From a plasmid, in the sequence record NZ_CP084013.1: a stretch of DNA of 64,000 nt. One strand, written 5' to 3'. The translations under genes were made by a program, and so were the position numbers. Positions 1 through 64,000 of the stretch are shown here, piece after piece (within the stretch, counting starts at the first letter, position 1; the number at the start of each line of letters is the position of its first letter). Under the pieces are notes generated by a model, which was given only the letters and a program-made list of their open reading frames with translations, was not told where the DNA came from and did no database searches.

Positions 1-214
1 CGGAGCCGGCCACGGTTCAAACCGGAACGGGCGGAAGCACATCGCATCCCATGCGACACGCAATCCACGTCGGAAACCGGCCCTGAAGCCGCTGCCCATG
101 TAGTCCATCAACCTCTCCTGTTCCATTTCTCGACCGCCGAATACAGGCAGGTGACACGGGTCTCGTAATTAGTTGCTTGTTTTCTAGTATTTTCTATACT
201 TATATGGTATCATA

Positions 215-808
215 TTGTTTATGAAGTTGTCGGAGTACGCGGCCAAGCATGGCATCCAGTATCGTGCCGCTTGGAACCGGTTCAAGGCGGGGAAGATTCC
301 CGGCGCTTGGCAGGACGAGTCGGGGACGATAATCGTGCCCGACGAGACGCAGGCGCGCCTGAACGACGCCGCCGTGTACGCCCGTGTCTCCGACCCGTCG
401 AAACGCAAGACCCAACTGCCCGCGCAGCAGAAGCGTGTGGAGGATTGGGCCATCGCCAATGGTTATCGGGTGGTCGCGTCCGTGTCCGAGGTCGGTTCTG
501 GGGTGAACGACAAGCGTCGCCGTCTGTCCGCGTTGCTGAAGCGCGATGATTGGGGGACGCTCATCGTGGAGCACAAGGACAGGCTGACCCGGTTCGGGTT
601 TGAATGGTTCCGTCTGTTCATCGAACAGCAGGGGCGTCGCATCGTGGTCATCAACGAGGCGGGCGACGACCGGGCGGACTTGGCGCAGGATTTGGTGAGC
701 ATCATCTACTCGTTCAGCGCCCGCCTGTACGGGCAACGGCGTTCCAAACGCGCGGAGGCCATGGTCCGCATCGTGGAGGATGGTGAGCGCGATGCCGTCC
801 AAGCGTAA
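215..808 (+). CDS. tnpA: IS607-family transposase TnpA (serine recombinase with N-terminal MerR-like HTH)
   Basis: 197 aa. N-terminal HTH 'LSEYAAKHGIQYRAAWNRFKAGKIPG'. The resolvase-type region 'AAVYARVSDPSKRKTQLPAQQKRVEDWAIANGYRVV' contains the catalytic Ser. It is paralogous to the ORF at 11868-12491. Confidence 0.8.
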   Translation: MFMKLSEYAAKHGIQYRAAWNRFKAGKIPGAWQDESGTIIVPDETQARLNDAAVYARVSDPSKRKTQLPAQQKRVEDWAIANGYRVVASVSEVGSGVNDKRRRLSALLKRDDWGTLIVEHKDRLTRFGFEWFRLFIEQQGRRIVVINEAGDDRADLAQDLVSIIYSFSARLYGQRRSKRAEAMVRIVEDGERDAVQA

Positions 809-2243
809 CGTCTCCTATCATGCGTACAACGCGGCCAGTCCGATGAACAATCGGAAGCTCGCGGAGTTCGACTGTCTGTTGCCGGTATGGCGTCGCGGCC
901 TCGTGTTTGCAATGGGCGGTTGGACGCGCGTATTGACATCCGGCGGGGAGCTGCCCCGTTGGATGGATACTAAGAGTTTCCCCGGCTGGCTGTCCCAGCG
1001 CCAGTGGGATTCCGTGACGCGTCAGGCCAAAGGCGCGTTGGATTCTTGGATGGAACTCAGGGAGACCGAGTTTCGCCGCGTCGTCAACGGCAGTAGTCTA
1101 AGCCCGGACATGAAGCGGGAACTGTACGACATCAACCGGCGGCATGAATGGTGGAAGCCGGAGGATGATGAGGCTCACCGCATGGCGCGGCGCATCATCA
1201 AACACCTGCGCAAACAAGTCCCGTTCCCCCGCATGGGACGTTGCCGGACGATGAGCATGGACGGGAAGATAGCCCGAGTCGAGGATGCCATGAACGCCGT
1301 CCATTATCGTTGGTGGGTCACGGTCAGCACCTTGGACAGGGGGCGTCCGATTCGCATCCCGATAATCGCCGACCCCCGGTTGGAAGAGAATCTGGCGGTC
1401 AACAACGAGACCTTGGCGAATCATCTGCAAGCCACCCACACCCCGGAGGAGGGGTGGACGTTCCATGTGATGACCACCAGCCCGAAGGCCACGCCCAGAC
1501 GGACGGGCGAGATTATCGGCGTTGACTGGGGAGTGCAAAGCCTGTTCGCCACCAGCGACGGGCGACTCTTGGGACTCGGACTGTACGCATGGCTGTCGGA
1601 ACGCGACGTGGAACTCGAAACGCTCACCAAGGAGCTGAACCGTAGCCATATCCCCTGCCGGGAATCGAAACGTTACCGTCGGTTGAACAAACGAATACGC
1701 GACCATGTGACCAACGAGACCAACCGGCTGCTCAACCGGCTGGGCGAACAGGACATCAAGGAAATCGTCGTAGAGGAACTCGACTTCCGCCACGGCGGAC
1801 TCACCCGCAGGATGAACCGCATCGTCAGCCGTGCGGGACGCAACGCGGTCAAGCGCAAACTCCAAGACCTGCAAGACAACAAGGGCGTCACCGTCACCAA
1901 AGTCAACCCCGCATACACATCGCAGGAATGTCCGAACTGCGGATGCACCGACCCGCGCAACCGCAAAACCAGAGACCTGTTCCGCTGCATCTGCTGCGGA
2001 TACACGCTTCATGCCGACATCAACGCCAGCCGCAACATACGTGCGAGACGTTCTCGCAGGGATGGATGGCGTTTCATCGGCAGGAAGCAAATCCTCGCCA
2101 CGCTCCGCAACGAGCACGGTGAGCGATGCTCCCGCCCCGACCATCATCGGGACGGGAGACACGTCGCCAAGAGTGCGACTACCCCACGGAACGCGAAAAC
2201 GTCACCGGAGGTCAAAGCTCCTAACGGAATAAAAAACCATTAG
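792..2243 (+). CDS. tnpB: IS607-family TnpB (RNA-guided nuclease-like OrfB)
   Basis: C-terminal zinc ribbon 'CPNCGCTDPRNRKTRDLFRCICCGYTLHADINASRNI', which combines the RuvC-III motif with a CxxC...CxxC ribbon. The ATG at 792 overlaps the tnpA stop by 17 nt. Confidence 0.8.
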   Translation: MPSKRNVSYHAYNAASPMNNRKLAEFDCLLPVWRRGLVFAMGGWTRVLTSGGELPRWMDTKSFPGWLSQRQWDSVTRQAKGALDSWMELRETEFRRVVNGSSLSPDMKRELYDINRRHEWWKPEDDEAHRMARRIIKHLRKQVPFPRMGRCRTMSMDGKIARVEDAMNAVHYRWWVTVSTLDRGRPIRIPIIADPRLEENLAVNNETLANHLQATHTPEEGWTFHVMTTSPKATPRRTGEIIGVDWGVQSLFATSDGRLLGLGLYAWLSERDVELETLTKELNRSHIPCRESKRYRRLNKRIRDHVTNETNRLLNRLGEQDIKEIVVEELDFRHGGLTRRMNRIVSRAGRNAVKRKLQDLQDNKGVTVTKVNPAYTSQECPNCGCTDPRNRKTRDLFRCICCGYTLHADINASRNIRARRSRRDGWRFIGRKQILATLRNEHGERCSRPDHHRDGRHVAKSATTPRNAKTSPEVKAPNGIKNH

Positions 2244-2454
2244 AAAGCACACTCTGGAACGATGGGTCGATCGGAACGTACCGGCCCGGCATGTTCCCGC
2301 CGCAGTCGCAGCGCACCGTGTACCGTTCCGTCGTATCGTCCACATCATCGTAGATTCGTGGCATGCCGCCGCAGAACGGGCATGGCTTCAACGTCTCGTG
2401 TTCGACCGTCGCATGCCTGTTGTTGCGGGAATCCCAGATTCCTGTGGCCTCCAT
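2221..2454 (-). CDS. small zinc-finger protein (Lar-like CPFCGG motif), hypothetical
   Basis: 77 aa containing 'CPFCGGMP' and 'CDCGG'. Last gene of the minus-strand operon; its 3' end overlaps the end of tnpB. Confidence 0.35.
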   Translation of the reverse strand: MEATGIWDSRNNRHATVEHETLKPCPFCGGMPRIYDDVDDTTERYTVRCDCGGNMPGRYVPIDPSFQSVLSNGFLFR

Positions 2455-3461
2455 CAGAGCCTGCCCTTCCGCCTGTTTCGTTCCAGACAGTCATCCATCG
2501 CCCGTCCGACCTCCTCATCCGTGATGCCGAACGCCGTGATCAGGTTGCCGACCGTCTGCAACACGTCGGCCAGTTCGTCGAGCATGGCCTGGCGACGCTG
2601 GTCGCGCACATGGCCTATCCAGCCGGCCTTCGCCTTGTCCCGGTCGTCGCCAAGCTCGCCGCCCACGTTCACCCCGTAACAGGCGAGACAGTCCGCATGA
2701 TCGTCGAACTGGTCGCCGATGCCGCTCGGATCGGTCGGATCGCAGGCCTTCAGGTATTGCTTGCATGCCTCCACGAGTTCGGCCGACTCTTCGAGGTTCT
2801 TGACGGCCAGCCACTTGTCCCGTTCCAGACGGCCGAACGATCGGACATCCGGGAGATGCACGGTGCGGCTCCCCTCATGGATCGGAGTGGAATCATTGGA
2901 GGCCGGCTTCCATGGAATCTCTTCGACGGTTTGGAGCGAATACCGGGTGTACGGGCCGTGCGCGGACGGTTCCCCGGAATCGTCGTCAAGCTCTTCGGCC
3001 GTCCATCCGCGATCGGCGATCCACGGCTTGCACCAGTCAAAGTGAGTGCCTTCATCATCCATCGGCTCGAAGTCGCAGCGTGCCCACGGGCCCCATTCGT
3101 GGAGCATCCTCACGGTGATGCCGGAACAAGGCGCGCATTCCCATTCGCGGCCCTCTTCCTTCAGCCGGAAGATGTGCCCGTCGATCCCGTCGCCGCCTGT
3201 GATGAGCCAGAGCGTGCCGTTCGCGTCGCTCCAGCATCCCGCCGTGTCGGGCATGGCGGAGAACCCGGCCCTGGTCAGGTCTATCCCCTTCCATTCGGTT
3301 CGCTGGAACGGTGCGGCCTGTTCCAGCTGTCCCGCGGACAGGATCTCGCCGGTGTCCGCATCCCGTATCGCGAGCTCGCCGGATTCCATGCAGGCCACGA
3401 CCGTTTTCTCGTTCGCATCCCGCCACAGTCCGGGCGCATCCGGTTTCTCGCGGCCGCTCAT
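2454..3461 (-). CDS. two-domain protein with a C-terminal MazG-like nucleotide pyrophosphohydrolase domain
   Basis: The C-terminal 'EELGDDRDKAKAGWIGHVRDQRRQAMLDELADVLQTVGNLITAFGI' matches the MazG/HisE-type all-alpha NTP-PPase pattern. The N-terminal domain is Cys-rich ('WECAPCSG...CDFEP...HFDWCKPW') and of unknown function. The start ATG at 3461 overlaps the upstream stop in an ATGA arrangement. Confidence 0.55.
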   Translation of the reverse strand: MSGREKPDAPGLWRDANEKTVVACMESGELAIRDADTGEILSAGQLEQAAPFQRTEWKGIDLTRAGFSAMPDTAGCWSDANGTLWLITGGDGIDGHIFRLKEEGREWECAPCSGITVRMLHEWGPWARCDFEPMDDEGTHFDWCKPWIADRGWTAEELDDDSGEPSAHGPYTRYSLQTVEEIPWKPASNDSTPIHEGSRTVHLPDVRSFGRLERDKWLAVKNLEESAELVEACKQYLKACDPTDPSGIGDQFDDHADCLACYGVNVGGELGDDRDKAKAGWIGHVRDQRRQAMLDELADVLQTVGNLITAFGITDEEVGRAMDDCLERNRRKGRL

Positions 3462-3685
3462 TCGGCCTCTCCCATCTGTTCGTCCAGCCATTTTTCGGCC
3501 TCGTTCAGGGTCGAGCATTGCCTGCGAATACTGTTCTCCACGCCGTTCGGCTGGCGGACGAGCAGTATCGCCGTATATCCGCCGACCATGCTCGCCACGA
3601 CGCCGCCGCGCCGGGTGCGGGTGCGTCTGGGATGCTCCCACATGCGCGGCAGTCCGACTCGCGCCTCATGCTCGATCAACATCAT
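3458..3685 (-). CDS. hypothetical small protein
   Basis: 75-aa ORF, translationally coupled to both neighbours through overlapping stop and start codons. Confidence 0.35.
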   Translation of the reverse strand: MMLIEHEARVGLPRMWEHPRRTRTRRGGVVASMVGGYTAILLVRQPNGVENSIRRQCSTLNEAEKWLDEQMGEAE

Positions 3686-4149
3686 GCGTCCCCCTCTTCC
3701 TTCGGATAGTCGGCTCCGTCACGGTCGAGATACTTGCAATGCAGTCGCGTGGATTCGCGTATGGGCAGGGAGTCCACCCAATGCTCGATTGTGGCCCTTT
3801 TCGCCCGGTTCAGCCATGTCTCATACGCATCCGACGCCTCGCCCGACGTCAATCCGACCGCGTCGCGCAGCATGGCCGTGACCGCCATGCAGACCATGTC
3901 GTCGGTCAGCGGGAGACCGCCCTCCACATGCTTGGGGCCGATATCCACCGATAGGACGCCATCAGGCATCGAACCGTCAGGCAGGAGCGCCGTTTTGAAG
4001 AATTCGTTGGGAATCCTGACTCCAACTGTCCCGTCCTGTAGGGTGACGGCCTTTCCGGTCAGCTCCGTGCCGTTCTCGTAATGGATGGTGGCAATAGGAT
4101 TCTCGTCTGGTTCCGTCTCGTCTGTGACTTGCCTTTTTCCATCGTTCAT
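3682..4149 (-). CDS. hypothetical protein, paralog of the ORF at 8995-9405
   Basis: 155 aa. An AAAGGA RBS lies before the ATG. It shares the 'GLPLTDDM' block and overall architecture with the ORF at 8995-9405. Confidence 0.5.
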   Translation of the reverse strand: MNDGKRQVTDETEPDENPIATIHYENGTELTGKAVTLQDGTVGVRIPNEFFKTALLPDGSMPDGVLSVDIGPKHVEGGLPLTDDMVCMAVTAMLRDAVGLTSGEASDAYETWLNRAKRATIEHWVDSLPIRESTRLHCKYLDRDGADYPKEEGDA

Positions 4150-4838
4150 CTTGTTTGTCCTTTCGATTCGATTGAGTTCAGATCGTACGATTGTTCGCCA
4201 ATCAGTTCGCGCAGCTCATACATCTTGTTTTCGATATCATGCCGTCGGGCTTCCATTCGGCTGGCATCCTCTTTGCTGAAACGCGGTAGCCGAGAAAATG
4301 ATTGGGTTAGTAGATTCTCCGTCTCGGCGAGCTGACGGCGGGCCACGCGCAGCAAGGTCCGGGATTCGATGAGACGGGAGGCGTTGATGGCCGGCACCGG
4401 TTCGTCCGGCTGGTCTTCCACAGGTTTGACCTTGACGAAGCTCGGTTGGGCGAACCGGTAGCCGGAATCGCCGAACACGTATTCCAGGCCACGGCCGCCG
4501 GCCCGGATGCCCAATACGCCGTCAAACGGTTCCAGCGGCCCCTCGAACGCCCCACGCCGTCCCCCGAATTCGACGCGCACCCGGACTCCTTCCAGCTCGT
4601 CCAGAAAACGACCCTGCCAGAACGGCTCCTCGGGACGCAGACGCACATGGTCGACTTCTTCCATGAGCCGCACGCCATCGCCCTTGTCCTTCCGTGTGAA
4701 GACGCATGTATCGTCTACCGTCAGATAATCCCCAAAACGGACGAACGGGCCGATATGCCGGCTGCCGTCCGAGGTCACGGCCGCGGCCTCCAACCCAATC
4801 AGATCGTCGAACAGGTAACGGTCCCACCATTCAGACAT
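4146..4838 (-). CDS. hypothetical protein
   Basis: 230-aa ORF in the operon, overlapping both neighbours by a few nt. Confidence 0.5.
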   Translation of the reverse strand: MSEWWDRYLFDDLIGLEAAAVTSDGSRHIGPFVRFGDYLTVDDTCVFTRKDKGDGVRLMEEVDHVRLRPEEPFWQGRFLDELEGVRVRVEFGGRRGAFEGPLEPFDGVLGIRAGGRGLEYVFGDSGYRFAQPSFVKVKPVEDQPDEPVPAINASRLIESRTLLRVARRQLAETENLLTQSFSRLPRFSKEDASRMEARRHDIENKMYELRELIGEQSYDLNSIESKGQTR

Positions 4839-4947
4839 GATCCTGCCTTTCCTCCTCCCTGTGGCGCCATGCGTCGCAGGCGGCGCATCTGTCGTTTTCG
4901 CCCAAGGCCGCGTATGCGCCGCAATCCGTGCAGAATCCTCTGTGCAT
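4831..4947 (-). CDS. putative small zinc-ribbon peptide
   Basis: 'MHRGFCTDCGAYAALGENDRCAACDAWRH', with an AAGGAGA RBS 7 nt upstream of the ATG at 4947. Small, so this is a low-confidence call. Confidence 0.3.
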   Translation of the reverse strand: MHRGFCTDCGAYAALGENDRCAACDAWRHREEERQDHV

Positions 4948-5330
4948 CAGCGAATCTCCTTGAGTTCGGCCTTCAACCTGCGGACGACGAGCAGGCCGTG
5001 CCCGCCGTCCCATTCCACCGGCCATTCCCCGTCGCGGCCGTCGCAAGGTTCGGCCGGTCCGACAATCCTCAATTCAGGCAATTGACTTCCTCCCCACGGC
5101 TGAAGCCGGTGGTCTTACGGCGCGATTCGATAAGTCCATCAGAAAAATCCTTCCAAAACGGATAGGCCGAGGAACAACAGCCACGAGACCAGCTCCGAGA
5201 ACATGATCGTGAACGCGATGGCCGCATGCAATCGTCCTAACCTCAGGTCTTTCGATCTGAGCAGCGGCGCCAGAGGAATGAGTGCGAGAAGATTGGCTCC
5301 GACCCACATGATTCGAACATAGCCCATTGC

Positions 5331-6191
5331 TTAATCCCATTTCGGTTTGATGGTGGCGACGTGGCGGGCGACGAGGCCGGTCGGGTCGATGATGGTCACG
5401 TCCAGGGCGGTCCGGTTGTCTTTCAGGTATTTCCCGTAACGGACGGCGAACCGTTCGAGTATCTTCGGATGGTCCGCGAACATGGTCAGATCCACGAAGA
5501 ACCGTCCGTGCGGCAGCCGGCCGAGCGTACGCGCGGTGATCGCCCACAGTTCGCGTCCCGACCGTTCCAATGCGCCGGTCCCGTTGGCGACGACGGGGCG
5601 CAACGGGAGGAACCCCGGATGCCGGTCCGCCCGGTCGAGCAGGCCGAGCCGGTCGGGGAACCGCATGCCGGTCAGGTTCACGCCATAATCGACGGGCCTG
5701 TCGAGCCGGCTATGGTAGGCGAACAGGAATTGGGTGCCGAGCAGGCGGATGCCGGTCGCATCCAGGAGAACATCGCCTGTCAGGGCGTTCAGCGTGTTCG
5801 CGAGACGTTTCGCCGTGTTCTCGCCCGGCGTCGGCTCCGACGGGATGATGAGGACCCCATCCGGGGTCTCCGCGATGAAGCAGGCGCATCCTTTGGCCAT
5901 CTCCATGGGTTTCATGCCGTCGGCGATCGGGTTCGGCTCCCACTTGTCGCCATCCGTGAGATGACGTGCGCAGGATTCCAGATCCGAGAGGAGCGCGTCC
6001 GCGTTCATGTACGTGTCGTACAGGCGTCGCCAATGAGCGCGAACCTGTTCCATGATCTTCGGATCGTCGCAGGACAGATGGCCTATCCCGTTCTCCGCGT
6101 CGTTGATGGCGGCGGCGAGCCCGCGGCGGGCGACCGCCAGCATCATCCTCGCCTCGGTGTTCTGTTCGAGCGTGAAATCATGACCGTTCAT
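5331..6191 (-). CDS. hypothetical protein
   Basis: 286 aa, with a strong AAGGAGGA RBS before the ATG at 6191. No recognisable motif. Confidence 0.55.
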   Translation of the reverse strand: MNGHDFTLEQNTEARMMLAVARRGLAAAINDAENGIGHLSCDDPKIMEQVRAHWRRLYDTYMNADALLSDLESCARHLTDGDKWEPNPIADGMKPMEMAKGCACFIAETPDGVLIIPSEPTPGENTAKRLANTLNALTGDVLLDATGIRLLGTQFLFAYHSRLDRPVDYGVNLTGMRFPDRLGLLDRADRHPGFLPLRPVVANGTGALERSGRELWAITARTLGRLPHGRFFVDLTMFADHPKILERFAVRYGKYLKDNRTALDVTIIDPTGLVARHVATIKPKWD

Positions 6192-6489
6192 TCGGGATCT
6201 CCTCCTTGATGCATTCGGGGCATTGCCCGTCCTTCCAGCCGGCCGGATCGATCATGATGTTCGTGCAGGTCGAGCATTCGGGCAGCCGGTGCGCCGGGCA
6301 GTAGTGCATGTCGCGTTCCAATTCGGGATGCTCGTCCTTGTACAGGATCTGCCAGCCGTCATCCTTCGCGTCGAACAGCAGATCGTCCTCGTACGCATAC
6401 CAGTCGTTGATCCGTTGTTCGCAGTTGTGGTCGTCGCATTCGAGCCTGAACCAAGCGCGGCTGTCAAACGTTTCTTTGATTCTTGCCAT
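6178..6489 (-). CDS. hypothetical Cys-rich (zinc-finger-like) protein
   Basis: Start 'MARIKETF' at 6489 is preceded by a GGAGG RBS. Contains 'CDDHNC...HYCPAHRLPECSTC...CPEC'. Confidence 0.45.
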   Translation of the reverse strand: MARIKETFDSRAWFRLECDDHNCEQRINDWYAYEDDLLFDAKDDGWQILYKDEHPELERDMHYCPAHRLPECSTCTNIMIDPAGWKDGQCPECIKEEIPNERS

Positions 6490-8251
6490 CAAGCCTCCGT
6501 TCCTTTGCGTGCGTCCGACGGTATGCGTCGCTCGGCGAGACGTCGGGAGTCGCCGGGCCTTCGACGGCCAGCAAGTCGCCGACATATTCCATATCCACGT
6601 CGCGTTCGTTGAACGCCTTGCGCGTGTACACAAGACGGTTCATGTTGGCGTGGGACAGTACCCAACGCGCTTTCTCCGCGCGTTCGGAATGGTCGTTGTC
6701 GGCAATCGGCCTATCATGCAGGACGGTACGCTTCAACATGGTTCTCAAGCTTTTGACCTCAAGATAATAGTCGGATTTCAGCTTGAACATGTACCCGTCG
6801 GCGTCATACACCACAACGCCCTCACGTGTGGAATCATGACGCTCCTCGTCCAACATGCTCCACAGTGCCTCCCGCTCCTCGTCGGATTGGAAGACGCCCA
6901 ACACCTCCGGCCGGGCGAAGAACCCGTCCATGTCAATCAGCTTGTCGGCGTCATGGTCGATATGGAAGTCCACCGTGTTCCCGATGGCGTGCAGGAACAC
7001 GAGCTGAGACGTATCATACTTGACGATGTGACGGTCGGACTCTTGGTCGATGACCTCGAACGCCAACGTCACGTCGGCATCATGGACGATGTTCCACAAC
7101 GCCTGTTCCTGACCGCCGTCCAACGTCTCCTTGAAGAGCCGTTGTATGAGATACGAGTAGTCGGTCTGTCCGCTCTTCGACCAGAAACGCCACGAACCGT
7201 CTCCGCGTGCGGACACCAAGCCGAGGAACCCGTTCTCCTTGCGTTCCACGCGCACCGGGAACTTGAGACGCTTGTCGATGTTCTCGCGGGTGGTCTGCTC
7301 GTTCTCCCCGAGGTTGAAGAACTTCTCGAATCCTCGTGCCACGACCCTGCCGTTCCCGTCGAGGAACAGGCCGCGCGCCTTGCTGGAATACTCGTCCCAA
7401 CGCTGGTTCTTGAACGCGTCACGACTGAAGTTGCAGGCGTACACGTCGGTCTCGCCTTTGACCGGACGGACGTGTACGTTGTCGGAGTCGCGCATGATGT
7501 CAAGCAGGTTGCTCCCGTCGGCGGAGAAGTCGGCGAACCCGTCTTCGGTCGTATGCGCACCCTGTTCCAGCCACTTCGAGTAACGGTCCAGTGTCCACTT
7601 CACGCCATCCTTGAGCGACGGCATGTCCAAACGGACGGTACCGGTCGCATCACGCCCATTGCTTGAGGCCGCAGTGTAACCCATTTCGGCGTCGTCCACG
7701 GTGCGGGCATTGCCGTCCCACAGCAGTCCCACGTCAACCATCACCGTCTCCCCCATTGGGTTCATACGGTACACGCCGTCCGTCTTCATGACGCGAACGT
7801 TGACCCAACGGCTGTCACGTTCAAGGCACCCATGCCAAGTCTCATACTGGGTGCGCAGATACTTCTCCGGCACACGGTCGCTCTCGACGCGGATCCTGTT
7901 GCGTTCCAGCAGTTCGTCCAACGGCGTGTTGAATGTGAAAGTCTCAACATGCGCCTTGTGACGGACGGCAATCTGCACCTCGTCCACGCAGAAACGCGGG
8001 TTGACATGCTGGGAGTCGCTGATGACATTCACGCCTTTGGCGAGCAGGTCGCTGATGATGGTATGCGCCTGACGGACGAGAATCCTGTTCAACTGTGGAT
8101 TCATGGTTTCATGCCATGCCTGACGGCCTCCCGCCATCATTTCACGCAAACCGTCCAAGCTGACGATTACCGTATTCGAATCGACATGCTTCCGCGCCCA
8201 AGTGCTCTTTCCCGAGCCGGGCAGTCCTCTAAGAATGGTCAAAGTGGTCAA
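6464..8251 (-). CDS. bifunctional polynucleotide 5'-kinase / ATP-dependent RNA ligase (T4 Pnk + Rnl-like), RNA repair enzyme
   Basis: N-terminal P-loop kinase 'LRGLPGSGKSTWARKH'. The central/C-terminal part carries nucleotidyltransferase motif I 'VERKENGFLGLV' (KxNG, the ligase lysine). Apparent TTG start at 8251. Confidence 0.75.
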   Translation of the reverse strand: MTTLTILRGLPGSGKSTWARKHVDSNTVIVSLDGLREMMAGGRQAWHETMNPQLNRILVRQAHTIISDLLAKGVNVISDSQHVNPRFCVDEVQIAVRHKAHVETFTFNTPLDELLERNRIRVESDRVPEKYLRTQYETWHGCLERDSRWVNVRVMKTDGVYRMNPMGETVMVDVGLLWDGNARTVDDAEMGYTAASSNGRDATGTVRLDMPSLKDGVKWTLDRYSKWLEQGAHTTEDGFADFSADGSNLLDIMRDSDNVHVRPVKGETDVYACNFSRDAFKNQRWDEYSSKARGLFLDGNGRVVARGFEKFFNLGENEQTTRENIDKRLKFPVRVERKENGFLGLVSARGDGSWRFWSKSGQTDYSYLIQRLFKETLDGGQEQALWNIVHDADVTLAFEVIDQESDRHIVKYDTSQLVFLHAIGNTVDFHIDHDADKLIDMDGFFARPEVLGVFQSDEEREALWSMLDEERHDSTREGVVVYDADGYMFKLKSDYYLEVKSLRTMLKRTVLHDRPIADNDHSERAEKARWVLSHANMNRLVYTRKAFNERDVDMEYVGDLLAVEGPATPDVSPSDAYRRTHAKERRLDGKNQRNV

Positions 8252-8271
8252 TTTCGAAGCCTTTCTTTACT

Positions 8272-8970
8272 TCAGTTCTCCTGAAACATGCGAACAAGTT
8301 CCACTTCGGACACGGGGCGCATGTTCCACGCGTCCAATCCCACGTTGATTTCGTTACGGTTCTTGAACTCATGGGGAGTGTTCGCATGGGTGTGACCGTG
8401 CAGCAATCGCATGCTCTCCCCCACTTGAGGAATCGCATACCGTCGAAGCTCCGACTTCGCCCAATTGGAAGCCACGTCATCCGCTGCCGGTAGGTCGAAG
8501 TCCTCACGCCATTGGAAATGGCAGAGGAACACGGTCATAATGGTTTCGCCGTCCGTGATGTCCGTCATGCCGATACGCCCGATTTCACCGAACGCCTCGG
8601 TCAAATCCTTGAAGCCCTTGCTCTTCCCGTACAGCACGTCGTCATGGTTTCCGAGAATCAGATGACGGTTATTGCGAGGACAGCGCAAGCTTTTGACATG
8701 CATAAGCGCCTGTTGAAGACTCCAAGCGCCTCCGCTGCATAGGTCCCCAAGAATGTAGAGTTCATCATTCGGACCTACGATTTCGTTGATATGGTCGGTC
8801 ACGTCCATGTCATGCCGGTACCAGTTGACGCAATCCTTGACCTGCATGTGGGCTTCGTTAGCCTGTTGCTTGATGGTATTGTCCGACGTGAATCCGGTTT
8901 TCGCATATCCCCGCAATGCGGCCACGAACGGGTGGGCGAAGTGGGTGTCGGAGGTGAAGTATTTAGTCAT
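8272..8970 (-). CDS. calcineurin-like metallophosphoesterase, putative 2',3'-phosphatase partner of the kinase-ligase
   Basis: Motifs 'FTSDTHFAH', 'LYILGDLC', 'LILGNHDD' and 'LLHGHTHAN' match the D-x-H, GD, GNHD and GH-x-H metallophosphatase blocks. AAAGGA RBS before the ATG. Confidence 0.75.
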   Translation of the reverse strand: MTKYFTSDTHFAHPFVAALRGYAKTGFTSDNTIKQQANEAHMQVKDCVNWYRHDMDVTDHINEIVGPNDELYILGDLCSGGAWSLQQALMHVKSLRCPRNNRHLILGNHDDVLYGKSKGFKDLTEAFGEIGRIGMTDITDGETIMTVFLCHFQWREDFDLPAADDVASNWAKSELRRYAIPQVGESMRLLHGHTHANTPHEFKNRNEINVGLDAWNMRPVSEVELVRMFQEN

Positions 8971-8994
8971 TGTCTTTTTCCTTTGAAAAGAAAG

Positions 8995-9405
8995 CTAGGG
9001 GAATAGGGGCTGTTCCCATCCCTTGGAATTCCGGACTACTTGATGGGGATGGGAACGGCCACCGCTTTCTTCAGGCCGTCCCGGTCTATCTGCCGCAGAT
9101 CCGTTTTCCTCGTCATCATCGTCAATCCTTTCTAAGCCTTTTCCTTCTCCTCGTTCGTGATCGATCATGTACGCCATGTCGTCGGTCAGCGGCAGCCCGT
9201 ATCCCACATGACTAGGCCGTATATCCACGAAGGTGATGTGCGGCGGCAGACTACCATCCGCGCGTTGCACAAGCATGGAAGCGGCGCCGCCCAACGAAAC
9301 AAGCAAGGCTCCCTCGTCGGTGATGACAGCCGGACCCGCGAGTTCGGCTCCGCTGTCATACCGGACCCGCAGCATCAGGTCTCCGTTTTTCTTCGGATTG
9401 GTCAA
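8995..9405 (-). CDS. hypothetical protein, paralog of the ORF at 3682-4149; first gene of the minus-strand operon
   Basis: Probable TTG start at 9405, 5 nt after an AAGAGGAGGA RBS. The longer ORF that reaches 9483 would run through the promoter motif and is unlikely. Shares 'GYGLPLTDDMAYM' with the ORF at 3682-4149. Confidence 0.45.
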   Translation of the reverse strand: MTNPKKNGDLMLRVRYDSGAELAGPAVITDEGALLVSLGGAASMLVQRADGSLPPHITFVDIRPSHVGYGLPLTDDMAYMIDHERGEGKGLERIDDDDEENGSAADRPGRPEESGGRSHPHQVVRNSKGWEQPLFP

Positions 9406-9420
9406 CGCTCCTCCTCTTTT

Positions 9421-9446
9421 TATGTGGACTTCTTCAGTATAACAAC
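9421..9446 (-). promoter_or_regulatory. conserved element motif (reverse orientation), putative promoter of the minus-strand operon 9405->2221
   Basis: The plus strand reads TATGTGGACTTCTTCAGTATAACA, the reverse complement of the TGTTATACTGAAGAAGTCCACATA-type motif. It sits about 15 nt upstream of the RBS for 8995-9405. Confidence 0.6.
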
Positions 9447-9462
9447 CATATTGTATTTTACA

Positions 9463-9486
9463 TGTTATACTGAATATGTCCACATA
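9463..9486 (+). promoter_or_regulatory. conserved element motif, putative promoter of 9516-10001 (divergent with 9421-9446)
   Basis: TGTTATACTGAATATGTCCACATA, 30 nt upstream of the ATG at 9516. Confidence 0.6.
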
Positions 9487-9515
9487 AAAAGATTGAAAGA
9501 GAAAACCAAAGGAAA

Positions 9516-10001
9516 ATGCAACCCATACAAGACGTCACAGACGCACGAAAGACCTACACCCTATACGAGTGTGAAAAATGCGGAAGCCTGCGACTCGAAA
9601 GATCCGGCAAGCCCATCACCAAGTGCGCCTACTGCGACAACCTCTCCCTAAAACAGAGATTCCTCTCCGCACTGATCTCCATCGTCCACGAAGCCACATA
9701 TAAAATCCCAAACCCAAACAACACCGGAATCGTCCAAAACAAGGCAGACACAAAACTGCCCGGGAGTGTCGTCCAAGTCTTCGTGGATAACCCGGAAACC
9801 TACTGCACAACGAAAATTCAGCTCGGAACCACATCCATCGACTACTCCTATGATTGCACATCAGGGGACATTCGTATCGTTGCGAAAAATTGGGATCCAT
9901 TCGACTTGGAAAATGCCGACCTCGGTACGGGATGGCATATCCGACTGCTGGTGCAGACATGGCGCAACGAAATTGCCAAGCGAATGGAACTGACGGCGTG
10001 A
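9516..10001 (+). CDS. hypothetical protein with N-terminal zinc ribbon
   Basis: 161 aa, 'CEKCGSLRLERSGKPITKCAYCDN'. AAAGGAAA RBS. Confidence 0.5.
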   Translation: MQPIQDVTDARKTYTLYECEKCGSLRLERSGKPITKCAYCDNLSLKQRFLSALISIVHEATYKIPNPNNTGIVQNKADTKLPGSVVQVFVDNPETYCTTKIQLGTTSIDYSYDCTSGDIRIVAKNWDPFDLENADLGTGWHIRLLVQTWRNEIAKRMELTA

Positions 10002-10783
10002 ACAACATCGACAGCATCGAAAACGCACTGGAGCAATTCCCCCAGCAACGCATCATTTCCGCATGGATAGAAGGAGACTACGCGCATGGTTTAGCGGCGA
10101 AGGACAACAAGCCCTCGCTTTGCGTCATCACGATGCCGCAGCCTTGGGAGATACTGCTCGGCGAAGCTCGAACGACTCAGAACATGCGTGATCTCGATAT
10201 CAGAATCCTCACACCTCTTTCTTATATCGACGGACTGCTCGACGGCCATCGTAGCCTGTTGGAATCGTTGACATTGCCAACCGAATGCTTTCTGCTGGAC
10301 GCCGGCTTCATTCGCGCCATCGAGCCTTTCGCCCATCGGTTGACCACCAGCAATGTCGTCAAGACGGCTTTGGATGACGCTCGCGGGAACCTGTCCGTTT
10401 TGCGGCACTGGCCGGGCATGAAGAGCGCGAAACGCAATAAATCCATGGCCGAGACCGCACGATTGCTGAACGGAGTACGTCATATCCAGTCAGGAACGGA
10501 AGCCTGGCCGTGTCTGCTGGATGCGGATGAAATCACGCTGCTCCGTCGCATCCGATTGCAGGGAATGAATCTTGCCGATCTGGAAAGAGACTATGGCCTT
10601 CTTGCAGATACCCGCAAAACGCCCCCTCTCCCCCCGTTGGAGCCTTATGTCCGCAGACAGATCGAAGACGTAGTTCTCGGATTGAATCGTCGAATCGTCA
10701 ACCGCGAGGCGGAATCATTTTCCGTCAAGAATCTGATACATGCCCTGCATGGTTTCGGAGACGGGATTACGGCTGATGCCTAA
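9959..10783 (+). CDS. hypothetical protein (start uncertain; alternative GTG at 9998 overlaps the upstream stop)
   Basis: A long ORF in a different frame from 9516-10001. The in-frame GTG at 9998 forms GTGA with the upstream stop, which suggests translational coupling. Confidence 0.4.
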   Translation: MAQRNCQANGTDGVNNIDSIENALEQFPQQRIISAWIEGDYAHGLAAKDNKPSLCVITMPQPWEILLGEARTTQNMRDLDIRILTPLSYIDGLLDGHRSLLESLTLPTECFLLDAGFIRAIEPFAHRLTTSNVVKTALDDARGNLSVLRHWPGMKSAKRNKSMAETARLLNGVRHIQSGTEAWPCLLDADEITLLRRIRLQGMNLADLERDYGLLADTRKTPPLPPLEPYVRRQIEDVVLGLNRRIVNREAESFSVKNLIHALHGFGDGITADA

Positions 10784-10946
10784 CCGAAAAGACTGGCAGC
10801 CCGAGGACACGCAAGTGGAGACCGCGGCTATGGCGCTACGTGCCCAGCAAATGCGCCTGTGGAATCTCGTCGAGGACAGTGCGACTGTCGACCGCTGCTG
10901 GCAGCAGAAACGGATTAAGGAATCGTTGAAAGGTCAGGACAATTGA
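10776..10946 (+). CDS. hypothetical small protein
   Basis: Its ATG overlaps the stop of the upstream ORF. 56 aa. Confidence 0.25.
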   Translation: MPNRKDWQPEDTQVETAAMALRAQQMRLWNLVEDSATVDRCWQQKRIKESLKGQDN

Positions 10947-11143
10947 TTGTCGAGCTGAATGATGATGTGTTGACCAAGCCCGCTGGATGCTTTCTTTGCG
11001 GAAGCACGATGGGTTTGGTGCCGAGCATGTATGGTCCGGTTTGCATGGAATGCGTGTTGTCCGACAAACAGGTTGGCCCGAATCGCGCGAGTCTGCTTTT
11101 CACGTTGTTTGGCGACGGTCGCGGTCGGAAGGTTCCTGCCTGA
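10943..11143 (+). CDS. hypothetical small zinc-ribbon protein
   Basis: 'CFLCGSTMGL...GPVCMECV'. ATGA overlap with the upstream stop. Confidence 0.3.
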   Translation: MIVELNDDVLTKPAGCFLCGSTMGLVPSMYGPVCMECVLSDKQVGPNRASLLFTLFGDGRGRKVPA

Positions 11144-11155
11144 CATCGATTTGTC

Positions 11156-11180
11156 TGCTATACTGAATATGTCCACATAA
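11156..11180 (+). promoter_or_regulatory. conserved element motif upstream of the exonuclease gene
   Basis: TGCTATACTGAATATGTCCACATAA, 25 nt before the ATG at 11205. Confidence 0.6.
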
Positions 11181-11204
11181 TCTTAGAGAACACAGGAACA
11201 CCCA

Positions 11205-11795
11205 ATGAGCTACTGGGACAAATACCGAAGCGACGATCCACGACGCATCCCGCCGCTGGAGGCGCCATTGCTCGACTACATCGTGCTCGACACCGAAACC
11301 ACCGGCCTCAACCCGGAAGATGGCGCGAAACTCATCGAAATCGGCGCCGTGAAAGTCAAGAACGGACGAATCGTCGACACCTACAGCCAACTCATCAACC
11401 CGCAAATGATCGTCCCGCCACACATCACGCAATTGACGGGAATCACCACTTACGACGTGAGCGGCAAACCGACTGTCAAGCATGCGATGAAAGAGTTCGA
11501 ACGGTGGCTGGGATTCGAAACGCCCTTCCTCGCACACAACGCGACGTTCGATTTGAAATTCCTCGACTGGGCCACGGCGGAAACCTGGCCGAATCGCCCC
11601 CTGTTCGACCACCCATTCCTGGATACCTTGGAAATGAGCCGTGACATCCATCCGGAAATTCGCCATCACAAGGTCGCGGATCTGATCAAACGCTATCACG
11701 TGGCAGACGTGGAACAGCATCGAGCTCTTTCCGACGCAATGCAAGAGCAAGCCTTGTACCAGATTATGTGCAAGGAGTATTTCCTCGGAGCCTGA
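11205..11795 (+). CDS. DEDDh 3'-5' exonuclease (DnaQ / Pol III epsilon-like)
   Basis: Exo I 'YIVLDTETTGLNPEDG', Exo II 'FLAHNATFDLKFL' and Exo III 'HRALSDAMQ' motifs. Confidence 0.8.
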   Translation: MSYWDKYRSDDPRRIPPLEAPLLDYIVLDTETTGLNPEDGAKLIEIGAVKVKNGRIVDTYSQLINPQMIVPPHITQLTGITTYDVSGKPTVKHAMKEFERWLGFETPFLAHNATFDLKFLDWATAETWPNRPLFDHPFLDTLEMSRDIHPEIRHHKVADLIKRYHVADVEQHRALSDAMQEQALYQIMCKEYFLGA

Positions 11796-11867
11796 TTTGC
11801 AGTTGTTGTGTTTGCGGTCGAATGCGGCTATAATTTATTTTACATATTATGATTGGAGGTGTTTGGT

Positions 11868-12491
11868 ATGCGCACGTATCTTCGGAGGGCCGAGGCGGCG
11901 AACCGTCTGCACATATCGACCACCGCGTTCAAAACGCTCGTAGCCGAGGGGAAAATCAAATACGAGCTGTCGCCCGGCGGGCAGAAGGTGTATGACCCGA
12001 AGGAAATCGACCGTTTCGCCGCCCGCGTTCAGGGTAGGGAGCCGGCGGAAGGCGTTCTCGTGTTCTACGTGCGGGACAGCGAGGGCAACACGACGCGAAT
12101 GAGAAATCAGGAGGAGCGGCTAGAGAAGGCGTATGGCGCTCCGTCAAAAGTGTACCGCGACCGCGCCTCCGGATTGAATGAGAACCGCAAGGGACTGGCA
12201 CGACTGCTCGACGACGCGGAGGAGGGACGTTTCGACCGGGTGGCCGTCACCGCCAAAGACAGGTTGAGCAGGTTCGGCGCATCTTATCTACAACGGCATC
12301 TCGCGTTCCTCGGCATCGACCTGATTGTGTTGGACGGGGAACGGGAGAAGGGGATGATGGACGAACTCATGGACGACTTCATGGCTTTGCTCGCCTCGTT
12401 CTCCGGACGGTTCTACAAGCTGCGCAGCATCGAACATGAGAAACTGCTGCTCGACCGGGCGCGCGAAAGACTGGAGGAGCGTGGAGCATGA
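11868..12491 (+). CDS. tnpA: IS607-family TnpA serine recombinase
   Basis: GGAGG RBS, then an ATG at 11868. MerR-like HTH 'LRRAEAANRLHISTTAFKTLVAEGKIKY' plus a resolvase core 'VLVFYVRDSEGN'. Confidence 0.8.
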   Translation: MRTYLRRAEAANRLHISTTAFKTLVAEGKIKYELSPGGQKVYDPKEIDRFAARVQGREPAEGVLVFYVRDSEGNTTRMRNQEERLEKAYGAPSKVYRDRASGLNENRKGLARLLDDAEEGRFDRVAVTAKDRLSRFGASYLQRHLAFLGIDLIVLDGEREKGMMDELMDDFMALLASFSGRFYKLRSIEHEKLLLDRARERLEERGA

Positions 12492-14146
12492 AAACCGGTG
12501 AAATCGCCTGCGCTGTTCCAGACCTGCACGACTACCGTCTATACGACCACAGGACAGGCGAACCGTTGGACCCGGTGGAGGCCGAAACGCTGCTCTGGCT
12601 GCACTTGGACCATTGCCGGCAATGCCAGAACCGGATGATTCACGACCCGAGGAACCGGAATCTCAAACGGGGCGGAAATGCTGGGAGAGGCAACGAATGG
12701 GCGAGGAAGAACGTCGCCTGCACAAGCCTGCCCTCCAAGTTCAGAAACCTCTCCCATCAGAACCGCGTCAATCAGACCGAGGCCGCCCGACTGCTCCTCG
12801 CATGGCGGGAACGCGAGGACATCGCCACCGCAATCGACGCCATCGGCTGGGAGAAGGCCACCTACGGGAACGTGCAGAAACGTTTGAGCCGGGACATCGA
12901 CCGTGAACTGTTCACGAACGTGCTCAACAGCGGCGGTCATCCAAGCCTGCCCACCGTGGAGCGCACGCAGTTCCCCTACGCGTACTCGAACAACAACTCC
13001 TGCGGCATGTACGTCATCGACCAGCCCGCCGGGGTCATCCGATACGAGCGGATGGCCGTCTACGACAGGTTCGTGGACGTTGAGATATACGCGCCGCACA
13101 TCATGCGCCTGCATCCGAACCTGACGAAGGTGTCCCGGCCCACGCTACGGTGGAACGGGGACTGCGTGACATGGGATGTCATCGTCTTCGAACCAAAACC
13201 CCGCAAAGAGGATGTGAACAAGGTGAGCCACGTCGTCGGCTTCGACCTGAACGCCGACTGGCATGGTGGCATCAGCGGGGCGCGACTCTCCTACAACGGG
13301 ACGGTGAGCCGAGAACTCGTAGCCGGCATCGACACACGCCGCCAGCAAACCGTGTTGGAGGAGCTGTATGTCCAATACCAGCGGTGTTTGAAGAAGCTCG
13401 ACCGGCTCATGCCATGGCAGCGGCCACACGACCCGGACGACCCGCAGCAAGTGGCAGCCCACCCCGAATGGCGGCGACTCTACGAACAGTCGCTCAACCT
13501 CCGGGATAAGATGTACCGCATCAAAACCCTGTTGGACTGGCGGTACGCGCACGACATCACCGACCATGCCAAACCCGGCGAACTCATCGCCGTGGAGAAA
13601 CTTTCCCCGTTCGATGCGGCAGGACGCGTCGAGTTCCGGCACGGCAGCCAACTGGAAAAACTGGAACACGTCGCCTCCAAGACCGGACAGCGCGTGGTGC
13701 AGGTCAACCCGGCGCACACGTCCGCCACCTGCCCGTGGTGCGATACCGTCAACAAGGTCGGCAAAGCCAGACAATACCGGTGCGCAGGATGCAGACGTGA
13801 CATCCCCCGCGACTACGGGTCTGGCGTCAACATCGCCAAACGCGGCGCACGCTATCTCGGACACAAAAACGTCCGACCTACCCCGCCGAAGGGACACGCC
13901 ACACCCAAACGTCCACCGGTCAGACACAAACGACCGGACGAAAAAACACGAGAACTTCTCACACAGATAACGTCAGGAACCGGCAAGGGGCCGGAATCCT
14001 TATGGGCCAAGACCACTCCACTGGAATGGCACATCCCATCGACGGCGACTATCGAGAATACAAGGAACCGACTAGCCCTCGCAAACCAGCGAGACCGGGC
14101 AGCAACGGGGTTACGGCAGAAACCGCAACCACCCCATTCTCGATAA
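12488..14146 (+). CDS. tnpB: IS607-family TnpB
   Basis: 'NPAHTSATCPWCDTVNKVGKARQYRCAGCRRDIPRDYGSGVNIAKRG' forms the zinc ribbon and RuvC-III motif. The start overlaps the tnpA stop. Confidence 0.8.
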   Translation: MKTGEIACAVPDLHDYRLYDHRTGEPLDPVEAETLLWLHLDHCRQCQNRMIHDPRNRNLKRGGNAGRGNEWARKNVACTSLPSKFRNLSHQNRVNQTEAARLLLAWREREDIATAIDAIGWEKATYGNVQKRLSRDIDRELFTNVLNSGGHPSLPTVERTQFPYAYSNNNSCGMYVIDQPAGVIRYERMAVYDRFVDVEIYAPHIMRLHPNLTKVSRPTLRWNGDCVTWDVIVFEPKPRKEDVNKVSHVVGFDLNADWHGGISGARLSYNGTVSRELVAGIDTRRQQTVLEELYVQYQRCLKKLDRLMPWQRPHDPDDPQQVAAHPEWRRLYEQSLNLRDKMYRIKTLLDWRYAHDITDHAKPGELIAVEKLSPFDAAGRVEFRHGSQLEKLEHVASKTGQRVVQVNPAHTSATCPWCDTVNKVGKARQYRCAGCRRDIPRDYGSGVNIAKRGARYLGHKNVRPTPPKGHATPKRPPVRHKRPDEKTRELLTQITSGTGKGPESLWAKTTPLEWHIPSTATIENTRNRLALANQRDRAATGLRQKPQPPHSR

Positions 14147-14192
14147 CCCTAATCCCGGGCATACTGGATTCTATTCTTTCCTGATATTTTGC

Positions 14193-14220
14193 TTGTTAAA
14201 CTGAATATGTCCACATAACA
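14193..14220 (+). promoter_or_regulatory. conserved element motif
   Basis: TTGTTAAACTGAATATGTCCACATAACA, about 27 nt before the GTG at 14247. Confidence 0.55.
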
Positions 14221-14246
14221 CCAGAGCAGAAAGGCATGACCTTGAA

Positions 14247-14576
14247 GTGTGCGAAAAACTAACAGTACACGTGCGACTCATTCCCTACGGTAACCTGCGA
14301 GATGCGGCAAAGCTCCACCATTACGAGCTGCGTCGCAGAAACATGGTCAGGGATGCCGGCAAGGAGCCAAATCCATTCGTCTTGGAACGCTGGATGGTCA
14401 ATTATGCCCGGCATGCGTTGACCGATTACGACCAGCAGTGCCATGACTTGGATCAAGATAGGTATGTCGAGCTTCGGACGGCGACATTGGACGCCATAGC
14501 CGACACGTATCCGCCATTGAGACATGAATGCGAACGTCAGAAAAGAATCCAGAATCCAGAAAAGGAGCCCGAGTGA
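14247..14576 (+). CDS. hypothetical protein (GTG start)
   Basis: 109-aa ORF directly after the motif, with no recognisable domain. Confidence 0.35.
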   Translation: MCEKLTVHVRLIPYGNLRDAAKLHHYELRRRNMVRDAGKEPNPFVLERWMVNYARHALTDYDQQCHDLDQDRYVELRTATLDAIADTYPPLRHECERQKRIQNPEKEPE

Positions 14577-14902
14577 GTAAGGAAAACAGCGCCGGCGAAA
14601 CCATCGGGGCGACTACGACGATCATTCTGGAACCGGCTCGAATCAGTGGCAGTACCGTCGAACCGTCGCGGCGCGAAATAGCGAGAAAGCGTCGGAAGGA
14701 ACGACGTTTGAACTGGGCTCTCGTGCTGGGAATGCTGGTTTTCGCGGTGTTCTGGCTGTTGGGGATGCAGTTGGTTTCCTGGCTTGCGGTTGGGGTGCCT
14801 TTGATGTGGAGGCTCGTACTGACGGTGTCTTCGCTTGTTTTTGCGGCCGCGTCCATGGTCCCCTCTTTGGTATATGCGTTTCGTCGAGAAAGGAAAAATT
14901 AG
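14573..14902 (+). CDS. hypothetical membrane protein (2 TM)
   Basis: An AAAGGAG RBS 5 nt before the GTG at 14573. Two hydrophobic helices, 'LVLGMLVFAVFWLLGMQLVSWLAVGVPLMW'. Confidence 0.4.
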   Translation: MSKENSAGETIGATTTIILEPARISGSTVEPSRREIARKRRKERRLNWALVLGMLVFAVFWLLGMQLVSWLAVGVPLMWRLVLTVSSLVFAAASMVPSLVYAFRRERKN

Positions 14903-15175
14903 TTGGGTGTCGGGTTGGCTGATGTGGCCGCTGAATATGTCCGATTGCACCGGGTCGAGCGGCAGTCTTTGCAGATTCGCAGTGTTAATCGCGTCGAGTT
15001 GACTGTGATACAGAATTTGTGGGCGGATAGGGTCGGGAAAGCTCGATTGGATATCCGTTCCGCTCCGGAGGTGGTGATGCGTGCGATCGAGCGGTCGAAG
15101 CGTGGTCACGAGCTTTTCGGTCGGGTTCGTGAGACTCCCGTATTGGTTGTGTACGAACTGAAGACACTTACCTGA
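14903..15175 (+). CDS. hypothetical protein (TTG start); doubtful
   Basis: 90-aa ORF. Its 5' region contains a partial copy of the motif (GCTGAATATGTCC at 14929-14941), so this may be a degenerate regulatory region rather than a gene. Confidence 0.2.
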   Translation: MGVGLADVAAEYVRLHRVERQSLQIRSVNRVELTVIQNLWADRVGKARLDIRSAPEVVMRAIERSKRGHELFGRVRETPVLVVYELKTLT

Positions 15176-15185
15176 CATACTGAAT

Positions 15186-15210
15186 ATATTCACATGTGGT
15201 AAGATTGTTC
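15186..15210 (+). promoter_or_regulatory. degenerate copy of the conserved motif
   Basis: ACATACTGAATATATTCACATGTGG, immediately upstream of the ATG at 15212. Confidence 0.45.
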
Positions 15211-15211
15211 C

Positions 15212-15694
15212 ATGACATCGCAAACTGAACCCTTCAAGATAGACGGACTTACCTTGATGCTACGAATAGGCCACGCCCCACGAGGGCGAATCTCCTATTT
15301 TAGCCCGCAAACCACCATCGAAGAATTCCTCCGTCATGCCGCCGAGCACGAGGGAAGACTGCTGTTCGTCGGCAACTTTAAATCATTGCGAAACAAAATA
15401 GGCTTTAATTATTTGCTGCTCTGGTCACCCCAAAGCGCAATCAAACTCGTTGGAACGGTGACCAATTTCGGAGAGGCATACAATCCAAAAACCTGGAATC
15501 CGAAATCCCACTATCAGGCACCATTCCCATGGGGAAGAACGCCTGCCAACTACTGGTTGGCGTTGGACAATGTGCAGCAATTGGGAGATTTCGATCCGGA
15601 CAAGTTCGAGAGATTGGGCTACAACGCCAAAAAGATATCGCTGGCGGATGAGATGGAAACAAATGCAGCCACGTTCATAATCCGCCCTATTTAA
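15212..15694 (+). CDS. hypothetical protein
   Basis: 160 aa, no recognisable motif. Confidence 0.45.
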   Translation: MTSQTEPFKIDGLTLMLRIGHAPRGRISYFSPQTTIEEFLRHAAEHEGRLLFVGNFKSLRNKIGFNYLLLWSPQSAIKLVGTVTNFGEAYNPKTWNPKSHYQAPFPWGRTPANYWLALDNVQQLGDFDPDKFERLGYNAKKISLADEMETNAATFIIRPI

Positions 15695-15801
15695 CCTTCC
15701 TCGCCAAGGATTCCCCCGCCTCTAAGCGAAGCGTAGGCGGGGGATGAATTGGCGTATCTATATATGTTATACTGTAATCAGTCGTATATGTTATAAACGA
15801 G

Positions 15802-16209
15802 GTGATTGCAGTGGAATTGGAGTCGAATCATCATTCGGTGTTCCTGTTGTATTATCATCTCGTGCTCGTCGTGAAATACCGTCGCAAGGTGTTCGACGAC
15901 ATCGTTTCGGCGCGTGCGCGTGAGATATTCGAGTACATCGCACCCAAGTATGGGATAACCGTTGAGGAATGGAACCACGACATGGACCACGTGCACGTAT
16001 TGTTCCGTGCCCAGCCGAAGAGCGAGTTGAGCAAGTTCATCAACGCTTACAAGAGCGCGTCGAGTCGTCTGCTCAAGCAGGAGTTTCCGCAGATTCGGCA
16101 GAAACTGTGGAAGGAGTATTTCTGGAGCCGCAGCTTCTGCCTACTGACCACAGGAGGCGCGCCAATCGAAGTCATCCGCAAATACATCGAGAACCAAGGC
16201 AGGAAGTAA
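15802..16209 (+). CDS. tnpA: IS200/IS605 Y1 transposase TnpA
   Basis: 'HHSVFLLYYHLVLVVKYRRKVF...EWNHDMDHVHVLFRAQPKSELSKFINAYKSASSRL' contains the HuH motif and a catalytic Tyr, consistent with an IS200-like transposase. Confidence 0.85.
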   Translation: MIAVELESNHHSVFLLYYHLVLVVKYRRKVFDDIVSARAREIFEYIAPKYGITVEEWNHDMDHVHVLFRAQPKSELSKFINAYKSASSRLLKQEFPQIRQKLWKEYFWSRSFCLLTTGGAPIEVIRKYIENQGRK

Positions 16210-16223
16210 GGAGGTGAACCATC

Positions 16224-17345
16224 ATGCAGGTGAAACGTCATTGCGCGGTCAAGTACCGCATGTACCCGAACAGGGCTCAGGCGGCATTGATTGACCGCAC
16301 CATCGGTTGTGCGAGGTTCATCTACAATCAGATGCTTGAAACCCGCATCGGCACCTATAAGGCTACGGGTAAGTCGTGCAATCCGACTCCCGCCCAGTAC
16401 AAGGACAGGTATCCGTTCCTGCGTGAGGTGGACAGCCTCGCACTGTGCAACGCCCAATTGAACGTGGCGAAGGCGTACAGGAACTTCTTCCGCGACCCCA
16501 AGCACATCGGCTTCCCGAAGTACAAGGCGAAGCATCGCAATCGTCAGACCTACACGACGAACAACAGCAATAACAACGTCACCCTCGATGAAGGAGGCAG
16601 GCATCTCAAACTACCGAAAGTAGGGATTGTGCGCGTCCGCCAGCATAAACGCATACCCGAAGACTGGAAACTGAAGAGCGTGACCATCGAGCATTGCAAA
16701 AACGGCGAATACACGGCGACGATACTGTTCGAGTACGAGACCCAAGCACTCGAACCCGTCCGACCCGTGCATATCGTCGGATTGGATTACTCCTCCCACG
16801 GCCTGTACGTGTCCAGCGACGGCGAACGAGCCGACTATTCGCGTTTCTACCGGCGGATGGAGCCACGGCTGATGCGCGAGCAACGTAGACTCAGCCACAT
16901 GGTAAAAGGGTCCGGTAATTGGGTGAAACAGAAGCGGCGCATCGCCAAGCTCGCCGCCAAGGTCGGGAACCAGCGAGCCGACTTCCTGCATAAGACGGCC
17001 AACCGGCTCGCCGCCCGATATGATTGCGTCGGCGTGGAGGACTTGGACATGAAGAACATGAGCCAATCCCTCACACTCGGCAAAAGCACGATGGACAACG
17101 GGTACGGCATGTTCCGCACCATGCTCGCATACAAGCTCGAACGGCAAGGCAAGCAGCTGGTCACGGTAGACAGGTTCTACCCGTCCAGTCAACTATGCTC
17201 CGATTGCGGATACCGCAATAAGGATACGAAGGACCTGCATATCCGCGAATGGACATGCCCTGACTGTGGCGTTTGGCATGACAGGGACGTGAACGCCGCG
17301 ACCAACATCATGCACGAAACACGACGACTCATGCAGGAACGATAA
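16224..17345 (+). CDS. tnpB: IS605-family TnpB
   Basis: GGAGG RBS. 'CSDCGYRNKDTKDLHIREWTCPDCGVWHDRDVNAATNI' forms the zinc ribbon and RuvC-III motif. Confidence 0.85.
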   Translation: MQVKRHCAVKYRMYPNRAQAALIDRTIGCARFIYNQMLETRIGTYKATGKSCNPTPAQYKDRYPFLREVDSLALCNAQLNVAKAYRNFFRDPKHIGFPKYKAKHRNRQTYTTNNSNNNVTLDEGGRHLKLPKVGIVRVRQHKRIPEDWKLKSVTIEHCKNGEYTATILFEYETQALEPVRPVHIVGLDYSSHGLYVSSDGERADYSRFYRRMEPRLMREQRRLSHMVKGSGNWVKQKRRIAKLAAKVGNQRADFLHKTANRLAARYDCVGVEDLDMKNMSQSLTLGKSTMDNGYGMFRTMLAYKLERQGKQLVTVDRFYPSSQLCSDCGYRNKDTKDLHIREWTCPDCGVWHDRDVNAATNIMHETRRLMQER

Positions 17346-17480
17346 CAAAAAACTTACGAGAACCGTGGGGCGCACGGGAATAGCCTGTAGACACTGACTC
17401 GGATACGAGCCTTGAGCAGGAAGCCCCCACCTCAGATCGCGAAGCGGTCAGGTGGCGGGAGCACGTCACCCTCTGTCGTG

Positions 17481-17512
17481 GCTGTTATACTGAAAACATC
17501 TGCATAAAAGGA
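17481..17512 (+). promoter_or_regulatory. degenerate conserved motif just outside the IS right end
   Basis: GCTGTTATACTGAAAACATCTGCATAAAAGG, upstream of the ATG at 17519. Confidence 0.45.
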
Positions 17513-17518
17513 AGACTT

Positions 17519-18049
17519 ATGGCAACACTATACGATCGACGAGCGCTCTTCGTGCGCTACAAGAAACAGTCATCCTATCCAGGACGGCAATCGGTCAAAC
17601 TCGCCGACGGAATCACCTGCCGGTATAACTGGGATCTGGATAAAACCATTCTGGATTACATAGAGGAGCATGCCGAGAAATCCGACGGGAAAGTGCTGTT
17701 CCCTCTCAAGTTCAACGTGTCCGATTTGACCGTCAACACATGTAAAAAAGCGTTCTTATGGATGACGGATGACACTTACATTGAGGCCGACATTCATGAT
17801 TCAGGCGCATATTACGCTTACGGCATGAATGACTATGACGGGTTCACAGCGCCGCCAAGCCTCACCATCCCCGAAGCGCGGTGCTGGGTGAAACTCGAGC
17901 ACGTATCGAAAATAAAAACCAAGTTCCCCATCGACGATTACAGCATCCAAGCATATAAGGGCGGAGGCGTCGTCAAAGAAACCCCTCTGCGCGAAATCCT
18001 GAAAACCACTCACATGAATTGCATGTACATCACCCGAAACGAGGGTTAA
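17519..18049 (+). CDS. hypothetical protein
   Basis: 176-aa ORF. AAAGGAAGA RBS. Confidence 0.5.
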   Translation: MATLYDRRALFVRYKKQSSYPGRQSVKLADGITCRYNWDLDKTILDYIEEHAEKSDGKVLFPLKFNVSDLTVNTCKKAFLWMTDDTYIEADIHDSGAYYAYGMNDYDGFTAPPSLTIPEARCWVKLEHVSKIKTKFPIDDYSIQAYKGGGVVKETPLREILKTTHMNCMYITRNEG

Positions 18050-18051
18050 TC

Positions 18052-18378
18052 ATGTCGAAAATCATATCCAGCATCCCAAGCATCCGATACACGGCGGACG
18101 TGGCATATCAGTTGGAACCAAACATCACCGTCCAAGGGACACTGAAATATGCGGGGGGACGTCGCGAGCTGACCGCAAGGACCCTGTTCGTCCACTTGGA
18201 CCGTGACGACAAGGGCAAGATGACGGTGACCAACGTCGCGGTCAGCGCCAGTCGTAAATCCAACGGCAACTCGGCCTTCTACCGTACCGATGACTTCGAC
18301 ATGACACCGGAACTGCAGCGGGCCGTCGATCACGTGCGTGAACTAGTCAACCAGGACTGCGTCGGCGTGGACGACTAA
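18052..18378 (+). CDS. hypothetical protein
   Basis: ATG 2 nt after the upstream stop. 108 aa. Confidence 0.45.
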   Translation: MSKIISSIPSIRYTADVAYQLEPNITVQGTLKYAGGRRELTARTLFVHLDRDDKGKMTVTNVAVSASRKSNGNSAFYRTDDFDMTPELQRAVDHVRELVNQDCVGVDD

Positions 18379-18398
18379 CCGGCAACCTTTCCTAATCT

Positions 18399-18428
18399 CC
18401 CGACCATTGCGGTCGGGATATTTTTTTT
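18399..18428 (+). terminator. rho-independent terminator
   Basis: Stem CCCGACC / GGTCGGG followed by ATATTTTTTTT. Confidence 0.6.
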
Positions 18429-18508
18429 GGATATCGCCACCAACCGAAAAACGGGTATTTTCAATAGAATATCGGTTAATAACAACATCAAAATCTATCG
18501 TGGAATAT

Positions 18509-21500
18509 ATGCCACGAGGAAACTTCTACCGTCCAGAAAGCTTTATAAGCCCGGCCAGCGAATACGGGCTGCTCCGTTCTGCCACGCCGGATCGCACCGT
18601 ATGGCTGTACGCGCGCATCCCCTGGAGCACTGCATTGCTGGATGGAGCCAACGACCGGAAACGCAACGATGCCGCGCAACAGCTGATGGCGTTCTTCGAC
18701 GGCCTCGCCAATCAGGTCACGGTTGCCGGTATGCGCTACCGTTACATGCTTCAAAGCGAATATCGCGAATTCCATCTACTCACCGGATCCATGCCCGTCC
18801 GATACAGTCCGCCGGCCAGCATGAGGGACACCGACCTCGGACGATACCAGGCGCAGTACTACCGTAGCCAGAAGGTATGCAAGCAGTTCGCGGTCATCGG
18901 CGTTCCTTTGAAACTGGTCGGGGATCATAGCAACAATCGCAAGCCCGGCATGCTGCAACGCGCCCTGACATGGTACGACCGCATGTGCTATTCGGTGGCA
19001 AACGGATGCCCAATGTTCGAAGAGTATCTGCCAGACGCGCATAATATCGAACGAATCATGCTCAACGCCGGGCTGGAACCATTCACCATCATGGATGAGC
19101 AGGAACGCGAACAGCTGGTCGCCATGATGGAATCATGGTGGGTGGGGCGCGCCAACTCGTCGGCCCTGCCTATCCTGGCGGAGAACGCACACGTGCATTT
19201 CTTCCCGGATAACGCGACCTGCGCCCACGCCAAAAACCTGTACGACAATGGCGTGGACTGCACCGAGTGGAATATCGACGAAGAATACCCGGCCAGCATC
19301 TGCTTCGCACGCACGGCGGATTTCAACCAAAGCAGCATCACGGATCCAAACAACCTGTGGATTGCTAGACTCATGGAAGTCGGACGAGCCGGCGGAGCCA
19401 ATGCGGTCGCCACAAGCATCCGAGGCAAAGTCGAACCGGCGAAAGTCACCGCCGACCAGATTCGACGCAACAGCCGCACCATCGACGAAAGCATTAAGGA
19501 ACGGTACGAGAAAGGCCATGAAGCCCCCGGTGATATGACCGAAATCAAGGAGCGTTTGGATTATAAGAAGGCAATCTACAATACTCCGGACATGCCGCCC
19601 AGCATCATTGATCTGAGCGTCGCCACCTGCGTGGCGGGCAACGAGCAGATGGCCATCGACGCTTTGGGGTGTATCCCCAACATCGAGTTCGTCAATCTGA
19701 CGACGGCTAGCGAACAGTTGATGGCGTTCAAAAGCATGCAGGCCTGTTCGAACGTACGCATGACCCCCTATGAGATCCACTGGGCCGCAACATGCGTCGC
19801 GGGAGGAGGCGTGAGCAGTTTCGCCAAAGCAGGCGACAGGGACGGAGCTCTTGTCGGATTGTCCGAAGCCAACAGGCAACCGGTGTATATCGGGACAACA
19901 ACCGTGCAGGACAAGGACAGGCGTCCAATTTTGGCTATTATCGGAGATACAGGAAGCGGGAAGGCCGTTCACATTTCCTCCACAATTCCGGTTCCCCCTC
20001 AGGCTAGCTTCCCCCATGGAAAAATGGCTAAGATCAGCGATTTGCATGAGGGAGACCTCGTCTACGGGCGGGACGGAAAACCTTATCCACTCCTCAAGCT
20101 TCATCCGATTCACACGGAAGATCTTTACGAAGTCACCCTCAGTGACGGTCAAACGATAAAAGCCAGCGGGAACCACCAGTGGATCGTCTCCGATTTCAAA
20201 GATCGAAACAAATTCAGAAAACCAAAACATTTGAAATCCCAACAGCGTAAGAACATGCTGTCGGAGACATACGATGAGCTATGTCGGATGTCTGATGCGC
20301 TACCGGCCCAATCAACCATGAGCGTGAACGAGCTTGCAGAGTTTGTCCATCCAGTAACGAGTCGTTGGTGGAGCGGAGAGAGCAATGCCAAGACCATTGC
20401 CGCAGCGCTGCGATTTATGGGAGTTGAATCTCATCAAGAACAGCGAGACCGCGCGATAGCGGATACAAAAAAACCTTTTAAGACTCGGCAGAACTGTAGG
20501 CGCTATAACACGCAGGAAGCTCTTCGGGCTTTGATTGCACATTATGATGGCGTGGCGCAGCATGCGAAAAGATGGAACGATCTCGCCAGGGAGCGTGCGG
20601 ATGTCCTAAGAAAGCATTTGGAAGATAACTATCCGAAGGGCATCAGCATCACTGACATACAGAAGATGCTCGAGGATCGTTCACCAAGCCGTTCCTCTAT
20701 CGCATCTGTCATAAAAACGCTCAATCCAATCAGTGAGTGGGATACGGAAGAACGAATTCACTCCGACAGAATGCGTCATGATTCGGTATCCGTATACAAC
20801 GTTCGAGAAGCATGCAGAGCCATAGGGCAACGCATGATGCTTCGTTATGAGGGGGCCTTCAACGAGACCAATTCCCTTGGATATTGTGAACAGGTTGTGA
20901 CTACGCGAGACATGCTTGCGTCTGGTCTAAAGGATTCAGGCAATCGTGCGCAATGGGCAATCCGAGCCGCGATGCCTGTTGCCAACCCGCAAGCCGACCT
21001 GCCACTTGACCCATGGGTTTTAGGGGCTTGGTTAGCCGACGGTAGTATCGGCACTGGAATCATCGCTTCAGATAACAGGAATGGTGATTTGCAGCATGTG
21101 AAGTCCTGTCTCACCTCTGCGGGATTTTCTCTAGGAAGCATCAATACGCCGATGGTCGTGAATGTGAAGGGGCTTGTCTCCATTCTTCGCGATATGGGGA
21201 TACTCCGCGAAAAACGCATTCCTGAGATCTACTTCTCGGCGAGCATCGAGCAAAGACTCTCCCTCGTGCAGGGGTTGCTGGATCAGGATGGGACCATCTC
21301 CTCAAATGGGAATATAGAGTTCACCCAGTCCGCCGATCATCTGCCGATTGTCCGAGGAATGGTGCGCCTGCTGAGATCTCTGGGAATCGTCGTTCACGAA
21401 CCCCATCTCAACAAAGCAGGATACACGGCTGATGGTGTGCGTCACGAGGCTCAGGATCGTTATCGCATCACCTTCACGACGGATCTGCCGGTATTCTCTT

Positions 21501-22828
21501 TGCAACGCAAAGCGGCTTTAATCCCTACGACGTTGAGACAAACCCAGCAATGGCTATACGTCAAAGACATCAGGAAGATATCCAACGCGCCTCATCGTTG
21601 TCTGACCGTTGGAAGCCCTGACCATTCGTTCCTCATCGCTGATTACGTGCCGACCCATAATACGATGGCGGCGTTCAGCCTGTTTCTGCAATGGTCGAAG
21701 ATTGACGCGCGTGACGGTAAAGGCAAGACCCCGTGCATTTACATTAATCCGAAGGCCGGTAATGATTTGGAGGATGCGACCCGTTCGCAGGGTGGTACGG
21801 TCATCCGGTTGGATTCCGATGTGGCCAACGGCACGTTCGACCCGTTCAACGTGATTCCGAATGTGGAGGAGGCCAAGGAAATCGCCGTCCTGATGATGAC
21901 GAACATTCTTGGCGGTGACACAAAGATGGAATCCGCCATGACAGCCATGCTGGATTACGGCGTCAAACACGGGGCGCGTTACGTAGGCCGGGCTCTGCTT
22001 GTCGCCGCCCAAGCTGTTGCGAAGACCATCAAAGCGGGGAACACGGCGGAGTCCATTGGGTTGCCTTCCAACACCCTCGAGGTGTTTTCGACAATCAGCA
22101 TGAACCTGAAGGCGAACCAGGGACTACGTCTTATCTTCGGCACCGATAATGACACCAAGCCGTTGACGATCAGCCAAAACCTGACCCTCATCAATGCCGG
22201 AGACCGTTCACTCATCCCCGAAGGCCAAGATGATTCCATGACCGCTCGCATCCGCCAGTGGACGTTGCGAATGGTCGTCATGGGAGCCGGCACCGCCGTT
22301 CGAGGCCGCGATGGCATGGTAGGTGTCGATGAGGCATGGGTGTTCATGGGCAAGGACAAGGGAGCTTCCCGAACCTTCGAACAATGGGTGCGTATGGCCC
22401 GTTCGCAACGATTCACGCCTGTCATCATCAGCCAGAAAGTGCAGGAGTTCATCGATGCCGACTTGACCGGAGGTATCAGCCGCGCCCTCCTTCTGGCGTT
22501 GGACAACCCGGAAGAAGCCAATGGCACGGTCAGTCCGGCCAAATCAGCGGAACGACTCCTAGGCATCGAAGACCCCAATGGTCGGATCTTGCAGCGCATG
22601 GGAGCCGATGATACTTTGGACAACGGTCAGCCGAACCCGAACAGTCTGAAGCGCCTGGTAAGCGCATCGACGAGGAAGACCGTTCGCGGAGCCGTCGCCT
22701 ATTTCAAAGACGGGTCCAAGCAGCCTATTCCAGTGGAAATCGTGATTCCTCCGGCATTGTTGAAGGAAATCAGCACCACTGCCACGGACAAGATCGCACG
22801 AGAACAACGAAAGAACAAGGAGCAGTGA
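18509..22828 (+). CDS. VirB4/TrsE-like conjugative P-loop ATPase, interrupted by a large intein
   Basis: A split Walker A, 'IIGDTGSGK' ... intein ... 'TMAAFSLF', reconstitutes GDTGSGKT after splicing. Walker B 'VGVDEAWVFMG' follows. The extein is about 870-900 aa. The start at M35 (18509) is preferred, because the ORF-track start at 18407 lies inside the upstream terminator. Confidence 0.7.
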   Translation: MPRGNFYRPESFISPASEYGLLRSATPDRTVWLYARIPWSTALLDGANDRKRNDAAQQLMAFFDGLANQVTVAGMRYRYMLQSEYREFHLLTGSMPVRYSPPASMRDTDLGRYQAQYYRSQKVCKQFAVIGVPLKLVGDHSNNRKPGMLQRALTWYDRMCYSVANGCPMFEEYLPDAHNIERIMLNAGLEPFTIMDEQEREQLVAMMESWWVGRANSSALPILAENAHVHFFPDNATCAHAKNLYDNGVDCTEWNIDEEYPASICFARTADFNQSSITDPNNLWIARLMEVGRAGGANAVATSIRGKVEPAKVTADQIRRNSRTIDESIKERYEKGHEAPGDMTEIKERLDYKKAIYNTPDMPPSIIDLSVATCVAGNEQMAIDALGCIPNIEFVNLTTASEQLMAFKSMQACSNVRMTPYEIHWAATCVAGGGVSSFAKAGDRDGALVGLSEANRQPVYIGTTTVQDKDRRPILAIIGDTGSGKAVHISSTIPVPPQASFPHGKMAKISDLHEGDLVYGRDGKPYPLLKLHPIHTEDLYEVTLSDGQTIKASGNHQWIVSDFKDRNKFRKPKHLKSQQRKNMLSETYDELCRMSDALPAQSTMSVNELAEFVHPVTSRWWSGESNAKTIAAALRFMGVESHQEQRDRAIADTKKPFKTRQNCRRYNTQEALRALIAHYDGVAQHAKRWNDLARERADVLRKHLEDNYPKGISITDIQKMLEDRSPSRSSIASVIKTLNPISEWDTEERIHSDRMRHDSVSVYNVREACRAIGQRMMLRYEGAFNETNSLGYCEQVVTTRDMLASGLKDSGNRAQWAIRAAMPVANPQADLPLDPWVLGAWLADGSIGTGIIASDNRNGDLQHVKSCLTSAGFSLGSINTPMVVNVKGLVSILRDMGILREKRIPEIYFSASIEQRLSLVQGLLDQDGTISSNGNIEFTQSADHLPIVRGMVRLLRSLGIVVHEPHLNKAGYTADGVRHEAQDRYRITFTTDLPVFSLQRKAALIPTTLRQTQQWLYVKDIRKISNAPHRCLTVGSPDHSFLIADYVPTHNTMAAFSLFLQWSKIDARDGKGKTPCIYINPKAGNDLEDATRSQGGTVIRLDSDVANGTFDPFNVIPNVEEAKEIAVLMMTNILGGDTKMESAMTAMLDYGVKHGARYVGRALLVAAQAVAKTIKAGNTAESIGLPSNTLEVFSTISMNLKANQGLRLIFGTDNDTKPLTISQNLTLINAGDRSLIPEGQDDSMTARIRQWTLRMVVMGAGTAVRGRDGMVGVDEAWVFMGKDKGASRTFEQWVRMARSQRFTPVIISQKVQEFIDADLTGGISRALLLALDNPEEANGTVSPAKSAERLLGIEDPNGRILQRMGADDTLDNGQPNPNSLKRLVSASTRKTVRGAVAYFKDGSKQPIPVEIVIPPALLKEISTTATDKIAREQRKNKEQ
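19964..21661 (+). other. intein (566 aa) with a LAGLIDADG homing-endonuclease domain, class-3-like (Ala1, WCT triplet)
   Basis: Starts at Ala, directly after the Walker A lysine. Block B 'ASGNHQW'. Two LAGLIDADG-type motifs, 'LGAWLADGSIGTG' and 'LVQGLLDQDGTIS'. Block F 'HRCLTVGSPDHSFLIAD' has Cys in place of the usual Asp. Block G 'VPTHN' is followed by the +1 Thr. GC content is lower than in the flanking extein DNA. Confidence 0.7.
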
Positions 22829-22834
22829 CCCCTT

Positions 22835-23596
22835 ATGGGATACAAAGACATATTCGATGACTCATTTTCCACACCGGCTTCCGACAAGTCGGAGGAATCA
22901 TCTGCCGTTACCCCTTTGACCCCGGAGCCGGAGGAACAGCAGCAGTCGAAACCATTGCTGTTCCCTGGTTTCGGTAGCGGACGTCCTCTCCTATTGGAAC
23001 GCCCCAGCAGATATATCCAACGTCTCAGCGATACCGCATCCAAAGTGTATGCGGTACCTGACGGAGACCCATACGGAGGAGTGGAAAACCGTATCCTGTA
23101 CTCCCCCGTGATCAGCCTCCCCGTATTTCTGCTTCAGGGGAATGAGCTGTTCGCGAATCATGACGTGCTCAAGTATCCTTTGCTGAATCCTCCACTGAAT
23201 CACGCTTGGGATGGAAGCGACATCAGCGTGTACATGCTCACCATCATCGCCGCATATACTTCAGCGGGCATCCTGCATGAGGATGTAGACGGTGATGTGC
23301 TTGCGTACGATGTCGAATATCCCCTCTCCGTTGCAGACGAGCTTTGGAATGCGGCATCCGATTGGGCTTCCGAAGCGGCTCCGCTGTTGAAGGATCTGAA
23401 CACCGCACGGCTTTTGGGATTCGCGTTGAAGAGTCCCAACGAGGAAACCGATGCTTTGAGGGCTTTGTTTGAATCATGGGATGAGAATCGTTCTTCAGGT
23501 GAGATCATCGAGGCGGGGAAACATGCCGCGAATCTTCTTCGAGACGATTACAACGTGTTCGTCGACGTGGAATTCCGACCATTCCAAGAACGGTAA
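22835..23596 (+). CDS. hypothetical protein (conjugation-module accessory)
   Basis: 253-aa ORF lying 7 nt after the ATPase stop. Confidence 0.45.
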   Translation: MGYKDIFDDSFSTPASDKSEESSAVTPLTPEPEEQQQSKPLLFPGFGSGRPLLLERPSRYIQRLSDTASKVYAVPDGDPYGGVENRILYSPVISLPVFLLQGNELFANHDVLKYPLLNPPLNHAWDGSDISVYMLTIIAAYTSAGILHEDVDGDVLAYDVEYPLSVADELWNAASDWASEAAPLLKDLNTARLLGFALKSPNEETDALRALFESWDENRSSGEIIEAGKHAANLLRDDYNVFVDVEFRPFQER

Positions 23597-23661
23597 TTCA
23601 CCGAATCATTCAAAGTCGGTAAATTTTTACCGACTTTTGCCTTCCGTAAGGGGGTCATCCT

Positions 23662-24963
23662 TTGAAAACCAGTACAAAACTCATGGCTGCGGGAGCCGCA
23701 TTGCTGGTGGGGTTGAACGGTCTTATCGTCATGAACGTGGTGAGTGCCGTTTCCGGCAGTGTCGCGGCCCTTACCAGCAACGTCGGAAAGTCATTATCAG
23801 CCGCAGAATATGATTGCGGCACCTCATCAGATGATGATTCGACAACCGGGACCACATCGATAGCCCCCAACAAGGTCGCGGTGGCCATAGCCGAGGCATT
23901 CGCCAAAGCCGGGTATTCGAAAGCCAGCACGGCAGGCGCTCTTGGTGTGATCCAATTCGAATCTGGGATGAATCCGGAACAGGAGCAGATAGGAGAGACC
24001 AATCCCGCATTGCGTGGCTTCGGTCTGAATCAGTGGACACCGCGCAGCAAAATCCAAGCATGGATGGATCAGCATAACGTGTCTGGCAAAGACTCTGATG
24101 CCGACGTGCAGATAAAAATGCTGGTTGACACGTCCGAATCCGATTGGAACAACTTCTATCTGGATAACATCGAGGCCGAAGGGTACAACGTCACCGACCA
24201 TGACCTGCACAAATGGTGGCTGCATGCGGATAATCCGGAGGACGCCTCAATCGCATGGCTTGCCGGGTATGGGCGCGGAGCGTGGAACGATCGGCATGAA
24301 GAGGAACGTAAGAAATATGCGCGCTCCTACTATGATTCACCGGAGATTAGTGCGATCGAGTTCACTGGGAAGGCAAGCGACGATTCCCGTGGTTCCGACA
24401 ATGTCGTTCAAGCTTCCTGCTCATCCGACGACGATGGTGATGGAGGCAGTGCCGTCGTAGGTTCTGTGGGCGGGGCTCCTATAGGCAAAACCCGTAATTT
24501 TGGCTGGCTGTGCGATACGGATGCAAAAGTGTGTCACGACGGGGACTACGGACCATTCACTTCCTTCGCCAGCGGCGGACATTACCAGTGCTACTGGTAT
24601 GCACTTGTCAGACTATGGGTGATTCACCATCATGACGTGGCAAACTGGAACACCCCCGTGGGTGGTGACGTCCATGTGCATCTCGCCTCCGACCCTGCAT
24701 ACACAGTCGATTCCAGTCCACACCCGGGGGATGGCGTCAGTCAGTTCGGCGGTGCTTTGGGAGGTGATATGAGCTCCGGGCATATCGCCGTGGTCGAAGA
24801 AGTCAAGCAGGACGCAAACGGATGGAGAATCCGAATCAGCGAGGGAAACTACGGCACGAACGGAAGCGGCCCATGGGAGGGGTACAACAGTCGCTGGCTC
24901 ACGCAAAAGCAGTTCGATGGCGCCGGCAACGTGTTCTTCCGGAAGAAAAGCTGGAAGAACTAG
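23662..24963 (+). CDS. secreted peptidoglycan hydrolase: lysozyme-like N-domain + C-terminal CHAP domain (TcpG/PrgK-type conjugation hydrolase)
   Basis: TTG start with an AAGGGGG RBS. N-terminal signal/TM 'LMAAGAALLVGLNGLIVMNVVSAVSG'. 'GVIQFESGMNPEQEQ' is a lytic transglycosylase-like block. The C-terminal part carries the CHAP residues Cys 'GGHYQCYWYALVRL' and His 'SSGHIAVVEEV'. Confidence 0.7.
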   Translation: MKTSTKLMAAGAALLVGLNGLIVMNVVSAVSGSVAALTSNVGKSLSAAEYDCGTSSDDDSTTGTTSIAPNKVAVAIAEAFAKAGYSKASTAGALGVIQFESGMNPEQEQIGETNPALRGFGLNQWTPRSKIQAWMDQHNVSGKDSDADVQIKMLVDTSESDWNNFYLDNIEAEGYNVTDHDLHKWWLHADNPEDASIAWLAGYGRGAWNDRHEEERKKYARSYYDSPEISAIEFTGKASDDSRGSDNVVQASCSSDDDGDGGSAVVGSVGGAPIGKTRNFGWLCDTDAKVCHDGDYGPFTSFASGGHYQCYWYALVRLWVIHHHDVANWNTPVGGDVHVHLASDPAYTVDSSPHPGDGVSQFGGALGGDMSSGHIAVVEEVKQDANGWRIRISEGNYGTNGSGPWEGYNSRWLTQKQFDGAGNVFFRKKSWKN

Positions 24964-25937
24964 CCGCAGTATCCCGGATTCTGGCAGCCTCCTCCAACCG
25001 ATGCCATGGGAATGCTATCCCAAAGATGCCAGTCAACCTTGCCATCCAAGTCCGACTGCGTGACAGGTCCCTTAAGGATGGGCGTCATGCTGGAATGGGC
25101 GAGGCCCATCTCGGGATCGCCTTTCACTGGGATGGCTATTCTGGTTCCCTCGCTCAAATCGTCGGCCATGTTATTGTCCCAGCGTGTCAGCCAAGGATTA
25201 ATCCACCAAGGGTTGTCGCCGTTGATGTTCATGCCGCTGATTTTCCCGTTTGCGATGGTGAGTTCATCGTTGATGTCGTAGTCTCTCCAAGCTGGAGTCA
25301 ATGCCCAGATGCTCCCATTGTTGAAGGAATCACCGTCCTGCAAAAGCATGGATTCGACCTTTCCTGTGACCGTGACCGTTCGGTCTTCGTTGACCGTCAC
25401 GTGAGGTCCGTCCGTCCACCGGCTGCCGGTCGCCAACGCCTCACTGTTCCACCATGCTTTCATTGTCGGATACGCTTTACAAGCGTTTTCATATTCCTCT
25501 TCGCATGGATAGCTGACGGCATCAGGCCCATCGTTCTTATCCGCTGGGATAGCGCTCAGAGCGGGTAGAGGATTGCTTCCGATGTCCGGTGTCCGCAACT
25601 GGTCGATTACCTGTTGAGCATCATGTTGGCTGAGTGAGTCCAAATTGATCGTGGGGTCACTCCCCCAGTTGCGGGCTGCCTGTTCGAATTGGATGGCCAG
25701 ATCCGTGTACTGTTGTTTCTCCTCATCGGTCAGCTGATTTGCGGCAGCCTCAGCGGCTTTCTTGCGTTCCTCCGACTTATGTTTTTTCAACTGTTGGGCC
25801 TGCACCTGCTGGCGTTCCTCAGCGGTGACTTTTTTACGCCACGTACTCCAAGCCAGGATGCCAGCGACGAGAACCACCACTGTAATAACACTGGCGAGTA
25901 TTTTCATAGGCCTGCTGAATGTTCCGTGCATCCTCAA
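24960..25937 (-). CDS. membrane-anchored extracytoplasmic protein, hypothetical
   Basis: AGGAG RBS before the ATG. A single N-terminal TM helix 'ILASVITVVVLVAGILAWS', followed by a Lys/Glu-rich coiled segment. Convergent with the hydrolase gene. Confidence 0.5.
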   Translation of the reverse strand: MRMHGTFSRPMKILASVITVVVLVAGILAWSTWRKKVTAEERQQVQAQQLKKHKSEERKKAAEAAANQLTDEEKQQYTDLAIQFEQAARNWGSDPTINLDSLSQHDAQQVIDQLRTPDIGSNPLPALSAIPADKNDGPDAVSYPCEEEYENACKAYPTMKAWWNSEALATGSRWTDGPHVTVNEDRTVTVTGKVESMLLQDGDSFNNGSIWALTPAWRDYDINDELTIANGKISGMNINGDNPWWINPWLTRWDNNMADDLSEGTRIAIPVKGDPEMGLAHSSMTPILKGPVTQSDLDGKVDWHLWDSIPMASVGGGCQNPGYCG

Positions 25938-26056
25938 CTCCTAATCCAAAAAAAACGTGTGGTTCCAGCGTATCCTTCCCAGAAAAGCGAATGCCTCCGA
26001 TTATCCGAATCGGAGGCATTCTGTCCACTGAGAGATAGTTTTTTTCGGGCGAAGGA

Positions 26057-26509
26057 TCAATCAACCTTCGAATTCTTGTTTTCCTTGATCTCCTCAAGCT
26101 TGACGTACACGTTCAAACCCAGGTTGTACAAGGCCGGCAATGCGAAGATAAGAACACACAGGACACCAGCCCACCGATACTCCAAGCCCCAGGCCGTGAA
26201 GAAGAACGCAGGAATCGGGATGAGAACAATCAGTTCGATGATCATTTGGACGATCAACGGGAGCGCAGATTCCAACATCCTCTCGCTGACGAAGAACCAG
26301 ATAACGGCTTGTACTGCGAAAGCCGCAAACAGGATGATGAGCATGACCCCAACGGTCACCAGATCAGCGATCCCAGTGGAAGTCGCATAGTTGAACACGT
26401 TCACGAACATGCCGCCCATGTCGCTGCTGAAGAACATTCCCATCAACAGGACTATCACCAATCCCAGAACGAGAAGAAAAAGTCCAATCATTGCCAGCAA
26501 GGTAAGCAT
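26057..26509 (-). CDS. polytopic membrane protein (4 TM), possible T4SS channel component
   Basis: ATG at 26509, 6 nt after a GGAGGTGG RBS. Four hydrophobic helices. Confidence 0.5.
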   Translation of the reverse strand: MLTLLAMIGLFLLVLGLVIVLLMGMFFSSDMGGMFVNVFNYATSTGIADLVTVGVMLIILFAAFAVQAVIWFFVSERMLESALPLIVQMIIELIVLIPIPAFFFTAWGLEYRWAGVLCVLIFALPALYNLGLNVYVKLEEIKENKNSKVD

Positions 26510-26634
26510 TGCGACCACCTCCAATCCATGCTCAGCGTTCTGTTATATGCAGTTGCATTGCTTCGTTTGCCTGACCTTATTCTGTGACAGAATTCATCGA
26601 CAAGCAAATCAACACCAGCAGTGGCCGCATTGTC

Positions 26635-27933
26635 CTATCTGGATGGTTTGCGCCGCCAATAGTCATGCACCGGATGCCCATCACGATCGTGGGAGACGAC
26701 ATGCACCATGCCATTGTCGGGAAGGACGAAGCGTTGAGGACTTGGCATGCCACTGTTCGCGACACGAATCTTGTCCAACAGCTTGGCCTGCAGTTCCGGG
26801 GCCAGATCCATATACGCAGTATGCGCATTCAACCGGACCAAGTCGCTGATGCGGATAGCCTCGTCTCGTGCAGTGTCGGAATCGAATCCACAATAATCAG
26901 CCAACCTCGCATAATGGTCCGGCGTCACTTCACTGGCATGCTCCGCTCCTGAGAATGGCATCGCGAGCTTGTCCGTCAACCCCGGCCATACAGTCGTGGT
27001 CATCACATCGTATGCTGGGCTTAGTTTCCAGGACTCACCATCCAGCGAAGTAGGCATGACTGAATAGTTACGGGCATGCGCATCGCAATTATCGACAGCC
27101 ACGTTGAAGGCCAATCGTCGCAGCCACTCCTCCCCCAGTCTGCCGGACGGATCCATCTTCCGTAGGGTGGTCAGCGTATCGACGGCACTCACCTTGTACT
27201 TCTCGGATGATGGTAGGCCCAATGCCTGCACCATATCCTCCATCGGCAGACGAACCGGCATACCATTTTCGATACGACGATCGAACCGTTCCACGATATA
27301 GGTCTGCTGGCCGTTGAATTCCTGGATATCCGACTCCGGGGTTTCGATGCCGACCATCTTGGAAAGCATCATGGTCGCATGTTCTACTTCATCAGCGTCA
27401 TAAATGCCGGCCGGTTTAAGAATATGAGTCGACGGAACGGCGCCATTGGGCCACACCCATTCATCGCCTACACGGGACAAGGAGAATTTGCCTTGAGCTC
27501 CTGCCAAGGAAAATCTGGCACCTTTGTTCCTGACGAACCATGAATCAGGCGTCCGTTTGACGGCGGCAATACGTGTCGCGATTTCGTCATCGGTTGCTTC
27601 TGCAGGAGGCACACTGGCAATAGTCGGCATCTCATCGTTCCGAGAGAACACCAGCGCACCAGCTGAATCCACGTTTTCCAGCAAGTCGAAGGATTCCTGA
27701 GATTTCGCGCCGACTGCCTGCATCATGGCATACTTGGCGGCACCTGATTCCGGGAGTAAATTTTCTAGAAAATTCTCCGGTGCATCCTCGCGCCACTCTC
27801 CATCTTTCGGGAGGCTGAAACTTATCCGTGGAGCATTCCAATCATACTCAAACGCGACTCCTCGTTTGAGAGAGGTGAACACGCCAACGTGGGAGCCGTT
27901 CATCCAGACGTTTAGCCGATCACCTTTTCTCAT
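26635..27933 (-). CDS. hipA: HipA-family serine/threonine kinase toxin
   Basis: 'LRRLAFNVAVDNCDAHARNYSV' is the HipA catalytic-loop equivalent, and the N-terminal region has HipA-type coupling-domain character. The start overlaps the upstream stop (ATGA). Confidence 0.75.
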   Translation of the reverse strand: MRKGDRLNVWMNGSHVGVFTSLKRGVAFEYDWNAPRISFSLPKDGEWREDAPENFLENLLPESGAAKYAMMQAVGAKSQESFDLLENVDSAGALVFSRNDEMPTIASVPPAEATDDEIATRIAAVKRTPDSWFVRNKGARFSLAGAQGKFSLSRVGDEWVWPNGAVPSTHILKPAGIYDADEVEHATMMLSKMVGIETPESDIQEFNGQQTYIVERFDRRIENGMPVRLPMEDMVQALGLPSSEKYKVSAVDTLTTLRKMDPSGRLGEEWLRRLAFNVAVDNCDAHARNYSVMPTSLDGESWKLSPAYDVMTTTVWPGLTDKLAMPFSGAEHASEVTPDHYARLADYCGFDSDTARDEAIRISDLVRLNAHTAYMDLAPELQAKLLDKIRVANSGMPSPQRFVLPDNGMVHVVSHDRDGHPVHDYWRRKPSR

Positions 27934-28226
27934 GCCACCACGCATTCCGCAGGCAAGGCAGTGGCATCCACTCCAAGAACCTTCATTATCCGTCGAGTCG
28001 GAAGATATGGTGCAACGCCGGTGTCAATCAGCCGTTGCACCACGCTTGAATCGACTCGTGCTTTCTCGGCCACTTCATCGACGGTACGGTGCTGCATGAA
28101 CTCGGCCATGACCCTGCGCATACGTTCCGGTGATTCGATGAATCTCACGTTGCTGGCGGTTTTCGGCATGGCCTGCTTGATGCGCTGACGGTACTCGTCG
28201 CTAACCTGCCATTTCTCGTATATCAT
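27930..28226 (-). CDS. hipB: HTH antitoxin partner of HipA (HipB-like)
   Basis: 98 aa with the HTH 'HRTVDEVAEKARVDSSVVQRLIDTG'. Lies immediately upstream of hipA and is translationally coupled to it. Confidence 0.55.
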   Translation of the reverse strand: MIYEKWQVSDEYRQRIKQAMPKTASNVRFIESPERMRRVMAEFMQHRTVDEVAEKARVDSSVVQRLIDTGVAPYLPTRRIMKVLGVDATALPAECVVA

Positions 28227-28234
28227 TTTTTTGC

Positions 28235-28516
28235 CTATGCATTAGTAAGGTGTCTGCGAATGTATTCGCTACGACTGATGTGGTACCGCTTCGCGGCGGC
28301 AGTGACCTGTTCGAGCTGGCTTTCGGGCATCTTTATGGTGACGGTGACCATGCGCTCGTCCCGTTTCGGCAGCATGTGGAGACCGTAGTAGATAGGGCCG
28401 GTGATACCGTGGCCGGCGTCCTCGCTTTCCATTCGTTCCACGTCACTGCTGACCTGCTCCTCGGTCATTCCGAATTTCTCCAGCAGTTCCTTGTCTCGTT
28501 CGTTGAAATCGCTCAT
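28235..28516 (-). CDS. ribbon-helix-helix antitoxin (BrnA/CopG-like)
   Basis: C-terminal RHH-like 'KMPESQLEQVTAAAKRYHISRSEYIRRHL'. AGAGGTGA RBS. ATGA overlap with the upstream toxin-like ORF. Confidence 0.5.
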   Translation of the reverse strand: MSDFNERDKELLEKFGMTEEQVSSDVERMESEDAGHGITGPIYYGLHMLPKRDERMVTVTIKMPESQLEQVTAAAKRYHISRSEYIRRHLTNA

Positions 28517-28782
28517 CGTTCACCTCTTTTGCCTTCCAGCTGATTAATTTCCTTTAGTGTTTTCTTCGTCGGAGGTGTCATCACGTGGTAGATCAGTACG
28601 CTGTCGTTCAACTGCTTGTAGACCATCTCCACGTCACGGCCATGTCCGTCAAGACCTATTGCCACCCAAGTGCCATCCGCCCTACGCGCGTCTTTCATGA
28701 CACTTCGAAAGGCCGTCAGCACGTCCTCTGATGTCAGCTCCGGATGCCGTTCATGCACGCGCGACAGCACGTAGATTTTCAA
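28513..28782 (-). CDS. putative toxin (BrnT/DUF497-like), TTG start
   Basis: A GGAGTGGAGG RBS precedes TTG 'LKIYVLSRVHERH...'. The toxin-first, RHH-second gene order and the C-terminal 'IYHVMTPPTKKTLKEI' resemble BrnT. The longer ORF beginning at 28875 is probably not used. Confidence 0.4.
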   Translation of the reverse strand: MKIYVLSRVHERHPELTSEDVLTAFRSVMKDARRADGTWVAIGLDGHGRDVEMVYKQLNDSVLIYHVMTPPTKKTLKEINQLEGKRGER

Positions 28783-28895
28783 AAAGCAACCTCCACTCCT
28801 CTTGACGAAACTATTATAACACGCAGGTAATACCAATAGAATACCGCAGAAATGATACATGCCAGCAGAAGCCACAAAAAAACCGAGCCGCCTAA

Positions 28896-29945
28896 TCAGC
28901 CCAACAAAACCCGCGACACCGCCCCCTCATCAGGCAACCCGGAATCCAACAATTCAGCCAAACGCGACGCAACACGATCGGCATCAACACCGGTGAACAT
29001 GCCACCCATCCATTCGGACATCAGCGTCCGGACATGCTCGCAGTCGGCGGAATGCACGTGACGTGCGGGACCTTTGCTCTCATCCACTACTTCAGCCTCA
29101 AGGGGAATATCAGCCGACTCGCTCTGCGCAGTCTGTCGCGTTGGAGCATCGGTGCGAGGATAATACTTGATCCCATGCCTGAACGGTTCGGCCCTCAAAT
29201 TCGGAGCCGCCTCCAAGACATTCGACAACGCCTGTTTGAACCTGCGCCGGAAGTCCTTCATCGGCAGGCCGGTGCCCTCGAACTGGTCATACAGTTGACG
29301 CCATGAAACGTAGGCGACGTGGTCGAGCCGGTATGTGCGGTACGTCAACCATATATAGACGTCCAACGCCCGCGCCGATTTGCCCAGACGCGAGATGACA
29401 TCCATGCTGAGTGGGACGCTTGGCTTCGACAGCTCGGCCCACATCTCGTCCGTGAACTGGATTGACGCGATGATGTCCTGTTCTGGCCTGAACTGTGTAC
29501 GGCCTTTTCTGGCGACGGTGAACGGCGTGCATTCGCCTTTGTTCTCACGACTCTCGTCGGTGTTCATGATGGAGATCGAGGTTCGCGCCAAGTTCATCAG
29601 CGTGTCCTCCGTCTCTTTCTGACAGCCGGAGTGGTTGGATATTCCGGTGTTGTCGCAGAATTCCTGGAAGCTGCCACGAAAGACAACAGTGTGGGTGTCC
29701 TGATCCACGTCGGGATTGTTCTTCATGCGAATCATGGACTGCACGTAGAGGAATATCAGTCGCGGGGTTTTCCCGTAGACCCATTCCTCGGGGCGACTGG
29801 GGGTTATGCGGACTGTTTCCCGACCGTTCGTTCTCTCTATGTAGGATGAGCTTGGTTTCGACACGGGGAAGAGGGCGAGTTTCGCCATGAGCGGCGGTGC
29901 GCCCGTGTTCATTTTCGTTGTGGCGATGGCGTTATTATTGGTCAT
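28896..29945 (-). CDS. repA: RepA-like plasmid replication initiator
   Basis: ACGGAG RBS. Winged-helix-like 'LDVYIWLTYRTYRL'. It is adjacent to the iteron array and paralogous to the ORFs at 51205-52185 and 61902-62666. Confidence 0.65.
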   Translation of the reverse strand: MTNNNAIATTKMNTGAPPLMAKLALFPVSKPSSSYIERTNGRETVRITPSRPEEWVYGKTPRLIFLYVQSMIRMKNNPDVDQDTHTVVFRGSFQEFCDNTGISNHSGCQKETEDTLMNLARTSISIMNTDESRENKGECTPFTVARKGRTQFRPEQDIIASIQFTDEMWAELSKPSVPLSMDVISRLGKSARALDVYIWLTYRTYRLDHVAYVSWRQLYDQFEGTGLPMKDFRRRFKQALSNVLEAAPNLRAEPFRHGIKYYPRTDAPTRQTAQSESADIPLEAEVVDESKGPARHVHSADCEHVRTLMSEWMGGMFTGVDADRVASRLAELLDSGLPDEGAVSRVLLG

Positions 29946-30035
29946 GTGGTCGCTCCGTTTCAGCGATTGCCAGATACCCGGCCGGTACGAACGGTGCGGG
30001 TATCTTTTTTCTTTTCGTCGTTATTTTATCGCGTT

Positions 30036-30273
30036 TTTCTTAGAATTTTGACACCTTTCTTAGAATTCTGACACCAAATTTAGAATTTGGACACCATTTT
30101 TAGAATTATGACACCTTTCTTAGAATTTTGACACCATCTCTGCGAATGCCATCGAACCACACCCCGATTGCCTACGATCAGAGCGGTCACAGCCTTAGAA
30201 TTTTGACACCCTCGCTTAGAATTTTGACACCGACTCTTAGAATTTTGACACCCGTTCTTAGAATTTTGACACC
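30036..30273 (+). repeat. iterons: 9 direct repeats of TTAGAATTTTGACACC (5 at 20-bp spacing, 4 at 21-bp spacing), putative oriV
   Basis: Repeats start at 30040, 30060, 30080, 30100 and 30120, then at 30195, 30216, 30237 and 30258. They lie immediately upstream of repA, on the opposite strand. Confidence 0.8.
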
Positions 30274-30320
30274 GACATGGCCTCTCAGCCCTTATGGCAG
30301 TAGGGCTAAGCGGCACCCCC

Positions 30321-30361
30321 AAGTGATATTACAAGTGATATTACAAGTGAATATACAAACT
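30321..30361 (+). repeat. 3 tandem copies of the 12-bp unit CAAGTGATATTA next to the iterons (possible DNA-unwinding or host-factor site)
   Basis: CAAGTGATATTA CAAGTGATATTA CAAGTGAATATA. Confidence 0.6.
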
Positions 30362-30618
30362 CTCTCTTAATCTCTCTCCACTTCGACCCGCGATCCACCG
30401 GGATGCCGCTGACGCGGCAAATGCCACACGCTCTCCTGCACCTGTTTCGACCTCGGAAAAGAAGAATCCAGTCGGTTCGCTTGGCAGCGAACCTCAGAGC
30501 AAACAAAAAAAAAGACTGAATCTCGGACGAACAGGATTGCCGTACTCGTTCTTTCTAGTATCGGTTAATTTCAATAAATCTTCGGTTAATAACAAAACTC
30601 GAAGATAGATTGACAATC

Positions 30619-33600
30619 ATGGCAAGCAGAAACAGCAGGAGCAGAACACAGACCCGTCCTATATCGAGTGGCGTCTGGTTTTCGCTGTTTCTTGTCTTTG
30701 GAATTATCCTCTGGTTCTTTTGGCGCCTGCCCTTGGTCCCGTTCCTTTGGCTTGGCATGCTCGCCGGAGGAATCACACAACAGTATCCGGTCAACGCTTC
30801 CGGAAGCCGCAAGGATCCCCCATCCGACAAGCAGATGATGGTCTACCACCGTTGGAAGGACATGCTTGCCGGTCTTATTCCGAATGCGGATTGGCTGGAG
30901 ATTCGTCGTGTTTCCTGGTGGATGGGCTGGATGGGCGGCATGCTGCTGGGATTGAACGGTGCCGTCTGGATTGCCCTGGTGGATGGCCTGTTCGGTTTCA
31001 TGCTCGCCCAAGGCTGGTCGCATTACAGGAATCGGCGCGTTGACCGTAGGCATGTCTACAAGGGCGTCAGTATTCCGGCGTTCCTGACCAAATCGCCCGC
31101 CTGGGCGCGGCTTTTGTCCGTCTCCATGGCGTTGCTGGTTTTCGCCGGGGTCCTGGTTTTCGTGTTGGCGGGATACATGAGCTGGCTGAGCGCTGTGACG
31201 CTTCCGGGGTTCGTGTTCCTGCTACTCGTATGGATGTTGGGGCGCAAACCGCAGTCCCGGTACTGGCGTGAGCTGGTCGAAGGGCAACAGCTGCTTGATG
31301 GTTGGCTTGCCGGGGACGATTTGCAGAAGGCATGGTCGGGAGCCTATCTGACGCAGGTCAACAAAATCGGTTCTTCGGATAATCCTCTGATCGTCTACCG
31401 GATTCGTCTGCAGGGGTCGGACGGTAAGCCTCGCTCGAACGAAGGAGTTTTCAAGCTCGGCGTGGAAGCGTTGCGGGCGCCGGCATTGGCGGACGGATAC
31501 CGTTTCGTGTGTCTACTGTCCGCCAAGCAGAAGAAGAAAGGGGCGGAACAGTTCGACCCGTCCAGTGTCCGTCTGGCGCTTGGCATGGACGAATCCTGCA
31601 TCCCCTCCATCGCGGAGAGAAAGGCCGGCGAAGGTCTTGCCTCTCTCGTCGCCGACATCGCCTATGCGCAAACCGCTTTCATCTGGCATAAACGCGCCCC
31701 GTTGACGTTGGCTCATGATGTGAGCGCCGACGAGAGCAAAGCCGCCTGGCTGTTGGAGATCATCACTCCCCCGCAGGGCGGGGATTCCATCGACCGCATC
31801 AGCTTCGACTGGCTGGAGGGAGAAGGATCTCCTGCCGAGACTCTGCGGATGCCGGTGTTCGCCGACCTGCAGGACAAGTTCCACCTGGTTGCATTCGACG
31901 ATGCGAAACTATCCGACAAGGGCAACAAGTGGCGGCCGGACGGCATGACCCACAAGAAAGCCTTTGACGATTACATCACCATTTCCAAACGGTTCAAAAG
32001 CGACCAGTCCGCTTGGGTCAAATGCCTCCCGTCGAAACTCAATCCACCGGCACCCATCTACGACTATGAGAAAACCCAGGACTGCGACGGCTGGCAACTG
32101 CATTACCTGCCATTGGTACTCACCGCACCAGCCACGCCGTCCGACTACGAGCGTTGCGACCTTGGCCCATTGCAGCCGGAGGCACGGTTCATCGGACTCG
32201 TGGACGAAGGCTCCGACATGGCCGGACTGATCTGGTCCACCGGAAGCGCGCCCGTACGCATCGACCAGCTGACCGGCAACACCCCCCTTCACCGCAAGTA
32301 TGCGGAAGCGTTGATATTCAAAACCCTTATCGACGTGCTTCCCGCAAAAGCGTCCGTGAACATCACGGCCTGCACTCCGCAAAGCAAAGACAAGCCGATT
32401 TGGAGCATCCAATTCCAATTAGGCAACGGCGCGACCGTGGAAGACGCCCGCAAACAGTCCGCCAGAATCCAATCGTCGGTCGGGGCGAAACATATTTACT
32501 GGGAATGGCGGTCAGCCGACAGTGCGACCGTATGGCTGTGCGACGACCCGTGCCTGGATGTCAGGGACATCAGCCACTGGAATCGCAGATCAAAGCAAAA
32601 GCATCTCATCGAACTCGCCTTAAGCGACTCGTGGGGCGTGGCCGGAGTCAGCGATCCCAGCGGACGCACCCCCGATGTGGTCAGTCTCGGCGCGTTGCCA
32701 AGCAACCATGACGTGTTGTTGGCACGATTCCAGATTCCGGCCGGGTTGGATGTGGACAAGCCCTCACGGAACATAGGCAAGTTCCTGACCAGCGCAGACT
32801 ACGCCTACGGGCGTATCCTCCCGCGCGGTGAGGAACACGGTTCGAACCTGTACGACATGGTGCTGGCGAAACGCAGCCCGTTCCCCACCATGGTCAACGC
32901 GGACTGGGATTTCGCCCGCCAGTCGAAACCACGCATGTTCCCGTTGGGCGTGGACGATATGGGCAAACCGGTCTACTGGAGCATGAAGGACACGTTCCAC
33001 CTGCTCATCAGCGGCAAATCCGGAACCGGTAAATCCTCCATCGCGCAGATCGTGGTCGCCGAAGCGCTGCTCAAAGGCCATGACATCATCCTCATCGACC
33101 CATCCAAAGGTTGCATCGACTTCACTCAATGGGCGAAACCGTTGGCGTTGGCGTTCGTCGGCTTGGGCCAGATGCGCGAAACCGAAGCCGTCATCGCCTG
33201 GCTGCGCAACGAGATGGCACAACGGGTGAAACTGTTCAGCCGGTATGGTGTCGGCAGCATCTACGACCTCGACAAAAGCCAGCTCAATGAGGAAGAGCTT
33301 GCCCACACGAAACCCATCGACATCGTGTTCGACGAATTCAACAGCTACCTGCAAGAGGCCGGCAAGACCACGCAGAACCCGAACAGGGACATCCAGCTGG
33401 CCAACGACAATGCGGCCGTCAGCGCGACGAACAATTCGATACGACGCACCATGAGCGCTCTCGGCAAAATCGTCGTGCAGGGGCGTACCGCAGGCATCAG
33501 CGTCATCCTCGGCGCCCAGCGTCTGACCATGGACGACATGAAGCCGTACAACGCGAACGCCTTCTTCCGTTCGCTCGGCCGAATCCTGTTGGGTATGGAC

Positions 33601-34017
33601 TCCACGGCGGGCATCATCAGCGCGCAGAACCTCAGAGAGGCGAACCGGCTCCAACAGTCGTTGAAGGGCGAAGGCGGGAAAATCCCGCAGGGCCGCGGAA
33701 TCTTCGAAACCGCGCAAGGCGAACTGCTGGCCGTCCAAACATGGTGGTCGGGAGGCCAAGAAAAGTTGGCGGAACTGTTCGCCGACCGCACTCCCCCGCA
33801 ACCCATCGACTATTCGCGGTTCATGCCATCCGAAGCGGAAACCTACGGCGAAGTGTCCGAAGACGAACTTTCCAAGCTGCTCAGCCAAGGAACGGATCCA
33901 CAGACAGCCGGCGAGGAAATCAACGACATGGACGAACTCCACGACATGCTCCACCACCCAGACAACAACGATGCCGATTCCGAAGACGGGGACGACATCG
34001 AAGAAGTCGACTGGTAG
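30619..34017 (+). CDS. FtsK/SpoIIIE-family DNA translocase with N-terminal TM domain (TraB/TcpA-like conjugal transfer ATPase)
   Basis: The N-terminal roughly 250 aa has 4-6 hydrophobic helices. Walker A 'LLISGKSGTGKSSIAQ' and Walker B 'IDIVFDEFNSY'. Acidic C-terminus. Confidence 0.75.
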   Translation: MASRNSRSRTQTRPISSGVWFSLFLVFGIILWFFWRLPLVPFLWLGMLAGGITQQYPVNASGSRKDPPSDKQMMVYHRWKDMLAGLIPNADWLEIRRVSWWMGWMGGMLLGLNGAVWIALVDGLFGFMLAQGWSHYRNRRVDRRHVYKGVSIPAFLTKSPAWARLLSVSMALLVFAGVLVFVLAGYMSWLSAVTLPGFVFLLLVWMLGRKPQSRYWRELVEGQQLLDGWLAGDDLQKAWSGAYLTQVNKIGSSDNPLIVYRIRLQGSDGKPRSNEGVFKLGVEALRAPALADGYRFVCLLSAKQKKKGAEQFDPSSVRLALGMDESCIPSIAERKAGEGLASLVADIAYAQTAFIWHKRAPLTLAHDVSADESKAAWLLEIITPPQGGDSIDRISFDWLEGEGSPAETLRMPVFADLQDKFHLVAFDDAKLSDKGNKWRPDGMTHKKAFDDYITISKRFKSDQSAWVKCLPSKLNPPAPIYDYEKTQDCDGWQLHYLPLVLTAPATPSDYERCDLGPLQPEARFIGLVDEGSDMAGLIWSTGSAPVRIDQLTGNTPLHRKYAEALIFKTLIDVLPAKASVNITACTPQSKDKPIWSIQFQLGNGATVEDARKQSARIQSSVGAKHIYWEWRSADSATVWLCDDPCLDVRDISHWNRRSKQKHLIELALSDSWGVAGVSDPSGRTPDVVSLGALPSNHDVLLARFQIPAGLDVDKPSRNIGKFLTSADYAYGRILPRGEEHGSNLYDMVLAKRSPFPTMVNADWDFARQSKPRMFPLGVDDMGKPVYWSMKDTFHLLISGKSGTGKSSIAQIVVAEALLKGHDIILIDPSKGCIDFTQWAKPLALAFVGLGQMRETEAVIAWLRNEMAQRVKLFSRYGVGSIYDLDKSQLNEEELAHTKPIDIVFDEFNSYLQEAGKTTQNPNRDIQLANDNAAVSATNNSIRRTMSALGKIVVQGRTAGISVILGAQRLTMDDMKPYNANAFFRSLGRILLGMDSTAGIISAQNLREANRLQQSLKGEGGKIPQGRGIFETAQGELLAVQTWWSGGQEKLAELFADRTPPQPIDYSRFMPSEAETYGEVSEDELSKLLSQGTDPQTAGEEINDMDELHDMLHHPDNNDADSEDGDDIEEVDW

Positions 34018-34041
34018 CCAAACACAAAAAGGGGAAACAAC

Positions 34042-34761
34042 ATGCTCATCAACCTAGGAACAGACGTTCACGGGAAAAACCTTGGATGGGACACGTCCAC
34101 GGGAACGTCACTCACCATCACCGGGCCCGACGGAAGCGGGAAAACCATACTGCTTGACAGCATCATCCGACAGGCAGATCAGGACGGCACGCTCGTAACC
34201 TTCACCGACCAGCGGGACAGCATCCCACCCTCCCCCACCATCATGTGCGGACGCTACCGGCAACCCTATGAGCTACTGGAAATAGTGCAACGGGTCAGCA
34301 TGGAACAGCGACGGCGCATCAAGGGCGAACCCGAGCCGATCAAGCCGATCAAGCCGATACTGCTCGCCTTCGATGACTATGACGTACACAACGGCTCCCC
34401 GGACATGAATCTGCTAAACGTCGGCAGTCAAATCTCCGACGAACTCAGCCGAATCATCGAAATGGCACCCGGAACGAACGTCAACGTGGTCATGGTCCGC
34501 AGCAGCATTCACCCATCCACAGTGGGTCAAAAGCTCTACGACCGGCTTATCGCCGGCAACCATGTGCTATTCCATCCGGCCGGACAGCTCGGCCCGCACA
34601 CGCAACCTCTTTTCCACGCCGAAAACACCCGTGAAGCCGAAACCCTCACCTATCTCAACCGGCATTTGGACTTCAAACAGGCCCGCAATTGCCTGTACGA
34701 AACATCAGACAGGCCACTCCGGGCTTTCCATACCCCCATCTACAAGAGAAAGGAAAACTGA
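34042..34761 (+). CDS. small P-loop NTPase, hypothetical
   Basis: 'SLTITGPDGSGKTILLD'. Its stop overlaps the next start (TGATG). Confidence 0.45.
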   Translation: MLINLGTDVHGKNLGWDTSTGTSLTITGPDGSGKTILLDSIIRQADQDGTLVTFTDQRDSIPPSPTIMCGRYRQPYELLEIVQRVSMEQRRRIKGEPEPIKPIKPILLAFDDYDVHNGSPDMNLLNVGSQISDELSRIIEMAPGTNVNVVMVRSSIHPSTVGQKLYDRLIAGNHVLFHPAGQLGPHTQPLFHAENTREAETLTYLNRHLDFKQARNCLYETSDRPLRAFHTPIYKRKEN

Positions 34762-36608
34762 TGGCCGACCGTCGAAAGAAAATCCCTCTCGAAAAATTCT
34801 TCCCCAATGGTTTTGATAAAACCAATCCGGACGACATGATCAAACTCACCGTCCTCATCCAAGAGAAAGCCGCAAAGAACCCTGAGTTTGAAGGCTACAG
34901 CGTATTCAGCGTCGATTCCGACAACCGGTACGCGATCATCGCGCCGATGGATATGGATTCCGATGATATCAACAACGGAATCAAAGCCGTCAGACTCAGC
35001 AACAGCGAATGCGCGGACACGGCTTCCCAGAAGAAGACGGTGCAGAACCTGGAAAGCCAACCCCAGTACGAAGGCTATTCCGTCGTCGATTTCGTTCGAA
35101 TCAGTTCCAGCGAATTCCTTGTGTTGCTCCAACAGTTGGACGAGAAGGCCGCAGCCACCCGGCGTATATTCGCGAACGTTCTCAAGGTCAAGCCTTGGGA
35201 AATTCGTATCTCACGTACTCCTGAGAACGGTTGGAAAATCCGCATCAAGGAGAACACCGTCACCTATCAGGCCTCCGTATACGACAAGCGAATGCAGGAA
35301 GCCGTCGAAGTGGTCGGCAAAAAAGGCTGGTTCTTCAAGGCCGACCCCGAAAAAGGCGTCATCATGGTGTATCCCGGCACTCCCCCGACTTTTCCTGCGA
35401 TGATAACCTGCCCGAAACAGCTGATCGGTAAAAACGACCTACGTCACGCCTATCTGGGCATGAAGCTGCCCGAACGAGGCCGCGAAACCGGCGACTGGCT
35501 GTCACTCGACTGGAAGTCCGGCCCGGGAATCATGGTCGCCGCCGCAGCCAACAGCGGGAAAAGCGTTGTCATCAACACGCTCATCGCCGCCGCACTGGAA
35601 GCCGGATTCCAGCTTGCCATCTGCGACGACGAGGACAAGAGCGTCGATTTTCAATGGTGCCGCCCATGGGTCATCACCCACGGCTGGGGTTGTGACAGTC
35701 CCGAATCGGCTGCCGCGACGTTGATTCATGTGCTTGAGATCTGCTCCTACCGGTCGAAACTCATCAAACAGTACGGTGTCGAAAACTGGTGGGGGCTTCC
35801 CAAGGAAGAACAGGAAAAGAACCCCCTGCTGCTGCTTGTGTGCGATGAGGTGGCCCAATGGGCCGGAAGCGTCACCATTCCAAAGGTCAGCAAGGACAAT
35901 CCGATGCGCATCCGAGCCGAGTATGAGGCAAGCATCCATGCGGCGAATATCACGTACGCGATGAAGATCACCCAGAAAGCCCGGTTCTCCGGTGTCTGCT
36001 TCCTGTTCTGCGGACAATCGACCCGCCTGCAGGACGGTTTCGACCCCGGTATGCGAGTCAATCTGACCACGGTCATCTCCCCTACCCTGCAACCCTCCAC
36101 CGCTGTCGAAGAGCTGCTGGGAGGAGCGAAGGACTTCCCCGAGATACCGGAAAACATCATGCAACCGGGAATCTCCAGAGGAGCCGGCCTTATCAGGCTT
36201 CCCGGCATGAAACCCGTCATCTACAAGGGCTTCTACGAGGAGAACCAGAAGCAAAGGAAATCATACAGCGATCTGCTGCGTGAACGTCTGACCGCAATCC
36301 GACCGCCGGAAGGCGACATGAACTCGGGACACTGGTCATGGGATGAAATCGTAAATGCCCTGCCAACCGCCGCAGAAAAACCAGATGACGGCATGATTGA
36401 CCCCGGCGGGGATGAGGACGACGGGTTCCCCACAGACGGTTTCGGCGAGGACGGGCGTGATGTCGCAGACCGTGACAAGCCGTTGAAGGGTGCCGCCGCT
36501 GCGGCGCATGCGAGCAAACTGTATGCGGCTGGCGTTGATGTGCCGCACATGAGCGCCATCGATGCCGCTATGAATATCGGGCGCCTATCTGCCGAAAAAG
36601 GTCTATGA
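34761..36608 (+). CDS. second FtsK/TraG-like P-loop ATPase (coupling-protein candidate)
   Basis: Walker A 'IMVAAAANSGKSVVINTL' and Walker B 'LLLLVCDEVAQW'. Confidence 0.65.
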   Translation: MADRRKKIPLEKFFPNGFDKTNPDDMIKLTVLIQEKAAKNPEFEGYSVFSVDSDNRYAIIAPMDMDSDDINNGIKAVRLSNSECADTASQKKTVQNLESQPQYEGYSVVDFVRISSSEFLVLLQQLDEKAAATRRIFANVLKVKPWEIRISRTPENGWKIRIKENTVTYQASVYDKRMQEAVEVVGKKGWFFKADPEKGVIMVYPGTPPTFPAMITCPKQLIGKNDLRHAYLGMKLPERGRETGDWLSLDWKSGPGIMVAAAANSGKSVVINTLIAAALEAGFQLAICDDEDKSVDFQWCRPWVITHGWGCDSPESAAATLIHVLEICSYRSKLIKQYGVENWWGLPKEEQEKNPLLLLVCDEVAQWAGSVTIPKVSKDNPMRIRAEYEASIHAANITYAMKITQKARFSGVCFLFCGQSTRLQDGFDPGMRVNLTTVISPTLQPSTAVEELLGGAKDFPEIPENIMQPGISRGAGLIRLPGMKPVIYKGFYEENQKQRKSYSDLLRERLTAIRPPEGDMNSGHWSWDEIVNALPTAAEKPDDGMIDPGGDEDDGFPTDGFGEDGRDVADRDKPLKGAAAAAHASKLYAAGVDVPHMSAIDAAMNIGRLSAEKGL

Positions 36609-36622
36609 CATAGGATGTGTTG

Positions 36623-38884
36623 ATGTTGGCGAAGGATGATGATTGGCTGACGGCGGGGAATCAGTTGGATGATTCCCTGTTGATGGATGATTTGTGGGAT
36701 GATGATGCAGCTCCACAGGATGACAAAGGCACAGCGTCACATTCCACTGGTTCCACATTCCCACAGGACAATGCGGAAACGCTTCCACAGAAAGGCGATG
36801 GTGCAGGAAGTAGTTCCAATGTACCCACAGTTCCGCAATCCAACAGGGAATCCATTCCCGGTGAAAATGCGAACACGTTTCCACAGTATTTTGATGACTC
36901 ATTTCCACAGTCTGACGAAAGCACAACCCATCAGTCCGACAGCAACCCATTTCAACAGGAAGACGTAGACCCATTCCAACAGGATGACAGTCAATTGTCT
37001 ACACAGGAGAAAGAGGAATCGTTTTCACGTTCCAATGATTCCACTGTTTCACGTTCCAACAGCGCATCACTTTCACAGGAAGACGCGGAAACGATTCCTC
37101 ATTCCACTGAACACACAGTTCCACAGTCCGACAAAACGACAGATTCGCAGGACAGCAAAGGCACAGCTTCACGTCCCATCAGGACGACAGCCCCCCAGAA
37201 CACTGTCGACCCAGTTCAACAGGACACTGCGGATACGACTCCACAGGAGAATGCGAAAAACCCCGATCAGATAGACCTACTCGCCAACGGCTACGACCCG
37301 TTCAAGGAATTCATCGACTCAGCAGAAGACCATAACGACAAGAAATCAGAAGAACAGTCTGCTGTTTCCGCATTTCCGCAGAACAATGAGGAAACACGGG
37401 AACAAGGAAAAGGCCCGGAGGAATACGACCCGTTCGAGCAATTCGACCTGCAATCGGACGATTCCAGCGAACCGACAACGGAACAGAACGAACGTCGAGA
37501 CGACAACATCATACAAGACAGTTCCGCAGATTCAAAGAAAAACGTTGATATGCAGGAACAGGGAGACATTGAAACTGTTTTCCCATCCAATGTTCCTATG
37601 CAAAATCAATGGAACAGCGAAACAGAAGAACAGTATGACAGTTCGTCCTTCCAACAGGAAGACAGTTCCCCAGTAAGACAGGACACTGGCGAAACATACC
37701 CGAAGGACACGGACTCTGCGGATCCATTCGACCTTTGGGATGACCCATCCGAACCTCCGGAGGGGGGACCACAAACATCGTCCCCATCCGCCGGAAGCCT
37801 TGGCGCGGATGATTACCCAACGCAAACATTCCAGACGGGAGATGACTTTTGGAGCCAGACGGACGACGAATCGAACGATCAGTGGAATACAGGCCAGCAA
37901 ACGAATGGCATGCCCCCGCAACAATTCGACAATCCGCCATTCCCACAGGTAAATGTCTTCCCAGTTGAACACCAGTATGATTCCCCATTCCCACAGGAAA
38001 ACACTGATACAGAAAATAGGGGAAATGGTGGAACGCTGATAAAGATTATCGCAGTCGCGGCCGCCATACTCATAGGCCTCGGAGCACTGATAGGCGGGGG
38101 AGCGTACACCTATCACGCATACACCACTCACGTCGCGGAACAGCAGGCCGAAGCCGACCGCAAACAGCGCCAACAATCCCTGGTGAAGGCACAGAACAAA
38201 TGGGACGGGAGGAAACGGAAGGCCGATGACCTGGTCTCCACGATCAAAGCCAGTCCCGTCGCGGAAAACAGCGACGTGCAAAAAGCCATGGAAGCCCTCC
38301 AGAAAACAACCACAGGGAATCCGATGACTGAAAAAGACATCACATCGGCCCTGGAAAAACTGGACGGCGAATATGAGAAAACCAACAGAACCTACACGGA
38401 TGCAATGCAGGCAAAAGCCAAGGAAACCAGAACGACACTCGACGGTCTGGTACAGCAGGCAAATGGTCTTGCTGACGCTCCTGACGGCAACGACAAGAAG
38501 CAGATGCAAAGCCTCGCATCCCAGTGGAAAAGCACGGAAATAACGTCTGACAACCTGTCCGACGCTATTTCGGCTTCGACCGAGCTGAAGAACCTCATCT
38601 CCAAAGTGGATAAAGCCAAGAAGGATGCGGACGCGAAGAAGAAAGCCGAGGAAGAGGCCAAGGCAAAAGCGGAAGCGGAACGACAGGCCCAAGCCCAACA
38701 GGAGCAGCAGCAGGCGCAGCAGCCTCAGCAGAATCCATACGGGAACATGTACTACTGGGGCGGGGGATATGGTTCGACTGGTGGATCAACCGGCGGATCA
38801 ACCGGCAACAGTGGGGGAGGGGTATCCCCGCAACCGCAGCAGGAGATGCCACCCAAGGGCAACAGTGGCGGCAACGTCGGCTGA
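36623..38884 (+). CDS. large acidic repeat protein with a central TM helix and C-terminal coiled coil, hypothetical
   Basis: The N-terminal roughly 470 aa are low-complexity, with about 15 degenerate '(D/N)xxT(F/V)PQ' repeats. TM helix 'LIKIIAVAAAILIGLGALIGGGAY'. The C-terminus is K/E/A/Q-rich and ends in a GGSTGGSTG tail. GC content is markedly lower than in the neighbouring DNA. A GTG at 36617 is an alternative start. Confidence 0.5.
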   Translation: MLAKDDDWLTAGNQLDDSLLMDDLWDDDAAPQDDKGTASHSTGSTFPQDNAETLPQKGDGAGSSSNVPTVPQSNRESIPGENANTFPQYFDDSFPQSDESTTHQSDSNPFQQEDVDPFQQDDSQLSTQEKEESFSRSNDSTVSRSNSASLSQEDAETIPHSTEHTVPQSDKTTDSQDSKGTASRPIRTTAPQNTVDPVQQDTADTTPQENAKNPDQIDLLANGYDPFKEFIDSAEDHNDKKSEEQSAVSAFPQNNEETREQGKGPEEYDPFEQFDLQSDDSSEPTTEQNERRDDNIIQDSSADSKKNVDMQEQGDIETVFPSNVPMQNQWNSETEEQYDSSSFQQEDSSPVRQDTGETYPKDTDSADPFDLWDDPSEPPEGGPQTSSPSAGSLGADDYPTQTFQTGDDFWSQTDDESNDQWNTGQQTNGMPPQQFDNPPFPQVNVFPVEHQYDSPFPQENTDTENRGNGGTLIKIIAVAAAILIGLGALIGGGAYTYHAYTTHVAEQQAEADRKQRQQSLVKAQNKWDGRKRKADDLVSTIKASPVAENSDVQKAMEALQKTTTGNPMTEKDITSALEKLDGEYEKTNRTYTDAMQAKAKETRTTLDGLVQQANGLADAPDGNDKKQMQSLASQWKSTEITSDNLSDAISASTELKNLISKVDKAKKDADAKKKAEEEAKAKAEAERQAQAQQEQQQAQQPQQNPYGNMYYWGGGYGSTGGSTGGSTGNSGGGVSPQPQQEMPPKGNSGGNVG

Positions 38885-38890
38885 AAAAAA

Positions 38891-38925
38891 CGGGAAAGCC
38901 GAGGCAATTGACCTCGGCTTTCCCG
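38891..38925 (-). terminator. hairpin terminator (followed by a T-tract on the minus strand), possibly bidirectional
   Basis: CGGGAAAGCCGAGG ... CCTCGGCTTTCCCG. On the minus strand it is followed by TTTTTTT. Confidence 0.6.
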
Positions 38926-38987
38926 TTAATCCCATCGTTTTGCCGTGAGGGTGCCCCCGCCTTTAGGCGTGGGGAGGACGTCAAACA

Positions 38988-40163
38988 TCAGAACATGTCG
39001 GGATAATCCTCATCGTCCACGTCATCATCTTCAACCTCGACAGGAGCCGGCTTACGACGGCCCCACGAAGAGGTCTTCTTCGGACGATGGCGCGGAGCTT
39101 CCTCCTCGTCCTCGTCCTCGTCCACGTCATCATCTTCAACCTCGACAGGCTTCGGACGACGACGGGAAACGGCAGCCTTGCGACGTGGCTTGACCGCGAT
39201 TTCACCGGTATCCTCGTCCACCTCATCATCGGAATCAGCCTCATCGAAGTCAGTATCCGCAAGAAGGGCCGCCTCATCATCGGCCTTGGAAGGCTTTGCG
39301 TTCACATGCTTGTCTCGCCAAGCGATAAGAGCCTCGATATCCTCATCGGTGAAGTCCTCATCGTATTCGAAGCTTCCATCTCGCACGCCTCCGCCAACAA
39401 TCGTGAGATTATCCAAACGATAGCTGACACCGCTACCGGTCTGAGTCTTCCACGCACGTGCCGTAACCGAAGCCTGCACGTTCTGACCGGGATACACCAG
39501 CTTATCCCATAAGACCTTGACTTCCTTGGCCTTGGCATCACGCTCCTGAGCCTCCTCAAGATTGCGCGTCGCCTCCAGAACGAGCGTCTTCGCCTCCTCC
39601 CGAGCGTCTTCATCAGCCGTAGCGTAAGCGGCTCGGGCATCATTAAGATTGGCTTGAGCGGCCTGAATGTCCTCCTTTGTCCCGAGAATCGGTTCGGGGA
39701 GCTCACGCAGGATTCCTTCATCGTCGATGTAGCGGATTCCGGGACGACCAGCCTTGGAGCTACGACTGAAGTTCACATAAAAATGGTTGGCTCGATTCGG
39801 ATATTTATCGGTCATGAGGACGGTTTTATCACCGTCAAGGATTTCATCCTCGTCGGCATCCTTGAGACCGTCATTGGAAACGATACGATCCTTCTTGCCC
39901 CATTTCTTCAAGGCGATGGCGTTGGCTTCCGCATTCTTGCTCAGCTTCTGAAGGATTCGGACGGTTCGCATGTGATCGGGGTCATCCTTGTCGAGAAGCA
40001 CAGGGAACCCGTATGCAGGCGTGCTTTCGTTTTTCTTCTTATCGTCCTTCTTGGCGGACTTGTCATCGTCCTTGTTTCCCTTGAATGCGACCGCCTCGTA
40101 GAGCTTGGGCCATCCCATCTGGATGACTCCGGTTTTCGCGTGAGTTAGCAGTTCTGTTGCCAT
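38988..40163 (-). CDS. hypothetical protein with an acidic C-terminal tandem repeat
   Basis: GGAGG RBS 7 nt before the ATG at 40163. The C-terminus, 'RRRPKPVEVEDDDVDEDEDEEE ... RRKPAPVEVEDDDVDDEDYPDMF', is encoded by a roughly 60-bp direct repeat at 38999-39060 and 39107-39168. Confidence 0.5.
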   Translation of the reverse strand: MATELLTHAKTGVIQMGWPKLYEAVAFKGNKDDDKSAKKDDKKKNESTPAYGFPVLLDKDDPDHMRTVRILQKLSKNAEANAIALKKWGKKDRIVSNDGLKDADEDEILDGDKTVLMTDKYPNRANHFYVNFSRSSKAGRPGIRYIDDEGILRELPEPILGTKEDIQAAQANLNDARAAYATADEDAREEAKTLVLEATRNLEEAQERDAKAKEVKVLWDKLVYPGQNVQASVTARAWKTQTGSGVSYRLDNLTIVGGGVRDGSFEYDEDFTDEDIEALIAWRDKHVNAKPSKADDEAALLADTDFDEADSDDEVDEDTGEIAVKPRRKAAVSRRRPKPVEVEDDDVDEDEDEEEAPRHRPKKTSSWGRRKPAPVEVEDDDVDDEDYPDMF

Positions 40164-40240
40164 GATGGTTCCTCCTTGACGATTTGACGATCGCTCCACA
40201 GTGCATTGAGGATGGGAGTTTTCGTCTTCTCTTCTTTTTT

Positions 40241-40265
40241 CTATGTGGACATATTCAAATATACG
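40241..40265 (-). promoter_or_regulatory. conserved element motif (reverse orientation), upstream of the minus-strand gene 38988-40163
   Basis: The plus strand reads CTATGTGGACATATTCAAATATACG, the reverse complement of the motif, about 75 nt upstream of the start at 40163. Confidence 0.55.
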
Positions 40266-40435
40266 CAGTTATCTGAACATGTATATTATTCGGCGTGTTG
40301 CCTTTATTTCCAAGGCGTTTCTCCTTGTTAGAGAATGCTGAAAAACGCAGTTTTCTGCATGTTGTACAATGGGAGCGTGAACACAACCAGAAGACTGGAC
40401 GACACCAGTCCGACCACTGCATCCAGGAGAGGCGA

Positions 40436-41083
40436 ATGAACCAGCTATCAATCAGACGCCTGCGCCAGCTAGCAGGAAAAACCAAAAACGAGATAGCCGA
40501 CCTGCTGGGCATGAGCGTCAACACGTACAGCAAGTACGAGGACAACCCCATGAGCCTGTCCTACGCCGCATACCATCAGCTCATCGAATATCTCGAAACA
40601 GCAATCCAAATCAGGAAAAAACTGGAAAAGGAGCAACCTATGAACACCCCCATCAAAGCGAAAGTCCGATTCGTCGCACCCGACGAAGACGACGAGGACC
40701 GTCTCAGCGACTACACAGTGCCGATCCCCGAAGGACTGACCGAGGAATTCCACCCCTCGCAACCCGTCACACCGAAGCAGCTCCTCGACTGGGAAACCAA
40801 GAACAAGGAACCATACCCGGGTTATTCGGAGGAATTCTTCAACTGGGAGAACGCTTGGGAAGAGGTCAACCGCGCCCAGCAGAAAGCCGATGGCGGATAT
40901 CTCCACCTCTCCGACCCGGTGCCCGTCAGCCCGGAGTTCGACGAGACGACCGGAGAACCCATCACCTACGACGAGCCTCACGTCGTCGTGGATCCGGAAA
41001 GCGGCAACACCAGCGTGTACGTCGACGAGGCTGACATGTCAGCCCAGGAAATCGCCGAATCCGATCCAGTGAACAACAAGTAG
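40436..41083 (+). CDS. XRE-family HTH transcriptional regulator
   Basis: GGAGAGG RBS. N-terminal HTH 'IRRLRQLAGKTKNEIADLLGMSVNTYSKYE'. Confidence 0.65.
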   Translation: MNQLSIRRLRQLAGKTKNEIADLLGMSVNTYSKYEDNPMSLSYAAYHQLIEYLETAIQIRKKLEKEQPMNTPIKAKVRFVAPDEDDEDRLSDYTVPIPEGLTEEFHPSQPVTPKQLLDWETKNKEPYPGYSEEFFNWENAWEEVNRAQQKADGGYLHLSDPVPVSPEFDETTGEPITYDEPHVVVDPESGNTSVYVDEADMSAQEIAESDPVNNK

Positions 41084-41158
41084 CCTCCCCACATACCGTT
41101 CCGGCATGCTCCGTCCATAGGCATGCCCGGAACTTGAATCCAAGAAGGAAAGACACCA

Positions 41159-42088
41159 ATGGCCTACGCGAAAATCATCGACATCGACGACCCCGGCTAC
41201 TTCCGGTTGAAATCAATCGACCAAAGCCAATTGAAACAATTCCTGAAAAACCCGGCCGACTGGGCATATCACCGTCTCAACGACGACCACAAGCCCACCG
41301 ACGCCATGAAGTTCGGTACGGCGTTCCACGCTTACCTGCTCGGCACCAGCGACGTTGTCAGCCTGCCTGAGGGAGAGAGCTTCAGGAGCAAAGACAACCA
41401 GAAGTGGCGAGCAGACCAGCTGGAAGCAGGAAACATCATCGTCTCCTACAATGACATGCAACTGCTCAAACGCATGAAAGAAGGCATCGAACAGACCAGT
41501 CTCATGCCCGAATACCCCGATTACATGGAAATCATCGAACAGGGAACCAAGGAACAGTGCATCGAATGGAAGGACCGTCAAACCGGTCTGATGCTCAAGG
41601 CGAAGCCTGATCTGATTCCTGCCGGCACCGATTACCTGGTCGATTTGAAAACCGCCCAGAAGGCCGACGCGGAATCATTCGCCAAGGAAGTCATCAACTA
41701 CGGTTATCACATTCAGACCGTTTTCTACCGTGCCGCGGTAGCCGCATGCAAGCCGGACGCCTTCGACCGTGGATCCAAGGCTCCCAGCACCATGCAATTC
41801 TGGGTGTTCGAGAAATCCGATGCCTGCGACTGGCAGCCTTTCAGCATCAGCGATGACAATCCGATCACGAATCTTGCCGCGACCAGCATCCGCCAAGCAC
41901 TCTTGGGCATCGCCTTGATGGTCAAGAAAGCCAAGGAGGAAGGCTACGCAGAGAACACTCCAGACCCCGTGGACGCCGCCGCGAAGTATGCGCTCCGACA
42001 TGGTTTCAACAAGAAGGTCAAGGAGGTTTCGTTCCAGAACTGGCAGCTGCTGACTGCGGAAAACATGCTCTGCGATCTCGCCAGCTGA
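41159..42088 (+). CDS. PD-(D/E)XK-family nuclease (YqaJ/RecB-like exonuclease)
   Basis: 'MLKAKPDLIPAGTDYLVDLKTAQ' matches the D...(D/E)xK catalytic signature. Confidence 0.6.
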   Translation: MAYAKIIDIDDPGYFRLKSIDQSQLKQFLKNPADWAYHRLNDDHKPTDAMKFGTAFHAYLLGTSDVVSLPEGESFRSKDNQKWRADQLEAGNIIVSYNDMQLLKRMKEGIEQTSLMPEYPDYMEIIEQGTKEQCIEWKDRQTGLMLKAKPDLIPAGTDYLVDLKTAQKADAESFAKEVINYGYHIQTVFYRAAVAACKPDAFDRGSKAPSTMQFWVFEKSDACDWQPFSISDDNPITNLAATSIRQALLGIALMVKKAKEEGYAENTPDPVDAAAKYALRHGFNKKVKEVSFQNWQLLTAENMLCDLAS

Positions 42089-42156
42089 TTGCCTGAGGGT
42101 TGACGGAGAGGACCATCCAGCACGATGATCCTCTCTTCTTTTTTTTATCGTTTGCT

Positions 42157-42185
42157 CGTTATACTGAATATGTCCACATACAGTA
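42157..42185 (+). promoter_or_regulatory. conserved element motif
   Basis: TCGTTATACTGAATATGTCCACATACAG, about 22 nt before the ATG at 42207. Confidence 0.6.
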
Positions 42186-42206
42186 AAGACGACAGAACCA
42201 ACGCCA

Positions 42207-43253
42207 ATGCCATCAGCACCTCGAACACGCCGGACAACATCCAGCAATCCAAGAAAACCAGCCAACTACAAACGCAGAGGCTACGCCCACGAGTTCACCA
42301 TCCCAATCGAATGGTGGAGTACGACCGACACCATACAGACGGAACGCATGCGAGCCAGACGAAGGGCATGGGTGAGGGACTACGCGAAAAACGAATGGCG
42401 CAACCTCAAGAAAACAGGAAAAGCCTGGAAAGTGGAACGGTTCATCGCCCTTATAGGCGTAGCCTGTCCAAGCCAGAAAAACATTTTCCCGGCGAGAGCG
42501 GCCGAAACCATCAAACCCATCATCGACGGTGGCAGTGATGCCCGACTCTGGGACGACGATGACAGCCAGCACCGGCACAGCACCGTATACATCCAACTGC
42601 CAACACCGGCACCAGTCAACCATTACAGGCTGAGCGTGCTCATCATCCCGGTGCCGGAATCAATGCCGAAATACCAGATCACCTCACGTCTCGCATCGAA
42701 CATCGACCAGCATTGGCGAAATAATCCCAATCCGCCGGCATGGCACGACGGGTACTCGGTGTCATTCACGATTCCCGACAAACAGTGGATAACCAGCAAC
42801 TATACGGATAGTGACCTCATCGCCAGACAGAACGGCGAACGGAAATCAGCCACATGGGGGAGGGGAGGCAGCTTCGGCATTCGGGAACGAGTACGCGCAC
42901 AACTCATCGAACTGGCCTTCCAACAGTGGAAAAGACAAGCCTACCGTCCGTATGAAAGATTCGCCATCATCGCCGGAATCGCATACCCGTACGGGGTGAA
43001 AACCGCCGACCCTGACAATGCGGCGGAAACGGTGAACACCATACTGCATTCGGGAACCCGCATCGGAGCCTGGCCGGATGTGAACAGCCAGCATTGCAGG
43101 GGAGTGGCTTTCGTACGTCTGCCGAATCTCATGACGGGAAACCATATGGTCAGACTTTTTGTTTTCCCGGTGCCCGAGAATTTTCAGATGGCGCAGAGCA
43201 TAGCCGAAAGCTCCATCGACGCTTGGGGCGAACATGATCGGAGGATGCGTTGA
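42207..43253 (+). CDS. protein with two tandem RusA-like (Holliday-junction resolvase) domains, putative
   Basis: An internal duplication: both halves end in 'PVPE' and carry a 'DxDN..E/K' pattern typical of RusA ('PDNAAETVNTILHSGTRIGAWPDVNSQH'). Confidence 0.4.
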   Translation: MPSAPRTRRTTSSNPRKPANYKRRGYAHEFTIPIEWWSTTDTIQTERMRARRRAWVRDYAKNEWRNLKKTGKAWKVERFIALIGVACPSQKNIFPARAAETIKPIIDGGSDARLWDDDDSQHRHSTVYIQLPTPAPVNHYRLSVLIIPVPESMPKYQITSRLASNIDQHWRNNPNPPAWHDGYSVSFTIPDKQWITSNYTDSDLIARQNGERKSATWGRGGSFGIRERVRAQLIELAFQQWKRQAYRPYERFAIIAGIAYPYGVKTADPDNAAETVNTILHSGTRIGAWPDVNSQHCRGVAFVRLPNLMTGNHMVRLFVFPVPENFQMAQSIAESSIDAWGEHDRRMR

Positions 43254-43597
43254 ACCTGAGACAAGTGCTAGTCCAGACCGTGATAGGACTCATCGCTATC
43301 CTCATAGCCGTCCTATATGCGATGTTCATCGTCCCGCAGGACTGGTTCATCGACTCCAGGGAATCAGTCGTCACCATATCGGTCATAATCTGCGCGACCG
43401 GATACATCATCACGGTCTGGGCCCGTTATATCCGTCATCTCACACGCCGGAGAATCGATCAACGAATCATCCGCGACGCCGAATCCGAGATGAAAAAAGG
43501 TCTTTGGCAAAAACCGAAAATTCTTCGAAATGAACCGACCGCAACCATACGATTGGACAGGAAGCACATCCGACAATCTCAGAGAAAGAGCCGATAA
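43250..43597 (+). CDS. small membrane protein (2 TM), TTG start
   Basis: GGAGGA RBS. TTGA overlap with the upstream stop. Confidence 0.4.
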   Translation: MNLRQVLVQTVIGLIAILIAVLYAMFIVPQDWFIDSRESVVTISVIICATGYIITVWARYIRHLTRRRIDQRIIRDAESEMKKGLWQKPKILRNEPTATIRLDRKHIRQSQRKSR

Positions 43598-45129
43598 TGG
43601 TATGGACTCCAGCAACACAGCCGCGTGACCCCCTTGGCAGATTCCGTAAAACCAATCTCGTCCCCGGCGAATACACGTACACCACGCGCAGCGGCATCGT
43701 CAAGAAATACTATGTCAACGATATGAACCAGCTGGCAGACGGGTCCACCATCCTGCACATGAGCGCCCAAGGCAAGGTGTTCGGCAGTTTCAAGACCCAG
43801 AACCCCATCGAACGCATCCACATCATCGGCAACAGCGATATGGAACAGATGGCCGTCGCGGCGTCCGGGGAAACCACATTCGGCGTGATCAACCACAGCA
43901 AGGCCGCCCCACCGGACGTGTTCAGCCTCAACCGCGGACACGATTTCCAACCGGTCGGCTCCAACCTGCCGGACGGGGAAACATCCTTTGGGGGAAGAGC
44001 GGCTCAAATCACCGGCCGTCCGGACGGGAAAACCTATGACACGTTGAACGCCCAGAAAGCCGAACAAGCCAACCTCGCGGCGTTCGCAGACCCAAGCAAC
44101 CGCGTCTATTCCGCTGACCCCGGCGACTTCGCCGAAGCTGCGGTCCAGGCACGTCATTACTACGAGAAGGAGTTCGGGCTCAGCGAATCCCAAGCCCGGG
44201 AAATGCCGGTCTACGTGTATGCGGACAAGAACGGCAACGTCACCGTGAAACCCGCATACAAGCCTGAAAGCGTTCCCATGAGCGAACTGGGAATGCAGCC
44301 AGGCGACCCGGTGCCGGAAGGCTTCCATGTGAACGGGGACAATCTCGTCGCCATGGTGCCCCAGCGGAGCCCCAACACGCATGGAGGCAGCGGCAGCGTC
44401 CGTCTCCGTGGCCGTGACCTCACTCGCATGACCAGGGCCATGCAGAAGGATGGTCTCAAGAGCGTCGACTTCACCGTGAGCGGAGGCACCAAGGTCTCGG
44501 CAAAAAGCGGCAAACCGTTGCAGAACGCCTTGCATTTCCGCACCGACTACATGAACCCCCACAGCGGAGACGACATCACCGTATGGGGTTCCATCGAAGC
44601 GAAACAGTACGGGACGCAGCCGGTCAAGGCACGCAGGGAGTTCACCACCAACGAGGAATTCCAAGACTATACGCGCAAGGTGCAAGCAGTCCGCGAACGG
44701 GCGGCCGCACCATACGTGGATCCGCAATCCCCACAGGCAGCCGCGAAACTGCTGCGAGCCAAGTATGGAACGAATCGGTTCTACAGCAGCGACATCCAGA
44801 TGCGCGACGGCAAAGAGGGAGTGGCCTTTGCCGTCAATACTCCCGGCGGACACGCCCGCATGCTGTCCAACGGGAACGGTGTCTGCATCGGCAAGGAGCC
44901 GGCCGACGCGGAGGGCTTCGCATCCATGTTCAATAACGGCAAGAGTCCGGCCAATCGTATCACCGCCGACAACGTGAAGGTCTTGTCGGATGGTAATTTC
45001 CGCGTCCGGAAAAACGGTCAGGAAACGTTCTACACGCCATCCCTGTCCACTACCCGCGGGACTCGTAGCCGCAACGGAAAACTTTACGGCTACAACGAGG
45101 CCGGAGATTTCGTCAACTTACCGCGATGA
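43597..45129 (+). CDS. hypothetical protein
   Basis: 510-aa ORF with no recognisable motif. Its start overlaps the upstream stop. Confidence 0.45.
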   Translation: MVWTPATQPRDPLGRFRKTNLVPGEYTYTTRSGIVKKYYVNDMNQLADGSTILHMSAQGKVFGSFKTQNPIERIHIIGNSDMEQMAVAASGETTFGVINHSKAAPPDVFSLNRGHDFQPVGSNLPDGETSFGGRAAQITGRPDGKTYDTLNAQKAEQANLAAFADPSNRVYSADPGDFAEAAVQARHYYEKEFGLSESQAREMPVYVYADKNGNVTVKPAYKPESVPMSELGMQPGDPVPEGFHVNGDNLVAMVPQRSPNTHGGSGSVRLRGRDLTRMTRAMQKDGLKSVDFTVSGGTKVSAKSGKPLQNALHFRTDYMNPHSGDDITVWGSIEAKQYGTQPVKARREFTTNEEFQDYTRKVQAVRERAAAPYVDPQSPQAAAKLLRAKYGTNRFYSSDIQMRDGKEGVAFAVNTPGGHARMLSNGNGVCIGKEPADAEGFASMFNNGKSPANRITADNVKVLSDGNFRVRKNGQETFYTPSLSTTRGTRSRNGKLYGYNEAGDFVNLPR

Positions 45130-45139
45130 CGAGCATCGC

Positions 45140-46625
45140 GGCTTGTCCCTGTCCAGCGGTAAAAGCGAGACATTCGTGATGATTGTCTCTCCCGCCTTTG
45201 ATTCCGTTTCCCCGAGGGGTTGCGGTGACGGAACATCATGGGATGGTTGGCTGCACCCCTGCGACGTCAAGCGTGTTGGCGTCGCACTGCATCACGGTAA
45301 GGTCGTAGCCTTTGTGACGCAGGTTCATCGCGGCTATCCGGTCGTCGTTCGACCGGTAGCCGCAGTTGCGGCAGCGGAACGTGTGCGTTTCCTTGTTGCG
45401 GTTCTTGCGGGACACGTATCCGCATCGGGGGCATGTCTGGCTCGTGTACGCTGGGTCCACTGCTATCGTGGCCTGCCCGTTGCGGGCGGCCTTGTATTCG
45501 ATGAACGAGCGGAGTTGGCTGAACGCCCACGAGACTTGCACGTAACGTTGTTGGACTTTCACGGTTTCCGCCGTATTGCGGATGCCTGTGAGGTCTTCGA
45601 GCGTGAAGAGCGTGTCCTTGCCGTACTGGTTGACGAGTGCCTTAGAGACCTGATGGTTGATGTCGGTCATCCAACGGTTTTCTCGACTGCCTATGGCTTT
45701 GAGACGTTTTCTCGCGCTGCGCGTGCCCCTGTGTTGCAACTGTTTGCGGAGTTCCTTGTATTTGCCGCGCCGGTGTTTCACCTCCTTCCCATCGTAGAAA
45801 ACGGTGCGCTCCCCGTCGTAGGAGGTAGCAAGGAACCGGATACCCAGGTCGATGCCGACGATGGTCTTCGGATGTTCCGTGGCATCCGGCGTTGGGATGG
45901 TGACGGGGATGAGCAGATGCCATTTGTCCCGCTTGCGGATGAGGCGTGCGGTTCCGAACCTCCCATGCCGGTATTGGTCGGGAATGCTGGCCCATTCGGC
46001 TTTCACTTTGATGCGCCCATCCATGACGGGGAGGCTGAACAGGCCTGTCTTGGTGGAGTACGAGTAGTCCCTGTTCCACAACAGGTCGGCACCGTCCGGC
46101 GCATACTGGGGTTTGATACTGTAATATGCTGGGATTTTCCTCCTCTTGCGCCTCTTCCCGTTCTTCTTACCTTTGCTCTCCTCGCGGAGGTTAGCGATTC
46201 GCGTGTGGATGGCCTTGTAGTTGGCGATGACCCGGCGTATCGCCGATTGGGTCATCTGCGCGAGCAGCCCATGGGTTTCGCGCAACTGGTGGTAGATGGC
46301 CTTGTTGATTTTCTTCTGGCTGAGCGTGTGCGTGGAGTCCACGTAGTCAGCCACGTCGTTGCAGCAGTCGGCGAACGTCGAACACAACGCTGCGAGAGCG
46401 TCCGCTTGCCGCCGTGTGGGCGATAGACGGACGCACATCGTCAACGTCAACTCAGCCATCAAACCTCCAATAAGACAAATAATATCATAAACTTAGTGGA
46501 AAGAAAAGTGGCGTTCACCCGCGACGACAAGCATCGCGGTACCCCGCCATAAACACTCATGGAATTGCCGAATCGCTGACTCTAGGAAAATGCCGGGTGG
46601 TTTTTACTTCCCGGCATTTTACCTG
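45140..46625 (-). mobile_element. solo-tnpB IS element (IS1341-like)
   Basis: tnpB only. An inverted repeat, AAAATGCCGGG...CCCGGCATTTT, at 46589-46622 flanks the 5' side. The omega-RNA region is expected between about 45130 and 45240. Confidence 0.6.
45236..46459 (-). CDS. tnpB: TnpB (IS605/IS1341 family)
   Basis: 'CPRCGYVSRKNRNKETHTFRCRNCGYRSNDDRIAAMNL' forms the zinc ribbon and RuvC-III motif. Confidence 0.8.
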   Translation of the reverse strand: MAELTLTMCVRLSPTRRQADALAALCSTFADCCNDVADYVDSTHTLSQKKINKAIYHQLRETHGLLAQMTQSAIRRVIANYKAIHTRIANLREESKGKKNGKRRKRRKIPAYYSIKPQYAPDGADLLWNRDYSYSTKTGLFSLPVMDGRIKVKAEWASIPDQYRHGRFGTARLIRKRDKWHLLIPVTIPTPDATEHPKTIVGIDLGIRFLATSYDGERTVFYDGKEVKHRRGKYKELRKQLQHRGTRSARKRLKAIGSRENRWMTDINHQVSKALVNQYGKDTLFTLEDLTGIRNTAETVKVQQRYVQVSWAFSQLRSFIEYKAARNGQATIAVDPAYTSQTCPRCGYVSRKNRNKETHTFRCRNCGYRSNDDRIAAMNLRHKGYDLTVMQCDANTLDVAGVQPTIP

Positions 46626-46649
46626 TTATACTGAATCTGTCCACATAGA
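46622..46649 (+). promoter_or_regulatory. conserved element motif
   Basis: TGTTATACTGAATCTGTCCACATAGAAA, about 32 nt before the ATG at 46681. Confidence 0.6.
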
Positions 46650-46680
46650 AAAAAGTGAAGTCAGGAGACCCAAATCCACC

Positions 46681-47505
46681 ATGCCCATCATCGAATTCGA
46701 CACGAAGATGCGAGGCTACGATCCCCAACAAGTCAATGACGCCGTAACCAATTTCCAGGACACCATCAACAAGTATGCGCAAGCAAACACTGATCTGAAG
46801 AGAACCCTGGATACGGTCAACAACCAGTTCACCCAGGCAAACCAAGACATCGATCAGCTGCAAGCCGAAAACAAGAAGCTCTCCGAACGGATCGAAGAAC
46901 TCGAAAAGCAGAACGACGATCTGGAAGCAAAACTCAAGAACAAGTACACGAGCGTGGGCGACGATGTGAGGAAACTCCTCGAAGACACCCAGACCGTTTA
47001 TCATGCTGCGGAAAAGAACGCAGCCGACATCAAGAACAAGGCGCTGCAGGAAGCTGAAAACATTCGCAAGCAGAGCCAGTCCGCCGCGGAGAAAGCGATA
47101 GTGGACGCGCGGCAGGTCGCCGAAAAGAACGTGAAGGAATCCCAAGCGAAGTCGAAGCAGATCATCGAATCCGCGCAGCAGTCCGCCGCACAGTTGCGTA
47201 AGGAAGCCGACTCGTATGCCACTGGACGGCAAAACATCGCGGAGCAGGCCGATGCAAGGGTTCGTGCGATTCTCGGCCGTCTTGAGGAGGCAAGCAAAGT
47301 GCTTGACAACGCCTACCAGTCCGGACGCAAGCCTAACGCCACTACAGTCCAGTCAGCTCCGAAGGATGCGCCAACACCGGTCATCGCCGGCCAGGCCACT
47401 AATCCGAACGAGGCGGATCTTGAAGACGATAGGACCATCGCCTTCGCTCAAATCCATGCGAAGAACACCGCATCCGCACCCGCGACCCCTGTTGACGCCC
47501 AATAA
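46681..47505 (+). CDS. DivIVA-domain coiled-coil protein
   Basis: The N-terminal 'FDTKMRGYDPQQVNDAV' is the DivIVA signature. The rest is a long coiled coil. Confidence 0.7.
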   Translation: MPIIEFDTKMRGYDPQQVNDAVTNFQDTINKYAQANTDLKRTLDTVNNQFTQANQDIDQLQAENKKLSERIEELEKQNDDLEAKLKNKYTSVGDDVRKLLEDTQTVYHAAEKNAADIKNKALQEAENIRKQSQSAAEKAIVDARQVAEKNVKESQAKSKQIIESAQQSAAQLRKEADSYATGRQNIAEQADARVRAILGRLEEASKVLDNAYQSGRKPNATTVQSAPKDAPTPVIAGQATNPNEADLEDDRTIAFAQIHAKNTASAPATPVDAQ

Positions 47506-47520
47506 GACCATTCCCGGAAC

Positions 47521-47763
47521 GTGAGAATCTTGATCCTCCAATACGTAATGGTTATGACCGGAGGATATGCCAGTTCATGGCTTATCCTCCATGTCGGCAT
47601 GCTGTTCGGGCAAGGCGCGAAGAACGCCGCTTCTCTGGACCGAATCAAGGAAGCCCGCTGTTGGAACATCGCATATTATCTGTGCGTCATCCTGACGTTC
47701 CTGTGCGTCATTGCCGGATCATTGGGTCTCATGCTCCTGTTCAAGAAGCTGATCATTGACTGA
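47521..47763 (+). CDS. hypothetical small membrane protein
   Basis: Two hydrophobic helices. A low-confidence call. Confidence 0.3.
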   Translation: MRILILQYVMVMTGGYASSWLILHVGMLFGQGAKNAASLDRIKEARCWNIAYYLCVILTFLCVIAGSLGLMLLFKKLIID

Positions 47764-47977
47764 AAAAACATCCCTCAAGCAGTCCCGTAATCCTTTCCTG
47801 ACCATCGGACGCTATGTCCGGCAGGTAATCGATGAAACCCGTAAGACGGTGACTCCAACCGCCCGCGAATGGATGGCCTGGAGTATTGCCGCATTCGTGT
47901 TCGTCATCCTGCTCATGATATTGGTCACGGGCATGGATTTCGGGCTCGGCAAACTCACTCTCATGGTGTTCGGGTGA
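47756..47977 (+). CDS. secE: SecE-like preprotein translocase subunit paralog
   Basis: 'RNPFLTIGRYVRQVIDETRKTVTPTAREWMAWSIAAFVFVILLMILVTGMDFGLGKL' matches the SecE pattern NPF..R.V..E.RKV.WP.R.E plus a TM helix and FG.GK. TTG start. Confidence 0.55.
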   Translation: MTEKTSLKQSRNPFLTIGRYVRQVIDETRKTVTPTAREWMAWSIAAFVFVILLMILVTGMDFGLGKLTLMVFG

Positions 47978-48183
47978 CGGTCACACATCCCGTGACCCTT
48001 GCCATGCTGCTATGGATGGGTATCGCCCTGCTCACGTTTCTTCTCATGAGCGTATGGACGGATAATCCACAGCATCGCAGCACCTATCGCCATTGGGCTG
48101 TCGCATACCTGACAGCCCTGATCATCTTCATCGCCATCTTCTATTCCGAAGGAACCCTATGGCCGTTCTCATCATCGTTTTGA
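47974..48183 (+). CDS. hypothetical small membrane protein between secE-like and secG-like
   Basis: GTGA overlap with the secE-like stop. Two TM helices. Confidence 0.3.
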   Translation: MTVTHPVTLAMLLWMGIALLTFLLMSVWTDNPQHRSTYRHWAVAYLTALIIFIAIFYSEGTLWPFSSSF

Positions 48184-48401
48184 AAACCATCGTCGCCGTC
48201 CTGAGCGTCCTGCTATCCCTGCTGATTCTTCTGCACAAAGGCAAGGGCGGGGGATTGTCCGACATGTTCGGCGGCGGCTTGACCGCAAACGCAGGCACAT
48301 CCGGGGTCGCGGAGAAGAACCTCAACCGTTGGACGGTCGGCATCGCGATCCTATGGGTTTTGCTGATCGTCTCGATCAGCCTCATCGCAAAAACCATCTG
48401 A
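48159..48401 (+). CDS. secG: SecG-like preprotein translocase subunit paralog
   Basis: GAAGGAA RBS. 'MAVLIIVLKTIVAVLSVLLSLLILLHKGKGGGLSDMFGGG...TSGVAEKNLNRWTVGIAILWVLLIVSISLI' is the classical two-helix SecG pattern with Gly-rich loops. Confidence 0.6.
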   Translation: MAVLIIVLKTIVAVLSVLLSLLILLHKGKGGGLSDMFGGGLTANAGTSGVAEKNLNRWTVGIAILWVLLIVSISLIAKTI

Positions 48402-48524
48402 CGAAACAGGAGACCTCATGCTAATTGCCATCATCTGCCTATTTACGGGCTTCACCCTTGGCTTCTTCACCGCAGCCCTATGCCAAGCAGCATCACACTC
48501 AGATTCTGACAGAAAGGACAACCA

Positions 48525-48707
48525 ATGAAAAACAACTGGTTCTGCCCCAACTGCGGGCAGCCGATGGAAGCGCAACGCCACGTGGACAATCCCACCGGCC
48601 GTATCACATGGACAATCGGCTGCCTCAACCCGAAACACTTCCACACGCGCGGCTACATGAACGCCGCCATCGCCGAAATCCAACTCGAAAAACTCCTCCA
48701 CCAGTGA
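48525..48707 (+). CDS. small zinc-ribbon protein
   Basis: 'WFCPNCGQPM...GCLNPKHFH'. Its stop overlaps the GTG start of the methyltransferase. Confidence 0.35.
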   Translation: MKNNWFCPNCGQPMEAQRHVDNPTGRITWTIGCLNPKHFHTRGYMNAAIAEIQLEKLLHQ

Positions 48708-50404
48708 AATACGTCAGCATCTTCAGCGGCATTGAAGCCGCCACCGTCGCATGGCATCCACTGGGATGGGAGCCGCTGGCCTTCAGCGAAATCGACCCAT
48801 TCCCCTCAACCGTCCTGCAACACCATTACCCGGATATCCCGAATCTTGGAGATATCACGAAAATCGATTGGAGCCCGTATGTGGGAGCAGCAGACATTGT
48901 TGTCGGAGGTAGCCCCTGTCAAAGCTTCTCTGTCGCAGGCAAGAGGGAAGGACTCGCAGGAGCTTCCGGACTCATGTTCGAATACATTCGAGCGGTACGT
49001 GAACTCCGTCCACGTTGGTTTGTCTGGGAGAACGTCCCAGGAGCGTTCACAAGCGAGCGGGGGGAGGCTTACCGCCAGCTCCTGTCAGAGATGGATGCGC
49101 TCGGGTATGGTCTGGCATGGCGAGTATTGGATGCGCAGTTTTTCGGTGTGGCCCAAAGACGCGAGCGTGTGTTCCTTGTTGGAAGTCTTGGAACCATGCG
49201 TTGCGCGGAAGTACTTTTTGAGCGCGAAAGCCTGTCGTGGAATCATCAGTCGAGCCGACAGAAGAGGCAAGCCCTTACCGAAGAGGCTCAGGAACGCGTT
49301 GGAGAAGCAGATCATGATTCTGGCTGCCTGAATCCCGGCGAAACCCAGAGTCGAAGGGTTTATCCGGCTTCCGGCGTATATCCGACGTTGTCCACGAGAG
49401 AAAAGTCAGGGCAAAATCAGGAAAGCGTTTTCACCCAGTTCGGTGATGATGTCGCCGGCACTCTCACCTCACGATACGATAGTTCCCCCTGCGTTGACCG
49501 TGGAGCAAACGTCGTCGTTGACGAACGGGATAAAGTATTCCTTTGCCAGACGGCGCAAACCGGCAGCAACGGGAAACTCGTCAAACAGGACGATGTAATG
49601 AACACGTTGGATCGGACGAACAGCACCGCAGTGGCCGCATTGGACTTCAATCCGACCGATGCCAGACTCCGGTATGCGAATGATGACGTCAGCCAGACAT
49701 TGACCGCACGGGCCGGAACCGGAGGCAACCAAGTCCCATTGGTGCAGGTGCAGCCGCTCGCGTTCCTGTATAACCAAGGTGCGAAGGCCCGGAGTCTAGG
49801 GATAAGTGAAATAAGCCCTACGTTAAAAACCGACCATAATCCGGTTGCAGCATTCGCTTCAAATCAGCGTGACGAGGTTCGTGAACTGGAAGTCGCAGGC
49901 GCATTGGCCGCGCAGCCTGGCATCAAACAGCAGACGTACATCTGCCGGGCCGACGGACAGACGAACGCGATGGAAGGCGAAAATCTCGCTCCCACGTTGA
50001 CCTCGCACGCGAAGAAGGATCCACCGCTCATCTATCCTGCTGAAGATTCAACCGGGGAAGATGAGCCTGTCACCTCGCAGATTCACGGCGGGAAACCCGG
50101 CGGCGGGAAAGGTGCCTTAATCCAACGGGATATGAGCGCCACATTGTCCACTCATAACACCCAGACGCCGATAACAGGCGACCACGAGAAGAGAGATCTC
50201 ACCGTCCGTCGGCTGACACCACGAGAATGCGAACGCTTGCAAGGCTTCCCCGACGATTACACCGATATCCCATACCGCAACAAGGAACACGCTCCGGACG
50301 GTCCCCGTTACAAGGCGTTGGGCAACAGCATGGCCGTACCGGTCATGCGATGGATCGGAGAACGCATTCGGACGGTCGAAGAAGCCGCCGAAACAACCGA
50401 TTAG
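48704..50404 (+). CDS. dcm: DNA (cytosine-5)-methyltransferase (Dcm-type), apparently orphan
   Basis: Motif I 'VSIFSGIEAA', motif IV 'GGSPCQSFSVAGKREG' and motif VI 'VWENVPG'. GTG start at 48704. No restriction endonuclease gene is evident nearby. Confidence 0.8.
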   Translation: MKYVSIFSGIEAATVAWHPLGWEPLAFSEIDPFPSTVLQHHYPDIPNLGDITKIDWSPYVGAADIVVGGSPCQSFSVAGKREGLAGASGLMFEYIRAVRELRPRWFVWENVPGAFTSERGEAYRQLLSEMDALGYGLAWRVLDAQFFGVAQRRERVFLVGSLGTMRCAEVLFERESLSWNHQSSRQKRQALTEEAQERVGEADHDSGCLNPGETQSRRVYPASGVYPTLSTREKSGQNQESVFTQFGDDVAGTLTSRYDSSPCVDRGANVVVDERDKVFLCQTAQTGSNGKLVKQDDVMNTLDRTNSTAVAALDFNPTDARLRYANDDVSQTLTARAGTGGNQVPLVQVQPLAFLYNQGAKARSLGISEISPTLKTDHNPVAAFASNQRDEVRELEVAGALAAQPGIKQQTYICRADGQTNAMEGENLAPTLTSHAKKDPPLIYPAEDSTGEDEPVTSQIHGGKPGGGKGALIQRDMSATLSTHNTQTPITGDHEKRDLTVRRLTPRECERLQGFPDDYTDIPYRNKEHAPDGPRYKALGNSMAVPVMRWIGERIRTVEEAAETTD

Positions 50405-50463
50405 ACAACAGAAACAGGTGGATCGTCGCAGAAGAGGGGGCGACGTTCCTCAAAAAAACAATA

Positions 50464-51213
50464 CAGCGATAGGCCACGATCTTGTTCAGGATTTCCTTTT
50501 GTTCGGCGAAATCACCAGAAGCAAGAAGAATCATGGCCGTCGCTCGACTCCGCAAGGAAAATCAAGTGGACAACACCCTCCTAGGAGATCAAGATCGTGG
50601 CCTATCGGTGTAAATGTATTCACCGATAGGCCACTATCGTTCGTTCTCGTTCTTACTGCTATAAAAGAGTATGTCCAGTATGTAGTATGACTATAAGCAC
50701 TGCCCGTCAGCCCTTATAGGAGAAGCGGTTTGAGCAGGTTCGTTACACCGATAGTCCACGGATTCGGCAGTGATATTCCACGGAAACGACACTGATAGGT
50801 CACTAAAACAGCAGCGATAGTCCACTATCATTGCATGGATACTCCACGTTGCAAGACCATCGTCAAAGGCGATTGCACCGATAGTCCATCATTGGATGCA
50901 CCGATAGGCCACTATCCGCGAAAAGTGCCGGATAGTGGCAGTATACAAGGCATGGAACCGTCGGATAAGCAACGCAGTAATACTGCGGAAGAAAGGTTTT
51001 TGCACCGATAGGCCATCAACAGAGACAAGAAAACAGCATCGATAGGCCACTACGTGTGGGATGAAATCCACGAATCAACTTCAAAAAAATTGGGAAACTG
51101 CACCGATAGGCCACGTGTCGATACAGCGATATGCCATCAGCATCAAAAACCGACTGCATTAAGCACTGATCTGCATCAGCGAATAAGGTGGGACGATTAG
51201 TGGCCTATCGCTG
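50464..51213 (+). repeat. array of about 13 copies of a 14-bp motif CACCGATAGGCCAC, in both orientations at irregular 20-60 bp spacing
   Basis: Copies at 50464, 50597(rev), 50621, 50746, 50790, 50811, 50875, 50898, 51003, 51037, 51100, 51124 and 51200(rev). The pair 50597/50621 forms a palindrome around TAAATGTAT. The array lies 3' of dcm and 3' of the RepA-like gene at 51205-52185. Confidence 0.75.
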
Positions 51214-52185
51214 CCAATCGCCCCGCCCCTCGTCCAAAGCACGCCGTTCCGCCTTGGGTGGGACGGACGTTGGCGACGGGTGCAGGATGATGCCGTCCCG
51301 GGTGGTTTCCACGTTCGCGGCGGGATACACGTCGTGAATCTTCTTCAATGCTTCACGGAACTTGGCTTTGAACACGCGGCGTTCCTTGATGCTGTCGCCG
51401 AAACGTCCGTGCAGCCAATCCCAATCCAATGTGAGGTCGTGATGCAGGTTGCGGAATGTTCCGGTCAGCCACACGTACACGTCGTAGGGGAGCACTGATT
51501 TGCCGGACAGCAGGTAGTTGGTGGCACGAGTGTCGAATGGTGCCGACTCCTGGGCGAGCCTGTCCCACACTTCATCGGTGAGGATGAACTTGGCGCCGCT
51601 GAAATCCTGATTATTGTTATCGTTCAGGAAGCTGACGGCCTTCACCATCTGCATGTTCACGGAGTCGAACCGATCCCGGTTGCCCGCAAACCCGGTTTTC
51701 TGCCTGATGCTGATATGACAGTACAGGAGACGGCGCAACTGTTCCTGCAAACGTTTCGATGACTGTCCTCCACGGGGTATGCCGAGCTCTTCGGACAACT
51801 GGTACATGCTGGGAATCGTGATGGTGTGCTGCGACGGGTCAACGGTCGGGGTTTTCCTTGTTCCCGCAGAGCGAATCTGCTTTGCCATCCACGCCATCAA
51901 CAGTCGGGGATATTTCCCGTAGGGGAAGTCCCTTGACCTGGTGAGGCTATCGATACCGGCTTCGAGGATGTATTCGACGGTACTGTTGTCTTTGCTGACG
52001 AAGTCGGTGCCTTCCGCCGGGGGAGTGGCGGGGAAAAGGGTGCTGGTGAGGATGCTGTGCCCGTACCAGATTTCCTTACTGTCCGGCAAACGGTTTTCGA
52101 TGTCTGAGATCGTGGCTACCCGGTCGAGCACGAGGTCGGTTGAATGGGTAGCTGGTTTCGTGTTGTCCGGACTGTTGTTGGTCAT
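51205..52185 (-). CDS. RepA-like DNA-binding/initiator protein (paralog 2)
   Basis: Shares 'YGK.PRL' ('FPYGKYPRLLMAWMAKQ') and 'YDVYVWLTGTFRNL' with the RepA-like protein at 28896-29945. Confidence 0.55.
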   Translation of the reverse strand: MTNNSPDNTKPATHSTDLVLDRVATISDIENRLPDSKEIWYGHSILTSTLFPATPPAEGTDFVSKDNSTVEYILEAGIDSLTRSRDFPYGKYPRLLMAWMAKQIRSAGTRKTPTVDPSQHTITIPSMYQLSEELGIPRGGQSSKRLQEQLRRLLYCHISIRQKTGFAGNRDRFDSVNMQMVKAVSFLNDNNNQDFSGAKFILTDEVWDRLAQESAPFDTRATNYLLSGKSVLPYDVYVWLTGTFRNLHHDLTLDWDWLHGRFGDSIKERRVFKAKFREALKKIHDVYPAANVETTRDGIILHPSPTSVPPKAERRALDEGRGDWQR

Positions 52186-52362
52186 GGTTCTCTATGGTAG
52201 CGGCAATCAGCGGAATACGAAAAAACGATGTTTGGTGGCGCTTGTCCGGGTTTTCCCCGGTGCGACACGCCGTATATCAAACATATTTTTTTGTTATTAA
52301 CCGTTGATATTTCAACATTATGGCTTGTTTATAGGGTTTCTCTTTTTTGACAGCATCAAAAT

Positions 52363-52392
52363 ACTTGTTATACTGAATGTGTCCACATAGAA
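52363..52392 (+). promoter_or_regulatory. conserved element motif; the downstream region lacks a clear intact gene
   Basis: GTTATACTGAATGTGTCCACATAGAAATG. The next recognisable coding feature is the tnpB remnant. Confidence 0.5.
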
Positions 52393-52741
52393 ATGAAAGA
52401 GGTTCAAGGATCCATCAAATCGGATCATTTCTTCGACTTCTCTCAAGACTGCAATCCGACAAAAGCGGATCATCCCGGAGCAAGACCGGGGCAGTCGCGA
52501 AGCATCCTGCGTAGGAAGCCAACCACTACACCACGCACGTGATGCGGACGCTTGAAAACCGAAGAGAGACACCAAAAACATTCGTGTCCAAGGCAACTCT
52601 AGCCCGCATGGGCGTGAGGACAAGACCTTGGACCATACGCCACCCTTGCAAGGTGGCAGCAGTAAAGACATGGGTTGAACGGCTGAAGTTCACGCCGTTC
52701 AACCCATATCACCTGTTCAGTTCGGCCGGTTCTGGTTTCGG

Positions 52742-52900
52742 ATGTACCGCGACTACAATGCGGCCCTGAACATTCTCGACGCGGCAGGGCTTGCCGAGTC
52801 GTTAAACGCGCATGGAGACGGTATAAGACTGCGCTTGGCTTCGGCCAAGCGCAGCAGCCGTCAGGGAAGTGCGAACCCTACAGGCGGAACGCTTGCGCGT
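52742..52900 (+). pseudogene. TnpB C-terminal remnant (RuvC-III 'RDYNAALNI'), with a possible adjacent omega-RNA-like structured region
   Basis: 'MYRDYNAALNILDAAGLAESLNA' is only the extreme C-terminus of a TnpB. The following 52850-52990 is rich in hairpins, for example GGAACGCTTGCGCGTTCC. Confidence 0.4.
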
Positions 52901-53285
52901 TCCGCGCTGGGAATCCCGGTGCTAAAGCACCGGGAGGAAGTCAATGGGGCTGACAGGCTTTCGATAGCCTGCCGGAAACCATTTGCTACGTGCCGGAGGC
53001 CGGTAAGGACAACCGTCATCAACCTTGCCACAAGAATAGACGCCAACACCGTTTCTTCTTCCCGTTTCACCCTCGTAGCGTGAAACCCGACTTTGATCCC
53101 ATTGCCGATTAACGGGTCAAAGCCGGAAAACTTTGAATCGGACTGGTCGGACAGTCGGACGATGGATTCGCCCGACCAGTACATGAACATCGTCTACAAG
53201 CCGTGCGGGTTCGCCGAACGCACCCGTCCACGGATGATCTTCCCCACGCAAGTGGGGATAAACCTACGCACGTGACAGCAAGCAA

Positions 53286-53335
53286 AGGCTGACAGCAGGC
53301 CAGATCCGAGTTCGATTCTCGGCAGCTCCACGACC
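53286..53335 (+). other. tRNA 3'-half-like fragment (T-arm + acceptor strand only)
   Basis: CCGAG TTCGATT CTCGG CAGCTCC A has a canonical T-loop, but there is no matching 5' acceptor strand upstream. Confidence 0.3.
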
Positions 53336-53438
53336 CTGATCCATCTCCCATGAGCTTGTGCAGACTCACGGTCTGCGGGTACAGATGAATCGGGCACGGT
53401 ACGCATCGCACCGTGACGGACGACAGAAGCGATGCACC

Positions 53439-53520
53439 GGTGGTGTGGCCCAGCGGCGACGGCAGCAGACTGTAAATCTGCGACAAGGAAACACCGGAGG
53501 TTCGAGTCCTCCCGCCACCA
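53439..53520 (+). tRNA. tRNA-Tyr (anticodon GTA)
   Basis: Acceptor GGTGGTG/CGCCACC. Anticodon arm GCAGA CTGTAAA TCTGC. Long variable arm. T-arm GGAGG TTCGAGT CCTCC. Close to the E. coli tRNA-Tyr layout. Confidence 0.8.
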
Positions 53521-53708
53521 CTATCCGCCTGGTTGCAAACAGGCGGATTAACAGGTAGCGGCGCCTTCAAGGCCGTGCTGTGGTTTTCGTTTGCACACAG
53601 TATCTAAACAACAAACGGATTTTATCCGCTGTCAGGCCAGTCTCATTAGTCTGACAGCGAACGGTAAAAGCCGGAATGATACGCGCCATGAGACGACGCG
53701 TTCCGGCC

Positions 53709-53768
53709 GGCTTCGTAGCTCAAACGGCGGAGCATGCATGGTTGGTGGTTCGAATCCACCCGGAGCCA
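53709..53768 (+). pseudogene. truncated tRNA-like element lacking an anticodon arm (60 nt)
   Basis: Acceptor GGCTTCG/CGGAGCC, D-arm GCTC...GAGC and T-arm GGTGG TTCGAAT CCACC. Only 10 nt sit where the anticodon arm should be. Confidence 0.4.
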
Positions 53769-54025
53769 CGTTTTTGACAGGTCTTACAACCGGAGAGTCG
53801 AGGACTGTGAAGAAAAACTGGAAGAGCGTGCAAATCCTAGGTCGCACGCTTGGAAGGGGAGGTTTCGCAGGAGGTTAGGAAAACCGGTGGAGACAGTCTA
53901 AACACGCGAAAGAATCAAGATGAAAGCATCGTGGTACTGGCTTAAGACGGTGCCAGAATCTGAGGAAATCGCGTTTAATAGGGCACGTACGTAGCTGGTA
54001 AGCCACGGAGTCCTGTCAAAAATAT

Positions 54026-54099
54026 CGGATTGTGGCGCAGTTTGGTAGCGCACGTGCTTTGGGAGCATGGGGTCGCAGGTTCGAATCCTGTCAATCCGA
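54026..54099 (+). tRNA. tRNA-Pro (TGG)
   Basis: Acceptor CGGATTG/CAATCCG. U8. Anticodon arm CGTGC TTTGGGA GCATG, with G37. Confidence 0.8.
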
Positions 54100-54179
54100 C
54101 TCGGAGACCAGCCATCCCTCTTTCGGCTGGCGGACTATACGTCACCGCCGTGCGACGTATCCGAAAAAAGCACGGCAAT

Positions 54180-54254
54180 GCGGATGTGGTGCAGTGGCAG
54201 CACGCCTGCTTCCCAAGCAGGAAACCGCGGGTTCGAACCCCGTCATCCGCTCCA
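54180..54254 (+). tRNA. tRNA-Gly (CCC), CCA encoded
   Basis: Acceptor GCGGATG/CATCCGC. Anticodon loop TTCCCAA. T-loop TTCGAAC. The 3' end reads TCCA. Confidence 0.8.
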
Positions 54255-54389
54255 TCCGGAAAACCAAAACAATGGATCTGATCCAACAATGGGACTCGTA
54301 ACCGTCCTTTCCATGGGACGTTTCCGGAGAAACATGGACGAACAGCCTCGGCATGGGCGCACATCGTCTAGGAAGAAAACATGCCAGTC

Positions 54390-54461
54390 GCCCCGGTAGC
54401 TCAGAGGAAGAGCAGGTGCCTTTTAAGCACTGGGTCCGGATATCGTAATTCCGTCGGGGCA
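54390..54461 (+). tRNA. tRNA-Lys (TTT) with a non-canonical T-arm
   Basis: Acceptor GCCCCGG/TCGGGGC. Anticodon arm GGTGC CTTTTAA GCACT. The T-region CGGA TATCGTAAT TCCG lacks the GTTC/TPsiC consensus. Confidence 0.55.
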
Positions 54462-54625
54462 CGATGCTTGGTACATCGCCGAGCATAAGCGCATCAATCT
54501 ATTATCGGATAGGCTGCGGCAACTTCTTCTTCCGGCCGCGCGCGAAACAAGGGAAGGAAAACACACAGTGCGACGGACCAGGGAAGGGCCTATAACCCAG
54601 ATCCCATAACAGTCCGTCGTACGGT

Positions 54626-54697
54626 GCCTCTGTAGCTTAAATGGTAGAGCAACGGTCTGAAGCACCGTGGATGCTGGTTCGATTCCAGACGGAGGCA
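54626..54697 (+). tRNA. tRNA-Phe (GAA)
   Basis: Acceptor GCCTCTG/CGGAGGC. Anticodon arm ACGGT CTGAAGC ACCGT. Confidence 0.75.
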
Positions 54698-55025
54698 CGA
54701 AGCAATCCATCCGATCAATGGACTGCTTTCAGGGAGTGATCGAACAATCGCATCGGAAACGAGGCGATAAGATGAGCCGGGCCCGGCAGGGTGGTTTGCG
54801 ACCGAACCGGCGGCACGTCCAGAGGGGATCTGACATGATCTCGTTTGTCCTCGACGTTGCTGGTAAAACCCAATCCAGTCTCCCGATTCCCCTCCATCTG
54901 TCATTCAGGACGGATGGGGAGGACGCTCTTTTTGCAGCGATGGTCTCCGGAGCGACATCAATGAGGACCATGCCGAACACGGCCCGGCACAGGCGTACGT
55001 CGTTAAAGGAACGAAATGTGCCATC

Positions 55026-55101
55026 GCCCTCGTAGCTCAATCGGATTCAGAGCGTTGGTCTACGGAACCGGAGGTTGCGGGTTCGAACCCCGCCGAGGGC
55101 A
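55026..55101 (+). tRNA. tRNA-Arg (ACG)
   Basis: Acceptor GCCCTCG/CGAGGGC. Anticodon loop CTACGGA. T-arm GCGGG TTCGAAC CCCGC. Confidence 0.8.
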
Positions 55102-55152
55102 CTCGGAGCAGGAAGCTATTCCGCTGCCTATCTTCGGCTTCCTGCTCCACAT

Positions 55153-55227
55153 GCGTCGGTAGCTTAACGGCAGAGTACCGGTCTCCAAAACCGGTGGGTG
55201 TGAGGTCGAGACTCACCCGACGTGCCA
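55153..55227 (+). tRNA. tRNA-Trp (CCA), CCA encoded
   Basis: Anticodon arm CCGGT CTCCAAA ACCGG. T-arm GTGAG GTCGAGA CTCAC. The 3' end reads G-CCA. Confidence 0.7.
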
Positions 55228-55352
55228 GGACGGTATTGTTTGGCTCCTTACTCACTCACGGATTCGTCAAGCCGAATGATACCGTTCCACCCGGTTCCGA
55301 TCGTCGTTTGAAGGATTTCCTATTCTCTTCGGCTGTTCGACCGGAACCATCG

Positions 55353-55434
55353 CCCCGTTGGCGGAACTGGTAGACGCATCCGGCTCAAACCCGGATTCCT
55401 GACGGAGTGAGGGTTCAACTCCCTCATGGGGCAC
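55353..55434 (+). tRNA. tRNA-Leu (CAA), type II
   Basis: Acceptor GCCCCGT/ATGGGGC. Anticodon arm TCCGG CTCAAAC CCGGA. Long variable arm. T-arm GAGGG TTCAACT CCCTC. Confidence 0.8.
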
Positions 55435-55687
55435 TATCCGTTGGAACCTTTTCGCACTCGCTTTGAAAAGATTTCAACGGATATTCTTCCGATTGGCGTG
55501 CCTAGTTTCTTTCTTCTTTCATTGACAGGTACGGCATGTTCCAGCTGCCTTGGAGTCGGACAGTGGAAGAAAAAAACGACTCCAAATAATCTTGGATGGC
55601 CGGTTTGAAAACAGATAACCAATGCGAAATTACTCCTTTGGAAAAGGGTTGTCGCTTTTTCTTGAACCACCCGGCCATCCACCATCC

Positions 55688-55762
55688 GCTTCCGTAGCTC
55701 AGTGGAATCAGAGCAGACGGCTTCTAATCGTCCGGTCGTGGGTTCGAATCCCACCGGGAGCA
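55688..55762 (+). tRNA. tRNA-Arg (TCT)
   Basis: Acceptor GCTTCCG/CGGGAGC. Anticodon arm GACGG CTTCTAA TCGTC. T-arm GTGGG TTCGAAT CCCAC. Confidence 0.8.
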
Positions 55763-55812
55763 CGAGATCCACACGAATACGTCAACCAGTTTGTTCCTTC
55801 GTGCGGATCGGT

Positions 55813-55897
55813 GGAGTAGTGGCAGAGCGGTCGAATGCGACTGTCCCGAAAGCAGCAGGGGCGCAAGCCCCCGGAGGTTCGAATCCTCCCTACTCCG
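55813..55897 (+). tRNA. tRNA-Ser-like (CGA), type II, with unusual C33 and an A27:C43 mismatch
   Basis: Acceptor GGAGTAG/CTACTCC. Ser-type D-arm. Anticodon arm ACTGT CCCGAAA GCAGC. Variable-arm hairpin AGGGGCGCAAGCCCCC. T-arm GGAGG TTCGAAT CCTCC. Confidence 0.55.
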
Positions 55898-55976
55898 CGA
55901 ACCCCGCATGAAAATCGTTCCCATGAGGGGTTTATCGAGGTTTGGCCGGTGTGCCCCGTACTGAAAACACTGGCAT

Positions 55977-56062
55977 GGATGGTGGGCCGTGCGGCAAAGG
56001 CGCAGTCCTGCTAAGACTGTTGGGGCGGAAGTCCCTGGCGAGTTCGACTCTCGCACCATCCG
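55977..56062 (+). tRNA. tRNA-Ser (GCT), type II
   Basis: Acceptor GGATGGT/ACCATCC. Anticodon arm CAGTC CTGCTAA GACTG. Long variable arm. T-arm GCGAG TTCGACT CTCGC. Confidence 0.8.
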
Positions 56063-56179
56063 CTAGCCGATCTGCAGTGATAGGCCACGGGATAGGACCT
56101 GGAATCCAGTCAGCAAAACGGGTTGGATCGGCATGGCGGAACGCAGTCGGGCATACGTGTCCGATGCGTTCGCGCACAT

Positions 56180-56250
56180 TCCTCCTTGGTGTAACGGCAG
56201 CACACGGGTCTTTGGAACCCATAGTCCTGGTTCGAAACCAGGAGGAGGAG
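56180..56250 (+). tRNA. tRNA-Gln (TTG)
   Basis: Acceptor UCCUCCU/AGGAGGA, with the U1:A72 pair typical of bacterial tRNA-Gln. Anticodon loop CTTTGGA. T-arm CCTGG TTCGAAA CCAGG. Confidence 0.75.
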
Positions 56251-56358
56251 CTTAGCGGCAGCACCTCGAATTGATTTTCCCTCTACACTCGATTCGACGT
56301 TTGTTGTACCGGACATACAGGAGGTCAGGCGCCAACCCAAGCCGCGAAACGACGCCAC

Positions 56359-56431
56359 GCCCTTGTAGCTCAGTGGATAGAGCGTCCGTCTCCGGAACGG
56401 AAGGCCACGAGTCCGATTCTCGTTGAGGGCA
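56359..56431 (+). tRNA. tRNA-Arg (CCG)
   Basis: Acceptor GCCCTTG/TGAGGGC. Anticodon arm TCCGT CTCCGGA ACGGA. T-arm ACGAG TCCGATT CTCGT. Confidence 0.7.
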
Positions 56432-56526
56432 CGCACGAAAACTCCGCCAACCATAATGCACGGAGCCCTTCTTCTCTTCTCTCTCAAACCGTCGCGCCTC
56501 GTACGGCTCGTGCATCACGAGGCAAC

Positions 56527-56599
56527 GCCCTTGTAGCTCAACGGATAGAGCGCCGGTTTCCTAAACCGGGCGCAGCCGGTCCGACTCCGGCCATGGGCA
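56527..56599 (+). tRNA. tRNA-Arg (CCT)
   Basis: Acceptor GCCCTTG/CATGGGC, with one U:U mismatch. Anticodon arm CCGGT TTCCTAA ACCGG. T-arm GCCGG TCCGACT CCGGC. Confidence 0.7.
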
Positions 56600-56603
56600 C
56601 GAT

Positions 56604-56678
56604 GCCTTGTTAGCTCAGTCGGTTAGAGCGCGGAGCTCATAACTCCATGGTCGTTGGTTCAAGCCCAACACGAGGCAC
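56604..56678 (+). tRNA. tRNA-Met (CAT), elongator-type
   Basis: Acceptor GCCTTGT/ACGAGGC. Anticodon loop CTCATAA. T-arm GTTGG TTCAAGC CCAAC. Confidence 0.75.
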
Positions 56679-56809
56679 TAGGATACCGTCGTCAACGTCA
56701 CCGCCTGTTCTCTCGATCCATGGGGAATGGGGATGGAGCGATGGATGGCATTGCAGCTTTTAGTCCTTTCAGCTTAGGCTAAGCCGTTCAGCGTCGGCAT
56801 CCGATAATC

Positions 56810-56883
56810 GCATTGCTAGCTCAGTCGGTTAGATCACCCTGCTCATAACGGGGAGGTCGTTGGTTCGATTCCAGCGCAATGCA
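56810..56883 (+). tRNA. tRNA with CAT anticodon and CCC/GGG anticodon stem (initiator-like stem with paired 1:72; Met or Ile2)
   Basis: Acceptor GCATTGC/GCAATGC. Anticodon arm CCCTG CTCATAA CGGGG. T-arm GTTGG TTCGATT CCAGC. Confidence 0.65.
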
Positions 56884-57014
56884 CGAGTGCCGTATTTTGA
56901 CGGTTCCCGCACTCGGTAAAAACGGAACCGTTGGAGTCCCGACCGGCCTCCGTCGTGATAAATCCCCGGTCAGGCAAACGCATGGGTCGTACGATCATGA
57001 CGCGCAACCGTGCG

Positions 57015-57084
57015 GGGCGTTGGTGTAATGGCAGCACGCCACCCCCTGTGGGTGGAGATCCGGGTTCGAATCCCGTGGCGTCCG
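57015..57084 (+). tRNA. tRNA-Gln-like (CTG), slightly irregular
   Basis: D-arm nearly identical to tRNA-Gln(TTG). Anticodon arm CCACC CCCTGTG GGTGG, with C33. T-arm CGGG TTCGAAT CCCG. Acceptor pairing GGGCGTT/GGCGTCC includes G:U pairs. Confidence 0.5.
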
Positions 57085-57125
57085 CTAAGGAATCCGCTTC
57101 TGATACGGTGTGCGGATTCCTGTTT

Positions 57126-57197
57126 GCGGTGTTAGCACAACGGTTAGTGCCTCAGTCTTCCAAACTGATTACGCGGGTTCGATTCCCGTACACCGCT
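57126..57197 (+). tRNA. tRNA-Gly (TCC)
   Basis: Acceptor GCGGTGT/ACACCGC. Anticodon arm TCAGT CTTCCAA ACTGA. T-arm GCGGG TTCGATT CCCGT. Confidence 0.8.
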
Positions 57198-57615
57198 CGA
57201 TACGATTCCATGCCCGTTGGGAGTTCCCGGCGGGGAAGCCATGACCATGCGACTCGTGTCCGATGATCCGCGCCTCCGTTTGTTCGACGGACACGCGGAT
57301 ATCGCCGGCGCCCATCATTCCAGGATGATGCGAACAGCCCCCGTCGGAGGGGTCGGCGCGAATCCGATCTGCCCATCCGCCAAGTGCGGACAGGGTTTCC
57401 TGAGTCGTAATCGATTACGCCTCTTGTCAGCCGATCCACATGATGTGGAAACGGTCTCGGTGGAGCATGGGCGTCATAGCCCGTGATCCTCGTCATGCCT
57501 CATGCCGTAGTATGCGCGTCCACCGCAAGCATGAGTGCAAGGATCCGGCACGAGTGGCCGGATCGATTGTGGACTGTGCGGATATTGCGACCTCGCAAGG
57601 GTGGTATCCGCACAT

Positions 57616-57689
57616 GCTTTCGTAGCCCAACCGGTAGAGGCAACAGTCTAAGGAACTGTCCAGTCCGGGTTCGAACCCCGGCGAAAGCA
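57616..57689 (+). tRNA. type-I tRNA with apparent anticodon AAG (identity uncertain)
   Basis: Acceptor GCTTTCG/CGAAAGC. Anticodon arm ACAGT CTAAGGA ACTGT. Short variable arm. T-arm CCGGG TTCGAAC CCCGG. An AAG anticodon would read Leu codons, but the fold is not a type-II Leu tRNA. Confidence 0.5.
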
Positions 57690-57965
57690 CCAGCGGAAGC
57701 AACGGCGTCAACGCCACCCGATCCGGTTCGAACGTCTGACGGAACGGGAACGATGCTACGGTAGGTTCTCTCCATAACTGGGACCCGTAACCGTTGCAGC
57801 GCCCACTTCCGCTCATATTCTTGCGGAATATGATGTCAACGCCACCACCCGCCCGCTGCCATATTGGGGCGGAGTGGAACGATGGTCAAGGCGCAGGCCT
57901 GCACCTCAGTGGCCTGAACAGAACCGCCTCTCCAGCATCGTATCCGCAACACCGCTTCGTCCTTT

Positions 57966-58040
57966 AACGGTAGGATGCTCTGTTTTTTTTTGGAGTAATG
58001 CGGGTTCGAATCCCGTCGAAGCACGATGGGCCCAGTGGCC
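57966..58040 (+). pseudogene. tRNA-like element whose anticodon region is a T9 homopolymer (degenerate Lys-TTT-like or slipped)
   Basis: Acceptor GCTTCG/CGAAGC and T-arm GCGGG TTCGAAT CCCGT are present, but the anticodon arm reads CTCTG TTTTTTTTT GGAG. Confidence 0.35.
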
Positions 58041-58162
58041 ACATGCGAAAAAACTGGGTTCCCGAATGGGAGCAGTCTGTGGCCGATGGCATGAACCGGC
58101 CGCAGGACAAGCATCCCTGCCTCGCATGGCCCATCCGCCGTTCCTCATGCCGGAACGGTTCC

Positions 58163-58235
58163 GCCGTCGTAGCTCAGCTGGCAGAGCAGCGCCCTCGTAA
58201 TGCGCAGGTCACCGGTCCGAATCCGGTCGATGGCT
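58163..58235 (+). tRNA. tRNA-Thr (CGT)
   Basis: Acceptor GCCGTCG/CGATGGC. Anticodon arm GCGCC CTCGTAA TGCGC. T-arm ACCGG TCCGAAT CCGGT. Confidence 0.75.
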
Positions 58236-58259
58236 CTTTCTCCACTAAAAACCGACCTG

Positions 58260-59599
58260 TTTGGCCTTTCGCTGTTTGGTGTGGGTGGGTCTGTCAGGTG
58301 GTGACGGTGCTGAGGTCGAGTTTGCCGCAGGTCAGGTAGATCATGGTGCTGAAGTAGCCCATGTTCTTGAATCCGCGGGCTCGGGTCTTGACGTTCTGGA
58401 TGACGCTGTTGAGTCCTTCGAGGATCGCGTTGGTGTAGGGGTGGTCGAAGTAGGCGAGGATGTCCCGCCAGTGGCGGCGTATCTGGCGGGCGAACTCTTT
58501 CATGGGTTCGAGTCGGGAGCGCGTCATCCACGAGCACAGACGCTTGAGGGCCGTCTCGGCCTCGGCTCGATCGGCGCTGGTGTCGTAGATGTCCTGGAGG
58601 GTCTCGCGCATCTGACAGGCGCGTCCGGTTTTCAATCGTCGCCGTTGCAGGCTGCGCTTGGTTTCCAATTGCAGGCCGGTCAGGTTCGATTCGTTCCTCA
58701 ACCACAGGTACTTGGTCCGCTTGAGCAGCGCGTTGCCGCGGGCCTCCTGTTTGCGGACCTTGTCGACGGCCTCGTTGGCGTGTTTGATCACGTGGAACTT
58801 GTCGATGATTCTCGCCGCGTTGGGCAGCCGCTCGCGGATGCCCTTGGCGAACCCCAGGCTCATGTCGCAGGTAACCAGACGCACCCGGTCGGGATCGCCG
58901 TTGTGATCCATGAAATCCCGCGCGAACCGTTTGATCGTGGTCGAGTCCTTGCCCGGGACCACGCAGATTACGTTGCGCTCCACCAGGTCGGCGACCACGG
59001 TGATGTACCGGTGGCCCTTCCGGCTGGTCTCGTCGATGCCTATGGCCTCCACGCCCGTGTAGTCCTCGTAAAGCCTCGCCTCGTCCACGTAATGGCGGAT
59101 GAACCGCCACAGGCGGGTGTCATGTTCGCCGACCTGCTCGGCGATGTCCGCGACCGGCTGGCTTTTGGCCAGCTCCACGACCATCGCCTCGAACAGGAGC
59201 GTGAACCCGCTTCCCGGCCTCGCCCACGGCACCGGGACCGCGTGCACGCCGTGGGCGGGGCACGTCACGCGCGGCACGCCCGCGTGAATGAACGCCTTGT
59301 ACTGGAAGAAGTTCAGATGCCGCCACACGCGCTCCCTCGCGTCATGCACCGGACACGCGGCCTCGCCGCACCCCGGTTCCGGGCAGGGGAACCGCGAACC
59401 CGCCGCGAACCCGATCGCGATATGCAGTTCCCGTCTGCCGTCCTCCTCGTCACGGAACTCCACGCCCGACACCCTCCACGGGTCAGGCAGTTGCAGAGCG
59501 GCGGTGAACAACGACGTGGTATCCATACCCCCCAAACTACCCGACCAGCACCACCACCCCCCGACCCACTCACCCACACCAAACAGCGAAAGGCCAAAA
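58260..59599 (-). mobile_element. ISL3-family insertion sequence
   Basis: 28-bp terminal inverted repeats with one mismatch (24 bp are perfect): GGCCTTTCGCTGTTTGGTGTGGGTGGGT at 58260-58287 is the reverse complement of 59572-59599. No target-site duplication is obvious. The insertion lies about 25 bp after the last tRNA. Confidence 0.8.
58294..59526 (-). CDS. ISL3-family DDE transposase
   Basis: 'MDTTSLFTAALQLPDPWRV...' with the N-terminal zinc-binding region and C-terminal DDE region characteristic of ISL3 transposases. Start taken at the internal 'MDTTSLF'. Confidence 0.8.
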   Translation of the reverse strand: MDTTSLFTAALQLPDPWRVSGVEFRDEEDGRRELHIAIGFAAGSRFPCPEPGCGEAACPVHDARERVWRHLNFFQYKAFIHAGVPRVTCPAHGVHAVPVPWARPGSGFTLLFEAMVVELAKSQPVADIAEQVGEHDTRLWRFIRHYVDEARLYEDYTGVEAIGIDETSRKGHRYITVVADLVERNVICVVPGKDSTTIKRFARDFMDHNGDPDRVRLVTCDMSLGFAKGIRERLPNAARIIDKFHVIKHANEAVDKVRKQEARGNALLKRTKYLWLRNESNLTGLQLETKRSLQRRRLKTGRACQMRETLQDIYDTSADRAEAETALKRLCSWMTRSRLEPMKEFARQIRRHWRDILAYFDHPYTNAILEGLNSVIQNVKTRARGFKNMGYFSTMIYLTCGKLDLSTVTT

Positions 59600-59639
59600 A
59601 ATACTCATCGGTTTCCTTGTCGTTCTGAATTACGGTCTC

Positions 59640-59834
59640 TTATCGGCCCGCCATCGGCTGATATCCGTCGAGTTCTCGAAGCAGTTCCTCCTGCCAGTCC
59701 TTGTCATCAAGGGACTGCTTCTTCTCCTTTTCGAACCAGCAGGAAGAGCAGAGTCCGGTCTGTCTCTCATCTGCCGACAGGAGGGTTCCACATCCTCGGC
59801 AGAAGTGGTTCAGGATTTTCGTTCGGAACCGCAT
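59640..59834 (-). CDS. small zinc-ribbon protein, hypothetical
   Basis: 'CRGCGTLL...CSSCW'. Confidence 0.35.
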   Translation of the reverse strand: MRFRTKILNHFCRGCGTLLSADERQTGLCSSCWFEKEKKQSLDDKDWQEELLRELDGYQPMAGR

Positions 59835-60091
59835 TTCATTTCCTTTCGCGCATCGTTGAAGGCTTTGAACGCTTCGTTGATGTACCGGTTCTGATCTCGT
59901 TTCGGGAGTTGCCCGAAGTCGAGAATCTGACGGCCACTACGACCTTCGACGAGCCGGTATAGGGCTTTCGTCGCGGCAAGAACCTCGGCGGTGGTGCCAA
60001 GATCCGCAGCGTCAACCGTTCTCTTGTGCAGTGGTCCAGGAATAGGCGGAGAGAGACGCAGTTGGTCGAAAATGTTGGTGACGGATTGCAT
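59810..60091 (-). CDS. hypothetical protein
   Basis: 93-aa ORF overlapping its neighbours by a few codons. Confidence 0.35.
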   Translation of the reverse strand: MQSVTNIFDQLRLSPPIPGPLHKRTVDAADLGTTAEVLAATKALYRLVEGRSGRQILDFGQLPKRDQNRYINEAFKAFNDARKEMKCGSERKS

Positions 60092-60100
60092 TCTCTCCCC

Positions 60101-60769
60101 TCACAGTTCTTCATCATGGAATCGGAATGGAGCTTTCGAGGACAGATCCTTTGTCGTTGAATCGTTGACGTTTTCTCCCGTCTTGCCGATTAGCAGCGCA
60201 GGGCCGTTCATCCAACGCCCATCGGACTCGCGTATCTGCATGATCCAAAGCTCCTGACCGTTTTTCCACACGGTGTACAGGCCGTCTGACTTGTCCTCCC
60301 ACAGTCCGGGGCGATCCGGAATTCGTGCGGGTGCCGGTCGCAAAGCATGGTCGAATGCGTCGTCATCAATCCGATAGGTGTTGGAGTCAATCAGGACTAG
60401 ACAATGGCCGTCATCGGTGATTTCCTGTACTGGATATTTGTTCCCGTTCGTTTGCACGAAGACGTCTCTGGGTTGCACGCCGGTGATGTCTTCGATGATT
60501 TTGTATTCGGGTTCGTCGGGTAGCAGCTTGATGCTGACGGGTGCTTTCTGCCGGGTGAGTTCCATGAATCCGTCATGGCCTTCGTGGAACAGTTCGCCGA
60601 TGTCGAAGCCGTTGACAGTGTATTGCCGGGCTCCGAGCGTGTGTCCGATTCCGGGAGTGAGTCGGAATTCGAGGATCATGTCGCCGCCGTATGCGGAGAC
60701 TCGTACCCGTCGGTTTCTGAGCTGGGCGAATGTCATGTTTCGCCAGAAGCGTTTGTCGTGTTCTTCCAT
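60101..60769 (-). CDS. hypothetical protein
   Basis: 222 aa. The motif lies upstream in the reverse orientation. Confidence 0.45.
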   Translation of the reverse strand: MEEHDKRFWRNMTFAQLRNRRVRVSAYGGDMILEFRLTPGIGHTLGARQYTVNGFDIGELFHEGHDGFMELTRQKAPVSIKLLPDEPEYKIIEDITGVQPRDVFVQTNGNKYPVQEITDDGHCLVLIDSNTYRIDDDAFDHALRPAPARIPDRPGLWEDKSDGLYTVWKNGQELWIMQIRESDGRWMNGPALLIGKTGENVNDSTTKDLSSKAPFRFHDEEL

Positions 60770-60802
60770 TGGTTGTCGTTGTTTTCTTTCGATTTATGTG
60801 GA

Positions 60803-60830
60803 CGTATTTAGTATAACAAGTAAAAGAGAA
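60803..60830 (-). promoter_or_regulatory. conserved element motif (reverse orientation), upstream of the minus-strand gene 60101-60769
   Basis: The plus strand reads TTATGTGGACGTATTTAGTATAACAAG. Confidence 0.55.
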
Positions 60831-60857
60831 TTAAGGGGAGGGGGTGAATCTTCGGAG

Positions 60858-60884
60858 TGTCGCGATATGCTGAACGCGTCCACA
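60858..60884 (+). promoter_or_regulatory. partial motif copy, divergent, upstream of 61035-61445
   Basis: TGCTGAACGCGTCCACATAAAAAAAC. Confidence 0.4.
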
Positions 60885-61034
60885 TAAAAAAACAAAAGAT
60901 ACACACCGAGAAAACAGCGGAACCCCCAACGCAATTACCTCAGGGCCACCACAAGCGATGCCGAAGACGGCGATTGCGGTTCCCCCAAAACGACAAAACG
61001 TAATCGGTTGATATCAAAAAAAACAGGAGCCAAC

Positions 61035-61445
61035 ATGACCTTCACGGCAGAACCGAACATCGGATCGCACCTCGTCGAAGCGACACCACCAAACCTCTTG
61101 GAGCGCTTCGACGAACACATCAAATTTCTCCGGGAATGCAAAATCACCTTCACGAGAAGCATCGGAAGAGGGGACATCCCGTACACGAAAAGCGCGATGA
61201 CATTGCTCAACAACATCGACGTGCTGATCGCCGGCGAGGAAGCCGACAAGGAAGTCCTCCGATTCAACAGCGGGGACATGATGGGCATGATACCGCCAGC
61301 CACCAAGCACTATAGGCCCGACCTCGACCTCAGGACCCAGAGTCTCATGGACGGCGGATACACCGAAGCGATGATCAATTCAGACAGGCAGATGTGGGGC
61401 GGCTCGCCCATCTCATTCCCGAACGGCCCGCAGTGGAACAAATAA
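61035..61445 (+). CDS. hypothetical protein
   Basis: GGAG RBS before the ATG at 61035. 136 aa. Confidence 0.45.
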   Translation: MTFTAEPNIGSHLVEATPPNLLERFDEHIKFLRECKITFTRSIGRGDIPYTKSAMTLLNNIDVLIAGEEADKEVLRFNSGDMMGMIPPATKHYRPDLDLRTQSLMDGGYTEAMINSDRQMWGGSPISFPNGPQWNK

Positions 61446-61455
61446 GAACCACGAC

Positions 61456-61510
61456 CGGCGGGCATGCCGAGTGACGACCCCAACGCCTCCAGCATGCCCG
61501 CCTTTTTTTT
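61456..61510 (+). terminator. rho-independent terminator
   Basis: Stem CGGCGGGCATGC...GCATGCCCGCC followed by T8. Confidence 0.55.
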
Positions 61511-61901
61511 GACCAACTTGGACGGCGCGTCGGCCGTCGAATCCGGATGCGAATCGGTGTGAATCGGAGGTTGTTTTTTCTGATGGCGAGGCATAAGTCT
61601 CACGAGGAGGAACCATTGGGTTGGAGTGTCGGTGATTTCGCTTTGTCGGATCCGGGGTGTCGACTGTATATCGACATGGCCCGGAATGCGTATGGGAAAC
61701 TCGACCCGAAACTGGTGTCCTGCAGAATTCATTACCGGCTGCAGTGTCTGAACCTCAGTCCCAGGAAGAAAGGCCAGTAGGTCTTCGGTTCGACGGTGTA
61801 AAACAAGCATCTGCCTTACTGGGTATGTTGGCATGTCGCGTATGAAAAACCGTAAAATTGTTGGTATCAACCGAAAAAGCAAAAACAGGGGAAGAGTCGG
61901 G

Positions 61902-62666
61902 ATGCTCAACAAAATACACAGGCTGAGAAGCGTCGGGATGGACAACGGCATAGCCACAGGATTCGGAATTCTTTACGTCGCGGAAGAGGCATACCCGCTC
62001 ATCCCATACGTGCGCGGCAACGAACATCCGCTCGCATTCGGCAGGACGCCTCGACTCCTAAGCATCCTGTTCACGACATTCGTGAACACACAAAACGCGG
62101 ATTACAACGGCAAGACCAGGACGCTGACCATCGGCAAGGACGTACGGCAAGTGGCCCGCAGAATGGGCATGCTGACGGGAGGCTGCGGCCGACAGAATAC
62201 GGTCACCAGCATCATCGGCTATCAGGACATCACGTTCACTTCAAGGGACGGCAAAGAAATAAAACCGATCGAAGAGACGAACATCGTCCAAGGCGAAAGC
62301 TGGAACGAAAAAACCATTACCTTCACTTGGGAATACGTCCGATTGATGTCGCGCGAACCGAAGGAGATTCCTCTTTCCGCCGTCGTCGGAACCAGTGGCG
62401 GAAGCCTGTCCTTGGATCTGCTGGTGTTCGCGACGCTCTACTGTCCGGAGCAGAAGGAACTGTATATCAGTCGAAATAATCTATACAAGATCGTCCCCGG
62501 TACGAGCACGGAGACGGTGTCCACCAAGCACCTCACCGTCAGCCTCACAAAGCTCAACCAGATTCAGAAAATCTGGGTATTCTCGTTGACGAGGGCGGGC
62601 CTCGTGATCAGACCATACGGGATGCCGCCAAAGGCGGAGAACCGTGTGCAGCTCATCGCGGAATAA
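61902..62666 (+). CDS. RepA-like DNA-binding protein (paralog 3); alternative start at 61833
   Basis: 'FGRTPRLLSILFTTF' and 'LDLLVFATLYC' parallel the PRL and (L/Y)D(V/L)Y(V/I)WL blocks of the other two RepA-like proteins. A GGGGAAGAG RBS precedes the ATG at 61902. Confidence 0.4.
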   Translation: MLNKIHRLRSVGMDNGIATGFGILYVAEEAYPLIPYVRGNEHPLAFGRTPRLLSILFTTFVNTQNADYNGKTRTLTIGKDVRQVARRMGMLTGGCGRQNTVTSIIGYQDITFTSRDGKEIKPIEETNIVQGESWNEKTITFTWEYVRLMSREPKEIPLSAVVGTSGGSLSLDLLVFATLYCPEQKELYISRNNLYKIVPGTSTETVSTKHLTVSLTKLNQIQKIWVFSLTRAGLVIRPYGMPPKAENRVQLIAE

Positions 62667-62671
62667 TAAAA

Positions 62672-62709
62672 AACGGTTGGATACGGATCCATGTTCGTAT
62701 CCAACCGTT
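62672..62709 (+). terminator. bidirectional hairpin terminator between convergent genes
   Basis: AACGGTTGGATACG...CGTATCCAACCGTT, with A/T tracts on both sides. Confidence 0.55.
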
Positions 62710-62732
62710 CAAGCATCCCGAGATGCCGGCCG

Positions 62733-63401
62733 TCAGATTTTCAGCTTCTCAACCACACTGAGATCAACGCCGTCACCCCAGTGTTCAGCCACCGCATTGA
62801 CATCCTTCATCGGCTCACCGGACGCGCGGCCGAAACCACGATCCGGTTCGGCGGCATTCAAAACAGCGAACAGAGTCTTGGACAGAGTCTTGTCTTCCAT
62901 GAACGCGAAAGCAAGCCTCATCTTCAGGTCGGACGGTTGAGCGCCAGCCAGTTCCTTGACGAACTTGGAGAATTCGGCGACCCGCTTCCGCGTCTTGGTT
63001 TCCGTCAACACCTCAAGCAGAACCGGAGCGTCGGTCTTGCTGGTCTCGCACAGAATCTTGGCGATGTTCGCGGTACGGTCATCGGAAAGAACGTCGAGCA
63101 TGTCCTTGATCTTCGCGTACGAGGCGGCTTCCAAATGAGGGAAGGACGAGTTTTTCTTCGCGGTCTTGCGCCGCGTGGTCTTGGCACCCTTGACGGAGGT
63201 TTCTTCCTCACGGTCGGGCGTTGTCTCATCGACGGAATCCGTCTCTTCCGGCTGGACGTCAGGCTGAGAATCCTCGCCCGATGCCGACCAGTTCTCAGAA
63301 TCGTCCGCTTGCCCGGCTTCGTTCACCGGCTTGGAATCGTCGACCGGCGCCGGGGCTGGGGTCGGGGTGCCGAAATTGTTGTTCCATGGAAAATCTGCCA
63401 T
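62733..63401 (-). CDS. hypothetical acidic protein
   Basis: AAGGGAG RBS before the ATG at 63401. The N-terminal half is D/E/P-rich and low-complexity. Confidence 0.45.
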   Translation of the reverse strand: MADFPWNNNFGTPTPAPAPVDDSKPVNEAGQADDSENWSASGEDSQPDVQPEETDSVDETTPDREEETSVKGAKTTRRKTAKKNSSFPHLEAASYAKIKDMLDVLSDDRTANIAKILCETSKTDAPVLLEVLTETKTRKRVAEFSKFVKELAGAQPSDLKMRLAFAFMEDKTLSKTLFAVLNAAEPDRGFGRASGEPMKDVNAVAEHWGDGVDLSVVEKLKI

Positions 63402-63539
63402 CGTTAACTCCCTTCGTCAAGGCAGGACCGTTCGAGTGAACCGTCTTCAACGACTGTATCCGAGCAAACAACGAATAACCGAAAAAATATTGAAATTAAC
63501 CGTTTTGACTTCGGCGCGGCGTCGCGCGGCCGCCGTTTC

Positions 63540-63850
63540 TCATGCAAACTAGCGGACCAGAAAAATCACGGACAAAAACAAAAGAGCAGACAGGCAACCA
63601 AGAAAAGTCAGAAAAAAAGAAGAGAAGAAAAAATAAGAAAAAGACAATCCGAGAACAAGAGAAAGAAGCCAACCCGCAACACATCACACAAACACCAAGA
63701 CACCATTACCACATCACAGCAGGGTAAAACCAGAGCAACGAACCGCAACATTGCCAACAAAGCAACGAACCTACGGAACGAAAACGCAACAAAGCAACGA
63801 ACCGCAACAACCCATACATCAGCAAAGTCATCATCCTGAATGGTTAATTT
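63540..63850 (+). repeat. strand-asymmetric A/C-rich non-coding region (almost T-free on the plus strand) with direct repeats of AAAGCAACGAACC / CAACGAACCGCAACA
   Basis: Repeat copies at about 63727, 63757 and 63789, plus purine-rich runs of AAGAAAAG. Confidence 0.5.
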
Positions 63851-64000
63851 CAACAAATATTCGGCACATAACAAGATATGACGTAATATCAAGAAATGAA
63901 CAGACAGGACGATTGACGAACAAGCAACAAAAAACAGTCAATAAAACTAAATCAGTGTTGTTTCGTCAAAAATGGTCTCTTTCCGGAGCAAACCCCCGGA

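Follow-up and report, generated by a model that had tools for sequence, protein, structure and literature searches.

The nine phased repeats upstream of repA in this Bifidobacterium plasmid are probably (at a rough estimate, three chances in four) the RepA-binding array of a second replicase gene, a selectively kept auxiliary Rep-iteron cassette and not the working origin. RepA would bind the array cooperatively, as shown for its homolog from plasmid pMP7017, and the array would act at least as an autorepression operator for repA, because the nearest repeat covers the -35 region and repression has been seen in pMP7017. The locus would have the layout of an iteron-type theta origin, yet the plasmid would replicate from a separate locus containing repB and its 20-mer iterons. 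Inherited with the conjugative backbone, the module may serve as a conditionally used second replicon or as an incompatibility or specificity determinant; we infer that it still has some role and is not dead DNA. The puzzle is that this second Rep-iteron unit is dispensable and yet about as conserved as the essential initiator. Plasmids of the pMP7017 type underlie new cloning vectors, and no other large conjugative plasmids are known from bifidobacteria. When megaplasmids of this family are annotated, the label oriV should not be given to iteron-like repeats that adjoin a RepA gene.

A pMP7017-type repA locus

The window (the whole stretch of DNA analysed, 64 kb of a plasmid of ~190 kb) is part of a pMP7017-family conjugative megaplasmid of Bifidobacterium longum, as judged from DNA matches and shared layout. 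Its repeat region is 97.7% identical in DNA to the B. longum plasmid NZ_CP146883 (CP146883) and 84.9% identical, over 83% of the query (megablast), to positions 96166-97656 of pMP7017 from B. breve JCM7017 (KM406416), which are annotated as RepA. With these matches, the first-pass annotation was right to argue for an autonomously replicating plasmid. The pMP7017-like layout comprises a VirB4-like ATPase with a putative intein, a CHAP hydrolase, HipA, repA, two FtsK-like ATPases and another RepA_C gene, as well as a tmRNA and 20 tRNAs. The repA gene is the ortholog of pMP7017 repA (KM406416 96166-97215), with 90% protein identity and the same flanking genes. The features discussed below are collected in Table 1.

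Table 1 Position and nature of the features at the repA and repB loci of the window
Feature	Positions	Strand	Description
repA	28896-29945	-	349-aa RepA_C-family protein, predicted iteron-initiator fold, RepB paralog
Leader palindrome	29972-30005		34 bp, AGATACCCG-N16-CGGGTATCT, between predicted TSS and Shine-Dalgarno; read from sequence
Putative repA -10 hexamer TAAAAT	30023-30028	-	Placed by alignment from the pMP7017 TSS
Repeat cluster 1	30040-30135	+	Five 16-bp repeats, 20-bp start-to-start phasing
Repeat cluster 2	30195-30273	+	Four identical 16-bp repeats, 21-bp phasing, GC-rich 5-bp spacers
Inverted-repeat motif AGCCCT-TATGGCAGT-AGGGCT	30287-30307		Between repeats and 12-mers; local alignments across lineages
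AT-rich 12-bp tandem array	30320-30355	+	Two exact units and one variant
FtsK/SpoIIIE-like membrane ATPase	30619-34017	+	Pfam PF01580; divergent, conserved neighbor of the repA module
RepB-type iteron cluster	50464-51213		14 copies of TGGmCTATCrsTG; homologous to the origin region defined by experiment in pMP7017
repB	51205-52185	-	326 aa, Pfam RepA_C E=2.3e-10; homolog of the essential pMP7017 initiator

The array consists of nine copies of TTAGAATTTTGACACC on the + strand (30040-30273), six exact and three with one mismatch. When up to three mismatches were allowed over the 64-kb window, nine matches were found against 0.31 expected and none of 100 shuffles reached nine, which confirms the earlier description of nine repeats at 20/21-bp phasing beside repA. 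Repeats of this type occur nowhere else in the window. The first one starts 94 bp upstream of the repA ATG, and the two clusters are 75 bp apart, start to start. Dineen et al. 2021 (Microb Biotechnol, PMC8313286) described direct repeats A1-A8 at pMP7017 repA with the consensus RGYGTCARWATTCTA. The reverse complement of our repeat unit is GGTGTCAAAATTCTAA; seven of the nine repeats fit the pMP7017 consensus exactly and the other two with one mismatch. On sequence grounds, the array is the already known pMP7017-type repA or 'A repeats' locus.

The two loci share the gene, the synteny from HipA through repA to the divergent FtsK-like gene, the repeat consensus, the leader palindrome and the 12-mers, and both plasmids carry repB, its iterons, the tmRNA and the tRNA array ~21 kb away. 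They differ in repeat number (4+4 in pMP7017, 5+4 in the window) and in the -10 region, which reads TAGGAT in pMP7017 and TAAAAT in the window. Their DNA has diverged by ~15%, and the window represents the B. longum plasmid lineage, whereas the pMP7017 replication test was made with the B. breve version.

Beyond the repeats, the 12-mer CAAGTGATATTA occurs twice exactly at 30320-30343. The first-pass annotation had counted three copies; the third unit, CAAGTGAATATA at 30344-30355, is a variant with three differences from CAAGTGATATTA, equivalent to a one-base shift, and TRF gives 2.6 copies for the array, so that the count stands for two exact units only. The variant unit is real, since it is found in pMP7017 too. 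No duplex of the repA intergenic region is less stable than this array: the 40-mer 30320-30359 has a dG of -43.3 kcal/mol, at about the 0.1 percentile of the window, although other intergenic regions of the window are equally unstable. In its anatomy, the array appears DUE-like. No DnaA box of the form TTATCCACA or TTGTCCACA was found within one mismatch in 29946-30609. We gave no weight to the 3' half of the repeat, TTTGACACC, as a DnaA box; it is one mismatch away from TTTTACACC, a motif called DnaA-box-like in the 2021 pMP7017 paper (PMC8313286).

RepA and its control region

The adjoining gene, described as RepA-like in the first-pass annotation, does encode a member of the RepA_C family (Pfam PF04796, E=3.9e-11, 44 bits against a cutoff of 26). 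A sequence search of PDB chains returned only noise (E ~1). The AF2 (AlphaFold) model of the protein (pLDDT 75.8, pTM 0.67) has its best PDB matches in Foldseek with domains 2-3 of RctB (E=3e-7), and it matches many RepE54 entries, among them the RepE-DUE ssDNA complex 8ac8, with E ~1e-4 and a TM score of ~0.6 normalized to the target. According to this model, RepA is a winged-helix initiator of the RepE/pi/RctB class. A reading of RepA as a relaxase was rejected because the model shows only winged-helix domains and a short helical tail. RepA and RepB are paralogs with 26% identity (E=5e-21).

Two further observations concern the RepA sequence. The C-terminal extension contains, at residues ~296-306 (window ~29030-29060), the motif HVHSADCEHVR with three His and one Cys, which is conserved in the P0011 and P0013 lineages and replaced in P0012 and P0015. 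The gene is also mosaic: between metagenomic loci L003 and L004, dS is 0 over codons 1-215 and 0.37 over codons 216-349, which indicates within-gene recombination.

We infer the repA promoter by homology with pMP7017, in which primer extension placed the TSS 71 nt upstream of the ATG (PMC8313286). Carried over by alignment, the TSS falls at ~30016 in the window, and TAAAAT is found at the place equivalent to our -10 hexamer in L086 and L087. The first repeat (30040-30055) would lie over approximately -24 to -39 of this putative promoter, that is, over its -35 region; the pMP7017 repeats are likewise reported to 'precede and overlap the repA promoter' (PMC8313286). A consensus promoter scan returned only hexamers that lie within repeats (TTTAGA/TAGAAT) and were not read as promoters.

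The leader palindrome matches the '35 bp palindrome' of pMP7017 (PMC8313286). As RNA, the repA leader folds with -24 kcal/mol (z=-3.6), and a hairpin of different sequence occupies the same leader position in L005, L006, L086 and L087. An Rfam scan of 29700-30800 gave zero matches, which places the hairpins outside known RNA families. The inverted repeat behaves differently: its fold as RNA is insignificant (z=-0.8 and -1.25), so it more likely acts as a DNA site. Its stem, AGCCCT-N9-AGGGCT, is conserved where RepA is only ~40% identical, with counterparts at 5591-5611 in L005 and 5649-5669 in L006. The orientation of the 9-nt loop (TATGGSAGT) relative to repA and the iterons is, in the window lineage, opposite to that in L005 and L006.

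Two class features of iteron theta replicons are present at the locus, namely an initiator with a predicted tandem winged-helix (WH1-WH2) fold and phased direct repeats beside rep; a DnaA box, which is common but not universal in the class, is absent. Comparison with F RepE/ori2, R6K pi, pPS10 RepA, RK2 TrfA and RctB of Vibrio cholerae chromosome 2 extends the likeness from the modeled winged-helix fold to phased 16-22-bp direct repeats beside rep, one of which covers the rep promoter, to a palindrome close to that promoter and to an adjoining AT-rich stretch of short repeats. The window locus departs from these systems in having no DnaA box and in the phasing of its clusters, which differs (20 and 21 bp). 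Moreover, the pMP7017 homolog is inactive in replication, and its RepA is mainly dimeric, up to octameric, and binds nonetheless. The part of the earlier claim that described the anatomy of an iteron-type Rep module is upheld by the repeats, the predicted iteron-initiator fold of RepA and the equivalent repeats in relatives.

Conservation, diverged lineages and natural variants

All five sequenced plasmids carry repA intact (349 aa), and its pairwise dN/dS is 0.05-0.12 at dS up to 0.5. Compared with pMP7017, omega is 0.108 (~0.11) for repA, 0.069 (~0.07) for the essential repB and 0.137 for the FtsK-like gene. Our metagenomic survey yielded 48 family loci; repA is intact in 39, and most of the breaks lie in contigs of ~1-3x coverage. 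Array phasing was judged in the ~44 loci with intact arrays, in which cluster 1 has 20-bp phasing with 4-7 copies and cluster 2 has 21-bp phasing wherever at least two copies are present (1-6 per locus). The 12-mers number 1-5 in relatives. Across 400 repeats, the core TTAGAATT-NN-GACACC hardly varies, with free variation confined to positions 9 and 10. By these measures, the repA module is under purifying selection and not decaying.

More distant RepAs, 38-47% identical, keep the layout of the module with the lineage-specific repeats GGTGGCRGAATRTTCAC, GATGGTGGGAAAGTGCAC and GGTGGACTTTTACCATCA. L005 and L006, for which enough upstream DNA is available, retain the order of -10 TAAAAT, leader hairpin, phased repeats, inverted-repeat motif and AT-rich 12-bp array, the last being shared between them and homologous to that of the window; the short contigs L086 and L087 show TAAAAT, leader hairpin and repeats. 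L005 and L006 have FtsK-like proteins that are 98% identical and near-identical adjoining DNA, whereas their RepAs are 69% identical and their iterons differ. In this contrast the module behaves like a co-varying specificity cassette, in the manner of replication and incompatibility determinants, and the co-variation of RepA and repeats indirectly backs specific RepA-iteron binding across the lineages.

A scan of species-representative genomes for this RepA clade returned only ~30%-identity matches in unrelated MAGs. Outside the megaplasmids, RepA has its nearest plasmid relatives, at ~30% identity, in small cryptic Bifidobacterium plasmids (pCIBAO89, pDOJH10L and NZ_CP084021), which have 21-bp-phased repeats directly upstream of rep, as in the 2.1-kb pCIBAO89 and a 4-kb B. 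longum plasmid. RepA presumably drives replication of pCIBAO89, because it is the only annotated gene there; this differs from the megaplasmid setting, as do pDOJH10L and NZ_CP084021, whose rep lies beside mob and not beside FtsK-like genes. The first-pass annotation had named RepA homologs lacking associated repeats as evidence that would speak against it. Since pCIBAO89 and the 4-kb plasmid carry 21-bp-phased repeats, and the diverged lineages also have repeats upstream of rep, this objection falls away.

Some natural variants are disrupted. L062 and L064, from different assemblies, have the same 1-nt deletion at repA nucleotide 424, which truncates RepA at codon 199; with the shared deletion and an unchanged 5+4 array, they seem to form a sublineage that is naturally repA-null. 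An IS605-type element with a 411-aa TnpB-like ORF separates the -10 hexamer from the first repeat in L024 and L056 (~8500-9910), its insertion point lying exactly between the two. L004 has an IS200/IS605 element between the two repeat clusters, and in L003 an element of this family directly follows the TTAC of the last 12-mer (~4590). Such disrupted alleles fit a dispensable module and could fit a remnant.

The IS200/IS605 positions in the L004 repA control region are ~4250 and ~6300, and this region of the family looks like an insertion hot spot for IS200/IS605 elements. The window carries members of the family as well, with TnpB-like ORFs at 780-2243, 12488-14146 and 16224-17345. In L050 (OKVT01000001.1), the repA locus lies on a 549-kb contig, compared with plasmids of ~190 kb, and a single repeat is left of the distal cluster; the contig may reflect integration into a chromosome or an assembly error.

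The working origin and the role of the repA module

The replication test suggested in the first-pass annotation has a published counterpart for pMP7017, and its outcome was negative: pBif_repA, carrying 1829 bp with repA and the upstream repeats, gave 0 transformants in B. breve UCC2003 (PMC8313286). The result applies to the fragment of the B. breve plasmid in one B. breve host. In the same study, a repA insertion mutant was viable, insertional inactivation of repB was impossible, and the minimal replicon consisted of repB and the 20-mer iterons downstream of it (PMC8313286). Purified pMP7017 RepA was mostly dimeric with tetramer and octamer fractions and shifted a promoter/eight-repeat probe in one cooperative step (Hill 6.3, Kd ~122 nM), and repA promoter activity was 3.7-fold lower with the megaplasmid present (PMC8313286). 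The suggested EMSA is thus positive for the homolog, but with a probe that held the whole eight-repeat array and not a single iteron, and the binding was that of a promoter/operator.

The window holds the counterpart of the pMP7017 minimal replicon. Its RepB is 92% identical to pMP7017 RepB (omega 0.069). TGGmCTATCrsTG is found 18 times in the window, where 0.41 matches would be expected, and 14 of these sites form the cluster that abuts repB; the whole locus (50464-52185) is 21 kb from the repA array. The cumulative GC-skew minimum of the window, at 48,840, lies beside repB, and a slope of about -25 per kb gives way there to one of +7 per kb; the only change at 30 kb is a steeper slope of unchanged sign. 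RepB-type iterons are absent from the repA region. The RepA repeats and RepB iterons occupy separate sites and therefore give no sign of cross-talk via shared sites. By analogy with pMP7017, the working origin is repB with its 20-mer iterons at 50.46-52.19 kb. The statement that 29946-30361 'defines' an origin is consequently not supported, given that the pMP7017 homolog does not replicate, that its repA is dispensable and repB its minimal replicon, and that in the window a repB locus lies near the skew minimum and polarity does not switch at 30 kb.

The gene neighborhood connects the module with putative transfer genes. The divergent FtsK-like ATPase is likely a conjugative coupling or translocase protein, and it is 63% identical to its homolog in L005. 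In all lineages with upstream DNA (L005, L006 and L009), repA is divergent from a trio of FtsK-like, NACHT-like ATPase and FtsK-like genes; the opposite flank of repA is occupied by CHAP hydrolase and VirB4-like genes in L006, L007 and L008. The repA-FtsK linkage is found across DNA of 46-63% GC. More distant RepA_C plasmids have rep beside parA or mob, without FtsK-like linkage, and in L003 and L004 IS elements lie between the repA module and the FtsK-like gene. A relaxase Pfam domain was not found in 28 large or neighboring ORFs of the window, which covers 64 kb of the plasmid's ~190 kb. MOB-suite found no relaxase in the five plasmids and typed all of them as non-mobilizable, although conjugation of pMP7017 has been demonstrated by experiment. 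The locus has neither an adjacent relaxase nor a recognizable nic-site family that would mark an oriT.

Downstream of repA on the same strand, 26635-28516 hold a 120-aa ORF, a CopG/ribbon-helix-helix protein, a 98-aa ORF and a HipA-family kinase, likely a toxin-antitoxin module; pMP7017 and L004 have other small genes between repA and hipA. The VirB4-like (AAA_10) ATPase ORF (18407-22828, 1473 aa) includes a homing-endonuclease domain, Hom_end, at residues ~938-1031, and the presence of this domain within the ORF suggests an intein.

What the repA module does can be read in several ways. A functional vegetative origin, at which RepA bound to the iterons opens the AT-rich 12-mers, would account for the complete origin-like anatomy, the RepE/RctB-like predicted fold and the small Bifidobacterium RepA_C plasmids with 21-bp-phased repeats directly upstream of rep. 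For pMP7017, this reading is largely refuted by the non-replicating fragment, the tolerated repA knock-out and a repB that is both essential and sufficient; with the skew switch beside repB, the missing DnaA box and the persistence of frameshift and promoter-split variants of repA in nature, we regard it as very improbable here as well. Even less credible is a partition centromere of the parC/ParR type, in which direct-repeat clusters flanking a promoter are bound cooperatively by an autoregulating dimer. The two repeat clusters and the single, strongly cooperative shift by a multimerizing dimer (pMP7017 RepA) recall such a system, but the predicted fold of RepA is Rep-like and not that of a ribbon-helix-helix ParR. 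The operon continues with small ORFs, a CopG-like protein and HipA and contains no partition NTPase of the ParM/ParA type, on which ground we rejected this candidate. The authors of the 2021 paper suggested a dysfunctional replicase left from co-integration that only binds its own promoter (PMC8313286). That repA is neither required nor sufficient for replication, that pMP7017 has been described as a co-integrate of two modules, and that frameshifted and IS-disrupted alleles occur in nature would agree with a dead remnant. We nevertheless consider this unlikely, as repA has an omega of 0.05-0.12 at dS up to 0.5, similar to the 0.069 of repB, is intact in five of five plasmids and 39 metagenomic loci, shows strictly conserved phasing and iteron core, and keeps its layout with co-varying iterons down to ~40% RepA identity.

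Slightly more plausible, if still doubtful, is a direct part in DNA transfer, played by RepA and its repeats, by the inverted repeat and 12-mers, or by both: the locus could be a recipient-establishment origin, could offer the FtsK-like translocase a site in cis, or could control the divergent transfer operon. The recurrent position of repA beside the FtsK/NACHT/FtsK trio and opposite the CHAP and VirB4-like genes, its absence from FtsK neighborhoods in more distant RepA_C plasmids, and the conservation of 12-mers and inverted repeat, like that of the better-conserved FtsK-like protein, while the iterons diverge, speak for such a part. The relaxase missing from the window ORFs and from the five MOB-suite typings, in a family with a conjugative member, does so too. 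On the other side, the synteny may reflect a shared backbone alone, the RepA model has no nuclease domain, and IS elements split the module from the FtsK-like gene in two loci. Returning to the auxiliary cassette that we favor, one form of it can be put forward tentatively, namely a live module that acts conditionally in replication or specificity and is linked to the conjugation genes. Its origin would, for example, fire only during or just after transfer, when the plasmid establishes itself in a recipient, or would need additional factors from plasmid or host; another option is that the module would determine incompatibility or entry specificity. A live module of this kind would explain constraint like that of repB, specificity swaps on 98%-identical backbones, adjacency to FtsK and silence in the probe assay.

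Secondary replicons are familiar from IncF plasmids, in which RepFIB and RepFIC lie beside the primary replicon and are dispensable for maintenance; RepFIB is capable of its own replication, and RepFIC is visibly disrupted in F. The repA module resembles them as an extra, dispensable Rep-iteron unit. It differs in that the unit is intact, under purifying selection, and inactive in one test (of the pMP7017 homolog). Our search of the literature on pMP7017 from 2021 on found no later work on RepA; the supplement of a 2024 transcriptome paper has no entry for ORF124 or ORF125, and its main text is silent on repA function.

Further observations concern the surroundings of repB. Next to it lie a tmRNA (tag ANTVSSSRFTLVA) and then, on the + strand, 20 tRNA genes (52946-58236), as reported for pMP7017. 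A 34-bp promoter motif described for pMP7017 occurs in eight copies in the window (9418, 9466, 11159, 14197, 42160, 46627, 52369 and 60792), with 0 expected by chance. None of these copies lies in the repA intergenic region, and one is ~180 bp upstream of repB. Within its conserved core, the motif has ATGTCCACA, a sequence that differs from the actinobacterial DnaA-box consensus TTGTCCACA at one position.

Follow-up and report, generated by a model that had tools for sequence, protein, structure and literature searches.

SecE is essential in the bacteria in which it has been studied and SecG is a core subunit of the Sec channel, and both are normally seen as fixed housekeeping genes of the chromosome. 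The question raised by the 64,000-nucleotide plasmid stretch analysed here (NZ_CP084013.1, hereafter the window) is why genes resembling secE and secG should lie together on a mobile element. The initial annotation had described a SecE-like and a SecG-like product, encoded on either side of a small ORF with two transmembrane (TM) segments, as an unusual cargo. The names secE and secG are already in the databases, having been assigned by PGAP in RefSeq relatives of the plasmid and in pMP7017; no discussion of the spread of these genes across a family of Bifidobacterium mobile elements was found in the literature searched.

The secE gene (47756..47977, + strand) begins with TTG and encodes 73 amino acids, and secG (48159..48401, + strand) begins with ATG behind a GAAGGAA ribosome-binding site and encodes 80. 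The secE product scores 44.4 bits with PF00584 (cut-off 22.7; profile positions 2-53 of 55) and 50.3 bits with TIGR00964 (cut-off 27.55; positions 2-57 of 57), and the secG product scores 54.5 bits with PF03840 (cut-off 29.2; positions 1-69 of 70) and 57.1 bits with TIGR00810 (cut-off 30.85; positions 2-72 of 73), so that the likeness first noticed by eye holds over the full length of both proteins and above the curated Pfam and NCBIfam cut-offs. The SecE profile also matches the solved SecE chains 7xha_E and 5eul_E end to end (E about 1e-5, 57 residues aligned); the SecG profile retrieved nothing from the PDB at E 0.01, and a PHROGs scan of SecE, SecG, the ORF between them and the other small ORFs gave no match. 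SecE carries the features NPF..GRYVRQV..E.RK.V.P and a DFGLGK tail, and its hydropathy profile contains one hydrophobic stretch (residues 36-69) behind an N-terminal part rich in K, R and E, which is the Gram-positive short form of the protein, with a single C-terminal TM segment after a charged cytoplasmic segment. SecG has two hydrophobic stretches, residues 1-30 and 55-80, which bracket GKGGGLSDMFGGGLTANAGTSG and between which lies the glycine-rich loop GKGGGLSDMFGGG. One TM segment in SecE and two in SecG are the numbers found in other Gram-positive bacteria. Judged by these profile matches and predicted topologies, both products are genuine members of the SecE and SecG families.

The two genes belong to an operon-like string on the + strand. 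It begins with a gene for a DivIVA-family coiled-coil protein of 274 amino acids (46681..47505, AGGAGA ribosome-binding site upstream; PF05103, 40.5 bits against a cut-off of 28; "cell division protein DivIVA" according to PGAP in CP143940), followed by a small hydrophobic ORF (47521..47763; 80 amino acids from a GTG, or 69 from the later start that PGAP chose for its homolog), secE, the middle two-TM ORF (47974..48183; GTG start, 69 amino acids), secG, a putative 36-amino-acid single-TM ORF recognized by sequence reading and hydropathy (48418..48528, GGAGA ribosome-binding site), and a 60-amino-acid CxxC (zinc-ribbon-like) ORF (48525..48707) that is located with secG in several elements. The last gene encodes a C5 cytosine DNA methyltransferase (48704..50404; PF00145, 196 bits; TIGR00675, 194.9 bits), named dcm in the RefSeq plasmids. 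The gaps along the string are 15, -8, -4, -25, 16, -4 and -4 nt; thus the middle ORF overlaps the secE stop codon by 4 nt (GTGA) and secG by 25 nt, and the 60-amino-acid ORF overlaps each of its neighbors by 4 nt. The coordinates first given for the secE-like, two-TM and secG-like ORFs agree with this map, and the DivIVA and methyltransferase genes do flank the group as had been stated; they are not its direct neighbors on both sides, the 36- and 60-amino-acid ORFs separating secG from the methyltransferase gene.

The pair had also been thought to be driven from a promoter motif of the element's own, a claim that does not fit the local sequence: the scan found no promoter-like site immediately 5' of secE, whose TTG start overlaps the stop of the preceding ORF by 8 nt. 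The sole promoter-like site on the + strand within 46300-50600 is sigma-70-like and lies upstream of DivIVA (46603..46632; TTTACT, 18-nt spacer, TATACT with a TG extension), a candidate only, promoter-like sites in this interval being no more numerous than in shuffled sequence. The scanned gene string contains no terminator-like site on the + strand, and 46603-46632 is probably the start of the string that holds secE and secG.

By sequence identity and gene content, the window is part of a pMP7017-family conjugative megaplasmid of Bifidobacterium longum. In the regions tested it is 97-98% identical to the B. longum plasmids CP143940, CP146883, CP065396 and CP065398, and it is 86% identical to pMP7017. 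Its cargo includes RepA genes, one of which (51205..52185, - strand) is annotated "replication protein RepA" in CP143940 and pMP7017, a VirB4-like ATPase, a CHAP/lysozyme protein, FtsK-type proteins and, among genes of defence and counter-defence, HipA; a tmRNA and 20-21 tRNAs occupy 52946-58236, as is the case for pMP7017 and as befits this family. The replication and conjugation genes and the close match to megaplasmids bear out the earlier placement on a mobile element and make it more precise, the element being a conjugative megaplasmid with relatives already labelled for secE and secG in RefSeq. Direct orthologs in identical order are present in pMP7017 (B. breve JCM 7017, KM406416) and in four B. 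longum megaplasmids, at 86-98% DNA identity; the order shared by all of them and the window is small TM ORF, secE, two-TM ORF, secG and zinc-ribbon ORF, and pMP7017 has an MmeI-type restriction-modification system where the window plasmid has dcm. The sec genes are not mentioned in the publications on pMP7017 that were covered, among them the transcriptome paper (PMC10832533) with its supplement, the original description (Bottacini 2015) lying outside the literature covered.

Canonical SecYEG subunits are of the same families, lengths and topology (one TM segment in SecE, two in SecG) as the plasmid copies, and they share with them the motifs GR..RQ..E.RK.VTP and DFGLGK in SecE and GKGGG.SDMFGGG and NLNRWT in SecG. 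The plasmid copies differ from the canonical ones in lying side by side, away from nusG and tpiA, in an operon-like string whose other members include DivIVA, three small TM ORFs and a DNA methyltransferase. Canonical secE adjoins nusG in all 80 of the Bifidobacterium species recovered by a scan of a genome collection, which gave only secE-nusG loci and from which B. longum and B. breve are absent, their SecE probably falling outside the scan pattern; canonical secG lies 3' of pgk-tpiA in B. thermophilum, the one genome checked. These are the chromosomal contexts that the initial annotation had named, and the window has neither: it contains no homologs of NusG, TpiA or SecY in its 64 kb, and its secE is not upstream of nusG-rplK nor its secG downstream of pgk-tpiA, in agreement with the earlier view that this is not the chromosomal locus.

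The proteins have diverged from their chromosomal counterparts as well. The plasmid SecE is 48-68% identical to canonical SecE of the 80 species, and the plasmid SecG is 70-72% identical to the SecG (presumed canonical) of B. thermophilum, B. goeldii and B. pullorum. Over the SecE core, identity between element-borne and canonical copies is 55-69%, compared with a mean of 82% among the canonical copies, and one alignment column is fixed, being R in 21 of 21 element copies and K in 55 of 55 canonical ones. A phylogeny had been suggested as the means of deciding whether the copies are derived from the host; in the neighbor-joining tree of SecE, the element-borne proteins form a branch of their own, split from canonical SecE in 315 of 500 bootstraps, a moderate support (63%) obtained from only 62 alignment columns and with a canonical set that does not include B. 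longum. Neither of the two plasmid genes is a chromosomal copy, and neither was captured recently.

Both genes are under purifying selection. In comparison with pMP7017, dN/dS is 0.15 for secE and 0.15 for secG, at dS of 0.35-0.93, and in comparison with more distant elements it ranges from 0.13 to 0.40. In distant relatives of ~100-220 kb, secE, secG and RepA are the sole genes within 10 kb that are common with the window, the RepA relatives (53-56% identity) being located 3-5 kb downstream of secG in L012, L013 and L103-L118. Further secE-secG pairs come from a B. breve element that is itself common, being listed in 829 index blocks, and from elements of the P0171 type, listed in 269. With the pair conserved across a broad family of Bifidobacterium elements, the description of an unusual cargo no longer applies in the sense of a one-off; secE and secG, sometimes with secY, belong to the core of common gut Bifidobacterium elements and have long been retained there. 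A tblastn search of plasmids and phages with SecG, run with the low-complexity filter on and poorly sensitive for so short and hydrophobic a query, returned only five known Bifidobacterium plasmids and no phage.

A third channel subunit is encoded by some of the relatives. Four complete B. longum megaplasmids carry secY about 31 kb from secE-secG, adjoining WhiB and CRISPR-Cas genes. The product scores 404.6 bits with TIGR00967 (cut-off 253.6) and falls below the cut-offs of both SecY2 models (162 against 353, and 149.9 against 249.6), and is therefore of the canonical type rather than SecY2. In L007-L009, secE, secG and secY are contiguous. A tblastn search of pMP7017 for secY gave no hit at E <= 1e-10. 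In other elements it is CrgA that accompanies the sec genes.

The reading favored here, at a probability of roughly 60%, is that the plasmid SecE and SecG are accessory or hybrid SecYEG subunits that would support the export of plasmid proteins. The roles put forward in the initial annotation, in which the copies tailor the host translocon to the secretion of T4SS components or act against host defences, are speculative, and the present data have no bearing on the second. The secE and secG genes would be co-expressed within the overlapping string, with transcription probably starting from the promoter upstream of DivIVA and the translation of neighboring genes probably coupled. Their products would be inserted into the membrane and assemble with SecY, which in the B. 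longum megaplasmids may be the plasmid's own canonical-type SecY and in pMP7017 may be that of the host, the outcome being extra or hybrid SecYEG channels. Such channels might raise or adapt the capacity for insertion and export of the numerous membrane and secreted proteins that the plasmid encodes (conjugation machinery, cell-wall hydrolase and surface proteins), and could lessen the plasmid's reliance on each new host, echoing the logic of self-sufficiency that has been argued for the tRNA array and tmRNA of pMP7017 (PMC10832533). If the copies work, these elements alter the make-up of the host export channel, with possible effects on plasmid transfer and host range, on what probiotic and infant-gut strains secrete or display at their surface, and on the reading of "housekeeping" markers in metagenome bins. 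Being conjugative, pMP7017 has already been moved into the laboratory strain B. breve UCC2003, where it offers a tractable system for the study of extra or hybrid SecE and SecG.

Second sets of Sec components are familiar from the accessory Sec systems (SecA2/SecY2 with Asp proteins, or SecA2 only in Actinobacteria), which are believed to handle some of the exported proteins. What defines these systems is SecA2 and/or SecY2 and not extra SecE or SecG, and they reside in chromosomal islands rather than on conjugative plasmids. Another parallel is found in the "Hodor" conjugative megaplasmids of Bacillota from the human gut (>300 kb), on which SecY, SecG and SecE are co-transcribed and for which export of giant plasmid proteins has been proposed by the authors (PMC12934698, preprint). 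Here too a conjugative megaplasmid of a gut bacterium has its own Sec channel subunits; however, the host belongs to the Actinomycetota instead of the Bacillota, the plasmid is smaller (~184-198 kb), and secE and secG are adjacent to each other, with secY either some 31 kb distant or not detected. The sec operon of "Hodor" lies beside trigger factor and sortase B, a link that did not come up in the general scans run here, and its suspected clients are giant proteins of the S-layer type; a contiguous SecY-SecG-SecE set is not found in the window, which is without SecY. The recent "Hodor" plasmids and the present finding together suggest a recurring pattern of Sec channels encoded on megaplasmids.

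The favored reading, accessory or hybrid subunits for the export of plasmid proteins, can be extended to a speculative and, as a whole, unlikely model, in which a whole super-family of Bifidobacterium elements, megaplasmids and integrated conjugative ones alike, would keep its own separately evolving Sec channel, composed of SecE, SecG, often SecY, and lineage-specific small TM partners such as the 69-amino-acid middle protein, and in the pMP7017 lineage would co-express it with the DivIVA paralog as a translocon dedicated to the plasmid, perhaps directed to the cell pole, that would be required to assemble the transfer apparatus or to gain a foothold in new host species. A rival explanation makes polar targeting the essence of the system: the DivIVA paralog would recruit the plasmid SecE, SecG, small TM proteins and SecY into an export device at the cell pole for conjugation. 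This is an unlikely alternative, consistent with the position of DivIVA as first gene of the same overlapping string, with the VirB4-like ATPase, FtsK-type proteins and CHAP/lysozyme protein of the plasmid, and with the actinobacterial division and polarity factors CrgA, found with sec genes elsewhere, and WhiB, found by the sister-plasmid secY; but the linkage of sec genes to DivIVA is confined to the pMP7017 lineage, not being seen in L012, L013, L015 or L103-L118.

It is improbable that secE and secG are captured housekeeping genes without a plasmid function, decaying or neutral as hitch-hikers. Some of their relatives do decay: secG is reduced to a remnant in the distant element L119, so the pair is not indispensable everywhere, and metagenome assemblies contain fusions, produced by deletion, that join secE, the middle ORF and secG (P0090, P0248, P0142 and P0143), while the gap between secE and secG carries unrelated insertions in some elements. 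Against this stand the low dN/dS of both genes over many synonymous changes, their full-length matches to profiles above cut-off, their being, apart from RepA, the only locally conserved genes in distant relatives, and their presence in several types of element, over hundreds of index blocks. A role in conflict is equally improbable, whether by taking the place of host SecE or SecG so that the channel withstands a SecYEG-targeting toxin, bacteriocin or phage protein, or by subverting the host channel in the plasmid's favor, for exclusion or addiction. No Sec-targeting toxin was identified in the neighborhood, SecE, SecG and the small ORFs have no match in PHROGs, and the secE-secG-secY sets of related elements favor the building of a channel over modification of the host's, although the methyltransferase in the string, HipA, the CRISPR-Cas genes beside the sister-plasmid secY and the fixed substitutions of element-borne SecE speak for such a role. 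It is scarcely credible that the pair is simply the normal secE and secG of the host chromosome, or was copied from them very recently, for although the proteins are clearly Bifidobacterium-like in their identity to canonical copies (SecG 70-72%, SecE 48-68%), the 97-98% match to plasmids, the RepA and conjugation genes, the lack of nusG and tpiA in the window, the element SecE branch with its fixed difference and core identity to canonical copies of no more than 69%, and the different lengths reported for the SecE (75 amino acids) and SecG (82 amino acids) of B. longum chromosomes (PMC4472781) all argue otherwise.

Searches of Pfam and NCBIfam with the middle ORF, the upstream 80-amino-acid ORF and the 36- and 60-amino-acid ORFs yielded nothing above noise. 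A search of 1.84 billion representative proteins brought up only 6 relatives of the middle ORF. A relative with 34% identity is again located directly 3' of a secE, in L119. The dN/dS of the middle ORF in comparison with pMP7017 is 0.35, and the two-TM protein may serve SecE as a partner specific to this lineage. The possibility that it is a diverged duplicate of SecG was considered and rejected at a profile-profile probability of 1.8%. The upstream 80-amino-acid ORF is kept in pMP7017 (dN/dS 0.34), and the more distant elements with secE and secG yielded no relative of it. The 60-amino-acid CxxC ORF (dN/dS 0.27) is kept 3' of secG in pMP7017, in the B. breve element L003-L006 (93-102 bits) and in L119.

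The + strand between positions 46681 and 50404 of the window, read from sequence, carries eight tightly packed ORFs, which encode DivIVA (46681-47505, 274 aa), a hydrophobic protein (47521-47763, 80 aa), SecE (47756-47977, 73 aa, TTG start), a middle ORF with two transmembrane (TM) stretches (47974-48183, 69 aa, GTG start), SecG (48159-48401, 80 aa, ATG start), a single-TM ORF (48418-48528, 36 aa), a CxxC protein (48525-48707, 60 aa) and a C5 cytosine methyltransferase (48704-50404, 566 aa); the successive gaps are 15, -8, -4, -25, 16, -4 and -4 nt. The motif-based recognition of SecE-like and SecG-like products in the initial annotation is confirmed by Pfam and NCBIfam profiles: SecE scores 44.4 bits on PF00584 (curated cut-off 22.7) and 50.3 bits on TIGR00964 (cut-off 27.55), and SecG scores 54.5 bits on PF03840 (cut-off 29.2) and 57.1 bits on TIGR00810 (cut-off 30.85), both over their full length. 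In agreement with this, solved SecE chains align end to end with the SecE profile, and hydropathy gives one TM stretch for SecE and two each for SecG and the middle ORF.

A promoter of the element's own had been proposed for these genes, but none was found in front of secE, the start of which lies inside the end of the preceding ORF. The single sigma-70-like site on the + strand of 46300-50600 (TTTACT-18-TATACT, 46603-46632) is upstream of DivIVA, and is a candidate promoter only, since such sites are no more numerous there than expected from shuffled sequence. No terminator-like sites were found on the + strand of the same interval, and start codons that overlap the preceding stops (GTGA, ATGA) would be compatible with co-transcription and translational coupling. 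The promoter candidate has a TnpB/IS605 gene (45236-46462, - strand) as its immediate upstream neighbour.

Four complete Bifidobacterium longum plasmids of 184-198 kb match the region at 96.7-98.1% identity, and pMP7017, a conjugative megaplasmid of 190 kb from B. breve JCM 7017, matches it at 86%; positions 1-25000 match the same plasmids. Against pMP7017, dN/dS is 0.15 for secE (dS 0.93), 0.15 for secG (dS 0.35), 0.35 for the middle ORF (dS 0.65), 0.34 for the upstream hydrophobic ORF (dS 1.45) and 0.27 for the 60-aa ORF (dS 0.32), and against more distant elements it is 0.13-0.40 where dS is unsaturated. Because these ratios are low, the five ORFs behave as real genes under constraint, a result that counts against the rival reading in which secE and secG are neutral hitch-hikers.

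In line with the initial annotation, the locus is not a chromosomal one: a homologue search found no NusG, TpiA or SecY in the window. Of the chromosomal contexts that it had cited, secE with nusG is borne out across the species scanned, and secG with tpiA in one species: in a SecE profile scan of one genome per species, nusG lies directly downstream of secE in all 80 Bifidobacterium loci except two in which the contig ends right after secE, and in B. thermophilum canonical secG comes after pgk-tpiA. Chromosomal SecY, SecE (75 aa), SecG (82 aa) and SecA have been tabulated for several species, B. longum and B. breve among them (PMC4472781). On the question of host origin, a neighbor-joining tree of the 62-residue SecE core places 21 sequences treated as element-borne (some by context, the others by clustering with those) on their own side of one split from 55 distinct canonical sequences, a set without B. 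longum itself because its SecE fell outside the scan pattern; the split recurs in 315 of 500 bootstraps, a moderate support attributable to the shortness of SecE. Several columns are diagnostic, one being R in 21/21 element-borne and K in 55/55 canonical cores. The SecE core of the window is 55-69% identical to canonical cores, which average 82% among themselves, and its SecG is 70-72% identical to four named Bifidobacterium SecG taken as canonical, versus 85-89% to the copies on pMP7017 and a B. breve element. By these comparisons, secE and secG of the window can be regarded as neither chromosomal genes nor a recent copy.

The pair had been described as an unusual cargo; it does sit on a mobile element, but it recurs across a family of Bifidobacterium elements, from which the closest relatives of both proteins come. 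In the B. breve element (loci L003-L006), a block of secE, secG and the 60-aa ORF adjoins genes for DUF2637, CHAP/lysozyme and PIF1 helicase proteins. Its SecG (P0027, 86-87% identical to that of the window) occurs on contigs of up to 2.59 Mb, and since 829 index blocks are listed for it, the block is probably a common integrated element, conjugative in appearance, of B. breve chromosomes. NCBI labels this SecG simply as that of B. breve. Elements of a second type (represented by protein P0171, 269 blocks listed) have variable genes upstream of secE-secG and an ADP-ribosylglycohydrolase gene downstream. More distantly, with the proteins P0137 and P0138 and in twenty IMG/VR contigs of 31-217 kb, secE and secG lie 3-5 kb upstream of a RepA gene, the product of which is 53-56% identical to window RepA; in the four loci compared directly (L012, L013, L103, L105), secE, secG and RepA are the sole genes within 10 kb in common with the window. 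The twenty contigs (L099-L118) are catalogued as viral, but look like megaplasmids rather than phages, since in four of them SecE is 97-99% identical to that of the window plasmid.

A link with secY is found as well. Animal-gut metagenome contigs of 35-111 kb (L007-L009) carry contiguous secE-secG-secY, preceded by a dCMP deaminase gene and followed by crgA and then by nrdD (anaerobic ribonucleotide reductase) with an intein and homing endonuclease. All four complete B. longum megaplasmids encode a SecY (in CP143940 at 79767-81137, L098 9001-10371), 77% identical to the L007-L009 type, about 31 kb from secE/secG; its gene has whiB and CRISPR-Cas genes of type I-E as neighbours. By synteny, the secY of the window plasmid would lie about 16 kb past the window end; no secY match was found in pMP7017.

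In E. coli, SecE stabilises SecY and SecG stimulates translocation, so extra copies have a plausible route to raised channel capacity. The sequence evidence supports the interpretation of the two products as putatively functional accessory SecE and SecG subunits, which would assemble with plasmid SecY, or with that of the host if the plasmid lacks one. The resulting extra or hybrid SecYEG channels could help to insert and export the envelope proteins that the plasmid encodes, and might lower the dependence of the plasmid on each host; the same self-sufficiency argument has been published for plasmid tRNAs and tmRNA (PMC10832533). Besides neutral hitch-hiking, rival explanations are a role of the pair in conflict or immunity, and a conjugation device guided to the cell pole by DivIVA. 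For accessory translocon subunits, the nearest parallel in concept is offered by the SecY-SecG-SecE operon in the Hodor megaplasmids of Bacillota (2026 preprint, PMC12934698). The analogy with accessory SecA2/SecY2 systems is looser; the megaplasmid SecY is of the canonical type (404.6 bits on TIGR00967) and scores below the SecY2 cut-offs. Within the pMP7017 family, the secE and secG of the window are orthologues of genes already annotated: PGAP names both in every one of these RefSeq plasmid records, and the sec genes go unmentioned in the pMP7017 papers that the search covered. What goes beyond existing annotation is the retention of the pair across the Bifidobacterium element family, its separate lineage and the link with secY. 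The feature is real and under-discussed, on an experimentally tractable plasmid, with genes already labelled publicly and a function that we infer.

A search of 1.84 billion representative proteins gave only six relatives of the middle ORF at E <= 0.001, one of which, a repetitive 806-aa protein, looks spurious. The remainder are orthologues from plasmids of this family, two proteins that look like deletion fusions, one joining the middle-ORF N-terminus to SecG and the other the SecE N-terminus to the middle-ORF C-terminus, and P0250, which is 34% identical to the middle ORF and encoded directly after a secE in contig JFAN01000017 (L119). No gene separates secE from secG in L003, L012, L013 and L015, and the insertions found in other loci are unrelated: soluble ORFs in L105 (10252-10930), an ORF with a radical-SAM-like CxxxCxxC motif in L106 (10252-11600) and a TnpB/IS605 gene in L014 (6856-8073). 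Kinship of the middle ORF with SecG was rejected, as there is no profile similarity. Together, these observations identify it as a real membrane protein, small and lineage-restricted, which tends to be retained beside secE. L119 (GCA_006408855.1, JFAN01000017.1, 1456-1956) exemplifies how the module can lose secG: both secE and the homologue of the middle ORF remain intact, but secG has decayed to a recognisable remnant (KGKGGG..ANAGT.G.AE.NL.RW), fused in frame to a downstream homologue of the 60-aa CxxC protein. Apparent in-frame deletion fusions on metagenome contigs (P0090, P0248, P0142, P0143), including a further type that joins the upstream 80-aa ORF to the SecE C-terminus, may be natural recombinants of TM-coding segments or assembly artefacts.

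Elsewhere, the window encodes a CHAP/lysozyme protein, a 1473-aa VirB4-like AAA_10 protein and, all on the - strand, a HipA-family toxin kinase (26635-27945) and two separate RepA-family proteins (28896-29945 and 51205-52185); two putative replicases, RepA and RepB, have been reported for pMP7017. A tmRNA gene followed by 20-21 tRNA genes (52946-58236, +) constitutes the same array known from pMP7017 (PMC10832533). The tmRNA tag peptide is ANTVSSSRFTLVA; the tag published for pMP7017 (..FTLAA) is different at one residue. The same plasmid encodes a 595-aa protein (6464-8251, -) with an AAA_33 kinase-like domain and a T4-type RNA ligase domain, which resembles an RNA repair enzyme. Four TnpB/IS605 OrfB-type genes with a Cas12f-like TNB domain lie within the 64 kb, at 780-2243, 12488-14146 and 16224-17345 on the + strand and, on the - strand, the copy beside the DivIVA-secE-secG string.

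Follow-up and report, generated by a model that had tools for sequence, protein, structure and literature searches.

A repeat array on a Bifidobacterium longum megaplasmid is very probably the RepB-bound replication origin of the pMP7017 family

The plasmid sequence NZ_CP084013.1, of which one stretch of 64,000 nucleotides is analysed here (the window), contains about 750 bp of short repeats at 50464-51213. What do these repeats do? Are they an origin of replication, a locus that controls copy number, a centromere-like partition site, or merely copies of a host repeat that happen to lie together? We conclude that the array is very probably oriV of a megaplasmid of the pMP7017 family, with iterons bound by RepB, the product of the adjacent gene at 51205-52185 (-). 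The enrichment of the motif, the orthology of its sites, the anatomy of the array and its pattern of conservation are established for the window itself. That such an array serves as oriV in the pMP7017 family is already known, and the versions found in B. longum have already been compared in print.

The repeat unit, CACCGATAGGCCAC, is found 14 times in the window at up to two mismatches; 12 of these matches are in the array and only 2 are in the other 63 kb, which makes the array about 500 times as dense in this motif as the remaining window. Over the whole window the count expected by chance averages 0.43, and none of 100 dinucleotide-preserving shuffles reached 14. With up to three mismatches a thirteenth array site is added, at 51124. 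One more unit, the degenerate copy at 50768, is known from its exact 22-bp register and from its alignment to a better copy in pMP7017, and the array is therefore composed of 14 sites. A first-pass annotation of this DNA had counted about 13 copies over 750 bp, which is accurate. It had also placed the sites in both orientations, and this is so, though they are mostly direct, with 12 on the + strand and 2 (50597 and 51200) on the - strand. Its description of the sites as irregularly spaced is right for the array as a whole, but not for those at 50746, 50768, 50790 and 50812, which are exactly 22 bp apart and are followed by a fifth, degenerate unit at 50834. What was taken for a true palindrome at 50597-50634 is instead an inverted pair of sites, with arms of 18 nt that are 94% complementary, around a non-palindromic 10-bp spacer, TAAATGTATT. 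The genes on either side had been correctly recognized: a C5 cytosine methyltransferase gene ends at 50404, and a gene for a RepA_C-domain protein, 51205-52185 (-), is at the other side.

Sequence comparison places the window in a megaplasmid of Bifidobacterium longum that belongs to the pMP7017 family. Across 50400-52300 the window is 97.8% identical to NZ_CP143940.1, a complete 183.8-kb B. longum plasmid (183,781 bp), and 85% identical to pMP7017, the 190-kb conjugative megaplasmid of B. breve JCM 7017. A search of a plasmid collection returned five matching records, all five of them Bifidobacterium megaplasmids.

The repB/iteron locus of pMP7017 from B. breve JCM 7017 was dissected by Dineen et al. 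2021 (PMC8313286). Its iterons, B1-B18, have the consensus hvrTGGmCTATCrsTGhmdh, with B18 located further off (PMC8313286); the core of this consensus, TGGCCTATCGGTG, is the reverse complement of CACCGATAGGCCAC. A repB fragment with the repeats replicates autonomously in both B. breve and B. longum, and mini-replicons that have repB and the repeats only, with no par genes, are stable (PMC8313286). In EMSA, every probe with a repeat was shifted by purified RepB, but the promoter and coding region of repB were not (PMC8313286). Point mutants identified the critical bases as GGnCnAnnR, and the change 8C>A abolished RepB binding (PMC8313286). Replication of pMP7017 was abolished by loss of B12-B17 or of the AT-rich DNA that separates B15 from B16, and removal of B2-B4 from mini-replicons decreased their stability and left the copy number unchanged (PMC8313286). 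These results on binding, on the region needed for replication and on stability were obtained with the orthologous plasmid, and would be expected to extend to the window by analogy.

How closely does the array correspond to that of pMP7017? Orthology was assigned by aligning the window with both NZ_CP143940.1 and pMP7017; in this three-way alignment the array corresponds site by site, one to one, with B1-B18, including B18. The B-numbering used here was reconstructed from statements in the text of PMC8313286, not taken from its figure. By this reconstruction there are 17 pMP7017 sites, counting the degenerate CAGTGATAGTCCAT, and the numbering fits every clue in that text: the 17 sites, the 3 bp between B2 and B3, the presence of TTTTACACC at B5 and B9, the convergent B16/B17 pair, and the AT-rich stretch between B15 and B16. 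The features of the window are as follows.

50464-50477 (+): iteron CAGCGATAGGCCAC, ortholog of B18; outside the pMP7017 minimal replicon
50597-50610 (-): iteron, perfect match, ortholog of B17; inverted partner of B16
50621-50634 (+): iteron, perfect match, ortholog of B16
50635-50745 (no strand): AT-rich stretch, the spacer between B16 and B15, defined by GC content and conservation
50746-50759 (+): iteron CACCGATAGTCCAC, ortholog of B15; opens the 22-bp phased block
50768-50781 (+): degenerate iteron CAGTGATATTCCAC, ortholog of B14; carries the equivalent of 8C>A
50790-50803 (+): iteron CACTGATAGGTCAC, ortholog of B13; critical G6 altered
50812-50825 (+): iteron CAGCGATAGTCCAC, ortholog of B12; final intact unit of the phased block
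50876-50889 (+): iteron CACCGATAGTCCAT, ortholog of B11
50899-50912 (+): iteron, perfect match, ortholog of B10
51003-51016 (+): iteron CACCGATAGGCCAT, ortholog of B8
51037-51050 (+): hybrid iteron CATCGATAGGCCAC, flanked on the left by B7 sequence and on the right by B4 sequence
51101-51114 (+): iteron, perfect match, ortholog of B3
51124-51137 (+): degenerate iteron CAGCGATATGCCAT, ortholog of B2, 23 bp from B3; 8C>A-equivalent
51200-51213 (-): iteron CAGCGATAGGCCAC, ortholog of B1; overlaps the repB stop codon
56075-56088 (+): orphan iteron CAGTGATAGGCCAC, between tRNA-Ser and tRNA-Gln; all critical bases intact

The two loci share the gene order of repB followed by the array downstream, the iteron consensus, B18, the AT-rich B15-B16 stretch and the inverted B16/B17 pair. 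They differ in the number of sites, 18 in pMP7017 against 14 recognizable in the window. Site B9 is missing from the window, as it is from other B. longum megaplasmids, and so are B5 and B6, while B7 and B4 are fused. Compared with NZ_CP143940.1, which is otherwise 98% identical, the window has lost about 150 bp, and with them B5 and B6, at the hybrid site 51037-51050. Because this deletion ends inside the CGATAGGCCA cores that two iterons have in common, recombination between iterons removed B5 and B6, and the alignment indicates that iteron number in these plasmids can change through recombination between repeats. The window has no hptX, and it also lacks the DnaA-box-like TTTTACACC sequences. 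For the B. longum megaplasmids it was reported that the iteron region is conserved, that hptX and some of B2, B6, B7 and B9 are absent, and that one to three extra iterons are present outside the replicon (PMC8313286).

The left end of the array also differs between the two plasmids. In pMP7017 (L002 3093-6037) the interval from B18 to B17 is interrupted by a 2.8-kb MmeI-type restriction-modification cassette, and upstream of B18 a piece of the 3' end of dcm is left over. The window has full-length dcm beside B18, and B18 is contiguous with the rest of the array because the cassette has not been inserted. B18 and B17 with their flanks (50462-50487 and 50587-50612) form a 26-nt inverted repeat, 92% complementary, with 99 nt between the arms. 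The orphan iteron at 56075-56088 is 3.9 kb upstream of repB and is kept in NZ_CP143940.1, at 104506, where it is one of the few sites on that plasmid outside the array.

All five of the bases that are critical for RepB in pMP7017 are kept in 11 of the 14 array sites. The exceptions are the equivalents of B2 and B14, which carry the 8C>A-equivalent change, and of B13, which is altered at G6. Since B13 and B14 are both affected, the phased block has two intact and two degenerate units. A critical base is likewise changed in B13 and B14 of NZ_CP143940.1, so the set of sites that is occupied may differ from that in pMP7017. The loss of iterons by recombination, the degenerate units within the essential part and the iterons that vary together with their Rep proteins all bear on how many sites are needed for initiation.

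The stretch between B16 and B15, 50635-50745, has a GC content of 0.43, falling to 0.36 at 50640-50700, against 0.56 for the window, and is presumed to be the DNA-unwinding element. Conservation is not uniform along the locus. Between the window and pMP7017 identity is 96.7% for the B17/B16 pair, 92.8% for the AT-rich stretch and 88.2% for the phased block, compared with 85.7% for the repB coding sequence and about 79%, with many indels, for the outer sites. This gradient suggests that the core is under more constraint than the repB gene and the outer sites under less. Within 50400-51300 no DnaA box TTATCCACA was found at up to one mismatch. An Rfam scan of 50000-58500 placed no RNA family within the array, its only matches being to the tmRNA and tRNAs upstream of repB, and promoter and terminator scans gave counts at or below the level of shuffled sequence.

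The protein that would bind the array is encoded next to it. The repB gene, 51205-52185 (-), encodes 326 aa, and its stop codon is overlapped by the last array site. RepB is 89% identical to pMP7017 RepB at the amino-acid level over its full length and nearly identical to it in the C-terminal DNA-binding and dimerization part; this value is inside the range of 88.75-89.43% given for twelve other bifidobacterial megaplasmids (PMC8313286). It contains the Pfam RepA_C domain (E 2.3e-10), which is above the Pfam cut-off in all nine family members scanned. As an initiator of the Rep_3 / RepA_C family, RepB would be expected to have two winged-helix domains. A search of NCBIfam with RepB assigned no family. 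Searches of the PDB, with RepB alone and with a profile of nine members, gave no meaningful match and none to RepE or pi, and a single-sequence AlphaFold2 model was unusable (pLDDT 38, pTM 0.27). Phyre2 models of RepB had been built on RepE and pi (PMC8313286), and the link of RepB to these initiators therefore comes from Pfam and from that modelling. Upstream of repB, no iteron-like operator was detected at the promoter at up to three mismatches (52186-53444), so that the autoregulation that is part of the classical model for iteron plasmids is not seen here.

By analogy with pMP7017, initiation might proceed as follows. RepB would sit on the 22-bp phased sites B15-B12 (50746-50825) and on the inverted B16/B17 pair (50597-50634), which flank the AT-rich stretch 50635-50745. 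The resulting nucleoprotein complex would presumably open the AT-rich DNA, and theta-type replication would begin there. The outer and more variable sites, B11-B1 (50876-51213) and B18 (50464), would not be required for initiation; they would add segregational stability, and may pair origins by handcuffing or titrate RepB. A switch between monomer and dimer may also take part. Melting of the AT-rich stretch, the monomer/dimer switch and handcuffing all belong to the model that was inferred for pMP7017, whose RepB is purely dimeric in solution and still binds iterons (PMC8313286).

Much of this scheme is familiar from the iteron-containing theta plasmids, such as F (RepE/ori2), R6K (pi/gamma ori), pSC101, pPS10 and RK2. 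As in those plasmids there is a plasmid-encoded initiator whose sites, each about 20 bp long, are repeated, an AT-rich region is bordered by a block of direct repeats with a 22-bp period, and the copy number, as known for pMP7017, is about one per chromosome. The window departs from them in several respects. Its iterons are downstream of rep rather than upstream, the spacing of most of its sites is irregular, with two sites inverted, and a DnaA box is missing from its array, as from the B. longum versions of the locus. Nor does the RepB of pMP7017 bind its own promoter, where the window has no iteron-like operator, and that protein is dimeric yet able to bind DNA.

A downstream array has a different function in plasmid P1, where incA is made up of nine iterons downstream of repA and is a control locus only, the origin iterons, incC, being upstream of repA. 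Could the array, or its outer variable half, likewise be a locus for copy control, incompatibility or handcuffing by RepB that is distinct from the origin? In both loci the Rep-binding repeats follow the rep gene on its 3' side and do not all point the same way. The array has far more sites than initiation requires, the outer sites change rapidly and their number is not constant, and handcuffing is proposed in the model of PMC8313286. We nevertheless consider a separate control locus possible but rather doubtful. The copy number of pMP7017 is still about one per chromosome after deletion of B2, B3, B4 or B9, and the essential origin, B12-B17 with the AT-rich stretch, is within the same array (PMC8313286). 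Unlike incA, then, the downstream array would include the origin, and deletion of outer sites had no effect on copy number; control would thus be only an added role for part of the array, not an alternative to the origin.

The other roles that have been suggested are further from the evidence. The first-pass annotation listed a centromere-like partition site among its candidate roles, and it gave the binding protein as unknown; such a site would be bound by an adaptor of the ParB/ParR type and moved by a plasmid ParA. We consider such a centromere very unlikely. RepB binds these repeats directly in pMP7017 (PMC8313286), a system with an 89%-identical RepB, and in naming the product of the second RepA-like gene as one candidate partner that annotation had the right protein, as judged from the EMSA with pMP7017 RepB, but missed the role in replication. 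Its statement that the window has no ParA is borne out, as the ParA of this family has no relative there by tblastn. The search for parAB that it recommended gives no support to a partition site, since about 64 kb separate the array of NZ_CP143940.1 from the sole annotated ParA of that plasmid (45.4-46.0 kb). A cluster of short sites on both strands would suit a centromere, as would the destabilization of pMP7017 mini-replicons by loss of B2-B4 at unchanged copy number (PMC8313286). However, these mini-replicons have no par genes, and the effect therefore needs no ParA or ParB. A centromere of the ParABS or ParMRC type was rejected, given the distance of ParA from the array in NZ_CP143940.1 and the lack of a ParA relative in the window.

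That the motif is a dispersed REP-like host repeat, clustered here by chance, has next to no probability, even though the unit is short and a few matches with two mismatches are present elsewhere. When the motif was searched over a full replicon, as had been proposed, using NZ_CP143940.1 as the closest complete one, 15 of its 21 sites (up to two mismatches) fell in 0.9 kb, at 109654-110552, and the remaining 183 kb had just 6. This clustering argues that the motif is not a dispersed repeat on the replicon; together with the density in the window, where 12 sites fall within 750 bp and 2 within the other 63 kb, it is the reason for rejecting a REP-like repeat. The array is element-specific, as the first-pass annotation had held, and in related replicons the equivalent position next to rep is occupied by co-varying forms of the repeat.

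These relatives are consistent with an origin. In a scan of one genome per species, RepB relatives with 54-61% identity were found in B. callitrichidarum, B. miconisargentati, B. rousetti, B. santillanense, B. aerophilum, B. callitrichos and Pseudoscardovia suis, all with the RepA_C domain. Among the loci of other Bifidobacterium species, a repeat is present just downstream of rep in L007 (CGATACTCCA, 12 copies) and in L009 and L010 (ACGATAGTCCA, 9 copies each), all with RepB relatives of about 60% identity. In each of these three, 4-5 units are phased at 22 bp beside an AT-rich region of TTATAG repeats, and the layout is as in the window, where a site at the 3' end of rep is turned against the majority of the others. 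L009 and L010 also have perfect TTATCCACA DnaA boxes on both sides of the array. The downstream repeat sites of L011, with a RepB relative of about 60% identity, are all oriented as rep; L012 has no such repeat motif, and L008 and L013 end at contig ends. A layout that is conserved while the sequence of the repeat varies together with its Rep protein fits a Rep-specific origin.

The position of the array agrees with the strand composition of the plasmids. The minimum of the cumulative GC skew is at 48,840 in the window and, after detrending, at 111,920 in NZ_CP143940.1, in each case 1.4-1.6 kb from the array, in agreement with the published skew switch of pMP7017 (PMC8313286).

A second set of phased repeats is present at about 30 kb in the window. 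Nine copies of GGTGTCARAATTCTA, spaced at 20-21 bp, are located at 30041-30273 (-), upstream of the repA ortholog at 28896-29945 (-). In pMP7017 the corresponding repA repeats number eight (A1-A8) and form a promoter region bound by RepA that does not support replication; a repA fragment whose promoter carried these eight phased 15-bp repeats failed to replicate, and disruption of repA was possible (PMC8313286). For annotation, it would thus be the array described here, and not the phased repA repeats at 30 kb, that marks the functional origin of these megaplasmids of gut commensals. The same replicon is already in use in the low-copy shuttle vector pRD1.3.

The methyltransferase gene that adjoins the array, 48425-50404 (+), encodes a protein for which the closest solved structure is M.HaeIII, specific for GGCC, with a match that extends over the catalytic motifs only. 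GGCC is present in most of the iteron cores, where it overlaps the bases critical for RepB. It is conceivable, although a long shot, that the outer iterons (B1-B11, B18 and the site at 56075) form a device for segregation or pairing that depends on RepB and is independent of ParAB, or that GGCC methylation by the adjacent C5 methyltransferase tunes RepB binding and times initiation. The adjacency of the genes and the published effect of B2-B4 on stability are the grounds for this suggestion.

Other features of the surrounding DNA are recorded here. Just upstream of the methyltransferase gene, 46597-48400 (+) encodes homologues of DivIVA, SecE and SecG, as annotated in the near-identical NZ_CP143940.1, which elsewhere encodes SecY, DnaB, SSB and type I-E Cas proteins. 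Two segments of the window, 15735-16838 and 45226-46334, break its 97-99% collinearity with NZ_CP143940.1, which suggests strain-specific IS insertions; their matches, at only 73-74% identity, are to TnpB/IS-type genes at other places in NZ_CP143940.1. Upstream of repB there are about 20 tRNA genes (53439-58236, +) and, directly upstream, a full-length tmRNA gene (52946-53333, +; Rfam RF00023, 84.5 bits). The tmRNA and tRNAs of pMP7017 have been described and shown to be transcribed (PMC10832533). The tag peptide encoded by the tmRNA of the window, ANTVSSSRFTLVA, is one residue different from the published ANTVSSSRFTLAA.
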